Part shown: positions 1 through 64,000 of the stretch, one piece after another
How the letters are laid out: the number at the start of each line of letters is the position of its first letter
Position numbering within the stretch: the first letter of the stretch is position 1
Assembly: GCA_047495785.1 (NCBI GenBank)
Contig: JBLDXI010000019.1
Coordinates: 3,224,001-3,288,000 of the forward strand
Direction: 5' to 3'
DNA: 64,000 bases
Source: Lepidodermella squamata
Taxonomy: Eukaryota > Animalia > Gastrotricha
Program-made: the position numbers and the translations under genes
Notes under the pieces: generated by a model
The model's database searches: none
What the model saw: the letters and a program-made list of their open reading frames with translations, nothing else
Told to the model about the DNA's origin: nothing

Positions 1-395
1 TGCACTAATTAAGAACGAGGGCAGTTGAAGATAACGCGTAGATATTTAGACCCATAAATAGATGGTTGCGGCCTTGATCAATCGCGAATGCCTACTCGTC
101 AGACTCCGCCCAAGTCCAGACAAGAATTAAATTCATAACCAGCCTGGCAATTGAAATCTCGGGCGTGATTCATTAGCCCATTAGAACATTAGATTATTAG
201 GAACTGATTTACGACAGCAAATTACACGGAAGCGGTAACAGTTTACGATTAATAGCTTCTTGATCCGTGTAACTCATTTTATTCTTCGCTAGTAGAAATA
301 CTTGAGCCTTTTGATCATTGGTATCACCAGCTTGAAGGAAATTACCAAGAATCAATCACAAGAAAAAGAGTGACCACCATAGCCGCACGAGCTAT

Positions 396-779
396 TCAAT
401 TTCCGGCCATTATGTCGCGAGCCAGCATCTGAGCCCAAATGTAGAAGCCAACGGTATGTTTGCAGATAGCAGCCGAGCCAAGTTGCGCAATGCATTTTCG
501 CATTCGCTGTCGCTGCACGCCGTGATTTCGTGCTGTGTGCGCCAGGTTGGCCAAACCTCTGTAATCTTGCTGCTGTACCAACATTGATACAAGATTTCCT
601 GAGAAAAAAGTTAGGCTAAGACAAATCTGTTTTATAAGAAGCCTCCACTTACGGAAATATTCGATTTTATCTCCTGAATCACCCTGAGATTCTTTTAATG
701 GTGAGGATGATGCGATTGATGCCACTGCCAAGGATAGGAAAATTGCTTGATGGAAAATTGACTTCATATTAATCGCCAT
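396..779 (-). CDS. Small secreted (neuro)peptide-precursor-like protein, copy A (2 exons; intron 599-652)
   Basis: Hydrophobic signal peptide (AIFLSLAVASIASS). A 54-nt GTAAGT...TTCTCAG phase-1 intron reads through in frame. Exon 2 (QQQDYRGLANLA...RMRKCIAQLGSAAICKHTVGFYIWAQMLARDIMAG) is nearly identical to the copy at 3558-3954. Confidence 0.7.
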   Translation of the reverse strand: MAINMKSIFHQAIFLSLAVASIASSSPLKESQGDSGDKIEYFRKWRLLIKQICLSLTFFSGNLVSMLVQQQDYRGLANLAHTARNHGVQRQRMRKCIAQLGSAAICKHTVGFYIWAQMLARDIMAGN

Positions 780-2234
780 AAAAATGCACAGTTATTGAAT
801 ATGGCATGTTATGGCATGTTATATACGCCGTTTCGTCCTCCTGAGAAGCGAATTTCCTGATTCGATTAGCCGCTGGTTCAATCCGCGTGATCGGTTCAGG
901 GACTTATTATATTTATCGCACCATGCATTCGGCATATTTTTCGAGGATAGCTACCTATACAGTGATTGATTACCTTCAAACGAGACGCAGAAATCGGACA
1001 TGTTTGCGTTCCTTTGTGATACAAGACACGGCATAATTTAACCGAAACTTCGTTTTATCCGTTATCAAGCAGCTGATGCGGCGCCTACCATCATGTAAAA
1101 ATGATACTCAGATATATGTTATTTATCGTGGAACGGTATTTGAAAGATTTAACCATAAAGAATTTTTGACATCCATCAGGTGTTCTCAATAATATTAAGT
1201 TACATAAAGGTGCCGGCGCTCATTTGCCGGTGATGCCCTTTTTATGAACCAACCAACTGCTTTTAGAGATGATTCATCGAGCGTTTGCCTAATTTTAATA
1301 TCCTTTTCAAATTTATAGTTTCGATTAATCTCTCAATCCAATTGCCGGAAATCGAGGTGGAGTGCTTATTCGATTATCCGTTGCTTCAATTTAGGTGATT
1401 GTTTTGCAGTAATTGCATCACTGAAGTGGTGGCAACTGGCAATGGGGAATCACCTCGCAGTTTCTAGATGAGGTTGTTATGGTGACGACATGCGTCATTT
1501 GTTGCGCCATGAAGCGGTGTCGAATCAGTCATACCTCGCTGCCTTGACAATCATTTAGGAAGGCAGTTTGATCTCCGTCATGCAGATAGCAATACATTTA
1601 CTGGTTGGGCCAAATATTAGTTCCGAACAATTATAGGAATACGGTTCCCACTTATGCAAACTCAATTAGGCCGAATCTCGCAGTTTTTCCTAGATTAACT
1701 AAGATTGTTAGCGTCGTTGAATAACTCGGACTAAGCCAACGTTACTTATGTTTTAAAATGATAGATTGCAAGTTCTTCCTCAGAATTAACGCATCAACAC
1801 GCTTTTTTACCCATCCCCTTACAGCGGACGTGAACACGGTTAAAGCTGAGTTATTCTACGTAGCGTAAACAATATGGCTAACAGGATGGCATGTTCACTA
1901 AGAACGAGGGTTGAATGCGGTCACTCTCGCTGGCAACCTCAATGACAATGCTAAACTGGGGTTTCCGTTCTTCATGACTATAGCTAGGACATTTGGGGCA
2001 TTGGATAGATGAGGATAGAAGAGGGTTATCAATTCTTGACAAATTTGACAAATGACTGTTTTTTTTTGCTTGGACTCTCAAGCAACGTTTTACTCAGGGT
2101 TTGTAACAGTTCTGTTATCAGTTATCAACAATATTGAAATAAAATGATATATATTGTTTAGCAATAGTAGCTCGAGTTTCGAAAGAAAAATTCATCAAGA
2201 GGAGTAGTTCGTTGAAGCATTTGAGATCCCATGC

Positions 2235-2623
2235 TCAAGCCTGCCGCCTTCGCTTCTCCGCGCGCGTGAATTCCAGAAAATTTTGCAGCCCAGCTACATC
2301 TTTCGCAGCTATCATCGCCAATGCTAATAATTCTGAAAAAGAACAATTATCGAATCAGCATGACGTGTTCCCGATCGAGATACCACACTCGTTGCCACAT
2401 TTGGCTTATATTGGAGCTTACTTAAATCTGTCTTGGACATGGGCTTTTCCAGATGTTGTTGGATCCCATCCAATTGAGATGTTTGCGTTTTAGCTAGCTG
2501 GCTGCTTTCCTCGTCGCTTGAAGATGCTCCCATTGAAGAGAGATTGAGAACAGCTTCTACTCCCGAAAGGCTACATTGCAGCGTTACAATACTCAGCATC
2601 AAATACAATATAAGGGCTGACAT
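2235..2623 (-). CDS. Small secreted protein, diverged third member of the same family (intron 2333-2421)
   Basis: Signal peptide MSALILYLMLSIVTLQCSLS and a phase-1 GTAAGC...TTTTTCAG intron. Exon 2 LKLLALAMIAAKDVAGLQNF..EKRRRQA* shares D-x-x-GL-x-N with copies A and B. Confidence 0.5.
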
Positions 2624-3557
2624 TCCGCAACGAAATGTTGTGTAATTTATTCTTTTGTGCTCTTTACTCGGTGTGTTATAGGCTTTTATAAGGCTCTTCA
2701 GACAATTAATTGTGGGAAAAACTTCGGGACGTGAGTGATGACAGCATGTGCGCATTTAATTTGCTTCATATTTCTGAACATCGGGCGCTAATTAAAACTG
2801 AGGGAAAACTGCCATACACTGGAGATGCTCGGACCCATTAATAGATGACCGTGACCCGAATTAACCTGCAGATGCCTACGCATCAGACTCCAGCGAGGTC
2901 CCGGTTGATCCCGGACGTGTCTGATGCCGAGAACAATGGAATTCGAACTTATTCGCGACAGCTATCCCCGTAAGATTACGCGAAATTGCAGCAGAGCAGC
3001 AATTCTGCAGTGGGAAGGGGGCTATAGCCCAGTAGCCTACCTCCGATACCTGATTAGACCAACAAGATGAGTTCAAGAACCTCAAGTGAAATCCAGAACC
3101 CGTGGATTGAAATCCCATCGAAGCAAGTCAATTCTTCGAAGCAAGGGAAGTTTTTCAGTGAGCTTTTGCTAAGCTGGGTTTCAACCAGGGTGCGAAGTAT
3201 CGGGGTACCGTACTCCCAGCTCGAGAGGTATAGGCAAGAAAATTAAAAAATCACAAGCCTTTGGTCCGATAAATTCGGGGCTGACAATACTCAAACGTCG
3301 AACGCACTGTTACAGCTTCTAGTTTGCTATGAAGCTGTGTTTCTGGGAGGTTATTTCCCTGCAGTGCATCCTCTGAAGAAACTGGAAGGGTAATAACCGG
3401 CTACATTGCCTATACAAAATTTCGCTCCGTGCAGCAAATAAATTAATAAATTCTTTGTTTTATTCCTTTTAAAATATGCTTGAGCCAAGGCAGGGAAACA
3501 CTTGAGACTTTTCGATCAATTATAAGTGAACTCTGTAGTTTCACTGTAACAGATTAT

Positions 3558-3954
3558 TCAACTTCCGGCCATTATGTCACGAGCCAGCATCTGAGCCCAA
3601 ATGTAGAAGCCAACTGTATGTTTGCAGATAGCAGCCGAGCCAAGTTGCGCAATGCATTTTCGCATTCGCTGTCGCTGCACGCTGTGATTTCGAGCTGTTT
3701 GCGCTAGGTTGGCCAAACCTCTGTAATCTTGCTGCTGCACCAACTTTGATACAAGGTTTCCTTGAGGAAAAATTGGGTTCAAGAAATGCTCTTTTCTGTT
3801 TATTTGGAAGCTTACTCATAGATTCGATTTTGGCAACTGAATTGTCTTGTGATTCGTCTATTGACTTCGATAAACATGATGCGATTGATGGCAGAACCAG
3901 GTATAAAATAAGCAATGGAGCATAATGATAGGGCATCGATTTCATTGCAAGCAT
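3558..3954 (-). CDS. Small secreted (neuro)peptide-precursor-like protein, copy B (intron 3761-3815)
   Basis: Signal peptide (APLLILYLVLPSIAS), a 55-nt GTAAGC...CTCAAG phase-1 intron, and an exon 2 nearly identical to copy A. Confidence 0.7.
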
Positions 3955-4790
3955 CCTTAAAAACTCAATTTTTTCGAATGAAAAATTATATGGCATTCAT
4001 TTCTCAACTTATAAACCATATCGCGTCACCTCGAGCCTATAATTCGATTAACTGCTGTTTTGTTCAAACTAATCAGCTACGGGACGATTCGTAATTATCA
4101 GACCATGTACTCGGCTGAGTTTTCGAGGTTAGCATCAGCCTAATTAGGTGACTAATTACCTCCATAAACGAGACGCTCAAGATATTGGGCACGCGTTTGC
4201 GTGTCCGTATTCCGAGAAAATTACTCAAATTACAGCATTCCAGTGCCACTTTCATTAACAACATTTTTCAATCCCAATCTCTTTTTTGGCCCGGCTGGTT
4301 CAATTCAACTGCGACCCCTTAATAATGTCAATAGACAACGATTTTTCCATCAAGCGTGACACTTTTCGGCCGCTTTCAAAGAACACGTTGAACGTCCCTC
4401 ATTTTTTATTCATTTGATTTATATCCAAAAACCGTGATGCCTGAATAGCAAAAAGCCCTCCTATTGAGAGTTGCCTCGATCAAGTCATTTGGGTGGTTTT
4501 CCACAATTTGAAAAAAATTCTAAAATTCATAAAAATTCGGCAAACATATTTTGAAAATGTAACTGCAATTTTTAGTAATATTTCGAATTTTTCATAATTT
4601 TCCGAAATTTTTGCGATTTTATTTCGATTTTATTTCTGAATATTTTGTTAATTTATCCGGGGCCGTTCGTTTTACAGTTTCACGAGTGGTTAGCAACCAC
4701 CTTACGAACCCCTCGAGCGTAAAAAAGTTGCGGTTCACATGTTTTTATACCAAAAATTTCGTATACTCGAAAGAAGGACGCGAGCTAAAA

Positions 4791-7052
4791 ATGAACCCGC
4801 CGACAACGCCAATAGGTGACGAGGATGATGACGCCTCGCCATTGGCGACTGCTAATTGCGACGAAGTCGAGCAGCAGCAGCGAACAAATTTGCTACTGCT
4901 ATTCAACCGAATGCAGGAGAATAGCAGCGTCAGAATACCGACGGTTCGGATTGAACCGGGCACGCCGCCGATAGCTGGCAGCAGTCGGCCGCATTCATCT
5001 TTCAGCCACCCTAATGAGGTCATCGAAACCCTCGTCGAGTTCCGGCGGCCTTCGACTGCCTCGTCGAGTTCGAGCGTGATTCGGCCGAAAAAAACGCGAC
5101 AGGGCCTTGATACCAAAGAATCGACATGGACCCTGCCCCCGTTGTCATCAAATGGCCAGCGAGAAATGCGACGAGACTCGAAGTCATCCGTCCAGTCCCT
5201 CTTCGTTGTCTCATCAAGTTCCAGCGCTAAACTAAGCGCAGAGTCCGAGAATATGTCCCCGAATGAAGAAACAATGCCGAAAGAGCTGAAATCAATCAAG
5301 CGGAACCAATTAATCGGGGGAGATACCTCGTGGATCGACTCTATCCTATCTCGAAGCCCGACCCTGGGGGTTAAAGGATCGAAGGAAATGACGACTATGC
5401 TGATTGAGGGATGTGAAGATCGAGGCCCGAGTCGGTTAGCGACCTTCATGCAGTCGAAAATGGACTTTGAACCAGCGAATCGAAGCGTGTCACGCATGAT
5501 GGCCCTCGCGGCTGAGACAAGCCCGTTACCAGCTATGCCTGTCCCAGCTACGGCTCTTCAGGGCTCTGTCGATTTCCGGCAATGCCGCTGGGACCTGTGT
5601 CACATGAAGTGTTTCCAAAATGTTGACAACTTAGTGAGGCATGTAATTAATGATCACGTGATTAAGGACAATACATGCCAACAAATGACTCTTGTCGACT
5701 CAAATGAAGGATCAACACTTCAAGTCACTGGCAAATCGACCGAACAATCACCACCGAATCAGCAAGTCAGGCGGAAATTGTTTGTATGCAAATGGGCTGA
5801 TTGCAGCCGGAAGGGTGTCCCATTCACGGCCAGGTACAAGCTGGTCAACCACATCCGAATTCATACGGGCGAGAAGCCTGTTAAATGTTCGGTGAGTTTC
5901 AGCCGGAAAAAATCGGGACGAATGAGATATTACAAGCCGTGTTTGTTTCCGAAAATTGCGCGCGTGACCTTGACCCCCGCACACTTAATTAGCCCCGACA
6001 CTCCCTCGCGCGCACTCGCTTCTTTCTAAATTTGATTGCGATATGGCGTGTAATATCTCGTTCGTCTCGCGCGTTTATAAATAATTAATTGAAACCATAT
6101 TTTTTAATATTTTGTCCCAATTTTTTCATATAATGGACAAAAAGTTCCCGTCGTGCGAGAAGGCTTTCACGAGTTCTGAGAGTTTGAAGATTCACATCAC
6201 CTCACACACGGGTGACCGGCCGTACGGATGTGATAATTGCGACAAGACCTTTTCGAATCGAAGCGATAGATCGCGACATAAACGGACGCATGTTGCCCAG
6301 AAGCCGTTCGCTTGCAACTACCCAGGGTGCGATAAACGGTACACGGATCCGAGTTCGCTGAGGAAACATTCGAAAATTCATTCAGCGCCTGGTTCGAATG
6401 GTCTGGCGGGTAGCAGTGAAGCGAGCTACGGCAGTAGCACTGTTAGCCCGATATCCAAATTCTCGGTAAAACTTTAATCTTTAAACTTACCCATTTTTTG
6501 ATAAATAAAAAATAGTTAACATCTTTCGAAAATTTAAATTTTTCTAATTTTTTGAAAATTAATTTCTTAATTTTTTATTTTGAAGTTTGAATTTTTTGAA
6601 AATAACGTTTTTGGATTTTGAATTGAAATTCGAAAAATCTGAATTTTTTTTCATTTTTAAAAATTAAAAATTTTCACTTGTAATTTTTTCAATTGTTTTT
6701 TAATTTTTTCTAGGATTTCAACACCCCTCAAGTTCCGGCTTTGCTGCATCCAAACCAGGCTGTTCGCGAAGGTCTTGTCGCACCCTGTTTGACCGTCCAC
6801 TCCCTTCAAACCGCAAGTCTACCCGGCCAACCGACCCCGGAACAAGCCGCCGCTGCTCTGTCCCACCTCATCAGCCAGCATCATTATAGTCAGCAGAATT
6901 TCCACACGCAAATCGCACAGCCGTTGACTAACATCATCGCCTCATCACCCTATCACCCTAATGTTAGGCTGCCGTTCAGCGGCTATGTCACCCCGCCTGT
7001 CCCCCTCCTCGTTATCGACGGCATTTCAGCCCAGGCTGCTGCTCGATTCTAA
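4791..7052 (+). CDS. GLI/GLIS/ZIC-family five-C2H2 zinc-finger transcription factor (exons 4791-5891, 6145-6465, 6714-7052)
   Basis: [43 protein letters not shown] and [14 protein letters not shown] are GLI/GLIS/ZIC-type fingers with the paired Trp of ZF1/ZF2. GT-AG junctions keep the frame. Confidence 0.9.
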
Positions 7053-8982
7053 CAATTTTGAATAATTATAATTGCTAATGACAGATTCTAGCCCAGTGAT
7101 TGATTTTACGTAATTTGATACTGCGTATTTCTAATCAAAGAAATTGAATAAAAAAATCCTAAATTGGACCGTTATCCGCGGATACGACGTAATGTCACTG
7201 ATGTCACTCTCTAGTCACACTTAATTTCACGGAATCCGGGATAATAATAACTCGTCATCGATGCGGCGGCAGTGCGCTCAGAAATTCCTAGTGCGATTTG
7301 TGCGCACCCTCGATTAATATGATAGCGCAATTATGATATAGGATAGCGCAATTCCATAATGAGTGGGATACGAGTAGTTGATTGAATGATTCTGTATAAT
7401 AGCACACTTCTGACTGATAAAAATCGGTTAGATGACGGACGGATGGATCAAAACCCACGCCACGCAGCGACATATTCATGGGCGGATTTTATAAATAATT
7501 CGAGATTTTATTTCCCACTAAGCCTAAATCCTAAAGATGAATTATTTTTATTAATTTTTCTAATTCTTTGACTTGTTTTTTTCTAAAATCAATCGATGTC
7601 TTTGTTTCTAATCACTGACGTGATCTGAAAATCTCTTTTTTATTAAAAATTCGTGGCAAAAGCTTATCTTTTGACATTTTATTATTATTTTCAAAATAAA
7701 CAAAGGGTTTAACCGAGACCACAAAAATAAGTAATATACTTGTATAGCATTATTTAGGATTTAAGGTAAAAATATATTAAAAATATTGCGCGGTTCTTTT
7801 TACGCGGCAATCGAATCCCCGATGGCGGCTGATTTCCCCCCCCCCATCGTTTTCAGACCTGATTTTGCGTGCAAACGATTCGCGACATAAATAATGCTTT
7901 CCAGCTATTGCGTATCTTCCATTTATTACCCGTGCGATGATTAGCGTGGGATGATTGATAATTTCCCCCTGGGATTTTAAAGAGGATACCTAGAATTTTA
8001 AATATGTAATAATTCTCGACCTTTTTCAGTCGAAAAAATTAAACCCGAAATTGCGCATGAATAATTAAAATTTAATTTTTTGGCTAATATTTTGTAGGTT
8101 ATAAAGCGAAAAAATGAATTAATGAAACGCCAGGCTAATAGTATATATGTTAAAGGAATTCCTATTTCTAAGGGTTTAGGATTACTATAAATAGCCAAAT
8201 AAGCAAGCCCTTTACCTACATTTTCCCGTTCATACTAAAATATGTCATATTTCGTATTAAAAAAGTGCGTATTTTTTGCGAGGGCTTTTATTGGTACTTC
8301 ACATTTTTCATCAATCGAAAATCTATACGGCTTCTGCATGTCACTTAGGGCTAATAGTAGCTGCTGTGTGGGCCGCCATCAAACCCACGAATATAGCTCA
8401 GTTTTCTTCCTATTATAAGACTCAGACGTCGATTTTCATCAGCAGCTAATTAACCGCGAGAAACTTTTTTTCCCAAAATTATGGGTCGATTTTTTTCAAT
8501 CTCAGAAGTAGTGCACACTTCTGAAATGACGCCTTTTTATTGCAATGAAATATTTCGATTGTTTCGCCCTGTTATTGCCAACTTTTTTTCATGAATGAGC
8601 TACGCTTCAGCGAACGCACAGATTCGCGCACTTTTGACGCGTTAATTTGATGGTGTCATCAATCAGGCGTAAATAACCCTGAGGCTCGGTTTTTTTTCGT
8701 CTGTTTTTTCGCATCTTCCGCAACCAGGAATCACTTGCTTTGATTTCCTTCGCTTTTATAATCAATTTATCGACGACACACACAGTCACATGTGGGCTCC
8801 CCCGCATGGATGCGTCTTTTTTTATGTTTTCCTGCCCTGCTAAATGCTTCCTTTATCTTTAAATCGTAATAAAAAATGAAACATCATCGTAAAAAAAATT
8901 AGAAGAACAGTTTTTGTCCTGACATGAAGACTTTTGAATTTGTCGATAGATTTTTACTTCAATGAATACATGCGACGATAAT

Positions 8983-9584
8983 ATGGCCGGTGTATCTCGG
9001 CTAAGTCGGTCTATTTTGACAATATCGATGATGCTTTATGGAGCCACCTTATCGGTAAATTTAAAAAAAAAATTGAAATTTTGATTTTCAATTTTTTTAA
9101 TAATATTGAAATTTATAACAAAGTATTATTCATATTTTTCTAGGCAGCGTATTCACAGTGGCAAGGCAAAACTGATCGGTCAAGCGTGACGGCCTATGCA
9201 AGCAACGATGCGTTAAATTCGATTGAAATTTCACCCTCAGAAGAATCTTGCCAAGCCATAGCCGATTCTAACCAGTGCATAGCCGCCGGCTGCTGCCTCA
9301 TTCAGTACCTTCGCCCAGCCGGCTACACTCGCCGCCTCATGACCGTGACCGAGTGCGTCGCGCCGCTGCTCGACGCGGACACGTGCCTTCGATTCAGCTC
9401 TGAAACGCGGCATATCAAGCGGTATCTCGTTAAAACGGCCGGGCCAACGCGACAACTAGCATCTATGATGTGCCCGTGCCAGCCTGGGTTCGAATGTCCT
9501 ATTGAACCTGGCGACATTGCGTCGACTTGCCAGGCGAAACCAACTAGCGAGCCGTTGGTTACAGTTTCCAATTTCAAACAATGA
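8983..9584 (+). CDS. Secreted prokineticin/astakine (colipase-fold) 10-Cys protein (exons 8983-9054, 9144-9584)
   Basis: Signal-like exon 1. Ten cysteines in the C..C-x4-CC...C...C...CPC-x-x-G-x-x-C...C spacing of AVIT/prokineticin-like proteins. Confidence 0.7.
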
Positions 9585-9897
9585 TTTTTCTGGGAGAAAA
9601 ATCAGGGCGAAAAAATATTATGTAAATTTCAGTTTCAAACCGGCATGCTTCTACTCGTCTATTTGACATTTATTATTTGTTACAATATTTTCTGTTGGAA
9701 CTTGAAGTTGATAAAAATGAGAAAAAATAAAACTGAAACGAGCGGAAATATAGACTTTTGTTCAATGACCCGATTTTGGACAAAGTAAAGCAACAATTTT
9801 CTGATTTTATTTAAAATTAATTTTTTTAGGAATAAAATCGAAGTTATATTAATTGCATTGATAGAATTATTTGCATCATTTTTGTCTCTGATAGCGT

Positions 9898-12377
9898 TTA
9901 TTTATTTTTTTCGCGGGCGAAGGTGAGTCGCACGATGCGACGCGCGCCGAAGTTGCCGAACGGGCCGCATAGACCGGCCAGGATCATAGGCTGGTCGTTG
10001 CTCGACGTTACGACAGCGACGCATTTTAGCGTGGAGAAAATGTCTGTTAATATGACCAGCTCGTCATCGACGGGGTCCAGAGCTGTACTGCCATCAGCAG
10101 CGAAAGGGAAAATCTAAAAAAAAATAGCAGAAAATTGAGAAAAATTGGGAAAAATCGTAAAATTCAAAATTCAAATTATTGCAGTCAAAATCAACGCCAG
10201 GTTAATACCTAATTCCTATACATCTTATTTTCAAACTCAAGTCTTTACAGGATCTTGCTTGTTTTATGTTCTATATTAGCATGTCAAATCAATAGATCTC
10301 GAAATTTGCGCTATTAGCGATCACTTTACGCGTTACACTTAAGCCCGCGGAGCCGATATCGATTTCAAGTATCGATTTTACAAATCAGTGATTTTTCCGA
10401 TACCGGCAACTAGGGAGCCAATATAGATATTATTATACAAGCCAGATGATTCCAGGTAGTTTAAAGTTTAGATGTAAAATGGGGTTCACAGAAATGAAAA
10501 ATTTGAACATTTGAACATAGTAGGCCGGATCCACAGGGTCAAAGTACAATTCTAAAAATAGCGCGAGATATAAAAAATAGAACTTTCCGATTTTCAGATT
10601 TTTCAGGGTCTATTTTTTCATCTACTAGCGGAATATTGTTTTTTCAGTAAGAAATTCAATTAAAAATGAAATAGAAAGGAATTTTACAACGAATGAGTCG
10701 ATTTTCCGCGAGCAGATGAAATAGACCCTGATTTCAAGCAATTCAGAAATTCCAGTATTAAAATAGTCCGGCATCCTCTAAATAAATGTTAATAATCTGA
10801 AGAATTCGAAAAATTTGAACAAAATTCTGACTGCTAACTGCACGGACCTCATAGCGCGAATCAGGGTTTGGACCTTACGGGACCCGGCGTATAATGAAAA
10901 TATCGGAATATTGAGTCTTAGAATGTATTATTGAAGCCCTAAATTTAGACCCAACTTTCACGAAAAAAGTTATTAAGGATTAAGGAAGCTTTTCAAATCT
11001 AAGTTACCTGTATTCTTTGATTTTTGTCATCAGCGACTAGAAGATTGCCAGCCGGGTCAAAGTGGACACCCTGCGGTTTCATCAACGCCCCGCGTTTCGT
11101 GCCCTTCACCGCTAGCGTTGAAATCACCTCGAACTGCACGGAATTCGTATTGCCAAATCCCAACGAATTGCGCGAATATTTCAATTTCAGCTGCGTCAGG
11201 GTCGAATTCGATTTATCGCTAACAACTAACATTGGCTTCGATGACCCGCGTAAATCGAGATGAAGTGCAACTTTATACGGCGAAATCGATTGCGTGACCG
11301 GGGTTGAAAATCGAATTTCAGTTAGCTTTTTCGGCTGTTGTAAATTGCTGGTCGACCAGGCTGTTACGCAGTCGCTGTTGCAAACATAGAGAACACTGCT
11401 TTCAGAGTCGCAGGCCAGCCCGTGATATTGCTCGTTCTGGTTGACCGGTGACGCTTGAATGAACACAACTAATCGGGTTGTTTTATTCGCCCGCGAATCC
11501 GACTCCATTTCGGCGATTTTCGCGTATTGCACCGAGTTGAAATTTACAGTGAAAAAAATTGCGCTGTGAAGCGAATCGTAAGCAGCGTGACGGATTTTCG
11601 TAGGTTGTGACTCGTCGAAGGGCTGGGGCGGTACGACTCGGCCTGTCCATTCGACGCGGGGTGCTCCGTTCGAGTTGTTTTCCAGCGCGACAATCTCGCC
11701 GTTGAAGCAAATGACGGCGGTTGAGCGACGCGCTTTCATCGGCAGCAGTTCTTTGATGCGTGACGGCGCGGTGTAGCAAGGCTCGCCTAGCGAGTCGAAC
11801 CACTGCCAGTATCGAAGCTTGTCGAAAACTCCAGCATCCTAGAAATATCGTAAAATTCCATTAAATATGCAAAATAATTGTGAAAATGTAGGTATTTCCA
11901 GCCTTTCGCATTTTTTCTAAAACAAATGGATTAAACTTAACAATAATTTGTTAATTAATTATGTATTTTTGACCATAAATGTGTAAAAAACTTCAAAAAT
12001 TGAAGACTCAAACTCTAAATTTGAATCTTCAGCCCACATTTTTTCCTAGTTTCAACATATATTTTTTATATGTATTAAAAAATGTCATAAAGTCGTAAGA
12101 AATTTTGAAAAATCCCGACAAATTCCAATCATAGCAGTTATTTTGTCGAGCAATTTTGGAACCTTACACGTGTTACCGTGCAAATTTCTGAACGAGTTTG
12201 AAACTTCGACCCTTATTGCACTAAATAAATTATACAGATAAAACTTAGGACCTTCAAGCCGCTCATGCGTTTTGCTTGTCGACCGCGCCGTTTCAACCAG
12301 TTCGGCATCGACGATGACGATTTCCCAGAATTGCCGCTGGTCGAAAAACGCCTGCCGCTTTCATCGCCGTTTTGCAT
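9898..12377 (-). CDS. NHL-repeat (beta-propeller) protein, 3 exons
   Basis: NHL repeat LMKPQGVHFDPAGNLLVADDKNQRIQ|IF spans a splice junction. Exons at about 12252-12377, 11008-11838 and 9898-10113 join in frame. Confidence 0.7.
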
Positions 12378-13927
12378 AGTAAATTCTAATGTCTCTACAT
12401 TGATCGAGAATTTGAATTAATAGAAAAATGGGCAATTTTTATAATATTTTTAAGACGCTTTTTAGCGTTAAAGATTTCCGAAAAATTAGCTGAGCTATTG
12501 CCATAATTTCCCGGAAAAAAATGAATATTTTTACGGCGATAGTATTCTCTATCAGAACATCAGGGTGAAGAAGGCCTTTGGCATGAGCAGCATGAGAAAT
12601 AATAATAATAATGCATATTACGCTTTGCCGAATCAATGAAGCGTGCGAATTGCACATGAACCCAAACACATGTGGTCAAAACACATCATCTCGAGACAAA
12701 GATTTCGCACCTTGATGTTAACACTTCATTAACTCGTTAGACTGAATTTTTGTCGCAGTCAAGGTATTTTTAAATTATAGCGTGCGTCTTATGCTCAATC
12801 GGCAAATTAAGGAAAAAATTAAGGCGGTGTTCTCTTTTCATACTAAATTTTAATGAATGGAAATGAAGAAAAAATAGAAAATGATTGTGTGCTGTCCTTG
12901 TTGCTTCCCCAGTAAAATTTACGTTCGTCTCATTTTTCTACTCTTATCATTCATTTTTTATCTTTTTGTCTATTTTTATTTATCAATAAAAATTATCTCT
13001 CAAACAATAAAGGAACAAAGTCCGTCGCCGAGTTTTTTCTCATTGACCGCATATTACGCGGATTTTTATCACGCCAAGCTGCGTATAAGCGGAAGGTGAT
13101 AAATTGTCGGAGCGGTGAGATATTTTCCGCATGCCTGCACCGGTCAGTTACGATATAGGTAATATTGCAGGAAGACGCGCACTGCTGTAAGAAAAATGCC
13201 GCTGAAACCAGCACTCGCACGGCGACACTGTGATGACCTGTGCGATGGCTTTCTCTATATAATACAACTTGAGCAATAAATAATAACGCGAAAGTGCTTC
13301 TGAAAATTATTTCAACTGGCGATGATTATGATCACGTATCGCGTTGCTAAATTGAACGCACGTCGACCTGTAATAAAACACGCCGTGCGCTATCAATTTG
13401 TCGTCTGGGTCATCGCATGTGCGCGCGATTTAGGCCAAGTTGCTTGAAATAAATAATAATACGGGTGTCTTCTCGCTTAATACGTGGCCTACTTGAACAG
13501 ATAGATACCACCGCGCAAGACATCTGAGATGAAATTTATCAAACCGCCGGAAGTCGGATTTGTTTACCCAAGAGATTAAGCTCACGGCGCGGTTATTCTT
13601 TGCAATGTGTTGCGCTGTTACGCCCGCCCTCCCTCGTTTCATTTCGTTCACTCAGCTGAAACAAAAGCAGCTTGTTTCATCAATCTTTTATATACAGGAC
13701 AAACCAAGTCGCACGTACTAGTGAAATGGAGGAAGACACGCGCCCAACTACGATAACCGGCCTTCAATCTGCTGCACTTGTTACGATTTCTTCACAGCGA
13801 GATTGTGCCTAATTTTCGAAAATTTCTCCAAATTTAGCTAGCCTATGCGTTGCTGTTGATTTTTTGCGATATTTTATTGATTTTTTTCACCTAATTTTTA
13901 GATGGCCTCTTATTAACAACAAGTGCC

Positions 13928-16900
13928 ATGTTAATAAGGACCTGTTTGGTTACTGTTGTTGTCGTTTTAACTGCGACTTCGTCGAGAGCAAGTGACGGTG
14001 AGTACGACTTCTTTCGATTGTTTTAGTTACTGGTTTACTTCCGAGAATATGCCGACTATTCTAGCCTATTTGCCCATTTAATCTGATTATTGAATATTGG
14101 CTGGATACAACTTTCTCTTCCAAATTCACATGCACGAACATGGACATTTTATGATAAATAGAATTTGCTGTGATTTTATGATTCATCCATTTTTCTTGTT
14201 TATAGGTCATTAGTCGAATGGCCAAGATATGTAAATTGCCCTAAATTTGCGAAAAATTGAGCTCTCCGTTCAAGTAGCATCGACATTTAATCGAAAAATC
14301 CCAATTTATTGAGAAAAATTGACAAAAGGCATACAAATTTGAACAAAACCTGTTAAATATCAACCTGTGCCTAAGAAATTTTGAAGTGTGAGCTTGATTT
14401 GCGCAAGTTGATTGCAGATTTCCCTGCAAATTTTAAGAATTTCTTTTGCATTTTACCTGATTTTTGGGAATTGAAAAACTGTTTGGCTCGTTCTTGGCTA
14501 CTAGCGGGTAATTTTGACATTCTTTTGCGTATTCAACGGCCTTGAGCTTAGAGATTCAACAATTGGGCGCAATTTTGAAAAATTAAGGTGGCGAATCAGT
14601 CAGGTTTTACCTCAAATTAATGCTGCCGAAAATTGCCCCAATTTCACCGGATTTTAACATAAGTTGCCCTGCTGAAACCAGTAGACGGATTTTATTTTTC
14701 TTCGATTTCAGAAGAATTCCTTTTCGAAGATAATAGGGTTTCCTAACGCTACATCCAAGATAAACTGCCCGTGAATTTCCCTGAAAATCGAATTTCGCTC
14801 TAATCAGCTAGATTTTTATGCCAGGCAAAAGCGGACAATTTTATGCAAAAAATCCCCAAATTATTAACCCCGACAGCCTGTAGTGCCCAAAGTTACCTTG
14901 ATAAAAGATCACCCCGCGTTGCGGTACCATTTTTTTCCTTATTTCTGAAGACAGAAGTTTTTCTTATTTTTAACTGATTTATTTATTTTTTATTTTTCTA
15001 AAATTTAAAATTTAAAATTTAATTTTGTTACAGAAGCAAGTTGTTCCGCTGGTATTCGCATCGATGAGCGGTTGCAAGTTCGGCCCGGCACGTGGGCAAA
15101 TATCTGCCCGGACATGCAAATCACATGTGCTGGCCAGGTGTCAAAATGGGAATTCCACAGCGTAGTCGCCGACGGTTCGACCTTCTACCTATCAATATGG
15201 AGAAGAACCGGGACCAACTCGTACGTCCTGGTCGGATATAACGCGATAAACGCGACAAAAGTCGGCCTTCAAAATTACCTAGTGCCGCCCGATCAGCAGA
15301 TCAGGGCGCAGATCGGTGATTTTGTCGGGATTTTCTACGAGAAACCGGGCATAACCGGCGCGATTCCGTACGCGGCCGCGGCCCAGCCGACGGATACGGC
15401 GATTGCGGACCCGACGGCGCCGGGCGGCACGGCGAATTATTACCACTGCATTACTTTCGAGTCGTACCGGTTTCAGCTTCAAACGCAGATGAGAAGCGCT
15501 GGTTTTGTCCAAGTTTTGGCCTATCCAGTCAGGAGAGCTTACGCTGTCAAAGTATTCGTCGGTAAGAAATTATCAATATAATATAATTCCAATTTTTGCT
15601 CGTTGACAAATTCCTCAAATTTTGTATTTTTCATTGAGCTGAAAATTCGAGAATAAATTAATTTCTTCAGATTTAGGCCTTCAAACTAAAATACTCATCA
15701 ATTCGGCATTTTTTGCAAAAGCGATTTTCGCAGAATTTAGAGGACATTTTTCATGATTTTTTTCACTCACTTTATTTTCTGAATATTTTGAATATTTCTT
15801 TTCATAATGAAATTAATTTTTATTTAGTCAACAATATTTCATGATTTATTTTTATCAATTTAGGTCCGACTGAATTCGATTGTTCTGCTGGTCAAAGAGT
15901 ACCTGATGCCCCTAGAATAACGTCGAGTTCGTATGCGCAACTATGCTTCAATATGATGTTCACGTGCTCGGGTGTTCTCGATCGGTGGGACTACTACAGC
16001 TCACTAGAGTAAGTCTGAAATTAATTTAAAAAATTCACTGTTAAACAAAAAAATTGAAAATTTGAAGTTAAAAAATTGAACTGTTTCTCATTTTTATGAA
16101 AATTAATCAGATATCAGATATCTTACCTTAAAATTTACAAGAAAATCCAGAGAATTCTGGGGAAAATTGAGAAATTGTTTACCTTCGAATCATTTTCAGT
16201 TTGAAATTGCGATTAAAACTATTTTTTTTCATTTATTTCATTTTTTTAGTGATGGCTCGGTTTTCTACTTGTCAGTATGGCGGCATTTATTTGACGATAA
16301 ATTCGCTCTAATCGGTCTAACCCGACTAAACGCAACCCGCCGTGGCCGTCAGACCCACGAGCTCACGCCATCCGAGCAATTTCGGGTTGTCGCCGGCGAT
16401 TTTTGCGGCGTTTTCTATGAATTACCGCAAATTATGGGCGCCATACCTAGCGTCACCCCGTTCCAGGGTGACCCACAGCCGACCGAATTTTACGACTGCG
16501 CGGCTTCGGCGTTTTACGCCCCGGTTATCGATACGCAGATGAAGGGGCATGGATTTGTTCAAATTGAGCGCAGAACGGAGAAAAAAGTTCTCAGTTTTCA
16601 AGGTAAATTTTGCAGAAATTCTTTCAAAAATATCTCCGACCCGGATTTTTCGACAATAATTTCAAACTTGTTGAATTTGCAAAATTAGGAGAAATCGATA
16701 TTTTTGGAATTTGTTTTTAGCAAATTTGGTGTTAGACTAATAAATTCAGGGTTACCTCTTTAAAATCTAAAAATAAAATTTAAAATTTAGAATTACAGTT
16801 TTTCAAATGTTGCAGAGGCCCAAAAATGAGTTGACCCAATTTCATATGTCTAGAATTAATTTTTTTCAACTGAGGACTTGACTTTGGTATGTCTTTTTCG

Positions 16901-19900
16901 AAATTTTCTAGGTTTTGTGAAAGCCGTCGAACAAACCGAGTGCCGAAACCCGCCCGAAGTGCAGCATAGCCGTGTTATCGGAACCGGCAACACCGTCGGA
17001 GCGTCTCGAACCTACATCTGCGACTCGGGCTACGTGCTAGTCGGCGCTGAGACCATTCTATGCGGCTCAAGCGGCGACTGGCAGCCGTCGTTGCCGGAGT
17101 GCCGCCGCATCCCGGCGACGAGTTGTGGCCCGCCGCCGGAAGTTGCGAATTCGCGAAATAATTACACGGGTGAAAATACGGTTGGTACAAAAATCGGCTA
17201 CTCTTGCTTGCCTGGGTTTTATTTGATCGGCGATTCTGTGGTCGATTGCCAAGTTGTCGAAGGCATTTGGACTACACCGCCTCTTTGCAAAGGTGAGTAA
17301 AATATTTTTTAATTTTAATTAATTAATTTTTGATTTTTCGTAATTTTCTAATAACAGAAATTCATTATGACTGTGCGATTGGATCGACGCCGCTGCCGAA
17401 TACGGATAGCCCTATTCAAAGGCCGACTTTGAATGCTTTCCCATCGCTGCGATTCGACTGTGATGCCGAAATTACGTATTGGGAATTTTATTCGACTGCG
17501 ACTGAACCGACGCCGATTTACTTCGACGTTTGGCGGCAAATGGACGAGGATAAATACGAATTGACTGGGTCTAATAGGTAAACATCAAACTCAAAATTTC
17601 AAAACAATTGAAAAAATCCTCAAATTTTGATAAAAACTAACAAGAGAACGAAAATACCTCAGAGAATTCGATCTCTTCGTAACGAATTCTTTTGGTATCG
17701 AAGAGATCGAATTCGTCTGGGACAGTAATTCTTGAAGTACTGTACTATTTTAATATTAATTAATTTGTTTTAAATTTTGGCTGTTTCTGATTTTACGTTT
17801 CGGTTGAATATTTGAAAATTCTCATTTGATTCAAATTTATGGGAAAATTAAAAAAATCGAGGACGATAAAGCGTTTCCCAGAAGTTGCGCAACTATTTTT
17901 TAATTTGTCAACTTGTCAAAATTGTCAACTAATTTTCGTAAATTGAACATACTGAGAGAATACTCTTTTACCCGCGATTTAACAGAAAAAATTTATTGGA
18001 GAAAACCCTGAAAACCCCGATGGCAACTGCTTTGGTAATTTCCGGTATTTTACCCGCTTGGAGTACATTTCTCCGGGCAAAGTTCTCGTAATTTTAGGAT
18101 TTTTCTAAAAGTTGTCTGGCCGTGAGATGCTCATTTCAGAGTTTCTGAACCCCTTTCCGTGTATTTTCTTTGCTTGCGTTACTTGAGGGACACGCCGTAT
18201 TATCCAATTTAATGATTATTTGAACATTTTAATGTCGATTTTTGCCTTGATTAGGTACGTCGCAACATCAAAGGGCCAAATACTGTTCGAAGTGCCAAGC
18301 GATTTCCGCATCAAAGTCACCCGAGGCGATTTCATCGGTGTCCACTACGAAAACAGCGCCAGGTCCGCAGTCGTGCCGTACTTCGACAAAACGCTGTTCC
18401 GCCACCGCCGCGAAATCGCAGGACCCGACCAGCAACAACAGCCGATGCACATGGACGAAAGCATCGTACCAGCAACGTACTACGACCTGCTCGAGAAAAA
18501 TATCACTGAATCGGATCTGCAGAGCTACATCGCCCAGAACTACTACTTCTCGTTCAGGTCGAATGTCCTGAAGGGCGCCAGGTCACCCTCGTTGAAGGCG
18601 TACGCGGTCGGCATACCCGGCTGCGGAGTCCCGCCCCCGGTCCGATACGCCAAATTCACCTTCATCAACGATATCGCGACCTACAAGTGCTTCTCGGAGT
18701 TCGAAATGCAGGGCGATGCGACGATTCGGTGCCGGAAGGGCAAGTGGCAGACGCCGCCGTCTTGCCAATTGAAATCGCTCTGCGCCCTGGGTCGACCCAT
18801 CGCGAACCGCCCACCGCTCGGCCTCGGGTCTTACCTCACAATTTTCATCAACAACCAATTTACCTGCGAGGGTGTGTTGACTGAGTGGGATTTGTACTCG
18901 AACTCGAACCGAGGCACAGTTGTGTATCTCGACGTTTGGGAGCCGGTGCCGGACCAGCCGAATTCTTACCGCCGCGTTGGGTCGAATCGATTTTCCGGGG
19001 TGGAGCGTGGCCAGGTGACGTACCGCGTGCCGGTTGATAAGCAGATCTATGTGAAGCCGGGTATGCTGTTCGGCTACCACTACGATTCGACGCAGCTGAA
19101 CCAGGACGCGCTGGTCATCCCGCACGCGTCGGCGTCATCGCCTGACCCCTGGGCGGCTGCGGATTTGTTTGATGGTTACATTCTGAATTACGACGAGGAC
19201 CAGTTGCAGCTGCAGAGTGACGTCATCACTATTCAGGTGCGATTGTTTAACCGTTATTCCTGAAATATAGAATATACAGTAATCTTACTGATGGAGGTTC
19301 CTGCCTGATACAAGGAATTGAGAGGAGGGAATCCATTGTTTTGCCAAAATTGCGAAACCCAAGGTCTTGATTTCATCAAGATTGCTGCTGCATAGTGCTG
19401 AATGGTGAAGGATTCAGATTCAGATTAAGCGGAACCAAATTACAAAACTTGGCATTAAACGCATAACAAGTCGAATTTTCGAAAATTTGTGTAAAATTGC
19501 GATTCAACCGTGTTCTCAAAGTGATGATCAACTCTGATTTTTATGGTAATTTATTTGGATTTTTCAAATTAATCAAGAAATTCCCGAAAGTTCTGAAGAT
19601 TCACCCCTTGGCGAATTTATTATCAATTTTGTATTTATCAGCAGCCAAATTTCGTTTTGTCGTAAGGAACCACCAAATTTCAGGTTGAACAATTGAAGAA
19701 ATTTGACGAATCACGCGCAAATTGTTTCAGAGAATTATCTAACTTTTTTGTTCAATCAAAGATCTCGTTTTGGAAAGTGAGAAATAACCAAATTTCTTCA
19801 ACATTTGGCTCCTCTCATTTTCTTTCTAATTTTCTTGGGAAAATTTAAACTCAATAATTCGTCTAGTCTCTTAGGAAAAAATTCAAGAATTAAGTTGGCT

Positions 19901-22900
19901 GCCCAACCATTTGCCGTGTGATAGAGAATTCCAGTTAGGTATGAGCTTTTGTCCGATAAGGTACGGCTCAAAGCTGAAAATTCAATAAAATTAGCCCATT
20001 TTCATTTTTGAAAAAGGAGTTCCAATGTTTGCTAAAACTCATCTCGTATGCTCATTTTTTCTGTAAATCACTGTAAATCAGCTTAACTGTTATTTCGAAA
20101 AATGTCCACCATCAAACTAAAATTCTGTTCAGGCGCTATCAACTAGGTGAAAATTGTCCATTTCTCAGCGCTCTAAACATTTCAAAAGTTGTCGGAAAAT
20201 GATCGTAAAATTTTCAGAGACAAATTTAGCTTTTCAATCGTGAATAAGAGGCTGGACACACAGCTTCCTGAGTTGAGGAAAGATTGTAAAGTCGCAAAAT
20301 AATCGGAACAATTTAAAGCACCTGATACTCCGTATAATGTCAACCCTCAAAACATTACCGATGTAGGTACATTGAATTCTGTAGAATTTATCGAAAATTA
20401 TCCAATTCATTGCGAAATTATTTTCTAATTTTTATTAAAGGAAGGTGTCACGTCAAAAGAGCTTCGAATCCCCGCGCTGCGAGCCACCGTTCGCAGCGCC
20501 ATGGCCGACTGCGGCATCCCCCGCGGCATCCCGAACGGCGGCGTGCGGTACACGCGCACGCACCAGGGCGCGCAGGCGACGTATTACTGCAACGACGGCT
20601 TCACGATCTACGGCGAGGCGAACGTGACGTGCCGCGGCGACGAAACGTGGGGCCAGGCGCCGTCCTGCAAGGAGATGTGCAACGTCGGCCGCGACGAGGT
20701 GAAGAACTACCCCGACTCGGCCACCATCACCAACCTGTGGCTGAACGTCTTCGACGGGCTGCAATTCACGTGCCCGGGCAAGGTCATCGCGTGGAAGTTC
20801 TACTCGCGAATCCCTGATGCCATTGTGTACTTCGGCGTCTGGGAGCGGACGACGGCGTCGGGCGGGTCGGAGACGTGGCGGTTGGTTCGCGCGAATCAGA
20901 TCAAGGTGAAACAGCCCGGTGTTCAAACGTACCCGTTATCGCCCGATGAGCAGATCTACGTGCGACCCGGCCAGGCCGTTGGTATCCACTACGAGAAGTC
21001 GGAGGGCTCGATTTCGGATTTGGTCGTCCCTACGACGTATTCGTTTACGGCGCATGGCGATAAGCTGTACAACACGCATGTCATCGACTGGGGCAATGTC
21101 GATATTATGAATCATGAGGGCCTTGTTACGTTCGATCCGCAGTCGAATAGCAGGTCGTGGCTGAACGAGAAACGAGCGCCGGCTATTCAAGCCCTTGTTG
21201 AGCGTAAGTTTTTTATTCACATTTGAATCACTCGTATTAGGTCGTCCTCGAATCATTTGAAAACAAATTCCCTTTCAATAGAAAATTTCAAAAATTTCAA
21301 TTGAATTTTCTTCATCATTTTGCGGTCTAAATTTTGAATTTTTGAATATTGATTTTTGAAATTGTAGCTTCTTCTTAAATATTGATTCGAAAATTTCTTA
21401 TGGAATATTTTAGCCGATTAATATTTGAAGCAATTTCGTTCTTAATCAGTGAACAGAGACTTGATAGGATTAGTTGGAAAAACTCGGAAATCCGAGGGGG
21501 TCAAAAAGGCTTAAGCTTTTAGAATCTGGGAATCTAACTTTAGTACCTAGCAATAAAGGGTAATTATATGGTTTCCTACTCGCTCTCAGAAGTCTTCAAA
21601 AAACTACACTTAACTAACTTCCTTCAGAATTATGACTTCGACCTCCCCGCATATGCTTAGCTACTCGCTTCAAAATAACATTTTTCATGATTTCCTTTTT
21701 TCTCCTGTTTTCAGAAACTGAAATGTCTTGCTTTGGCGGTTGGATCATTGCTGACAATCCTGGCATCGAACCGACTGTTTGGCTGACTCTTTTCATGGAT
21801 ATTCGATTCCAGGTAAATTTTGTTTAAAAATATGGAAATTTATCTAGAGAAACAGGGTGTGTTCATGGACTTTGGAGCTGCCAGGGATGGACATTTTTTT
21901 CTATATTTCTCAAAATTACTGTTGGAGAATTTCCACTAAAACTTACTCGAAAACATCTTCCAATTGACAAAGCAGAGCGCTAAATTTTCATTTTCTTCCC
22001 CGGTCTTCGGTCTGGCCGAGCTGGGGGATGATACCCCTGATAATTGCTGTAGAGAAAATTATAGTCCTGATTAGCCTAATTCAACGTTATAGCTTTACTG
22101 CCGTTTTTGGAATTCATGTCTAATTCTTGGATCATTTTTACAGTGCAGTATGGAAATTGAATCGTGGGAATTTTATTCGCTGAGCGACGACGGTACAACC
22201 GTATTCCTGGACGTGTGGCGCGAGGTCGAAGGCCGCAAGTACGAACTCATCGGCTCGAACAGCGTGCAAGTCAACAAAAAAGGCCGCAACGTGTTCGAAG
22301 TCGACCAGGCCGACCGCATCCGAGTCGTAGCAGGCGATTTCATCGGTAAAATTTCAGCTTGAAATCTCGAAATTCGCAAAAATCAAAATTCAATCGCTGA
22401 TTTTAAAATTTAAAATCGAAAATTAGAATATTTTCAATTTCTGACTTTTCTTGTTTTTTAGTCTGAATTTATTCACAGAATTGTTCCATTTGTTAGTCTT
22501 GTTACCTACTTATATTTTTTCAATAATTTTTAGGTATTCACTACGCCAAGCGCGAAGGTCCTGGTGTGATCGTTTACTTCAACGAAAAAGTGATTGGAAA
22601 TTTCCAAGGCCAGTTGTCTCGCTACCTCGAAAAGGACGTGCGGGAAGTCGACATTCGCGACGAAATTAAAACATCCTACTACGTCGCTTTCGTTAACCAA
22701 CTGCCGCAAGTCGGCCGTGTCCCATCGCTCATGGCCCTAGGTCGAGAATTCTCCGACTGCGGCATGCCGCCTCGCATTCCGAACGGCTATTTCACCGTGA
22801 AAACAACCACGGTCGGCTCGGTAGCGACTTACGCGTGCCATAAGGAATACAAGTTGGAGGGAAATATCATTTCGACGTGTAAAAAAGACCTGAAATGGAC

Positions 22901-25900
22901 TGATGCGCCTCAGTGTGTTCTCAAAGGTACGCTATTTTAAAAAAAATTTCGAAATTTTGTTGGGGCCCGAGCCCGATTTCGGCTCGTACGCGTTCCGGTC
23001 GGAAAATATTTTCATTTTTTTCAATTTTCTAAAAAATATTAAATTTATTTTTAAACATTTGAAATTTTTAATTTTTAAAATAATAAAAAAAATGGAAATT
23101 TCCTTGAAATTTCGAGATTTTAATATATTTTTTATATTTTTCTGAAATTTAGAGCAATGTAACGTTGGACCTCAGGTGTACCCGCAAGCGCTTCCGAACG
23201 CCGGTGCTTGGCTAACCGTGTTCACCAGCCTCGAAATAGCTTGCCACGGTCGCATTGCCGGTTGGACTTTCTACTCGAATACGGCCGGAAATCCGATTTA
23301 TTTCGCCGTTTGGGAGAAAATTAACGCGACTGATTATTTGATGCTGGGTTCGAATCGCGTCATTCCGTCCAGGACTGGCCTGCAAACGGTTGCCGTCAAC
23401 CCGGATGAGATGATACTGGTTAGACCTGGAAATGTCATCGGTTATCATTACGACGACACGAGGTAAGCCTTCGAAATTTATTTTAAAAATTATTCAAAAA
23501 TTTCAAAAATTTCAAAATTTAAATTTTCAGATTTTTCAGTTTTTGTAAAAATTTTATTTTAACTATTTAACTTTTAGATTGCCTCAATCACTTTTGGTTT
23601 TGCCTCACGCCGATGCCGCTATGCCTGGGCCTTATAAAGACATGCCAATGTATGACGTATACGTCGAACCTATGTCACACCACCAAATTCAACAGGAGCG
23701 AAATCGCGTTCACTTTTCATCGATAAAATTCGAAAATAACCGAGTTGCCGCGTTGCAAGCCTCCATTCAGGAATCTGACTTCAACTGTGTCGCTGGGCAG
23801 GTGTATAGCAATAACGACGGCACCCCACCCGGCCAGGCGTTAAACATTTTCCCATCGCTGCAATTCCCGTGCTCACTCGAAGTCCGATCGTGGGAATTTT
23901 ACAGCTTGAAGGACGATGGTACGGTGGTTTACTTCGATGTTTGGCGCAAAGTTGGCGATGATAAGTTCGAATTGGTCGGTTCAAATCGCATCCAAGCGAC
24001 TACTATTGGCCAGCAGATCTACGAAGTTCCGCCCAAGCTCAGGATCCGGTGAGCAATTTTAAAATATTTTAGAAAATGTTGAAAAATTCAAAAAATCACC
24101 TTAAAATTAATGTCGCAATTTTTGAAATTTATTGCTATTCTCGGAGAATTAGATATTTTCATGAAATATTTAAAATCTAAAATGTACTTCAAATTTAAAA
24201 TTTTATAAATGTTTGAATTTTTAAACAATTTTTTTAAATTATAGCGCTGGTGTCGGTGATTTTATCGGAATTCACTATGAATCGGCGAATGGCGATGGTG
24301 TTGTGCCGTTTTTCACTCATCTCAACCCCGGTCGGTACCTCGGCCAGCTGCAAGATTTCCTCGACAAGGTCGTCGGGCATGCCGGAATCATGCAGGAAAT
24401 CAACAAGAATTTCTACGTCTCATTCGGTAAAGACATGCAGTTGAAGAAGAAAATTCCAGCCCTGGTCGCGCTGGGTAACAGACTGCCAGGTTGTGGCATG
24501 CCGCCGTCGTTGCTTTTCGGCGCTTATTCGGTGCAGAATACTGAAATCGACGCTGTTGCGGTGTATAGCTGTTACGAAGGCTTCGAGCTGATTGGCCAGC
24601 CGACGACCGTTTGCGCGGCTGATAGCAGCTGGTCGAATCCACCCAGTTGCCAATTGAAAAGTAAGTTGACCTAATTTTTATTTTTTACATCGAAAAGTTA
24701 TTTATAAAAATTCGGATGTAATTGATAATTTTCAATAATTTAGTTCAATTTTTCGATAATTATTTCACCAAGTTTTCCGATTATCATTTTTGATAGGAGT
24801 TTTCAGGATTTTGTTCAGAATTCCGCTTCAAAAAGTAGAGCGAGTGGGATATTTCGAAAATTGTATATTTTAATCTGAAACTTAATACCGAAAAATTTCG
24901 AATGCTGAAAGAATTAACCGAAAATTACCGAACTGGTTTTCGGGATTCTCCCAGTAAATGGATTTTGAACCTCATTAAATTGTGAAAAATCGAAAACTTC
25001 TAAAATTTGAAATGCTAGAAAAAATTCCGAAAACCCGCGACCGGGTATTTTCGGGATTTACGCGGTAAATTAACCCGGTTAATATACCCGATTAGCAAGG
25101 AAGCTCGTTGAGTTAACTGGAATAGTAATTATCTGGATTTCGGATTTTCTCTGAAATTTCCTAAATTTTTCGAATTTAATTTCAGAACTGTGCCAGTCGG
25201 GCCGTGAAGTCGCGGATGTTCAACTCGCCAATGTCGCCACGCTGCTCAACGTTTTCTCGAACATGTACATCGAATGCGACGGCGTCATCGCCGGCTGGAC
25301 GTTCTACTCGATGTGCGAGGCGTGTTCGATCTACCTCGCCGCGTGGGAACAGGCGGCCGGCTACACGTACCGCATGATCGGCTTCAACCGCGTTGTAGTC
25401 ACCCGCCGCGGCATTCAGACCTACGTCGTGCCAGTTGAGGAGCAGATTCCAGTTAAGAAAGGCGATGTCGTCGGTTATCACTACGACTCTTGGGACACGT
25501 TCCAGTCGAGGGCCGTCATCCCGCACGCCGACCAGGTCAAGCCGTTCCCGTACACGTATCCGGACGATTTCTACGACGGCTTTTCGAAAAATCTCGGTCA
25601 TGCGGATATTTTGGCGCAGGGTAAACGAGTGGATTTCAACGGTTTCAAGCAAGTTCAGTGGCGAGTTCCGGCATTAGCTGTCTACGTCAAATGTAAGTCT
25701 TCTAGTTCATTTTATTCGAAATTGTTACAATTTTAAAGATTTTTAAAATGCTTACCTATACATCGAATCATTTTGAAAAGTGTGGAGTGATACGAAAAAT
25801 ATCATAAATGTAAGATAACTGGTTCATAAGTTTCTCAGCATAAGTTTCTCAGCAAATCCGAGTTGCCAAAGTGGGCGAAATTTTTTCATATTTTTTTTGC

Positions 25901-28405
25901 AAAGCGCTGATGTATTTTTCCCATTGCTAAATCTACTGAGAACAGTCCTAGGATATAGCCTGAACTCAGTCTTATAGAGAATGTTAAGCTGAATCTAATG
26001 ATGATTTCTTTTCTAATTGTTGTGGTCTTGATACCCAAGAAATATCCAAAAAGCGATTTCAGGCCACTAGAAAATTCCAAAATTTGGTTCCGCTAACCGA
26101 CTTTTAAAAGAACTTGATTTTTGGCAGAATTGGGTTGGTAAATTCAAGACTAAACTAAACCAGATCTTATTGTGTTGGACGAAATTTTATTTAGAGTTTC
26201 TCGGGATTTCGTGAAAGCAGCTGGATCTAGGAAAAAATTACCTTACCTGTCCTAAATATATTTATAAAAAACCGTTGTTCGTTACAAGAAATTTTCATAT
26301 ATTTTGGAATTCTGAATGTTAATGTTATTTATTTGAATTTTTATTTCATTTTAGCGCCTTTGACTGACTGCGGTCCTGTGCCCGAAATCGACTGGGCGCG
26401 AACCCGGCGAACGGACACCAGTTTGACGGTGCGCGTCAGCTACGAGTGCGAGTCCGGGTTCACGCTCGAAGGCTCGTCGACGATCATCTGCCAGGACGGC
26501 AAGTGGACGCAGCCGCCCAAGTGCAAGGCGAGCAACGACTGCGTGTGGGGCCGCGTCGTGCCCGACAAGCCGCTGCTGGAGCCGCGCGACAACGAGCTCA
26601 ACTTGTACCCGAACAACCCGATCATGTGCCAGGGCCTCGTCAAGGAGTGGACCATCTACTCGCGCCACTCGAGCGAGAAGGTCGTCTACATGGACGTTTG
26701 GCGCCGCGAGCGCCAGACCGTCTACAAGCTTGTCGGCACCAACGTGCTGACGGTCAACAAGGTCGGCCTCAAAACCTTCAGTGTGCCCGACAAGGACCAG
26801 ATTTTTGTTCAGGTGAGTAATTTTTCTTAGATTTTAATTTTCCCTAATTTTGGTATTTTTTTAAATTATGGAATTTCACTGAAAAATTAAAGAAAATTTT
26901 AAAACCGAAATCATGTGATATTTTGTCGAGACGATGACATTTTTCAATCATGTTTAATATCTTAATTTTCAATTTTGCTAGGTCGGAGATATTGTGGGCT
27001 TCCACTACGACCGCGTCACGCCTCTTGTTATTCCATTCGCCGAGGAGAAGGACGGCTTGTACGACAAGAACGACCTGTACGATACCATTGTGGCGACCAT
27101 GTACCACACGGATCTCATCTCGGGCAATTCGTACACGTTCGACCGATCGAATTTCTTGCCCAAGAACCGCATTCCTTCAGTTCGAGTGCACGTCCAAAAC
27201 AGTAAGTTTTCATTATTATACACATTCGATAGATAATACAAATCAAAAGTTGAAATTTATCGATTATCGATTTTGCAGATTAGAGAAAAAATTGATTATC
27301 GATTATCGATTTACAAAAAACCGATAGTTGTCGGAAACGATTGGTTTTCGATCGATTATTGTTATCGATTTTCTGGAAAATCGAGATAATCTCTGAACTC
27401 TAGAAAAGGGAAAATTCGATATTGATTGATTTTTGATTATCGATTTTCGATAAATTCGATTTTTGTCAAGATGTATTGATTTTTGGTCGATAATCGACTC
27501 CTGAAAAACTGATTAGATTCCATAGCTTTGATTTTGGCTAATCTAATTTTTGTTTTCCAGGTCAAACGCAAGTTCTCGGAGCCTGCAATGTTGACACAAC
27601 GTGTCCCGAACACGCCATCTGCATGGAACGCGGCTGTGACGGCTTCGGTTGCGTGTGCGAAGAATCATTCTGGCCGAACGACGCCTCAACGCAGTGCCTG
27701 CGCGCTGCCGAGCTCGGCGAATACTGCGACTCGCTCATCGCGTGCCGCGGGCCGAACCTCGAGTGCCGCAACGGCCGGTGCTCCTGCATCACTTCGTGGA
27801 CACCGGCTCGCGACGGCCGCCGCTGCAAACCCATCTCGTTCACGCCAGACTCGGACTACGCCCTTCTTTCAGACTCGTGCAATGCCACAACACTGTGCTT
27901 CTACGCTAACAACGACCAGCAATGCCAGCTGGGCGCCTGCCACTGCAAGGCCGGATTCAGGCCAGCTACAGCCGTGGAAGAACGAGCCTTCCCTAGCATT
28001 CCATTCGAGTGTCGCCAGAACACCTTCAGCTTAGTTATTACGGACAGGGCGAGACAGTGCCCGCCGACAGAGGCGAAAAACCCGCAGGCATCGCCGTTGA
28101 TCACTTATTCCACCGACCCTGAATCGCGCCAGAGGTCGATTGACATACTTGTCCCACTTCTAGCCAGCATCGCCGTAGTCGCCGTAGTGTCGCTGGTCAT
28201 AATCCTGGTCGTCCTATTCGGCCGGCCGTCACGCTTGATGGATTTGTTCAAGCCAGACTTTGTAGGCCCGATTGACGAGCCGGTGCACGAGCCGGCGGCT
28301 AACCCGATCGATGTGTTGCCGAACGAGGGGCTGAACGAGTTTTTGAACCAGCTGCAGCAGGACCAGCCACGCCGTAAGCGACGGCCGCACGGTGTTTCTT
28401 GGTGA
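13928..28405 (+). CDS. Large type I membrane protein: about 10 copies of an unassigned ~140-aa domain, about 7 sushi/CCP domains, Cys-rich EB/EGF-like modules, one TM helix
   Basis: Signal peptide MLIRTCLVTVVVVLTA at 13928. Many GC-rich exons encode sushi motifs (C-x-x-PP...Y-x-C-x-x-G-F/Y...C...W...P-x-C) and a repeated F-x-C-x-G-x-I-x-x-W-x-FYS...VW...L-x-G-x-N...V-x-x-GD-x-x-G-x-HY unit. The TM segment ILVPLLASIAVVAVVSLVIILVVLFG is in the last exon. Confidence 0.85.
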
Positions 28406-28936
28406 TTTTTCTATAGTGGCATAACTTTCAAAGCATGTGATGTACAGCTTTTTTGTTGTGTTTTATTGTTTCTCTCGCTCTAAACTGCTGTGTAAAATAA
28501 TGATTTCTTTTTGTTGTCGATATACTTTACATCCGTAATTCTTCTTTTAACATCTCTACTTCGCTTCCACTGCTCGACAATCCGCCGTCGTCGTTTTACG
28601 AGCGTTCTATCAATATTCAAGCACAATGCTCCATTTTTGTTGATGCGATCTGTGACGCCGAATCTCTGTGAAGAAATTAATGCTCATTGACAACTGCAAT
28701 AAAAAAGCCGATTTGGAAATGCGCGAAAAGAGACCCATTCAATCAATCAGAGTACATGAAGTACAAGGGATAGATAGGTGGCAGAGCGGGGAGCGGACAG
28801 GGAGGGGGTACCCCTCAGCTCGACAGGTCCAGGCAAGAGAACCCGAAGAAGCACTGCGAGAACCCTTTTGTCCTGAAAATACCCTCAAAGATCCCACTTT
28901 GTACACCGAATTAGGAACAGGAACATGGGAGAAGCC

Positions 28937-30174
28937 TCACTCAACAGAAGATATGCGGCCAGGTCGAAAATGGAATACCAACAAGAGTTTGTCGATTTTC
29001 GGCTTCATATAATTTGCGTAAAAACCCGGTTTGACTGTTCGAATCGCTGGGCCTATCGAGGCCTCGAACATGTATAGTAAGACCAAAGCTTGGTAAACAT
29101 CAGCTGTCAGCAATCTTGGTCCGAAATCCTCGAAGAATACTTGAAGAATGAAAGCTATTAGAACAGGAAATCGAGCTACGGTGTAAGCGAATAGGGATAG
29201 AAGCGACTGCTTTGCAAAGAATAACTCCCGAACTTGCCAATCTTGCATGATGTTGTTGACTCGGCCTGTTGAGTTGCTGCTCTCTGCAAGCTTGGAATTA
29301 TCAGCGAACCGGAGCTTGAAAGATCTGAACTTTTTGAATAAGATTACCCTGAAAAATTATGGTGTTCATGATCGCAAGATGTCCAATGGTTGATGCTTAC
29401 CAGTAATTAGTTCCGATTACTACGCCCGGTAAGCCAGTTGCCACCCCATAGAAGACCAGAATCAAAATAGCGGTGTCGTAGTCACCAATGCGGTAGCCGA
29501 ACCCTGCGCAAAGTGAGATCGCAGTTCCGTTGTTGATACCAGGTACGACAATCAATTGTGCACTAGGCGCATTGAAGGGATAGAAGAAAACTAGCGACCA
29601 CATGATGCTGACGAAGATCACCCCAACGATAGCCAGTAAAATCACCTTAGAAGTAGCGGCTAAAAAATCAATCATAACAAAATAAGAAAAGGTCTCTTAC
29701 TCGCTTGGAATTGGCTGTTGAATACGCATCTGCCATTAAGCACATTCTTCGCTCGTAACTGATGAGCATATACAACCAGGGTTGAACCGACCCATTTACG
29801 AACATAAAGTATTGAAGCAAAGTGCAGCTCAGTGAATCTGCAGCCCAAAAGCCGGTTCGAAGGCCGAGCGCCAGCAGTATAACATACAAAATCGCGACTA
29901 TGGCGTTAGTCACTAATTGTAGCGCGTTCAACACTAAGAAATCGTGGCGGACCGATCTTTTGTAATAAATGAGAATGTTCCAGAAACATGCCAAAGTTAC
30001 AAGGAGGGCTGACACGGCATAGATGATGAAAAGGGATAGTCGGGATTCGAGGGTTGTTTTGCCTAGATCGTGATACCAACCGATAAAGAAAGGCCGGAGG
30101 TATGGAAATCCGCGATCTGACAGATTCGCTAGAACCCAAGACTTTCCGATAGTATCGTAGGCTGAGTAATTCAT
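28937..30174 (-). CDS. Divergent rhodopsin-like (class A) GPCR, apparently intact (3 exons)
   Basis: Seven hydrophobic segments across ORFs 29668-30174, 29397-29675 and 28937-29248. SYERR sits at the DRY position and a Cys precedes TM3. Intron positions match the paralogue at 33781. Confidence 0.75.
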
Positions 30175-31478
30175 GTTTAAAAAATTGATCCAAGGTCACA
30201 CTGACCAAGTTCTGTGGAGTTGCTAAACCCTTATCCCATTCGTGGACATTATCGATTCGGCAATGCTCCTTTTCACATGATTCTATTACTGAGATGCGAC
30301 GACGTTTTGCATTCGTAATAAGAAGAATGCACAAGAAACTCGAACCGGGCAGTTAATTTGCTGAGATGCGTAAATCCGAGTCCACACAAATTCTTCCTCG
30401 ATCTGATGGTACTTCATGAACGCAAAATACAAATGGCTTGCAAAGCTTTTGCTAGGTCGGAAAGACACTAGCGAAAAGGCACGAAACGATAGCTACTACT
30501 AGTAAACATTTGCGCGAAAAATTACCCATACAACATTGTAATTGAAAAAGTTGACAGCTATGGAGAAATTCAAGAAAGCATCATTTAAATCAGAATTTAG
30601 ATGCAATTTCTTGGCTGATTTAAGTGAGAGGATAGTTAGGATTTACAACTTAAATCGCAAGACATCTTATGAATAGCACAGGAGCACAGCTATCCTGTTG
30701 GTATTTCTATTCCAACTAAAATAAAACCTCTTAACCGATAACTTGACCAAAATACTCGTATATTTATTCAATTTACAAATTGGCAGATGTTTCTGTATAT
30801 GTAAATCGTAATCGTATCCAATCGTAATTTTTTTCGATATTTTTTCGAAAGGTTTAGCTACGAAATTTCAGAGAGTTCAGAGTCGAGACATGTTGGCGTC
30901 GGAACGTTGGACTCGGTCATAATCAACGAATCGGCGGCATAGTTTTTCTTCTTCCAGTTTCAGGTTTCAGCTCGCTGGTTCAGTGGTTGATGCCTTTCCT
31001 TGTTGGTCGTTTTGTCAAATGTTTACATGAGAATGGTCCCTTTATGGCCGCAACGTCGCAACTACGGTATAAAATCGACCCGAAATAGGGAGAAAAAACT
31101 ACCTGAACTACGTCGCAAATTTAATTATTAATTTGTGCGGAGCCGTATAAGAATAATTAGGTAAATTCTCGGGAGCCTAATGATAGCTATGCTCCTTTAA
31201 GATGAGCAGTTTTTTCGTTCATGCATATGCGTTATGAGAGCCATGAGCTGGTGCCAACAGAGCAAAACAGAAGCTGAACAAACTATTTCCAAATTTCGAA
31301 GCATTTTTCTATTATATTTTTTGTTATTCTAGGCGCCAAATTATACCACGCATGCACTGACGACAAAACTGCTCAACGAAAGGAGCATATCAGTCCCCGT
31401 CATTATTCCTATTTTCACTTTCGAGCATTTACTGTTATTACGTCTCTGCTATTACTCTTCTTATTACGTCCTCGCACA

Positions 31479-31749
31479 ATGCTGAAATTCTTCGCGATCT
31501 TCGCCCTTCTTGTAGGTTCTACACAGCACTGTTTTCGGGATTTTCGCTATGATATCGCTTTTGCAGGTTTCATCCGCCGTAATAGCTCAAGCTGAGTTCA
31601 GTGGCGATGGGCCCGTAGCGCAGCCGAGCAGCCGCAGTGCTGAAGAACCGCTGGAAGAGGCAGGAAGAGGCACATCGTGCTCCTCTGGTAAAGTTTACGT
31701 TTGTTTCAGCAGTGGTTGCGGCTGTATTTCTTCCTCTTCCGGGAAATGA
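31479..31749 (+). CDS. Tiny Cys-rich prepropeptide (toxin/AMP/neuropeptide-like; intron 31512-31566)
   Basis: Spliced product is MLKFFAIFALL|VSSAVIAQA (signal), an acidic propeptide ending EEAGR, then GTSCSSGKVYVCFSSGCGCISSSS-GK* (4 Cys, GK amidation signal). Confidence 0.75.
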
Positions 31750-32113
31750 GTTAACAGCGACCAAATTTATGAAATGGCTGATGAGTAATCGGCGATTATT
31801 GGCAGCAATTTTTGATCCTTTATCATTGTAACAGATTATATTTGAAAATCATGAAAAGACACATTTAGTCTTTTAGCTTGAGTAGTGAAAACATTGATGC
31901 CACCTAGAAATTCTAAGATTGCCTTTGATTGATCAAATAGTACCCAGTAATAAAGTCATCGGTTAAATTTTGACTGGATTTGGTTTGGTTTTGTTTTATA
32001 AAAAACTCGGGCTGAAAAGCTTTCTCTGAGCTGTATCGCCCTTCTATTAAGTGGAGCTCAAATGAAAACAGTGTGAAATCAAAACATTTGTGAAAACCGC
32101 TGACAGCAAAGTG

Positions 32114-32298
32114 ATATCGTTAGCGGCGCGCCAAAACAACCACTTAGATGATTCATTCGATCGTACTTGAAGTCGCCGAACGTAATGATAAAGTACGATA
32201 GGCCATTTGAGCACTGATTTTTTTCTACTCTCGATCGTACTATCCATATAAAATCTATAAATAGTAAAGTGGTTGTTTTGGCGCGCCGCTAACGATAT
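32114..32298. mobile_element. 185-bp MITE-like element with perfect 32-bp inverted ends
   Basis: ATATCGTTAGCGGCGCGCCAAAACAACCACTT (32114-32145) is the exact reverse complement of 32267-32298. The terminal ATAT could be the TSD. Confidence 0.65.
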
Positions 32299-32334
32299 AG
32301 TAAGTGAGTGTTACCTGAGCTCTCAGAGGAAGAA

Positions 32335-33270
32335 TGTGGAATCTCGAATGCCGATGTTTATTCTGTTGGTCGTCACAACAATTCTAGCAACTGCCGCAAG
32401 CATGAGGAACTCGGTGGTTTATTACAAGTGAGGAGTTCGCCGGGACTTTATCGTGCTGATTTCGGCTTTAGAATTCGAATTCGCTGCTAGCCGTAGTCTA
32501 TCCGCTTTTGTTTGAACTCGACCTGAAGACCGGATTTTGGCACCAGGCGCTTGTTCTTTTCTTCAGTTTAGCGCACTAGTGTTCACTGATTCAATGACTG
32601 TATATGCTTAAAAGCTGCGAGAGAAGAATCTGTCTGGCATCTGACGGACAAGCTCGATCACTGAATTCGAAAAAAGTAAACTCCTTTCCTTTTAAAATAA
32701 GTGTTAAAATGTTTGATATACTGCAGATCATGACTGCAGATTGTGCTTGCTACCATTGCTGGTGTAGTCATAATATGTTCTTATTCGGTCAACGCTGTAC
32801 TTTTATCCATTCCAAGCGTATTCGCAGCTATACATTGTTGCGCCAGGGTTGAACAGCAGCTCAGCCAATGGCCTGTGTCGCGTGTTTGGAATTCTTCTGG
32901 GGGATTATGATACAACTCTTTTACTTGCTGAATACTAATCGGAGACTGTAGTCGTCGGAGTCCTTGGCTACCTCGTATTCTACAATCATTAGCAAAGGGA
33001 TTTTTCCTTATTTTTCAGTCTTAACACCCTATTGCAGGGTCATTTTCAGATCATTAAAGCGAAGAACGACTAGCTGGGGTAGGCTTGGCCCCAGAATCTC
33101 CGATGTCAGATCTTCGAGCTCATTGGGTGGTACCCTCAGTGCCATTCAAGAGAGAAGGAAGGTGCGCGAGCTGTTCTTTGTGAAGCGCAAACCTTTATCC
33201 CGCTGCCGCTATACTTCACAGCCCGTTTTCCTGTTATCGCCGTGCACCACTTTCCGAATATTTACATGAC
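32335..33270 (+). pseudogene. Decayed GPCR paralogue
   Basis: Remnants ESRMPMF, NSVVYYK*GVRRDFIVLISAL, GDYDTT and VRELFFVK match the neighbouring GPCRs but contain stops and frameshifts. Confidence 0.7.
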
Positions 33271-33780
33271 GTCCAATTTTGATTCTGTACGCAGTAAATC
33301 AGTACTTTGTTTCTTCGTTTTATCAGCCGCCTTCTTTTAACAGCTTTCAACTGAAAAACGACCAACTAACCTTTAGGGTGTCCCAATCTCTTAATTTCCA
33401 TGCTGTCATACCCATACAATTTGGCGAGTCGTAGGCCAGTCGCAGTTCGAAACTTCACGTTCCGCAAGCTCATTAGCTATATCAAATTTGGCGTTGCCGA
33501 ATATCGATTCCCAAAGGTATGGAATTGCATGGGAGAGGAGAATATGAGTCGTAGTGAGTAGTGATGATTACAAGCTCACTACGAAAGTTCTATGCTTCGA
33601 AAGTTCAATAAAGTTCAGTGAAGTTAGTTAGCTTGTTAGTAGCATTTCGAAACGTTGCATCGGTTGAAAACATCGCAGATTACATTATGAACTTGATATG
33701 TAAGCGCGATCTTGCAATTACGTACTTCATCATTCGAAGCGCAAATGCAATATTATAAAGAAAAAGTACAGCCATAAGAA

Positions 33781-34718
33781 ATGAATATCTCTCTGAGTAC
33801 ATCGTGGATTATGGCAAACATTTCTAGCAATGGCGATGATAAGCCTAGGCCTTATTTCATCGGCTGGTATACCGATCTGGGACGCACCACGATCGAGTCC
33901 CGGCTGCCGTTTTTTCTAGCCTATACAGTAGCATCTTTACTTGCTATTGTCGCCAGCGTTTGGAACTCCGTTGTCTACTACAAAAGAAGAGTCCGTCGCG
34001 ATTTCTTGATCTTGATTTCTCTCCTCGGAGGCGCAAATTCAATTTTTGCAGTTATTTACACAATATTAATCGGACTTCACCTGAAGTCAGGTTCTTGGCA
34101 AGATGGAAGCGCTGAAACTTGCTTAGTTTTGCAATTTCTCATGTATCTCATCGGCTCCAATGCGCCCTGGCTGTTCATGCTAATCACCTATGAAAGGCGG
34201 CTGTGTCTCATGTCAGATGGACGCGCTTCTTCAGCAAATTCAAAACGCGTAAGAACCTCAACATTTTATATGATAAATTTCCTAATCATAATAACAAAGC
34301 AGGTAGCCCTTCTCGCCGTATGCGGACTCTTTTTAAGCAGCCTGCTTTGGTCAACAATATTTTTCTACCCGATGAAGGCATTCAGTTTGCAGCATATCAC
34401 AGTTCCCGGAATCAGCAATGGATCGAGCATAGCGCTGTGCTCTAGCTTCGGCTATAGACTGGGGAACTACGACACAACCGTGCTTAATCTCGTCTACTAC
34501 ACTATCACAATGGGTATTCCAGGGTTCCTTATCGCAAAAAATAACTGGTAAGCAAAAGGAATTCCCCATTGCAAAAAACGTTATAGCTCCTGCCAATTAA
34601 TTCACAGGATAATTTTCAAAAAGTTTCGATCCTTCAAACGGCGCTTCAATGATAGCCCAAATGCCGATGCAGCTGGCATCAAAACTACTGCGACAGCGAG
34701 CGCTGTTCGAAATATGTA
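33781..34718 (+). pseudogene. GPCR paralogue, 5' part (TM1-TM5), truncated by the Polinton insertion
   Basis: Exons 33781-34248, 34303-34547 and 34608 onward; TYERR motif. The frame runs ...AVRNM into TAA, created by the TSD plus the first base of the element. Confidence 0.85.
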
Positions 34719-34803
34719 AGGAGGAAGTGTGAGGAGCTTAAAAAGAAACAACGTCAAAAGTTAATTTTAAATAATAAATTAGGACTCAAATTTTGGGTAC
34801 TTT
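34719..34803 (+). repeat. Left terminal inverted repeat (76 bp perfect; 85 bp with 1 mismatch)
   Basis: AGGAGGAAGTGTGAGGAGCTTAAAAAGAAACAACGTC... is the reverse complement of 56570-56654. Confidence 0.95.
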
Positions 34804-35232
34804 TCGAAGCTCAAATAACTAAAAATGACTAAAACAACGTCAAAAGTTAATTTTAAAATATAAAATCTGACTCGAAATTTTGGTACTTTTCGAAATCTGA
34901 AGCTCGAATAAAAAATGAGACTGGACTCAGGAATCGCGAACCGACCAAGCCAAGCAGTAAAAGGAAGATAGAATTTAGGTACTTTTAAATTCGAAATCAG
35001 CTAGGCTTATTATTATCTTAAAATTCATTGATTTCGCACCGAAAAAAGGCATTTTTTAATCAAATCTATCTTAAATTTAGAGAAGCTGGAGCAAGCTGGA
35101 GCCGATGTACCTGTACGCAAAAGAAAGGCCGAGAGACTCGAAAAAAAGCATGAAAAATCACCGTTTAATTTATTGGAGTAAATATTGAACCCGAACCTTT
35201 TTTAAAACATTGAATGAAATCGATTGATAAAA

Positions 35233-35964
35233 TCAATACAATAAAATCGAATCATCGACGAAGGAATCTGACAGAAGCTTAAAATCAATGGGAATGTTAT
35301 TTGCAAGTGATTCTAACAAAGATGATTCATTTTGAGACGGCGAAACGGCGAAAGCTGCGTCTTCGCCAGCCCAGGCGAGGAAATATTCGAACGGTGGTGA
35401 GTCGATGTCGATTGCGCTTAAGGTCGGCGTTGAAGATTGCAAAGGATTGGGCGAACAATCCGCGAGCGAGAATTCGGTGATTGAATCCTCGACGGAATCC
35501 TCGGGGTGAAACGTTGGGTATGGCGTTGGCTTGCGATTGGCGACGCAGCGGGTCGAGGTAGGCGAATTTGGAGGCGGTGAGGTAACACAAGGCGTTGAAG
35601 GTGAGTCGCAAACCTCAGACGGCCATGGAGACAACGTCATTGAAGAGCACGCCGAGATCGATCGGTCAGAAAGCGACGGTGATGGCGACGATTGAGACTC
35701 GCTTGACTCGGGAATGGACTCAACTGTTGGGTCGCCGAATGTTGTCAGAATTCGCGAGCGAAAGACGGGAGCCGACATGCTACCGCATCGAGGTTTAGTC
35801 GACTGCAGACGCCGAAGTGAGCAAGGTTGTTCAAAGCGACGGAGATTGTTGTTAGATGTCATTATTGCGCGTGAAAATGTGTATATATCAATTTCTAATG
35901 AGGTAAGGAATAGTGGCTCAACCGGTGTTAAATATGCGGGAGACGAATAAAAGTGTGAGCTCAT
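35233..35964 (-). CDS. Polinton left-arm Ser/Pro-rich, acidic-tailed protein of unknown function
   Basis: 243-codon ORF with many SP/TP sites and an acidic-hydrophobic C-terminus. The true start may be MTSNNN (about 35862), because a TATATA lies only about 6 nt before the first ATG. Confidence 0.55.
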   Translation of the reverse strand: MSSHFYSSPAYLTPVEPLFLTSLEIDIYTFSRAIMTSNNNLRRFEQPCSLRRLQSTKPRCGSMSAPVFRSRILTTFGDPTVESIPESSESQSSPSPSLSDRSISACSSMTLSPWPSEVCDSPSTPCVTSPPPNSPTSTRCVANRKPTPYPTFHPEDSVEDSITEFSLADCSPNPLQSSTPTLSAIDIDSPPFEYFLAWAGEDAAFAVSPSQNESSLLESLANNIPIDFKLLSDSFVDDSILLY

Positions 35965-37032
35965 CGGTGTATATAGCGCGCGCTTACTTCATCACACGAT
36001 CTTTAAACACCTTGCGCAATTTGCGACTTGCGCGAGATGAGCTGACTATCTGAGTCGGAGGAAAAATACGGTTGAGAATAGAGATGCGACGAAACGCCGG
36101 CGCTTCTCGGCTGGTACTGGGTAAAAATGTCAATTTTCGAGCTATGTTTATTAAAACTATCACTTTAAAGTGTGAGGCACGGGAGTTCAACCGGGCGATA
36201 GCATCTCTGAAAAAGGAAGTGTGAGTAAAAACTTCGGTGTTTTTCATCTTTTCCAAATAAATACCCTCATATTCGTCTCATTTCAATCCATTACTCATAT
36301 TTACGCGGTTTAAAGTTATATGTTTCCTCAATCGTTCGGCACTGTGTTGAGCTTCAACGAGCAATCTGCTCAGCCATCGCAAGCCCAGGCGCAAGTAGTC
36401 CAACAGGTACACAATTTATTCGATTTTTGAAATCAGCTGTTTTTTTCAGTCAGCTGTGATGAGTGCGCGCGCATCGTTTGTCCTCGAATATGTTGCGCAA
36501 TATGCGTCATATTCGATGACTTACGGCGCACGCGTCTCGTACACAAAAGCTATTATAACAATAGAATTTTATCGCACTCATAATTACAACAACAATAGCA
36601 GGTATTTGTATGCTATAACAAGAATTAAATGTTCATATCTGAAGCGCGTTAATCGAGATTTACGAATCGGAAGGAGTCTTAAAGACGACTGGAGATGAGT
36701 AAATCAAGATCGACAAGTTCAAATATGAAATATTTACGACTTTTATATCGTATGAATTGGTACTATTCCAGGGCCGAGCCGGGTTTAGCGATAATTTTCG
36801 TCGGGTCAGGGCTCTAGATTTCGTCCCGCGGTCAACTCGATCTATATACTGCGAGCGTAGTAATTTTCGTGATATATTTAAAGTCGCGGCCGATCGATTT
36901 CGGCTGATCGGCGGGTAATTTGACTTTTGTCAAACCGAGAAAACCGCGATAATAAATCTAAACTAAAATTACTACGCCTGCAGTATTATTGAGCAAAATT
37001 CCAATTCCAATTTTATATGATTTAAGGGTGAG

Positions 37033-37581
37033 TTGCCGCGGAGATCACTCGAGTCACAGGCGAAAACTCTCGATCGAATTGTGAGCTTTGTATCATCACC
37101 GGCGTACAAGGGCATTCGCTATCGAGCTGTTGGTGATAACACTCACGTCTTTTTCTTGGGTAAAACAACTACTGCGGGAAGAGCAAGCACCACCCTGCCG
37201 ACTATTGAAAAAGGTCTGTTCATGACCTTGGGTGAATGTCAGCAAATCTATCACGGGTTTCTCAGCAACGCGACCTGGCTCACTTCATTGCGAACAGCAA
37301 TTCAAACAGCGGTAAATGAGAAGGAAAATGGGAAGAGTTACACTTATGACGCAATTACGCAGTCAAACAATAGCGCGATCGAAACGGCAACCACACCTAT
37401 TTGTGGCGATATTCGATGGTCACTTTTCCTCCCAAGTAAAAGCAAAAATGTTTTTGTTGACATCCGCCGGTTCAAAACCTACACTGATAATAAGTCAATA
37501 GCACTTCGAGATGGGACGGCTATTCCAGTATCATTTTTTTCCGAAGTGGAATTTGTATTGAAACAAATGTTGGATATTTAA
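37033..37581 (+). CDS. PC4/Sub1-like ssDNA-binding protein (probably two PC4-type repeats); 5' end unresolved
   Basis: KNVFVDIRRF...RDGTAIP resembles the PC4 (L/I)DIRE(Y/F)...KGI-x-L signature. LPTIEKGLFMTLGEC is a second degenerate copy. An in-frame acceptor TTTAAG ends at 37026. Confidence 0.55.
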   Translation: MPRRSLESQAKTLDRIVSFVSSPAYKGIRYRAVGDNTHVFFLGKTTTAGRASTTLPTIEKGLFMTLGECQQIYHGFLSNATWLTSLRTAIQTAVNEKENGKSYTYDAITQSNNSAIETATTPICGDIRWSLFLPSKSKNVFVDIRRFKTYTDNKSIALRDGTAIPVSFFSEVEFVLKQMLDI

Positions 37582-38134
37582 CAAAAATAATTCGGCAAAA
37601 TATCTCTAGAAACAAATTCTTTAAAAAAATGTTGAAAAAAATCGAACAATATAAAATTTGAAAAAAAAATTGAAAAAATTAAAATTTGAAAAAATTAAAA
37701 AAAATTAAAATTTGAAAAAATTAAAAAATAAGAGCGATCCAATAGTGAAGTGAAACTCATCTTTCTTCCTAATAATTGTATACAAATTATGAAACTGTAC
37801 AGAAAAATTGACGTGAAATTCAACCCAATTTATTGTTTATAATTATTGACAAGTCGTGAGCACTTTGAATCGAAATTGTATCGGTTCGAATTCCAGTGTT
37901 TATCTTGGATAAATTAGTAAAAATCAAATTAATCAAAAAATGTTTTTCATTATTAGGAATTTTTAATTTGAAAAAATTCCTGGAAAAAATCAGCAAAAAG
38001 AAACCACCAATCGCAAGGTAACAATTACTAAACGATGATTGATGCGTTAAAAATGTTCTTCTTTCAAACAGGTCTCAGAGGTAAGTTGAAGTAGAAAGAG
38101 TAATTGGTGATAAAGAAATTTCTTCTAAAATAGC

Positions 38135-41100
38135 ATGTCTGAAGATTTCGAAATCGTCCGCGATGAAACCATAAGTCAGAGATATAACCTATCAACTTAT
38201 GAAATTAGAGTTCAAACCGGGCAAGGTTCAGAAAATGATACCCTGACTCAATTTTCGCGGCTCCAGGAGACTTTTGATAGTATCGTATCTAGGTTAAAAT
38301 CAAAGTTTCATATCGATTCGATGTGTCGAATAACGCTATTTAATTCAGAATTAGCTTATCCTATCTCGCTCGGTTATTACCGACTGGGAAGCTTGAGCGG
38401 AAATACGATTACCGCTAATGTAGAACGCGTTGCTCAATCTAAGGAGAGTTTAAAATTAGCCAAAAATTGGCGAGTGGAAGCTACTATGGTCTTCCTCGAT
38501 AAGAAGGTCTATTTAGGCGCCGGACCTGTTAAACAACGACGTGAAATTCAGAACTCGGCTCTGAAATGGCTGGCGAATCTAAGCTCGTTCATACCTGTAA
38601 ATAACAGCGATGCATTATGCTTATTTCACGCTATCATTCTGGGCATCAGCCATGAAAAATATGCGTCTTACGTAGCTGACAAGAATCGGAATTTAATTAA
38701 ATATTTGGAAAATCCGCAGTTAGAGCAAGCCGGCTTAGAATTTCAATTTCTGAAAGAAGACAAGGTCCAGCTGCGAAAAAAAGCCAGACAGTTGTGCACT
38801 GAAGCTGGGTTCGACCCGGATTCTAAACAGTGCTGCTTTAGCGTTGATGATCTTCCTCAAATTATGCGTCTCTATCCTCAATATCAGGCTGTTGTGTTTT
38901 CCTTGCTAGAAGATCGGATAATTTTTGTTTGGCCTGATACGTCAGAATTCCAAGAGACCGAGCCAAAGCGGTTATATTTAATCTGGATATCTCCTAAAAT
39001 ACTAGCTTCTGAAGGCGCCACTATATACAATAATATAGGTCATTTCGCGGCTCTGAAAAACCTGCATCATGTTGGGCAAGGAAAGACTTATTGCAAGTTG
39101 TGCCTAGTTCCAGTAACAAGATCGAACCATAATTGTTTATTTCGTTGCTATGCATGTTTTCAGCGTGTGAAGCCCGCTCAAAAATTCAGTATAGGAGCAG
39201 CGAATATTATACCTAAACAACTAACTCGATGCTCAGACGATTTTTCCTTTAGTTGTTCAGAGTGCAATAGGTGTTTTTACAGCCTAAAATGCTATGAAAA
39301 TCATCTGAAATTCAAAATTTGTGAAAAATTCGTCCGTTGTAAAACATGTGGTGATGTAAAGAGTCGTAGTAAAATTGCGTTACATCACTGCCAAGGTCGA
39401 AAATGCCAGATTTGCAAGTCAGTTCTCGGACCTGATCACAAATGTTACTGGATCAGGCCCAAGCTGAAGCTCTCGCCAGTTCCAAATCGCGTTCTCTTTT
39501 TCGATACGGAATGTTTGATAATGGATAATGGCGAGTTTTACCCGAGCACAGTGATTGCTGAATTTGCATGTGATGCATGCCGCGATCTTGAAATTCGTCA
39601 ATATCCGATAAATGGGAGTAAAATTTGCGTAAACGGGTGCTCCCAATTGTTCTTCTACGACGAGTATAACGCGTTTTCAAATTTTATGGCTCACATCTGC
39701 CGTGAAGAATACAAGGATCTCACATGTATTTCGCATTACGGAGGTTAGGTTTTTCCTTTCATCATTTACTGGAAAAAAACTCGTGTTTTCAAGGGAAATT
39801 CGATACACTTTTCGCTTTGAGGTACGCACAAGATCACAATTTGAAGATCGAAACATGTGAGCGAGCGGGAAGAATCCTCGAGCTTAAAATCACTCGTGGT
39901 CCGCGGTATTTTTTTCACAATTTAAAGAAAAACATGGAAAATAAGAAATCGTTTTAGGTTCATTGATAGCTTCAATTATTTCCTTACGAAACTCTCATGT
40001 CTACCTGCTGCATTCGGTATAGAGGGGATAGAAAAGCTTTCATACCCTCACAAGTTGCACAAGCGAGAAAATCTTCACAAAATTTTCAGCGAATGGCCTG
40101 GTATTGAATTTTATGATACTAGTAACATGGAATCCAGTGAAATATCAAGTCTGGAACAATTCATCAGCCATAAGCGCGAAAACAATCAAAAGTTCGATTT
40201 CAAGTTGGAAACGTATCGATATTGCATGCAAGACACTGTAATTCTTCGGCTGGCGACGGGACGGTTTTTTAAACTAATTCAAAATCTATCGAAATGCGAG
40301 TACGCGCCAAATGGTATTGATTGCTTCAAATATCTAACATTGTCAGCGATTTCGCACATCATTTACCGTGTATGTGTATGAAAAAATAATGAAAAACCCC
40401 ATTAATTTCTTCTTTTCAGATAAAATTCATGCCGCAAAAATCTATCAGGATAATGAATCCGCAAGGTTTAGCCCTAAGAGATGTTGCAAGTCAAGAAGCA
40501 TTGCAGTGGCTTTACTATTATTCCAAAACTAATAATGTTGAGATAGAATCAGCACTGAACGGTAGTGAATGTCGACTAACCCTAAGCGATAAAACAATTC
40601 GTAAACCCGACGGGGTTGTTCGTAATCGGGCGACTGGGGAGGTTGAACGCGTCCTTGAGTATTACGGTTAGCGTTTTTTCGGAAAAATTAAGCCCAAGTT
40701 TTAAATCTGGTTTTTTCTAGGATGCGCCATTCACGGCCACCCAGCCTGCTTTCCAGAGAACCAATTTAATTTTTTGCTGCGAAAAACGTTCGGAGAGCTG
40801 GCATATGACACTGCAAAACGCGAGGAGCAGCTGAGACAAAATAATTATAAACTGACAACGATTTATGCTTGCGAGTTCAAATCAATGTTAGCGCGCAATC
40901 AGGAGCTAGCTAAAGCACTGGAGGCAGCTGTTTCCGTAATCCCGCCGATAAAGCCTCGATCAGCTTTGCTTGTGATAATTATTCAAAAATTACATTTTTA
41001 ATCATAATTTTTTTTTTTAATTGAAGGGCGGAAGGTGTGAAGTACACCGCTGTTTCTTCGAGAAAGATGCCAATACTAGCTTGTTTTACGTTGATATAAA

Positions 41101-42598
41101 CTCCATGTATCCATTTGTTCTGTGGTCGAAAGACTTCCCGTGTCAAGATGTATCAATGCAAGTTTTAAGGTGGCGTTTGGATGATGCGAAATTGAGGGCA
41201 AAGTTTTTTGATACAACGGACCCAGCGTTTGGCCTGATATCTTGCAAGATAGTACCAAACGCTGCTTTGATAATTCCCTGTCTCCCATGGAAATACGAAG
41301 ATCGATTAGTATTTATCAGTTGTAGGACTTGCTACGTCGAGAAAAATTCAAAAACGAGATGCAATCATAATGATGAAGAGCGTGCTCTAACAGGTGTGTG
41401 GACTACTGAAGAGGTACGTATGGCTGTCGAGAAATTCGGGTATAGCCTTCAATCCGTTTTCGAAATATGGCACTACGAGTCCCGAGGAAATTTGAACTTT
41501 AAGGATTTTATAATATCGCTTCAAAAGCTCAAGTTGGAACATACACAAATAGCCGCTAATCTTGACGTAGAGAAATATGTGTCTGATTGCCGAGCGAAGT
41601 ATGGTATCGATTTAGACACGCAGGCTATGCTATCGCCGAATCCTGCTATGAAGCAGATATCGAAGATCCTACAGAATAGGTAGATGGCGTTGTTTTTTAG
41701 CACTGGTCTTGGTCTTATATCCCTCGTAGCTTTTACGGCAGATTTTGTCTCCGAAGCAATAATTCTACTGTGAAATATCTTGATTCGCCAGAGCAACTTA
41801 TAGATCTGTTCGAAAGTCCAGGGAAAGTTGTTCACACCATACTGCCAGTTGGCCCTGATGACGAATCTCAACGAGTCCGCGTTTCATATTCCGATGCTCC
41901 AGATCACGAACAACCCTGTCCGAGCAATTCAGAGATAATAGCCGCTTTCATAACGTCGTATGCAAGAATTTTGTTGTACGAAGAGGTTGAAGGAAGCTAT
42001 TCGAAATCAATAATTTTTAAAGCTCTTTGCTTTCTAGATGGCTCGACTCGGTTCGAGGGTAGTCTATTGCGATAGTAAGCATTTTTTCAATTTCCGAGAT
42101 TTTTTTCAAATTCAATTTTTTAAGCGGATTCCTTAATTTACACGCATCAAGAGGGCGAGTATAAAATTCCAGAGGGACCCTTCATGGGTGAATTCAAATC
42201 GGAATTAAGCGATGGCGAAATCATTGAATCATGGGTTTGCATCTCGCCAAAGTCATACTCATTCGTAACTAATTTCAGGTATCGATGAAAAAATAATTTC
42301 ACTGCGGATTTTTCGAGGCTTTGATATTTTCAGATCTGAGCTCAAGTTCAAAGGAATAACTCAGAGCCTCGCAGGGAAAAAATTGTCACATGAATCTTTA
42401 GTCAAGCTGTTATTTGAATCATTGAGCGAATCTGCGCATCCATCTCTGACTCTTGATCAAACCAGATTCCACCGGCGGCACGTTCCGGCTTCAGTGACTC
42501 TTGAAACGCTTGAAAAAAGAATAGCGCCACATTTGAATGATAAACGAATATTTTGCCCTACATCCTTTACTTCAATACCTTACGGGTACCGGGTATAA
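38135..42598 (+). CDS. pPolB: Protein-primed family B DNA polymerase, 10 coding exons, 1331 aa
   Basis: Introns are 39744-39793, 39906-39957, 40370-40419, 40667-40720, 40972-41026, 41680-41729, 41986-42037, 42075-42124 and 42279-42333. The spliced CDS is 3996 nt and open. Motifs: FFDTE (ExoI), HYGGKFD (ExoII), FIDS, YCMQD (ExoIII), EYYGCAIHGH, PRSALLGGRCE, YVDINSMYP, KILQNSFYGRF, YCDTDS, PKSY, KFKGIT, PYGY. Confidence 0.96.
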
Positions 42599-42630
42599 CT
42601 CTTTCATGCATTCTTCTTCTATTAGAAATT

Positions 42631-43083
42631 ATGTCAGACAGCATTTCACCGGATCGATTGGCTCCTGAGAGTGTAGCCTCTTACGAGTTTGTAAATTCTG
42701 AAGTTACCTGTTGCATTTGCCTTGGAATCATGCTTACACCTGTACACATTTCCAACTGTCAACACGCATTCTGCGAAACCTGCATTTGTCGATGGGGCGA
42801 TCGAGTTGAAGCTGGTAAAAAAGGTGGTTTGGTGGCGTATATGTACTCGAAGGCTACTTGCCCGAAATGCCGCCAATTATATACTTGCTTGGATCTCACC
42901 CCTGGGCCGGCTGTTGTAGATCGATTAGTCTCCCTTTTGCAGTTTAAATGCGTGAATGAAAAGCGCGGATGCTCAGTCAAAATGGACTATCTCAGTCTCA
43001 TGGAGCATCAAAAGAAATGCAATAAACGGAAAGTACCAAAATATACTGGAAATTTTAAATTTCTTCGTCAAAAAGCTGATTAG
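42631..43083 (+). CDS. RING-HC E3 ubiquitin ligase with a TRAF/SIAH-type zinc finger
   Basis: CCICLGIMLTPVHISNCQHAFCETCI...CPKCR (C3HC4), followed by L-x-x-x-C-x-N-x-x-RGC...EHQKKC. Confidence 0.85.
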   Translation: MSDSISPDRLAPESVASYEFVNSEVTCCICLGIMLTPVHISNCQHAFCETCICRWGDRVEAGKKGGLVAYMYSKATCPKCRQLYTCLDLTPGPAVVDRLVSLLQFKCVNEKRGCSVKMDYLSLMEHQKKCNKRKVPKYTGNFKFLRQKAD

Positions 43084-43189
43084 GGATTCAGCTTCCCAAT
43101 TGAATCAAGTCTGAAATCCATCTGAAATAAATCCATATGCACCTAAACAAAAATATGTTTGAATTTTAGGATCAAATTAACTAAAAAGA

Positions 43190-43527
43190 ATGAAAAGTTC
43201 GTACATTTTGGAGCTTAAACTGACGAATGGCAGTACTTTCTACACGACTTTCGATGAATCATCGACACTTGCTGACATCATAGCACATCTACACGCTGCT
43301 TGGCCGCCAAAATGGGGCGACAAGCTTGACCTGGATCAATTACAGCTCTACTGCAAAGATCGCGCAATCAGAAAGTCGGTGCTGCTCAAGTGTAAGTAAA
43401 TTTCTACCTTTGAACCGAGCTTGATGATTTTCCAATCCTAGCATTGAGTCGCCGCGAACTACATGGCTACAAGCATCGCACTTATTATGTCACTATTGTC
43501 TCAAAAAGCCCTCTTCCCGAGCTTTGA
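43190..43527 (+). CDS. UBL3/MUB-like ubiquitin-fold protein 1 (intron 43392-43441; 95 aa)
   Basis: LELKLTNG...DIIAHLHAAWPPKW...LQLYCKDR...VTIVSKSPLPEL matches the UBL3 pattern LRLILVSG..DIAKHVYDNWPMDW..LRLIYQGR..RETLPEP. Confidence 0.75.
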
Positions 43528-43599
43528 ACTTTCTGCTAATGTATAGTAAAGAAAAATACTATATTCGAGCTTGTTTTAAACTTAGATTTGTAACTTAAA

Positions 43600-43845
43600 A
43601 TGGAACCTCAGGCTTTTGAGGAATTTTCAGCTAATGTCGCTTGGAGAAATGGAGATCAAATTAGCTTGCGATGCCATGCGTCAATAAAAGTAGACGCTAT
43701 CCTACAGCAGATATATGACGAATGGCCAGATAGTTGGGGTGAGAAGCCGCATGTGAAAGAACTCCGACTATGTTACAACGGTAGATGCTTGCATAGGTTC
43801 TACAAACCAATAAGAAAGTATTTCCCAAGTATTTCCCAAGTGTAA
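43600..43845 (+). CDS. UBL3/MUB-like ubiquitin-fold protein 2 (3' end probably spliced to about 43863-43950; unresolved)
   Basis: IYDEWPDSWGEKPHVKELRLCYNGRCLH aligns with UBL3 VYDNWPMDWEEEQVSSPNILRLIYQGRFLH. Confidence 0.8.
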   Translation: MEPQAFEEFSANVAWRNGDQISLRCHASIKVDAILQQIYDEWPDSWGEKPHVKELRLCYNGRCLHRFYKPIRKYFPSISQV

Positions 43846-43993
43846 TTGTTTTTATCCAACAGAACTCTGCAACTATCTCCGAGTGAACGTTTTGGAGCTG
43901 ACAGCTACAGCGCTTCATGTCTAATGATTTTCTGCTATGTATAAAAGATGGGTAAAAAAAGGGATCTTTTTAATTTTAGAAACATTTGAAAAA

Positions 43994-44254
43994 ATGACTA
44001 AATGGAATTTGAAAATTCGTATCGATAAGCGATTGAGTCCGAAATTAACTCTCAGAACGATTGGCGATCTTAAGGTAAATTCTCAATTGCGAATCCCGCT
44101 AATTATAATAAGAATTATACTCTGGCAGGTTTTGTTTATACGCAATTGTCCATGCCAACCATGCGTGATTGTCTCTGGAACGACAAAAGCGAAGATCTTT
44201 CGTCTATCTGACATTGAGACCGCAATTTGCTTTTACAAACAGCGTGAAAATTAA
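43994..44254 (+). CDS. Small (about 68 aa) unknown protein (in-frame intron 44075-44128)
   Basis: ATG preceded by the acceptor TAATTTTAG, a 54-nt GTAAAT...GGCAG intron, and a CPCQPC motif. Confidence 0.45.
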   Translation: MTKWNLKIRIDKRLSPKLTLRTIGDLKVNSQLRIPLIIIRIILWQVLFIRNCPCQPCVIVSGTTKAKIFRLSDIETAICFYKQREN

Positions 44255-44311
44255 GTCGTGAAAAAAGTGATTCAGGAATGGTTTTTTTATCTTAGGTTAT
44301 AAAAATAATTG

Positions 44312-44662
44312 ATGGAAGCATCTCAAGATTGCGATTGGAGCAGCTGCGAATCCCTTGATTCTTGCAATTCTGTTGATTCTTCAACTCAAACTTTGCCTTA
44401 TGAGCCGAACTCTTCAGCTCTTCTCCTCAGGTGGGTTACTGGCGCTAAGGTCATCATAAAATGTCGAAAGTCGACTCAGATGCGCGAAATTTTGAATAAG
44501 CTGTGGGAAAAATGGCCCGATGGTTGGACAAGCCGGCCTTCGGACCCCAGAAAATTGAAAATTTACTACGGCCGGCTCAACATTCAAGACTTGACTAACG
44601 TCTACGAATTGAGCAAGGATCTTGACAAACGTCATTTGGTATTCAACGTACGCTGCGAGTAA
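44312..44662 (+). CDS. UBL3/MUB-like ubiquitin-fold protein 3
   Basis: LLLRWVTG...LWEKWPDGWTSRPSDPRKLKIYYG...LVFNVRCE. Confidence 0.75.
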   Translation: MEASQDCDWSSCESLDSCNSVDSSTQTLPYEPNSSALLLRWVTGAKVIIKCRKSTQMREILNKLWEKWPDGWTSRPSDPRKLKIYYGRLNIQDLTNVYELSKDLDKRHLVFNVRCE

Positions 44663-44761
44663 TAGTTCATCACAATTCAAACAGTTGAAATCTGTATTAA
44701 CCTGAATAATTGACGCAGTAAAATTAAATGGTTATGATATTCTTTTTTAGGCGAATTAATA

Positions 44762-45112
44762 ATGATATACTCGGCTGCGATTGAATCCCCTTCGATGAAA
44801 CCTTCAATTCCAGTAATTAACCTCGTTCAGGATGACGTAGCTATCTTACTGAAGTGGGAGAATGGCAACAAAGTAATCATGCGTTGTCGACCATGGCTAT
44901 CATGCGACTCCGTGTTAGCAGCGCTGGGGGCTGACTGGCCAAAAAATTGGGATAAAATTGGACCCACTGACAGATTGCATTTGCACTACAATAAACTTTG
45001 CCTTCCCCCTTTTGGTTATAAAGTCGGAGATTTTCTGAAAGATAGCAGACATCGCTTTGTAACGCTACATGTAAAATCATTTGAGCCCAAGATCAAGCGC
45101 ATTTGTCCTTAG
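44762..45112 (+). CDS. UBL3/MUB-like ubiquitin-fold protein 4
   Basis: ILLKWENG...ADWPKNW...LHLHYNK...FVTLHVK. Confidence 0.75.
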   Translation: MIYSAAIESPSMKPSIPVINLVQDDVAILLKWENGNKVIMRCRPWLSCDSVLAALGADWPKNWDKIGPTDRLHLHYNKLCLPPFGYKVGDFLKDSRHRFVTLHVKSFEPKIKRICP

Positions 45113-45162
45113 TAAAGTGTTTAATTAACTCTGATTTTTCTAGTGCAGTTAACTAAAATCGC

Positions 45163-45504
45163 ATGGAAATAGCAAACGATATCTCTCAAACCCTAAGCAA
45201 GACGGAAGACTCGACAATTCCAGTAATTGACATAGTTCGGAACGATCTGACTGTCATTCTTAAGTGGGTTACTGGAGATAAAGTAATCATGCACTGTGAA
45301 GAGTTGGATTGTCCGTATGACATTATTCGCAAGTTAATGGCGACCTGGCCAAAAAGATGGAAATTCGATAAATCGGCTGAACCTCATACATTATACTTAT
45401 GCTACGGCGGTCTTAAGCTGCCAGGGTGGCACAGGATGAGGTTTTTTTTACCTGCTAATGATTCCAGCCGACGATATGTAACACTTGATGTCAAATATAT
45501 GTAA
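45163..45504 (+). CDS. UBL3/MUB-like ubiquitin-fold protein 5
   Basis: VILKWVTG...ATWPKRW...EPHTLYLCYGG...YVTLDVK. It shares the leader IPVI(N/D)(L/I)V with copy 4. Confidence 0.75.
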   Translation: MEIANDISQTLSKTEDSTIPVIDIVRNDLTVILKWVTGDKVIMHCEELDCPYDIIRKLMATWPKRWKFDKSAEPHTLYLCYGGLKLPGWHRMRFFLPANDSSRRYVTLDVKYM

Positions 45505-45611
45505 TATTAATCGTTTGATTTTATCCGTTTATTCAACGCATAGGTAATAGGTATTCAATAAATATATCATATGTAATTTCGGGTAATTTTTTATTTTTTT
45601 AGGAAAATATT

Positions 45612-46528
45612 ATGATAGCTGACTTCTACAATTCTGGATTGCCCCCGAATTTCGCGTGGAAAATAGTGAAATCATTGAAGGTTTGCTGACAAGTAGTCTG
45701 GACCTAAAACGCATTTTTTGTATTGTAGCCGTTCGACAACTTGCGACCAAAATCTGTTCAGCGAGCATCAGGATTCAGGCGGTTGAAAGTGATGTGCATT
45801 TCCGACACGCACGACAGCGATTTTGTTTCAAAGGTGTCGAAAGCTCAAACATCGGCTCAAGCTGATATTTTGGTTCACGCGGGTGACATTACGACTTTCG
45901 GAAGTTCAGCAGAACTACGTCGATTTGATCGTCTGTTATCAAGCGTCAAGCCAATGTTCCGAGAAGTAGTTGTTATCGCTGGAAATCACGATCGATGTTT
46001 GCAAAGCGGCGAATATGAGCTGAAAAATTGCATCTACTTGCAAGATGAGGCGATCAGAATCAGCGGTCTTCTGTTTTACGGCACGCCGTGGTAAGTTTCT
46101 TGAATCGTGTTTCTTGATTCAAGTTTCTTTCGCGAAGGACACCGTGGACTGACAGTCGACATTCGGCTTTCACGCGTGCGAGAGGTCGAGAAATTAGCGC
46201 GAAATGGGAGATGATTCCCAGCGATACCGACATATTAGTTACTCATAGTCCCATGTTGGGTGTTCTGGATCAAACATCGAGTGGTGAGCGGATCGGCTGC
46301 CTTTCGCTCGCTGATCAAATTTTAACTCGCATTAACCCAAAGCTTCACATTTTTGGGCACGCTCATTTCAGTAATCATGTAACAAAAGAAAAATTGAATT
46401 CAACTTTTTCTTTTTATTAAGGTCGCGGAGAATTTGAAACTGATAATACATTGTTTGTGAATGCAAGCCTGTGTGACGACGAGAACAAGTTACAGTTCAA
46501 CCCGATATCTGTGGAGTTGCTCTACTAA
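45612..46528 (+). CDS. MPPED1/2 (239FB)-like calcineurin-fold metallophosphoesterase, 4 exons, 256 aa
   Basis: CISDTH, DILVHAGD, VIAGNHD, YLQDE..I-x-GL-x-FYGTPW, DILVTHSP, PKLHIFGHAH and FVNAS are all present. Introns are 45681-45728, 46091-46137 and 46371-46421. Confidence 0.9.
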
Positions 46529-47325
46529 CGATCTGGCTTTGGAATCCATGCTGCCCATCCGCCGCTTTGTCCGCGGGTTTTCGGAGGTGATGTCAACACT
46601 CGAGGATTCGTCGCCTTTATCGATCCCGCATCGACTATTTTGTGTAGTCGTTCTGCTGAATCCGTTGTCAATGGAGCATTCGTATCCGTAATATTTTGTA
46701 GGAACTCTAACAACGGCCATGAATCAACTACCGTTCCCGAATTCGGACTTAACAGATTGATCGTTTTATTTGGTGAAATTACAACCCTCTTGGACCTATT
46801 GGGTCCTTTCAAATCACTAAGTATCTTAGTCACCAGCAATCTCCGAGTTTTCGACTGGAAGCTATCAATGATTTCTTTAAAGTCCAAGGGTTTTTCAGGA
46901 GATACCTCCTCGCCCTGTTCTATTTTGGGAGAGCGAGTTGCTAACGGAGTTGTAGGTCGTTGCTTCACAGGGGATAAATTAGCTTCAGTCTCGCTTATCT
47001 CATTTTCATCCTCTAATGGATCATTAGATTTGGGTTCTGATTTTGTCTCTGCAATTTTTAATTCGCTTACAACGCGCTGAAACTCGCGGAAGGCAGAGTT
47101 GAATTTGTACAGCTTCCGACGAGCGTCTTCCTCTACATTGTCGGAAGATGACAATGCAGTTAGCATTTGCATTGCGTTACGCTTCAGCAAGCCTTTCTGC
47201 GCAGGTTCAGATGCTTCCTTGATTAATCGTTTACTCTCTGTCTCAACGGTATTCTTTGCGTCGTCATGCTTTAGCGCTCCTGGAACAAGGGCATAACGCT
47301 TTGCAAACTGGCCGAATCCACTCAT
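46525..47325 (-). CDS. Polinton structural-block protein of unknown function
   Basis: Starts MSGFGQFAKRYALVP, overlapping the upstream stop (ATGA), and ends QSGGW... It is the last gene of the minus-strand virion block. Confidence 0.7.
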   Translation of the reverse strand: MSGFGQFAKRYALVPGALKHDDAKNTVETESKRLIKEASEPAQKGLLKRNAMQMLTALSSSDNVEEDARRKLYKFNSAFREFQRVVSELKIAETKSEPKSNDPLEDENEISETEANLSPVKQRPTTPLATRSPKIEQGEEVSPEKPLDFKEIIDSFQSKTRRLLVTKILSDLKGPNRSKRVVISPNKTINLLSPNSGTVVDSWPLLEFLQNITDTNAPLTTDSAERLHKIVDAGSIKATNPRVLTSPPKTRGQSGGWAAWIPKPDR

Positions 47326-47737
47326 TTTCGTGTGGCTTTGACAATTGCTTCGACCACTGTGGGAAGTATTCCTAAAATTGGTCTCATTTATCAATTTTTT
47401 TTAATTAAAAAATAAGCAAACCAGCTACGGCTGACAATAGCGGTACTACAAAAGCTGCCCCGCCTTTCTGAACTATGTACTGACGATTACTGCTAACAGT
47501 TCGCTCGCTTTCACCTAATTTTCTGATAGATTTACTAAATCTTCGCAGCTTTTTCGCTAATCTCGGCGAAATCTGAAGGTTCTTGTTGAGGAGATTGAGG
47601 CAAACTTCGCTTATAATTCTGATGACCGTATCCGGAGCAATAGATAACAACTGCCTACGCCGATCAATAGATTTTGCTCGAACTATTTCTCTTATAAAAC
47701 CCAAAACGCGCTGCGATTTATCGTATGACTTGCGCAT
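47322..47737 (-). CDS. Basic small virion-associated protein with a QKGG + amphipathic tail (intron 47372-47421; 121 aa)
   Basis: ISEVCLNLL..N core. The spliced C-terminus is QKGGAAFVVPLLSAVAG|ILPTVVEAIVKATRK*. Confidence 0.7.
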
Positions 47738-47793
47738 ATCTTTAGACCATTATAAATGTGAACAAACACCTCATTTATATATACATTTTATTA

Positions 47794-48537
47794 TTATTTC
47801 GGTACATAAATTACACCAGGGAAAGCGCCCACCCCAGTTCTATAGCGCATAAACTCCGGACAATCAGGACTGAGGTCGATAAGTAAGTAACGATGTCCGC
47901 CTTTGCTTGTTTCCATTTCGAAACTCTCCACTACGAACCGCCAGCGCAGCGGTTCCAATTGCAGGGCGAGATAGCGGAACGATGTGAGATCTGCACGATG
48001 CCGAAAAATGAATAAATATTTAGCATTCAGCGTCATTTCTTTGGACATTTTTCCTTTGCAGAATATTGCTTGCTGAGTAAAAAATACAGATAACTTCAAA
48101 TGATGAGAGTATCGATAAAATAATTGAAGAATTTTCGGATCGTTTCTTCCTGTATCATACAAGTCATCTATCACTAACAATGTATAAGTATCATCTCCAC
48201 TGCTTGATTGGAATTCTTCAAAGTTTAGTTGCTCTAGACCTTTGCGAAACTCAACAGTAAGACCACGGCTTTTTTCTACTTCATCCTTTATTTGCTGATG
48301 CATCCCGGTCTCAACCCCGTAAAACCATAACACTCGATGCGGCGCTGGTGATATGGATTCCGGGTCGTTAAGAATTCGTCGAATAAGCCATGTTTTGCCT
48401 AATATACATAGGATGAAATGAGATAATATTTATGAAACGCACAACTAACCTGCGCCGCTAGGACCTATAACGAGCGAGCAGAAAGGGGCTTGCAAGCTAA
48501 GCGATACATCTATTTCTGATGGCAAATCGCCAGACAT
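47794..48537 (-). CDS. A32/FtsK-type genome-packaging ATPase (intron 48399-48449; 230 aa)
   Basis: Walker A GPSGAG|KT is restored by splicing. Walker B LLVIDD and the SHH..SVFFTQQ motif are present. Confidence 0.92.
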
Positions 48538-49076
48538 GACTGGTGACCGCTACAGGTACCGAAATGACGGGACATTTTCTCAGATTTGCTAACTTTAAAT
48601 ATTCGATTCACCTGATCAACTATGAAATTATCCGTATTTTTATCAGGAAGCATTTGCGCAATCTTATCCATAGATGCTCCCCTCGCGAACCAGTGAAGCG
48701 TTAAATATGCGTAGTAGCCACAAACCGCCGTTGAATCGCTCTGATATTTATGCTTGTTATAAATGTAATTATTTTTCGAGTTGATGTTCGTTAAAAATGC
48801 TTCTATAGCCTTGTTATAGAAGTTCCCGCGCCGACCATAGCTATCAAAGAATAAAGCCGGCTCGTTTGTTTGTGGGACATAAATTGACAGCCAATGACTT
48901 CCCGGCTGACCAGCGGCGTCTGTATTTACAATTAGAGCCATGGGACGCTCGCTCATCCCCTGATATCGTGATAGATAATCCCATGGTATAGTCTTTTTAA
49001 CTGGAATTTTATTGAGATTTCTATCACAGCCAAGTAGACAGTCCAACTGGAGGGTATTTAGTTGACCTCCGTTCAT
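48510..49076 (-). CDS. Adenain/Ulp1-like (clan CE) maturation cysteine protease
   Basis: IVNTD...PGSHW, FFDSYG and YQ...AVCGYY provide the His, Asp, Gln and Cys catalytic residues. Confidence 0.92.
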   Translation of the reverse strand: MNGGQLNTLQLDCLLGCDRNLNKIPVKKTIPWDYLSRYQGMSERPMALIVNTDAAGQPGSHWLSIYVPQTNEPALFFDSYGRRGNFYNKAIEAFLTNINSKNNYIYNKHKYQSDSTAVCGYYAYLTLHWFARGASMDKIAQMLPDKNTDNFIVDQVNRIFKVSKSEKMSRHFGTCSGHQSCLAICHQK

Positions 49077-49081
49077 GCTAT

Positions 49082-50371
49082 TCACGTAAAGTCGACCAGG
49101 ACGTTTCGTGCAAAATTCAGCTCGATAACTTGATCCGTCTCAAAGTAACAGAGAAGTATCAGGTTATCGGCTAATGCTTTTTTAAATAATAAATCAATAG
49201 AAAGCACGCCACTTTTAACCAGACTGTATGCACTACGACTTGAGTCGGGTGAGAGATCGAATCCTATAAAGGAAAAGCCGTCCTTGCTGTATTCTGATAG
49301 CTTTATACCATTTGTTTTAGTCGAGTAAGGAAACAGCGTCTCCCTAAGAGCACTCATAGCCCGAGCCGATGTATTTTCGCCCTCTCCAAATTCGAGCGGG
49401 CTGTTTGGGACATGCTCGCTATCTATTGTGACAGACACGCGCTGAACGCCAGCGTTTTTAAAGTTGTAAGGACTGGTGAAGATGTCGCCTTTGAAATCAC
49501 TATCGCTAACGAAAGACATCACCAGTCGTCTGGGTATTTTCCCTAGTATAACGTGCCCAAGGTTGTAGTTAAGAGATCCCTTTTGCAAATTCAAGACTTT
49601 AATGAACGATCTGTTCACACCATACTTGGCCGTGGTTTTTGTTAGTGTTCGATTCAGCGCCAACGTAAATTGCGGAGATACGCGAACGCGACGCAATTTG
49701 AGCTTAGCATCAGTAACTGTTAGTGTATAGTCCATCTTGTCCCCGGCAGGTTTCATCAGAGCAAACGCCTCAGGTGCGCGTATGAAAGTCAACTTGAAGG
49801 GCGTAGCCGGAATCAGAAATTTCGGCTGAGAGAATAGCTCTAAATGTGGCTTGCCTATAAGAACCATCTCGCCTTGCTTTGCCCAAGCAAGTCTGGCGGT
49901 ATGACCCTTGCCAGCAGGATCGCTGACTTTACCAGCTTCGTCTGAATAATAGCCTTGCAATGCTAAGTAGCTATCCTTAGCTGTCGGATCACAACTCAGT
50001 AAAGTTGAAATATAAGCCTTATAATTATATGTCGGAGCCGGTTCGCTGATTTGCGTATTATTTATGCTCATATCTATTTGACTGAACATACTATGCAACA
50101 GAAGGTTAACCGGCGAGCAAGTAAGGTCAGCTAAAGTCTTTGACGCGTCGCCATTCACTATTTTACATGTTATTTCCACGTATGAACGGCTCAAATCTGT
50201 CCAATCATTGCTTGGAGGGATGTCAAAATCAATGCGTGACTGATTGGCGATCGCGGAAACTGGTCCATATTCTGTAATGTAATTGCTCTCTATCTCAACT
50301 TGAGTAGGGTTCAACGAAAAGACATTCAGCTCAGCGCGAATTGCGTTTTCAGAAGAGGGGTGGACGTACAT
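49082..50371 (-). CDS. Double jelly-roll major capsid protein (PY)
   Basis: Intronless 429-aa ORF with Polinton MCP motifs (ELNVF..PTQ, DLSRSY, PVNLLLHSMFSQID, YNYKAY, G-x-IP-x-R, PYNF, FDLSPD). Confidence 0.92.
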   Translation of the reverse strand: MYVHPSSENAIRAELNVFSLNPTQVEIESNYITEYGPVSAIANQSRIDFDIPPSNDWTDLSRSYVEITCKIVNGDASKTLADLTCSPVNLLLHSMFSQIDMSINNTQISEPAPTYNYKAYISTLLSCDPTAKDSYLALQGYYSDEAGKVSDPAGKGHTARLAWAKQGEMVLIGKPHLELFSQPKFLIPATPFKLTFIRAPEAFALMKPAGDKMDYTLTVTDAKLKLRRVRVSPQFTLALNRTLTKTTAKYGVNRSFIKVLNLQKGSLNYNLGHVILGKIPRRLVMSFVSDSDFKGDIFTSPYNFKNAGVQRVSVTIDSEHVPNSPLEFGEGENTSARAMSALRETLFPYSTKTNGIKLSEYSKDGFSFIGFDLSPDSSRSAYSLVKSGVLSIDLLFKKALADNLILLCYFETDQVIELNFARNVLVDFT

Positions 50372-50422
50372 GGCAGTGAGATGATTATTTAATCTCGGTT
50401 TTAACTCCTTTAAATAGGGTTT

Positions 50423-50885
50423 TCAGAAGGAAACGCGTTTTGTGCTCCTCTTTTTTTTCGTTGGCATTTTTTGTTTGGCTACGTACCGACGACGACGACG
50501 CCGACCAGTTCCGATTTGCGAGCCTACTCTAGATATTACATCTTTTGCAACTCCCTTTAACCCTTCCACTGCACGTTGTTTCAAAATCGCTCTGGGATTG
50601 GCATCTTTGTTTTCAAGAAGATCCGTTGCAATGTTGGCTGTTGTATGACTCAAATTCCGAAATATCGGTCCAAGTAAGGGAATGATATGATTGCGAAAAA
50701 ACCCAGCAGCTACGCTCCCGAACCCGTTTCCTGTCTATACTAACACATTTTACACATTTTCACCGATTGTTACCGATTATTTTTACCTGGTATGAAGGAA
50801 AAACGATAGACTGTCCGCGAAATGGCTCTATCCCATATCCACTTTGTTGCAACAAAAAAGACTCGTAAGCATCGGCTGAATACAT
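50423..50885 (-). CDS. Core protein with Q-x-G-x-G repeats and an Arg/Lys tail (pVII/pX-like; intron 50735-50786; 136 aa)
   Basis: QSGYG, Q|TGNG (split by the intron) and QIGTG, followed by RRRRRR...KKKR. Confidence 0.8.
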
Positions 50886-50888
50886 GTT

Positions 50889-52561
50889 TTATTTAGCAAT
50901 AGGTCTAATCTGAACTAATATAACAGCCTTACCACTAACGAATTTTACAGGTAATCCAGAGTCTTTATATATTTGAATCTCAATAACAGACAAAACGCGA
51001 CGTTTAATTGGGACAAATATGGGTTTTTCAAAAGTTTTCGAAAAAAAGCTTCCTTTGTCTATCGTTTTTTCCGTCGGAATTACTCGCAACAGGGGTGTGC
51101 GGGTATTTCCGACATACACGTCATCAATTACGTCAGCGTACAAGAATAAGAAGGGCATTCCGTAATCAAGCTGGGGTGGAAATCTTGCGATCGCTTGATC
51201 GTCAACATGATGGATTGTGTAGAAATATTCTATTATCGATACAGGTTGCTCTTCGTGACTTGGCGGGTTTTGGTCATTTTGCGGACCAGATGGCTGAATT
51301 TCGACCGATGGGCTAGGAGCACTTGATGACCGCTCTTTCACCGCTGTGCCGCTCTGATCTGACTGATCCATCGATGACTCGTCTGGCTCACTTTCATGCT
51401 GGTCTAGATCAACATTATCGTCAGGATTCTGATGTGTTGTCTCGTCAGGTAACAAATCTTTCTTTGCTGGATCCGTCGCTTTGTCTGACTCATTCTTCAC
51501 AACTTCATCGTCACCAACCGCAGGGTCAGCCGGTTGATTATCATCTGGCTTCGCGGTCACTTGTTCATCTGGCTCAGCAGTCACTTGTTCATCTGGCTTC
51601 GCAGTCACTTGGTCTTCCGTTGACTCGCCAGGCTTCTTATTATCACCCGATGGAATTGGCGGAAGCTTTCGCTTTCGTTGCGGTGGGTTACTGTCATTCG
51701 ATACCTTTTTATCATTCGGATCTTGCCTATTCTCAGCTTCCGTCTCATCCTCTTTATCGACCTTTTTCACATCATCGTCAGCTGGGGGTGGCAACTCTGC
51801 ATCTTCATCGGATCTTCGAGATCTAACTTTACCGGGTACTCTTTCCGGTAAAAATAGCCCACCTTTGAATCTAACTTTGTTGAATTCATTCACATCTGCT
51901 GATATGGAACGGTATGGTATTCTCTGCCTACTTCCAGTAACGACATAGCCAAGCATTAGCCTGAACGCTGCGCCCATTTTAACCACGTCATTTGAAAACC
52001 CTTCGTCCTTCCTATCGAATTTGTGGAATGCAACAAAGGCACCAGGGTACCCTAAAACTTGCGCGAGTTCCTTAGGTATAAATATTCCCCATTTACCAAT
52101 GGCGACCTTCAGTGACACGCGATTTGTGATTTGCACGTACTCAAATGTAATATTCTTCGTTATGCTCTGAACTTCCTTCTCCATGTGAGTAAGCAATTCT
52201 TCTATGTTGGAGTAATATACTCCTCCGACCTGGCATTCATGCAGATTTTTCGTGTCAAATGGATCCGGAGCTTTGTATGCATCAGGTTGTTCCAACCATT
52301 CGCAATCAAAAACGTAAAAATTTGTCTGTTCTATCGACTCCCAAGCTGATGGACCGTTAAATTCCACGAGACCCATTTCCCATTGACCTAAATTTTTTTT
52401 TAGTGCGGGCTATAAGTGACTTTCATTTTTATCATACCCACTGTGCCAAGATCAATATCGTTGGCCAACTTGACGCGAAATGACGACGCTGTGTTGTCAG
52501 GAAACAGATCGTTGGATGCGTTCGATGGTAAGTAAAGTAAAAATTCTTGCCGCGCGCTCAT
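50889..52561 (-). CDS. Minor capsid (penton, single jelly-roll) with a long acidic insertion (intron 52388-52437; 540 aa)
   Basis: N-terminal FLLYLPSNAS..FPDNT..F-x-V-x-L...G|QWEMGLVEF and C-terminal LFLYADVI...VG...PLLR...F-x-P...IEIQI....G..V-x-F..G. Confidence 0.88.
51541..51612 (-). repeat. 3 x 24-bp coding tandem repeat, QVTA(K/E)PD(E/D), in the penton insertion
   Basis: TCATCTGGCT(TC/CA)GC(G/A)GTCACTTG(T/G) occurs three times in tandem. Confidence 0.85.
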
Positions 52562-52791
52562 GTCGTCGTGTTATTAGCAATGCGATGAAATAGCCGATCC
52601 CTCCAAGACCAGTAGATTTCAATAGAAAAATATGTGGCGCAGAGAGCTAACAGCGATATTATTCCGAGACCTTTTTTTCTCCTACTAACTGCAGCTGCTA
52701 GCCTACTGCTAACACTGCTGTGCGGCGAACTACTTTTACTTGCTCTTTCGTGTGATTCTTCAGGTGCCTGAGGAGACTCTGTTCCACACAT
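52558..52791 (-). CDS. 77-aa small single-pass membrane protein
   Basis: Ser-rich N-terminus, RRKK, then hydrophobic GLGIISLLALCATYFSIEIYW. Its start abuts the upstream stop (TAAATG) and its stop overlaps the penton ATG (ATGA). Confidence 0.6.
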   Translation of the reverse strand: MCGTESPQAPEESHERASKSSSPHSSVSSRLAAAVSRRKKGLGIISLLALCATYFSIEIYWSWRDRLFHRIANNTTT

Positions 52792-52872
52792 TTATCGGCG
52801 ATGCACGCGTTTGTTACCGCGTTTGCGTGCTGTGGATTTTCGTTTCCGGATAGCTCGTCTAGGACCAGGCAT
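52792..52872 (-). CDS. 26-aa protamine-like peptide (below the ORF-track cut-off)
   Basis: MPGPRRAIRKRKSTARKRGNKRVHRR* (13 of 26 residues R/K). The ATG overlaps the integrase stop (TAATG) and the ORF exactly fills the gap to the next gene. Confidence 0.6.
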   Translation of the reverse strand: MPGPRRAIRKRKSTARKRGNKRVHRR

Positions 52873-54119
52873 TACTTTCCCCTCTTTTTGGCCGATTTTC
52901 GCTCCTTTATATATTCATTTTGGACGTCTTTTATTTGGTCAATTGGCTCCCATGAACTTTGAGATTTGGGAAACCCAACCCAGCTAACTAAAACCCGCGT
53001 TGTTCCATCCTTGAATTTTCGCTTCTCTTTACTCACTTCATCTATCAGGTATTCATCCGGTAATTTGACTTTTTGAAGCTCATAGTGATAAAAAACGCCT
53101 GCAACAGGTTCGGTGTAGTCGCCGTTTTCTGTGCTCCATCCATTCAACTTGTATGTATGCGGCCCGTACCTGTCTGGCTTGATGGCTTTCGCTATTTTGA
53201 AATACTCATCCGTATAAGTAAAATGACGAGCGCGGGCAAAAACGCCTCTCTCTGCTGAGATCCGTACTACATCGTCTAATTTAAAAGCTGATGGCTGCCT
53301 GCGACCTTCTTCTATGTCCGCTCCGAAAACGTTATTGTAAGCTATATACTGCTTAGGGCTGTCCTCGAAAATATCGAGATTAAGCTCCTTGTCACTCCCG
53401 ATTTTACGCCCACTCTCCTTGTCATTGTACAACTCTGCGGGTGTGAACTTGGTAGATGAGTGACGGGAGTCATTGTAAACTCTAACGATGTTCTGCAAAT
53501 CATCGACGAATCTACCGTCGTTTCGCGCCATCGCAAGCTTAGCCAGTCGCATGCGCAGTAATTTGTTGAATGACTCTATTTGAGGAACTTTCTTTTCCGA
53601 ATTCGTAGCGAAAAAATGAATGGATTCTGATTTCAAATATCGCTCAACGTGTTGGTTGAAAAATTCTGAACCTCTATCGAACACAACAGCGTACGGTTTT
53701 TGCTTAGCGTCCTTCATAACTATTTTCAGAGCTCTAAGTGTTTCGGGACCGGTTTTATTTCGCATCGTTTGCACCCAGGCGAAACGACTGTATGTGTCCT
53801 TGGCTGTAAGTATATATTGCACGTTGTCGTTCTCGCCCTTTACATTTCTCACGTCCACCAAGTCCATAGCGAACAAACTTCTTCGACTAAAGCATGCCAC
53901 CTTCCGGGTTACTCGATTCCTCGTTCCGACCTGCTTATAAACGCTCCACGTACGTTGATTTCCCAACCAGTTCCTTACTTGCCGCATTGTGATCTTTCGA
54001 CCTGGATACTTGAACCTGTAGGCTTTGTAAAGAGCTGATACGCTACCGAGACCGCCTGGTTCACCCGGGTCGAAGTAAATTTTTCGCAAATCTCGGTCAT
54101 CTTGATCTAACGTTGGCAT
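52872..54119 (-). CDS. Retroviral-like (rve) DDE integrase with a C-terminal chromodomain
   Basis: IYFDP..PG, MDLVD, YILTAKDTYSRFAW, FDRGSEF, IESFNKLLR and YN...HSS..FTP, plus the chromodomain LVSWVGFP....SWEP. Probable start is MPTLDQ. Confidence 0.95.
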   Translation of the reverse strand: MPTLDQDDRDLRKIYFDPGEPGGLGSVSALYKAYRFKYPGRKITMRQVRNWLGNQRTWSVYKQVGTRNRVTRKVACFSRRSLFAMDLVDVRNVKGENDNVQYILTAKDTYSRFAWVQTMRNKTGPETLRALKIVMKDAKQKPYAVVFDRGSEFFNQHVERYLKSESIHFFATNSEKKVPQIESFNKLLRMRLAKLAMARNDGRFVDDLQNIVRVYNDSRHSSTKFTPAELYNDKESGRKIGSDKELNLDIFEDSPKQYIAYNNVFGADIEEGRRQPSAFKLDDVVRISAERGVFARARHFTYTDEYFKIAKAIKPDRYGPHTYKLNGWSTENGDYTEPVAGVFYHYELQKVKLPDEYLIDEVSKEKRKFKDGTTRVLVSWVGFPKSQSSWEPIDQIKDVQNEYIKERKSAKKRGK

Positions 54120-54174
54120 TTTCGTTGTATATTCCAACTCTAGCGTTTTGCGTTTTAAATAGTGACATTCTGTA

Positions 54175-55089
54175 ATGGAAAAGTATTCTTACATCCGAGC
54201 TATTGGCTCAGGTTCTTTCGGCACTGTCAGTTTACAGCGCAACATTCCCCTAAATCGAATGTTTGCAGTGAAAATGATAGATACTACGATCCCCTACAAA
54301 CTCGAGTCTGCCACTCGGGAAATTGAGTGCCTGCAAATACTAAAATCTGCGCCAAACGTTATTAGGTAGGCGACTGCTATTGTTTTGACCACCGAATTAC
54401 TTAAATCGTATAGACTGCATGAGGTTGTGTTCACCACTCGACGTGCATTTCTTGTGCTGGAATGTCACCTCATGGATATGAAATCCTTGATTGGAGTGAT
54501 AACTCGACCCTGGCCACTTGTTCTACTAACCCGATGGTTAAACCAGCTTTTGACTGCTCTTGCATATATTCACGCTTGTGGAATAATTCATCGCTACATT
54601 TGCCCGCAGGTTTGTCAGTTTTTGTCTTTCAGCCAAGTTTTCAACACCTAATTACAGAATGTACTCCTGCAAACCAGCTGGGTCGATGTATCCCTCGCTG
54701 ATTTCGGCATTTCGCGAACACTGCCCGACGACACCTGCCCAGATATGACCCCGGAAGTTACGGCGTTTCACTACCGAGCGATCGAAATAGTATTCCCTAA
54801 ACCTCGATATACGAATAAAATTGATGTTTGGTCCCTAGCTGCTACAACTATTGAACTTGTTACACTTGCACCGTTTTTCTCCGCTCAATCTACTGTCAAC
54901 ATATTCAATAACATAAAATCTAAAACTTCCAGTCTTGATGATTTCTTTAGGTGTTTGAACACATTCGTTCACTGCGATTTCACCGAGTACAGGCAATTGC
55001 TTGAGCTACTGTTCTCAATGCTCAATAACAATCCTGAATCTCGTCCATCAGCAGATCAATCTCTAATTCTGCTCAATGCAATCTTATGA
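54175..55089 (+). CDS. CDK/CMGC-like protein kinase with a degenerate catalytic loop (introns 54366-54413, 54610-54657; 272 aa)
   Basis: IGSGSFG, AVK, SATREI, HRYICPQ|N (HRDLKPQN expected), ADFG, TPEVT..HYRAIE, IDVWS and NPESRPSA. Confidence 0.85.
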
Positions 55090-55723
55090 TATCAACATTT
55101 CGGTTTCCAACATTGTCGCAACCTTCAACGTTGGAACTCCCATAGATCTACATCTCCTTGCTCAGCGTGGGGTTAATACGTTCTTCGATAGCAGGCAAAT
55201 ACCCGTATCAGTAAAGATCCGATTCCCCAGTCACATTTCAGCAATGGTTTACTCATCAGGCCATGTTATAGTCATTGGAGGAAAAGGGTCGAAGGACACT
55301 GCGGATTTTGAATGCAAAGCCTTGGTCATCTTACACAAGCTACGGAATTGGATGTCAATTCCTTCTCTAATCTTCGATCGGTTTAATATTAGAAACATTG
55401 TCATAACAGGACAGCTACCTTTTCGATTTTTGCAAATTTCAACACTGTATTCGGAATTTTCATCGGTGAAAATGCCAGGATTCAAAATTGTTTACATACC
55501 TGAAATGTTCTGCGCTATGAGACTTACCATCAATAATGTGAAAATTAGCTTTTTCCCAAGCTCTCATAAGTTTAATGTTGTCGGCGTTAAAACATTAGAT
55601 CATGGGCTGAATATTGTTCGTACTTTTGTCCAGCTCTGCATTGATATTCACGAAAAAGAGTTGACTGATTTGGGGTTAACCGAGCTAGATTTACTGTTCC
55701 TGAATTCCTGTTTCAATAATTAA
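55076..55723 (+). CDS. TATA-binding-protein (TBP)-like protein
   Basis: Two TBP half-repeats: SNIVATFNVG..IDL..LA...AMVYSSGHVIVIG and FNIRNIV...LPF...Y-x-PEMF...FNVVGVK. Confidence 0.82.
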   Translation: MQSYDINISVSNIVATFNVGTPIDLHLLAQRGVNTFFDSRQIPVSVKIRFPSHISAMVYSSGHVIVIGGKGSKDTADFECKALVILHKLRNWMSIPSLIFDRFNIRNIVITGQLPFRFLQISTLYSEFSSVKMPGFKIVYIPEMFCAMRLTINNVKISFFPSSHKFNVVGVKTLDHGLNIVRTFVQLCIDIHEKELTDLGLTELDLLFLNSCFNN

Positions 55724-55757
55724 AAATTTATTATTCTTAGACAAGATTTATTGAGTC

Positions 55758-56369
55758 ATGGCATTGTCCGCACCAGGTGTTGAGCTGACTGTTTTCAATA
55801 TAAATCCGCAACTGAACCTCGGAATCGATAATATGCCCAATGGACACTATCTTCGCAATCAGCAGGTGGAAAAATTACGAGCTGTGAAATCTCACTTTCT
55901 AAGGACAATGCACGGCTCTGTTGTTGTTGACATTGTATCTGGAAAATCCGGCGTTTGCGTCCTCCTACCTTACGTGCTCAAATCTAGCAGAGTTTTGGTG
56001 ATTACGCCTTCTCAAGACATTACACGACAACTAGCATGGGATTTTACCGGAAATTTGAAACCTGAAACAGCCTTCCTGTTTCGCGCAGGCGTTTACACCT
56101 TCTGGAAGACATGGCCGACCATCATACCTAAATGTTGCATTTTCGATCACTCTTACAATTTTAATCAGGATTTCAACCCACCACCTCTCTTCATCACCAA
56201 CAGCTTTGATTTGAACCTTATCCCTCTAAATCTTTTCGATTTAGTAACCGTTGTTAACGCACAAGATTTTCTACTTTCATCTTTGAAGCTCATCGCGGAA
56301 CGTTTTAAAAAGGTCAAAGTAGTGTTCCTTGCAGACCGTAAGATTGCCGATTTCAACGTTATTATGTAA
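55758..56369 (+). CDS. Degenerate SF2 (ResIII/XPB-type) helicase N-terminal RecA-like domain
   Basis: Q-motif LRNQQ, motif I remnant SGKSG, motif Ia RVLVITPS....QL and motif II remnant FDLVTVVNAQ (DExH lost). There is no HELICc domain. Confidence 0.6.
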   Translation: MALSAPGVELTVFNINPQLNLGIDNMPNGHYLRNQQVEKLRAVKSHFLRTMHGSVVVDIVSGKSGVCVLLPYVLKSSRVLVITPSQDITRQLAWDFTGNLKPETAFLFRAGVYTFWKTWPTIIPKCCIFDHSYNFNQDFNPPPLFITNSFDLNLIPLNLFDLVTVVNAQDFLLSSLKLIAERFKKVKVVFLADRKIADFNVIM

Positions 56370-56569
56370 CACTAGACTTGGGTGTCAGGTACTGGTTTCA
56401 GGTTCTTTTCTATTAATCCATGTTGTTAGCCCCATTAATGTCCATGTTCGATGATCCATTGATCAATAAAAATGAGATTCCTTAACGTGTTTTTTTGCTC
56501 GAGCGTCAAATAGGTGACTACCAGACATTCTAGATTTTTTGTTCTGAGATAGATTTCATAAAGTACCAT

Positions 56570-56654
56570 AAAGTACCAAAAATTTGAGTCCTAATTTATT
56601 ATTTAAAATTAACTTTTGACGTTGTTTCTTTTTAAGCTCCTCACACTTCCTCCT
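56570..56654 (-). repeat. Right terminal inverted repeat
   Basis: ...GTTGTTTCTTTTTAAGCTCCTCACACTTCCTCCT, followed by the TSD TATGTA. Confidence 0.95.
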
Positions 56655-56949
56655 TATGTATGAAAGCTGGCAGGCGCGTGAACTCTTCTTTGCTAAGCAG
56701 ACTCTCGTGTCATTAGCTATCTTTACAACATTTCGCATGCCAACTATGTTTAATTTGATATTCCTGATTTTTTACGAAGATCTCGGCCCGAAATTAATAA
56801 CAGCGGACGTTTTTCAAGCTTCAGCACTCGTCTACGCAATTGAGGCGAGTATCGAGCCAGCGGTTCGATGTTTGAAGCCGGGGTTCTTCGATAATCTTTG
56901 GAGGAAATTCAAGCAAGCGTTCAGATTGACAGCTCCAAGTCCGGCGTAA
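56655..56949 (+). pseudogene. 3' part (TM6-TM7) of the GPCR split by the Polinton
   Basis: Removing the element and one TSD gives GTT CGA AAT ATG TAT GAA AGC TGG CAG = VRNMYESWQARELFFAKQ, matching the paralogue TLRNMHNKWQARELFFAKQ. Confidence 0.92.
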
Positions 56950-57108
56950 AGGCTCCCCTATTACCCGTTAACACGAGAATCTGAAGGCTCATGACTAATG
57001 AATTGTCAACAATTCTTCACAGGCACTCATATATGTCTAACCGCTTGATGAAATGTCTTCGCTAACTGAAGCGAGCTTAGTTCTATATGAGATTCTATTG
57101 TGGCTTAA

Positions 57109-59471
57109 CCCTTTCACGGCGGGAATTTCGACTTTGAAAATTCGCAGAAACTTGAATTTCATGATTTCTTGATCGTCCTTTTGAGTAATATTTCTTTCCG
57201 ATGTTGGCTACAAGGTTCTGAGACCGTTATCTTGCATGGTCAACCTGAGATTAAAATTTCCATTTTCTCAACTTGAAATTTCATAGGTTCCTGATCCTTT
57301 TTTGATCCAACAAAAAATACCACAGTGTTCGCCATAGTGACCTCTTTGTTAATTGTTTCGAGTTGGAAAGTAAAAATGACGACACTATTGAAATTCAATA
57401 AAACCGGGCGAATTCGTTCTATCCGCCCAGACTTATACAGGCAGAGTGCGTGATTTTTGTGCCTGTCGCGAGGAAAAACTGGAAAAGCTAAATTCAGATC
57501 TATTGCTGAGGCTCTAAACTTTTTCAAACAAGTTTTTTGGTGATGTAAGTGAGGGGGAATCTTAGGGATATTCATGGCAGTAATTTAGAATATAAAATTC
57601 CACAGGTAAAGGCACCAGATACAGAAATTAGGGTGCTCAAAAAATCGCCTGAAATCCGCTGGGCGGATAGGGCATTTCGGCCTGTTTTTGTACAGCCTCA
57701 CAGGTGATAGATAAAGATAAGCGGATTTCATCAGCGCCTTTGAAAACCCCTAGAACTGCAGTCAAATTCTCCCGCAAATGAATAAGAGTTAAATGGTGAG
57801 CGCTGCGTAAACCTGAGTGAGCGTAGCAGAATTAGGAGAAGCGCAACGAGCGCTAGAAATCTGTGCGAGTGTAGCACCACCCGGTGTTATGTAGCAAATC
57901 TGAAGTACCGTAGCAAAAATCTGAGTGAACGTAGCAAGTCGAAAAAGTTATAATTACAGATTATTTAAAACATTTATTTTAATTATTCAAACAAAATTGA
58001 ATTGGGCAATTTCATGTTTTCAGATCATCCATCATCCCAACCTATGTTTTCAGATCATCGCAAAACATTTTTTTCGGATAGAGCTAGAAAAACTAAGGTA
58101 TTTTTTAGTAGGTATTTTTATATACTCTTGCGACTTTTGTTAACACTTGATTGTTAACACAATTAATTATTATGAATTTCTCGGAAAAGTAGGATCTTCA
58201 ACTGAGGTGGTGGGTGATTTCCATCTATCGCCAGCCTTCGCCCTCTTCAAAACCGTTTATCGGTATAGACTTTGACTAAATGAAAATATTACTATTATTA
58301 ATATTTATATACTCTTGCCACTTTTCATCCCACGCAGTCGCTCACCTGTAAAAAACAAAACGTGAATCATCGCCAAGTCATAGCTACCTGCCTCCTGGCC
58401 ACGCTTTACCGGTGTTATTTTTATTGTTGTTGGACCTTGATGTTACAAGACCTTATAAGACCTTACAAGACGCTTCTAGTCTTGCGGAGAAAAATCGCTA
58501 TGCGGAGATTTTGATACCCTTAACGACGATAAAACGAGGGATTTCGACTATTCTGCCTTAAAAAACTGCCGGACTTGGCAGGAGACAGTAGGCGGCGCAG
58601 GCGGCGGCAGGGCATTACAGCATTTTATAGCAGATGAGAGCAGCCTAAATTTTGCTATATAAAACCGTAAAGCGCGTTTTTACGTTAAGCAGCAGCATGA
58701 CGCCCGCCCCATGCGTAACCAGAACTGTGGGCGGCCCGCCTCCTCGCAGTGCCAGTCCCGCTCTTCCTCGCTTAAGATCTCCAGATCTCTCGAGTCTCCA
58801 GCGCGCACGCCGCGCACAATCGAATGACTATAACGATGGAAGAATAGTAAAAGTTTCTATTCCTCCATGGTAGACCATAAAATCGACGGATAGAGACAAT
58901 TCGCAACACGAAAAAACTAATTTTCTTATAATTTTCAAAAAATTTCCGGATAAGCCAACCGCGGCAGATGAATGGCAAAGTTGCCGTAAACCTGCAAAGA
59001 CAGCCCAAAATGCTAGAAAATTAATTATGAGACTGGCAAGATTTAGCTGGGCTCATTCGATAGACCGCGAAATCTAGTATTTATTTGAGAATGATTATTT
59101 CGTCTGTCTATTTTTTTTAATAATTAAATTTATAACGGGCGTTAGGTGGCACTATAGAAAGATCGTTTGCTTCCTATCTGTTACAGTGTTGTCTATATAA
59201 CAATATAACAATATAGCAACTTTTTACCAAATTCAGTTTGGATCAAATTGCTACGCTCACCCTTATTTTTGCGACCGTCGCACCGCCTGCCGCGTCATAG
59301 CACGCGTTTACGCAGCGGATTAGATGAATGCGCGACGGATTACGTATAAGTGCTACTAAACACGCGTTGCTGCTACACTGTTTTGATTTCTGCTACGTTC
59401 ACTCTGCAGCGCAACTCACTTTTCTGCTACGCTCGCTCAGCCACCCAATGAATAATTCCGCCATGAAAGGG
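57109..59471. mobile_element. Non-autonomous piggyBac-type DNA transposon (about 2.36 kb)
   Basis: TTAA|CCCTTTCACGGCGG...CCGCCATGAAAGGG|TTAA. Internal inverted clusters of (G)CGTAGCA/TGCTACG lie at about 57800-57940 and 59250-59440. No transposase ORF. Confidence 0.8.
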
Positions 59472-59597
59472 TTAAATGCAAAGCTTTACGTATAGCGCTG
59501 GATTACAGCTATCCTGTTGATAGTTCTATCCCCTTTTAAAACTCTGAGGTTAGCAAAAAAGCCAAACCTTTGGTATATTTTATTGAGATGCATTAGT

Positions 59598-61748
59598 TTA
59601 CATAAACTTGTGTAAAGCATTAGCTATCCAGTCAATTTGCTCAGCGGTTAGCTCAACAAAACGCCCAGGTTTACCAGCTGAACAGCTTTCATCGCGCTTG
59701 GAAAAGACACCAATAATTCCAAAACGTTCGCTAACACCTCGAGTGAACGCTAGTTTCCACAACAACGGACTGCCTTGATCGCCATCACACGGCACTCCTT
59801 GCTCGTTAGATACATTTTCGAAACAAATCTCGTTGTTGGGGGAGAAATTCGGATCTTGAAGTTTCGCTTTACACGTATCACTGCCCATCTTACCGCCAGT
59901 GACGTAACGCGGTAGCCCCTGGCTTGTTAGTCCATATCGACCATTTTTGCCCCAGCCAGCGAAGAATAATCGCTCGTTTTCATCCCCTTCATCGAGATCT
60001 GTCATCAACCAGCAAGCGTCGTTGACGTATGCATTTGCTAGATCGATTGCGTCCTCAATTAGCAGGACAGCGAGTGATGCCCCAGTTTTGACCTCTGCGA
60101 TTTTATGAGTCTTGCTGTGGCTCTCCGTGACTTGCAAATCATGTACACCAACAACTACGTCGTAGGCTGAAATGGCAGTGGTTTCAATGCAATCTTTTGT
60201 TGTTACGAGTCTGGTTTGGTCGAGGATGGTTGCTGAGCAAACGTGTTTACCATTCTTACGCAACGAAGCTAACCATGGAAATTGACCTGGTTTCGGGACA
60301 ACCGCATTCCCACTGCCGTAGGTCGGAATAGGTGTTAGGGGGAGTTTCGGAGAGCCGCAAGGTGCTGATCCAATCACAGCTCGGCAGGCCTGGGATAGTT
60401 GAGCAACTTCGAGGGGGTTCAACTCAAGGTCGTAAAGGTAAACACAGGCCATTCCGTCCTTGGGTTGAAAAGTGTTAAGATCGTCGGAGCCTACTCTGAT
60501 TCCATAGACATTACGCAAGTCCGTGGGAAGTTGGCTGAGGGTTCTCACGTTAAGATTCCCGAATCGGTCAAGGGCAGCCATTTTTCTTGTCTCAGTGTTC
60601 AAAGTGATTGTCACGAAGCTCCAAGCCCCTTTCAAATTGATAACAGAGCCGAAGTAGACCGTTTCATCGCCTATGGTCACAGCCAATTTTTCATCAGCAG
60701 TGAAAACCTTGATCGCCTGAGCTGTGTCGTAGCTTACGAAGGAAAACAAGCCGCGTTGCTGGGAGCTGCTAGCATCTCGTCGATATGCAAACGATAGCGT
60801 GAAAGTCTTGGTCAGTTTAAAGTTCGTGTCCCTAACTTCGAAGAGAGGTTCTTCATCGTCGGAACCGAGGGCGGTTTTCGGATCACCGAATGGACCGGGC
60901 TCAACCGTGAGAGAATCAAAATATGAGGCGCGAAAATTGTGCGGACCAAGGTCTTTCAACATTTGCTGACCTGTCATTGGGAAAAAGGCGACCAAGTTAT
61001 CAGGTCTTGGCCAAGGTTGGTTGAAGTTGGAAGGAAGTTGCTTGGCTCGACAAATGTCATCGAGCAGGGTGATTTCGTCGTAATTCAGCGCGGATTTGTA
61101 AATCATTACACATGCCATCGCGTCATTCTTATTGAAGTCGATGCTGCCGTGTTGATCGTTCTCCCCAGCCCCAATTATAACAGCAGTTCTATTGAGGCCA
61201 CGAGGTAAGTCGGCTGCCACAGTTTTCAGAGGTAACCCGTTGATGAAAACACTGAAGCTCGACACGGCGTAGGTCACAGTCAAAAAATTCCACGTATTTA
61301 GCTTCAACTCGTTTTCCAGAATCAAAAACGCATCCTCGTCATTTTCAGAGAAGTGAAGGCTTTGTCCGTCATAGAAGATGGAGAGTATGTTGAACCTGCC
61401 TCTAGTCATTGAAAGTATTCCACCTTTCCCAACTAACTCCGGGTAGATGGCTAGGTACACGGTGAAAGAGTCGTCAATAGTTAGAGCAGCGTCAGCGAAA
61501 ATTGCTTTTTGGGCATCTTCGTCTGCATCTGGATCGGTTCTGTAAGAGCTTTTCGGAATGTCGAACGGGCCATTGAATTCAGCGTTGAGAATAGAATTCA
61601 TACTAATCCCAGGATTACCGTTCACAAGATTTTCCAAACCATGCTTAGCATCCAGTGGCCAGAAACCAATCAGGTTCGAAAACTGGGGAACCTCGAGCCC
61701 TGCAGTTAGGGACACGAGCGATAACAACAGAGCAACAAATTTAGACAT
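59598..61748 (-). CDS. Secreted protein with two LamG/pentraxin-like domains and a catalytically dead trypsin-like domain
   Basis: Signal peptide and two repeats of (G/A)F(W/F)P(L/M)...GPF...FT...W-x-F-x-T-x-T...MACV..Y. The trypsin domain has PGQFPW and HVCSATI, but TTKDC replaces TAAHC and GDQGSP replaces GDSGGP. Confidence 0.85.
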   Translation of the reverse strand: MSKFVALLLSLVSLTAGLEVPQFSNLIGFWPLDAKHGLENLVNGNPGISMNSILNAEFNGPFDIPKSSYRTDPDADEDAQKAIFADAALTIDDSFTVYLAIYPELVGKGGILSMTRGRFNILSIFYDGQSLHFSENDEDAFLILENELKLNTWNFLTVTYAVSSFSVFINGLPLKTVAADLPRGLNRTAVIIGAGENDQHGSIDFNKNDAMACVMIYKSALNYDEITLLDDICRAKQLPSNFNQPWPRPDNLVAFFPMTGQQMLKDLGPHNFRASYFDSLTVEPGPFGDPKTALGSDDEEPLFEVRDTNFKLTKTFTLSFAYRRDASSSQQRGLFSFVSYDTAQAIKVFTADEKLAVTIGDETVYFGSVINLKGAWSFVTITLNTETRKMAALDRFGNLNVRTLSQLPTDLRNVYGIRVGSDDLNTFQPKDGMACVYLYDLELNPLEVAQLSQACRAVIGSAPCGSPKLPLTPIPTYGSGNAVVPKPGQFPWLASLRKNGKHVCSATILDQTRLVTTKDCIETTAISAYDVVVGVHDLQVTESHSKTHKIAEVKTGASLAVLLIEDAIDLANAYVNDACWLMTDLDEGDENERLFFAGWGKNGRYGLTSQGLPRYVTGGKMGSDTCKAKLQDPNFSPNNEICFENVSNEQGVPCDGDQGSPLLWKLAFTRGVSERFGIIGVFSKRDESCSAGKPGRFVELTAEQIDWIANALHKFM

Positions 61749-62066
61749 TTTTGAAAATGATTTGATTCATGTACATTTTGGAGGGTTTTATAGCCTTGCT
61801 TATGTTTTCGCGGACCACATACCGCAGACTTAGGAAAGCAGCTTATCTAGGAAGTACTGGCCTTATCTGAAACAAAAACTAAATATGTCTTGAAGGATCA
61901 TAGATGCAGATGGAATCGACCTATATTATGAAACTTTTGAAACGATATCCAATAACGACACTACTGAGATATCCAAAAAACAAGTACACCGCAACTCATT
62001 TATTAGCGAAAGTTGGTTATACACATGTACAAAAGAGTCTAGTTTTAACGGGGGATTGAAGATCTT

Positions 62067-62804
62067 TTACGCAGGACTTGGAGAAGCTGTCTTATGCCTG
62101 CTCCATTTGAATGCTTGCTTGAATTTCCCCCAAAGATTACCGAAGAACCCCGGCTTCAAACATCGAACCGCCGGCTCGATACTCGCCTCAATCATGTAGA
62201 CGAGTGCCGCAGCTTGAAAAAAGTCGGCTGTTATTAATTTCGGGCCGAGATCTTCAAAAAAAATCTGGAAGATGAAGACAAACAACAATGGCATCCGAAC
62301 TACCAAATAGATAGCCATTGACACGGCAGTCTGCTTAGCAAAGAAAAGTTCGCGGGCTTGCCACTTATTATGCATGTTGCGAAGGGTGCAAGCTGCAGTT
62401 TCGACGCTAGTCGCATCGGCATTCGAGCTACCACTGAAACGGAGCTTAAGGGATCGAAATTTTTTGAAAATTATCCTGCAAATAACAATGATCTTTTTAG
62501 ACCACTTTTCGCAACCTGGAATTGCAATTTTGCTCACCAGTTATTTTTTGCGATGAAGTATCCCGGCATAGCCATCGTGGTAGTGAAGTAGACGAGATTA
62601 AGCACGGTTGTGTCGTAATTACCCAGTCTATAACCAAAGCTAGAACATAGCGCTAGACTCGATCCATTGCTGACCCGGCAGCCGGGACTCGATCGTCGTG
62701 CGTCCAAGATCGGTATACCAGCCGATGAAATAAGGCCTAGGCTTATCATCGCCATTGCTAGAAAAGTTTGCCAATATCCACGATTGACTCAAAGAACTAC
62801 TCAT
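62067..62804 (-). pseudogene. GPCR paralogue with an internal deletion of about 500 bp (TM1-TM4 lost)
   Basis: The N-terminus ...GRTTIESRLP is joined out of frame to SNGSSLALCSSFGYRLGNYDTT. The 3' exon is intact. Confidence 0.8.
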
Positions 62805-62970
62805 TTCTCATGACTTCAATTCTCTATTATATTTGCATTCATAAGCCTTTTGAGTGATAAAGTAACTGATGATCTCGCTTGAATGGCAGCAATTAGTCTA
62901 TGTTATCTGAGATGTTGTCAATTATTGCTAAGACTCGAAACTATAATAGCTGAACTAATCGAAGCATGTA

Positions 62971-63908
62971 GGGTAAAGTGACCTAATGTGTCATAATTTC
63001 GCTACCTTTTTTTCGAGGCCCGATATCTACTCACCTGAGGGGTCCCGGCCCGATTTTTGTTGACAGGGACCTCAGTTAGGGTCTTGGCTTCGATAATCCG
63101 TCGAAAAAGTTCGACCCCGATGCCTATTGTGAGTGAGGCAGCTGGTGTTGTGACGCAAGAGACCGATTATGACAAATTAGGAGCCGGCGCCTATTTCGTC
63201 ATAATTTTTCGACCAACGGTCCTAATTGTCATAATGGGGTCTAGAGTTATTTTTTTGACCTGCCGTTATAGGATTAGGTAAATGCTCTATATTGTTTTTA
63301 ATCTAAATTTTATTGCTTTTTCGCTGTCAGAAGCACAATTTTTAGGAAATTTCTTCCAATTCGTAGTGATGTGATGACCCTTCAACTAAAATGCTCTGGT
63401 TAGAGTGCAATTTCTGTTTAGCTGTCATGAAAATAGGCTCCTATGCATGCTGTACATGCCGAATGGCCTTGGCCTAGTTTCCTAACACTAAATAAGGCTA
63501 AATAGGTCATCTAATATGCCTTATTTCGTTCTCGAACAGCTTAATTCGGTATCAGGAATTCTTTGGGGCATCCCTGGCTAGCAGAGGCCGACCATGTCAA
63601 ATTGGTATTGTTCGGAAATGACCCTATGGCGCTATCTCGAAACTAGTGAAACTGCAAATAAAACTGTACCTACCGAGTGCACTAAGATCCAAAGTTTTCG
63701 ATTCTGCCTCGATCTTAACGTAAATTTTGATGACGGATGGCATCAGCTTACCATGGTAGAGGAGCCAACCAATAGGATTTGGCATAATTTCCGTAGACTT
63801 GTCGATTATACTCAGACGAACTAAAACCCATTTAGGACCCCTCAGGTGAGTAGATATCGGCCTCGAAAAAAAGTAAGCGAAATTATGACACATTAGGTCA
63901 CTTTACCC
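62971..63908. mobile_element. TA-flanked MITE / non-autonomous DNA transposon with ~75-bp TIRs
   Basis: TA|GGGTAAAGTGACCTAATGTGTCATAATTTCGCT...GGGTCC (62971-63045) is inverted at 63835-63908|TA with only a few differences. Confidence 0.85.
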
Positions 63909-64000
63909 TAGGCAAAGATGATTATCACCACTACTCATCAACTTCTCTCTCAAGCATTTCGTTGCGTTTGAAAGGCGCCGCTTTCGAAATGATCTATCCA

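What the first reader, a model, noticed from the sequence alone, without database searches (positions are those of the whole stretch)
43190..45504. Tandem array of five divergent UBL3/MUB-like ubiquitin-fold genes in a Polinton: candidate new viral ubiquitin-interference system
Seen: five 80-120-aa ORFs share beta-strand-(T/N)G, helix, W-P-x-x-W, L-x-(L/I)-x-Y and a final beta-strand. Copy 2 (IYDEWPDSW...LRLCYNGRCLH) and copy 1 (..PLPEL) track UBL3 (VYDNWPMDW...LRLIYQGRFLH...TLPEP). None has a diglycine end or a clear CAAX box (copy 2's end is unresolved; copies 3 and 4 end RCE and ICP). Established: UBL3/MUB is a usually low-copy, prenylated ubiquitin-fold family. Plant MUBs bind Ubc4/5-type E2s and block their charging, and mammalian UBL3 sorts proteins into small extracellular vesicles. 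Inference: a captured UBL3 was amplified and diversified into untethered decoys or E2 inhibitors working with the adjacent RING, or it steers vesicle-mediated virion exit. I know of no described viral UBL3 array.
Basis: partly seen in the sequence, partly recalled or inferred. Interest (0 to 1): 0.92.

Follow-up and report, generated by a model that had tools for sequence, protein, structure and literature searches.

The report
Five anchorless UBL3-like genes in Polinton
A virus-like mobile element in an animal genome carries five tandem, very diverged copies of a small ubiquitin-fold gene of the UBL3/MUB type that have lost the lipid-anchor signal; this is a real and unusual cargo, but its function is only inferred.

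Summary
Five same-strand ORFs between 43190 and 45504 are paralogues: a profile of copies 3-5 finds copy 2 (E 2.7e-12) and copy 1 (E 2.2e-5) among 3161 six-frame fragments of the window, and nothing else. The likeness is to UBL3/MUB specifically. Only Pfam PF13881 scores, profile-profile E is 1.7e-10 against UBL3 proteins but 0.02 against polyubiquitin, and the best PDB fold match of the copy 5 model is Arabidopsis MUB3 bound to its E2. Two defining or functional UBL3/MUB features are missing. No copy ends in CAAX, and the lap-bar loop Pro-Phe motif that blocks E2 charging is not kept in place. The array lies inside a Polinton/Maverick-like element with protein-primed polymerase pieces, a chromodomain integrase, a weak adenain-like protease hit and diverged terminal inverted repeats. 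It sits next to a TRIM-type RING gene. No close relative turned up among 1.84 billion representative proteins, and no paper describes such an array. Best reading: a captured, duplicated UBL3-type cargo acting as soluble, non-conjugatable binders of the host ubiquitin machinery. That mechanism is inference, and this element copy looks old. Copies 1 and 2 are short as plain ORFs. Interest is moderate, not 0.92.

The parts
43190..43527 (+). UBL3-like copy 1. The plain ORF is 43190-43399 (69 aa). A candidate last-strand piece lies downstream in another frame, after a 50-nt GTAAGT...TAG stretch.
   Evidence: HMM of copies 3-5 gives E 2.2e-5. PF13881 scores 15 bits, below its cut-off. The AF2 model of the plain ORF has pLDDT 62.7 with strand-strand-helix-strand-strand order. 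The downstream piece is not significant alone. The joined model was not tested.
43600..43927 (+). UBL3-like copy 2. The plain ORF is 43600-43845 (81 aa). It has one frame discontinuity near the 3' end (a very short intron or a frameshift, unresolved), followed by a candidate last-strand piece.
   Evidence: PF13881 scores 26.4 bits, above the gathering score of 23. HMM of copies 3-5 gives E 2.7e-12. The downstream piece is not significant alone.
43994..44254 (+). Unassigned small ORF between copies 2 and 3; not a member of the family.
   Evidence: No Pfam hit. hhalign against the family gives probability 0.7%. No PDB hit.
44312..44662 (+). UBL3-like copy 3, a full-length single ORF ending R-C-E.
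   Evidence: PF13881 scores 20.7 bits, E 4.6e-4. Alignments. DNA-level repeat D1.
44762..45112 (+). UBL3-like copy 4, a full-length single ORF ending I-C-P.
   Evidence: No Pfam hit alone. 39-40% identical to copy 5. DNA-level repeats D1 and D2.
45163..45504 (+). UBL3-like copy 5, a full-length single ORF ending K-Y-M.
   Evidence: In the AF2 model the core, residues 28-113, has block pLDDT means of 79-93 and a beta-grasp order of elements, while the N-terminal 24 residues are disordered. Foldseek top hits are MUB3 chains in 4x57, with UBL3 1wgh at rank 6.
42631..43083 (+). RING-finger gene (150 aa) 107 nt upstream of copy 1: a C3HC4 RING plus a Sina-type zinc finger.
   Evidence: PF00097 E 1.6e-7 and PF21361 E 9e-4. 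Best PDB sequence hits are TRIM5 and TRIM21 RINGs, E 6.6e-7.
45612..46420 (+). Calcineurin-like metallophosphatase gene just downstream of copy 5, interrupted by short GT..AG stretches of about 48 nt.
   Evidence: PF00149 E 2.2e-9. Sequence read.
38135..42598 (+). Protein-primed family B DNA polymerase. It is not one continuous ORF: homology lies in several pieces and more than one frame. Introns and frameshifts cannot be told apart here.
   Evidence: PF03175 hits two separate pieces, E 2e-14 and 4.6e-14, covering profile positions 54-187 and 214-366. Fragment list.
48510..49085 (-). Candidate adenain/Ulp1-like cysteine protease.
   Evidence: PF00770 E 8e-4 and PF02902 E 2.7e-3, both below their cut-offs.
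52872..54137 (-). Retroviral-type integrase with a C-terminal chromodomain.
   Evidence: PF00665 at 33.2 bits and PF00385 at 29.7 bits, both above their cut-offs.
33624..34889 (.). Left terminal inverted repeat region; the outer end is fuzzy.
   Evidence: Inverted repeats I2-I6. blastn arms are 66-99% identical.
56570..62958 (.). Right terminal inverted repeat region. The arms at 56570-56661 and 62392-62958 are separated by about 5.7 kb that has its own 274-nt inverted ends and holds a secreted LamG+trypsin ORF.

Best explanation
The five ORFs are a tandemly duplicated, deeply diverged family of small beta-grasp proteins derived from the UBL3/MUB branch of the ubiquitin-fold superfamily. A Polinton/Maverick-like element carries them as accessory (cargo) genes, between its polymerase plus RING gene and a metallophosphatase gene. 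Shown: paralogy, the UBL3/MUB-specific sequence signal, the beta-grasp model, the position inside the element, and the lack of a CAAX box and of a diglycine end. Inferred: without a prenyl anchor or a conjugatable end they would be soluble and non-conjugatable. The structural core is kept while surfaces have diverged. They most likely act by non-covalent binding to host ubiquitin-system partners that UBL3/MUB normally engages, namely the backside of Ube2D-type E2 enzymes. Their effect would be as cytosolic competitors or adaptors, possibly together with the neighbouring TRIM-type RING E3. The specific MUB way of blocking E2 charging (lap-bar loop Pro-Phe) is probably not retained. The confidence given is for the whole statement: the identity part alone is about 0.85, the binding mechanism alone about 0.3.
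For: Paralogy is shown. The UBL3/MUB affinity rests on several results. PF13881 is the only family scoring for copies 1-3, and copy 2 is above the gathering score. The PDB profile search gives UBL3 entries 1wgh and 2gow at 2e-5 as the best single-domain hits. In an exhaustive profile search of 1.84e9 representatives, the only single-domain hits (P0003, P0006, P0007, P0013) are all PF13881 proteins, three of them with Cys-rich CAAX-like ends. hhalign gives 96.9%, E 1.7e-10 against the UBL3 profile and 2.3%, E 0.02 against polyubiquitin. Fold: the copy 5 core has block pLDDT means of 79-93 and a beta-grasp order of elements, and its top PDB matches are MUB3 chains in the MUB3:UBC8 complex. Long-term constraint: copies 3-5 are open over 113-116 codons (chance about 2e-3 each) although dS between copies is 1.4 or more; dN/dS is 0.26-0.72, but unreliable at that saturation. 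Context: polymerase, integrase, a weak protease hit and inverted repeats, and a RING 107 nt upstream. Known biology: UBL3/MUB binds the backside of Ube2D-type E2s (PMC4996978), and non-prenylated UBL3 is cytosolic and inactive as a MARCH1 cofactor (PMC9001657).
Against: No binding or expression data exist. The lap-bar loop motif that carries MUB's inhibition is not conserved: copy 5 keeps only the Pro, copy 4 has P-P-F-G one element too early, and copies 3 and 4 have no Pro in the loop (one search read against PMC4996978). Copies 4 and 5 give no Pfam hit on their own. The Foldseek margin of MUB3 over plain ubiquitin is tiny (8.6e-7 against 1.1e-6), and the model's alignment included UBL3 proteins, which biases it. 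As plain ORFs, copies 1 and 2 lack the last strand, and their downstream pieces are not significant. The element copy looks old: the inverted repeat arms are 66-99% identical and the polymerase is in pieces. No relative of the family was found anywhere, so conservation across elements is untested.
Confidence: 0.55

Rival explanations
1. The array is a relic. The family once worked in this Polinton lineage, but in this old, inactive copy the genes are no longer expressed or constrained; copies 1 and 2 are already truncated pseudogenes.
For: The inverted repeat arms have diverged to 66-87% identity over most of their length. The polymerase is split into many pieces. No Walker A motif occurs in any frame of the element. 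The capsid candidates have no detectable relatives. Copies 1 and 2 stop before the last strand, and copy 2 has a frame discontinuity.
Against: Copies 3-5 are intact over 113-116 codons each. Short GT..AG stretches of 48-54 nt occur in neighbouring genes, so some apparent breaks may be introns. Copy 1's downstream piece follows a canonical GTAAGT...TAG stretch.
Confidence: 0.3
2. The ORFs are generic ubiquitin-like domains, like the Ubl modules already reported on nematode Maverick cargo proteins. The UBL3/MUB likeness is convergent or an artefact of weak scores.
For: Pfam scores are low: only copy 2 passes the cut-off, and copies 4 and 5 score nothing. Ubiquitins follow MUB3 closely in Foldseek. 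Ubiquitin-like domains are known on Maverick cargo (bioRxiv 10.1101/2022.07.12.499685).
Against: The family-specific signal is consistent across independent tests: PF13881 and not PF00240, UBL3 and not single ubiquitin in PDB, and all four single-domain hits in 1.84e9 proteins being PF13881. hhalign gives E 1.7e-10 against UBL3 and 0.02 against ubiquitin. W-P-x-x-W is invariant in both the array and the UBL3 proteins.
Confidence: 0.08
3. The array is host DNA, a host UBL3-like gene cluster caught inside a rearranged or composite element, and not cargo of the element.
For: The right end of the element is rearranged and encloses a host-like secreted LamG+trypsin gene. No other copy of the element was available for comparison.
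Against: The array lies between the polymerase/RING genes and the minus-strand block ending in the integrase, well inside both repeat arms. It shares compact spacing and the same pyrimidine-rich..TAG element upstream of the start codon with the RING and phosphatase genes. No cellular protein close to these copies exists in the libraries searched.
Confidence: 0.1
4. The copies act as UBL3 does in vesicle sorting or as a MARCH-type E3 cofactor, steering proteins or particles into vesicles.
For: Family relationship to UBL3. Three plain-ORF ends have a Cys at the second-last position.
Against: Both known roles need the C-CAAX cysteines and the prenyl anchor (PMC10511055, PMC9001657). No copy has a CAAX box, and copy 5 has no C-terminal Cys at all.
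Confidence: 0.05

Closest known systems
Cellular UBL3 / MUB (membrane-anchored ubiquitin-fold proteins; Pfam PF13881)
   Same: Small single-domain beta-grasp of about 115 aa, W-P-x-x-W after helix 1, no diglycine end, a long loop before the last strand. They are the best sequence and fold matches.
   Different: There is no CAAX box or C-CAAX cysteine pair, and the lap-bar loop Pro-Phe is not kept. Copies 3-5 have a 25-35 residue disordered N-terminal extension. There are five tandem copies at 20-40% identity, inside a mobile element and not at a low-copy host locus.
Ubiquitin-like N-terminal domains of nematode Maverick cargo proteins (WASP proteases, KRMA kinases; bioRxiv 10.1101/2022.07.12.499685)
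   Same: Ubiquitin-fold modules carried as cargo by Polinton/Maverick elements and shuffled or diversified within them.
   Different: Those are N-terminal domains fused to an enzyme and are described as ubiquitin-like in general. Here the proteins are stand-alone, of UBL3/MUB type, and arrayed five times. The N-terminus of the LamG+trypsin ORF in this window shows no such domain.
Virus-encoded ubiquitins and UBLs (baculovirus v-ubi, giant-virus ubiquitin-family proteins, pestivirus ubiquitin inserts; also a giant-virus 'RING and ubiquitin domain' protein)
   Same: A ubiquitin-fold gene captured by a virus. These are structural matches in the viral library.
   Different: Those named in the library are ubiquitin proper or generic UBLs; several are fused or conjugatable. 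No named match in the viral library is a UBL3/MUB, and none is a tandem array. A survey of giant-virus ubiquitin machinery does not mention UBL3/MUB.

Membership tests
UBL3/MUB (PF13881) | Beta-grasp (ubiquitin) fold | tested here: met
   The copy 5 model core has block pLDDT means of 79-93 with strand-strand-helix-strand-strand-short helix-strand order, and more than 500 ubiquitin-fold PDB matches. The copy 1 model is weak (pLDDT 62.7) but shows the same order as far as it goes. Copies 2-4 were not modelled.
UBL3/MUB (PF13881) | Sequence match to the family profile above its curated score | tested here: inconclusive
   Copy 2 scores 26.4 bits against a cut-off of 23. Copy 3 scores 20.7 and copy 1 scores 15, both below it. 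Copies 4 and 5 give no hit. At profile level the match is clear: E 1.7e-10 and 2e-5 to the PDB UBL3 entries.
UBL3/MUB (PF13881) | W-P-x-x-W motif after helix 1 | tested here: met
   Invariant in all five copies and in the four UBL3-family proteins recovered.
UBL3/MUB (PF13881) | C-terminal CAAX prenylation box with a nearby upstream Cys (conserved in all orthologues per PMC10511055) | tested here: not met
   No copy ends in C-a-a-X, either as a plain ORF or in the candidate downstream pieces. The ends are K-C-K (or P-E-L), S-Q-V (or L-H-V), R-C-E, I-C-P and K-Y-M.
UBL3/MUB (PF13881) | Lap-bar loop (K/R)-x-P-F-G before the last strand, needed to block E2 charging (PMC4996978) | tested here: not met
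   In alignment A4 the loop of copy 5 keeps the Pro but not the Phe, and copies 3 and 4 have neither. Copy 4 has P-P-F-G earlier, directly after strand 4. Some recovered UBL3-family proteins also lack P-F, so this is a functional feature and not a strict family one.
UBL3/MUB (PF13881) | Binding to the backside of Ube2D/Ubc4/5-type E2 | not testable with these tools
   There is no complex prediction or binding data. The only pointer is that the top fold match is MUB3 in its E2 complex.
Polinton/Maverick element | Protein-primed family B DNA polymerase | tested here: met
   PF03175 hits two pieces, E 2e-14 and 4.6e-14. The gene is not one continuous ORF.
Polinton/Maverick element | Retroviral-type (rve) integrase | tested here: met
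   PF00665 at 33.2 bits plus a chromodomain, in a 421-aa ORF.
Polinton/Maverick element | Terminal inverted repeats | tested here: met
   Arms of about 1.1-1.3 kb, 66-99% identical; the right arm is split by about 5.7 kb. The exact termini and the target-site duplication could not be defined.
Polinton/Maverick element | Adenain-like cysteine protease | tested here: inconclusive
   PF00770 E 8e-4 and PF02902 E 2.7e-3, both below their cut-offs.
Polinton/Maverick element | Double and single jelly-roll capsid proteins and an FtsK/A32-type packaging ATPase | tested here: inconclusive
   The candidate ORFs 49082-50371 and 50889-52376 have no Pfam, PDB or protein-library hits. No Walker A motif occurs in any frame of the element.

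The most novel reading that the evidence does not exclude
A Polinton lineage captured a UBL3/MUB gene, removed its membrane anchor and amplified it into a set of diversified soluble decoys. Each decoy would be tuned to a different host E2 or other ubiquitin-system partner, and they would be expressed together with a TRIM-type RING E3 as one ubiquitin-interference cassette, possibly as a polycistronic unit resolved at the acceptor-like sites before each start codon.
Probability: 0.2. Interest if true: 0.8.

Novelty: new variant of a known kind. Interest (0 to 1): 0.55.

Why it matters
Viruses and virus-like elements often capture ubiquitin. UBL3/MUB is a different branch, and its three known roles (tethering E2s, sorting proteins into vesicles, and MARCH1 cofactor) all depend on a prenyl anchor. 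An anchorless, five-fold diversified version inside a Polinton, next to a RING E3, would be a natural set of UBL3 variants separated from membrane targeting. It could show which UBL3 surfaces matter and how a mobile element engages the host E2 layer. It also adds to the recent finding that Mavericks carry ubiquitin-fold modules as cargo. The value is limited for now by a single, probably old copy and by the lack of expression data.

Tried and rejected
- Word-indexed protein searches with copies 3 and 5 found nothing.
- The exhaustive profile search found no member of this family elsewhere, only distant UBL3 proteins and polyubiquitins that score by summing repeats.
- The sources of the best UBL3 hits (a Mortierella, a Marasmius, two unplaced) gave no clue to a donor.
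- The ORF between copies 2 and 3 (43994-44254) was tested as a sixth copy and rejected.
- The downstream pieces that would supply the last strand of copies 1 and 2 were tested alone, exon by exon, against the family's C-terminal profile, Pfam and the UBL3 profile. None was significant.
- dN/dS among copies is not informative, because dS is 1.4 or more or cannot be calculated.
- The N-terminus of the LamG+trypsin ORF was tested for a Ubl domain like the nematode Maverick proteases and has none.
- Rfam and tRNA scans of the window gave nothing that could place the host.
- A capsid candidate used the last protein search and found no relative.
- The vesicle-sorting reading was rejected on the missing C-CAAX.
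- The strict MUB-type block of E2 charging was marked down on the missing lap-bar motif.
Full report
**Observation.**
They align with an invariant Gly in the first hairpin, W-P-x-x-W after the helix, and a Leu in the following strand.
- The paralogy is not a by-eye effect. A profile built only from copies 3-5 picks out copy 2 (E 2.7e-12) and copy 1 (E 2.2e-5) from all 3161 stop-to-stop fragments of the 64-kb window, and the next fragment scores E 0.58.
- Copies 3-5 still share 63-74% nucleotide identity over 46-83 nt at a 410-423 nt period, which is the mark of tandem duplication.
- Protein identities are 20-28%, and 39-40% for copies 4 and 5.

**What family.** Every test points to the UBL3/MUB branch and not to ubiquitin in general.
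- Pfam gives only PF13881 (Rad60-SLD_2, the UBL3/MUB model). Copy 2 scores 26.4 bits against a cut-off of 23, copy 3 scores 20.7 and copy 1 scores 15. Copy 1 also has a similarly weak, below-cut-off hit to UBX (15.9 bits), and copies 4 and 5 have no hit alone.
- A profile of the five copies, searched against PDB sequences, gives mouse and human UBL3 (1wgh, 2gow) at 2e-5 as the best single-domain hits. Polyubiquitins rank higher only by summing weak repeats.
- An exhaustive profile search of 1.84 billion representative proteins gave only 13 hits at E 1e-3 or better, and none below 1e-10. The four single-domain hits are all strong PF13881 proteins, three of them with Cys-rich CAAX-like ends.
- Profile-profile comparison gives 96.9% probability and E 1.7e-10 against those UBL3 proteins. 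Against one of them alone it gives 94.5% and E 7.7e-8. Against a polyubiquitin control it gives 2.3% and E 0.02.
- The AF2 model of copy 5 has a confident core (residues 28-113, block pLDDT means 79-93) with the beta-grasp order of elements, and a disordered N-terminal 24 residues. Its two best PDB matches are the MUB3 chains of the Arabidopsis MUB3:UBC8 complex, and mouse UBL3 is at rank 6.
- Two cautions apply. The margin over ubiquitin in that fold search is very small, and the alignment used for the model contained UBL3 proteins.

**What is missing.**
- No copy ends in a CAAX box or a diglycine. The CAAX box and a nearby Cys are conserved in all UBL3 orthologues (PMC10511055), so a defining feature is tested and not met.
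- I therefore call these UBL3/MUB-derived, not UBL3 orthologues.
- The lap-bar loop motif (K/R)-x-P-F-G, which carries MUB's block of E2 charging (PMC4996978), is not kept at the loop before the last strand. Copy 5 keeps the Pro only, and copies 3 and 4 have neither residue. Copy 4 has P-P-F-G, but directly after strand 4.

**Copies 1 and 2.**
- As plain ORFs they stop before the last strand.
- For copy 2, a similar-looking piece lies downstream in another frame. I count one frame discontinuity and cannot tell whether it is a very short intron or a frameshift.
- Tested alone and by reference, neither piece is significant.
- The full-length models of copies 1 and 2 are therefore untested.

**Context.**
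- The array lies inside a Polinton/Maverick-like element. This has protein-primed polymerase pieces (PF03175), a chromodomain integrase and a weak adenain/Ulp1-like protease hit. Its terminal inverted repeats run about 33624-34889 on the left, against 56570-56661 plus 62392-62958 on the right.
- The polymerase is not one continuous ORF. Homology sits in several pieces and in more than one frame. Because 48-54 nt GT..AG stretches are evident in neighbouring genes, I cannot separate introns from frameshifts, so I give no break count beyond 'several'.
- Capsid and packaging ATPase genes were not detected.
- The repeat arms are 66-99% identical, so this copy is probably old.
- A 150-aa RING gene lies 107 nt upstream of copy 1. 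It has a C3HC4 RING plus a Sina-type zinc finger, and its best PDB matches are the TRIM5 and TRIM21 RINGs. A metallophosphatase gene follows copy 5.
- Flanking genes with EB, Sushi, LamG and trypsin domains indicate an animal host.

**Mechanism.**
- Shown: a UBL3/MUB-derived beta-grasp family, amplified in tandem, without an anchor or a conjugation signal, inside the element and next to a RING.
- Inferred from known biology: UBL3/MUB binds the backside of Ube2D-type E2s (PMC4996978). All known UBL3 roles need the prenyl anchor, and a non-prenylatable mutant is cytosolic and inactive as a MARCH1 cofactor (PMC9001657, PMC10511055). An anchorless relative that still binds would act as a soluble competitor or adaptor.
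- The conserved positions are core residues while surfaces differ, which fits diversified binders.
- Long-term constraint is suggested by three open frames of 113-116 codons despite saturated synonymous divergence. Present-day activity is unknown.

**Novelty.**
- No paper in the library holds UBL3 together with Maverick, and none holds Polinton together with UBL3 or the membrane-anchored ubiquitin-fold name. A survey of giant-virus ubiquitin machinery does not mention UBL3/MUB.
- Ubiquitin-like domains on nematode Maverick cargo proteins are known, as are viral ubiquitins.
- I therefore rate this a new variant of a known kind.

- Distribution was judged from protein-level searches only.
- The joined-exon test was left out, as stated above.

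1. While looking at the unassigned ORF between copies 2 and 3, I wrote out ubiquitin's sequence from memory in my working.
2. In my working I also located where copy 2 changes frame and considered what might account for it.

Noticed in passing
window 42600-45612, + strand: A pyrimidine-rich run ending in TAG lies 6-20 nt upstream of the start codon of 7 of the 8 + strand genes from the RING to the metallophosphatase (8 of 8 with a looser pattern). Background for all ATGs in the window is 0.196, binomial P 7e-5; the test is post hoc. It looks like a splice acceptor and could mark trans-splicing of a polycistronic transcript or 5'-UTR introns.
   Followed up: partly
window 56656-62375: About 5.7 kb with its own 274-nt inverted ends (83% complementary) splits the right repeat region of the element. 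It holds a 716-aa ORF (59598-61748, minus strand) with a signal-peptide-like start, LamG-type domains and a trypsin domain. It may be a nested insertion, a rearrangement or a cargo gene. The pieces were compared apart only.
   Followed up: partly
window 33781-34551 (+), 62067-62537 (-), 56656-56949 (+): An ORF of unknown function lies inside the terminal inverted repeat and so occurs at both ends, with a third, partial, inverted copy at 56656-56949.
   Followed up: no
window 54745-56369, + strand: Three ORFs lie between the integrase and the right repeat: one that by eye ends like a protein-kinase C-lobe (54745-55089, not scanned against Pfam), a TBP-domain ORF (55076-55723, PF00352 E 3.5e-14), and one with a weak ResIII helicase hit (55758-56369). 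These are unusual accessory genes for such an element.
   Followed up: no
window 44762-44850 and 45163-45260: The disordered N-terminal extensions of copies 4 and 5 share a short conserved run of hydrophobic residues (I-P-V-I-x-x-V) flanked by acidic and Ser/Thr residues. From my own knowledge this resembles a SUMO-interaction-type short motif. It is a lead only and was not tested.
   Followed up: no
viral structure library (no window coordinates): The best viral structural match of the copy 5 model is an unnamed 113-aa protein, A0A8F1AE78 (E 7.7e-8, 17% identity), ahead of all named viral ubiquitins. It could be another viral UBL3-like protein, but it could not be looked up here.
   Followed up: no
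window 62969-63910: A pair of 52-nt inverted repeats (96% complementary), 838 nt apart, lies just outside the right end of the element. It looks like a small non-autonomous transposon.
   Followed up: no
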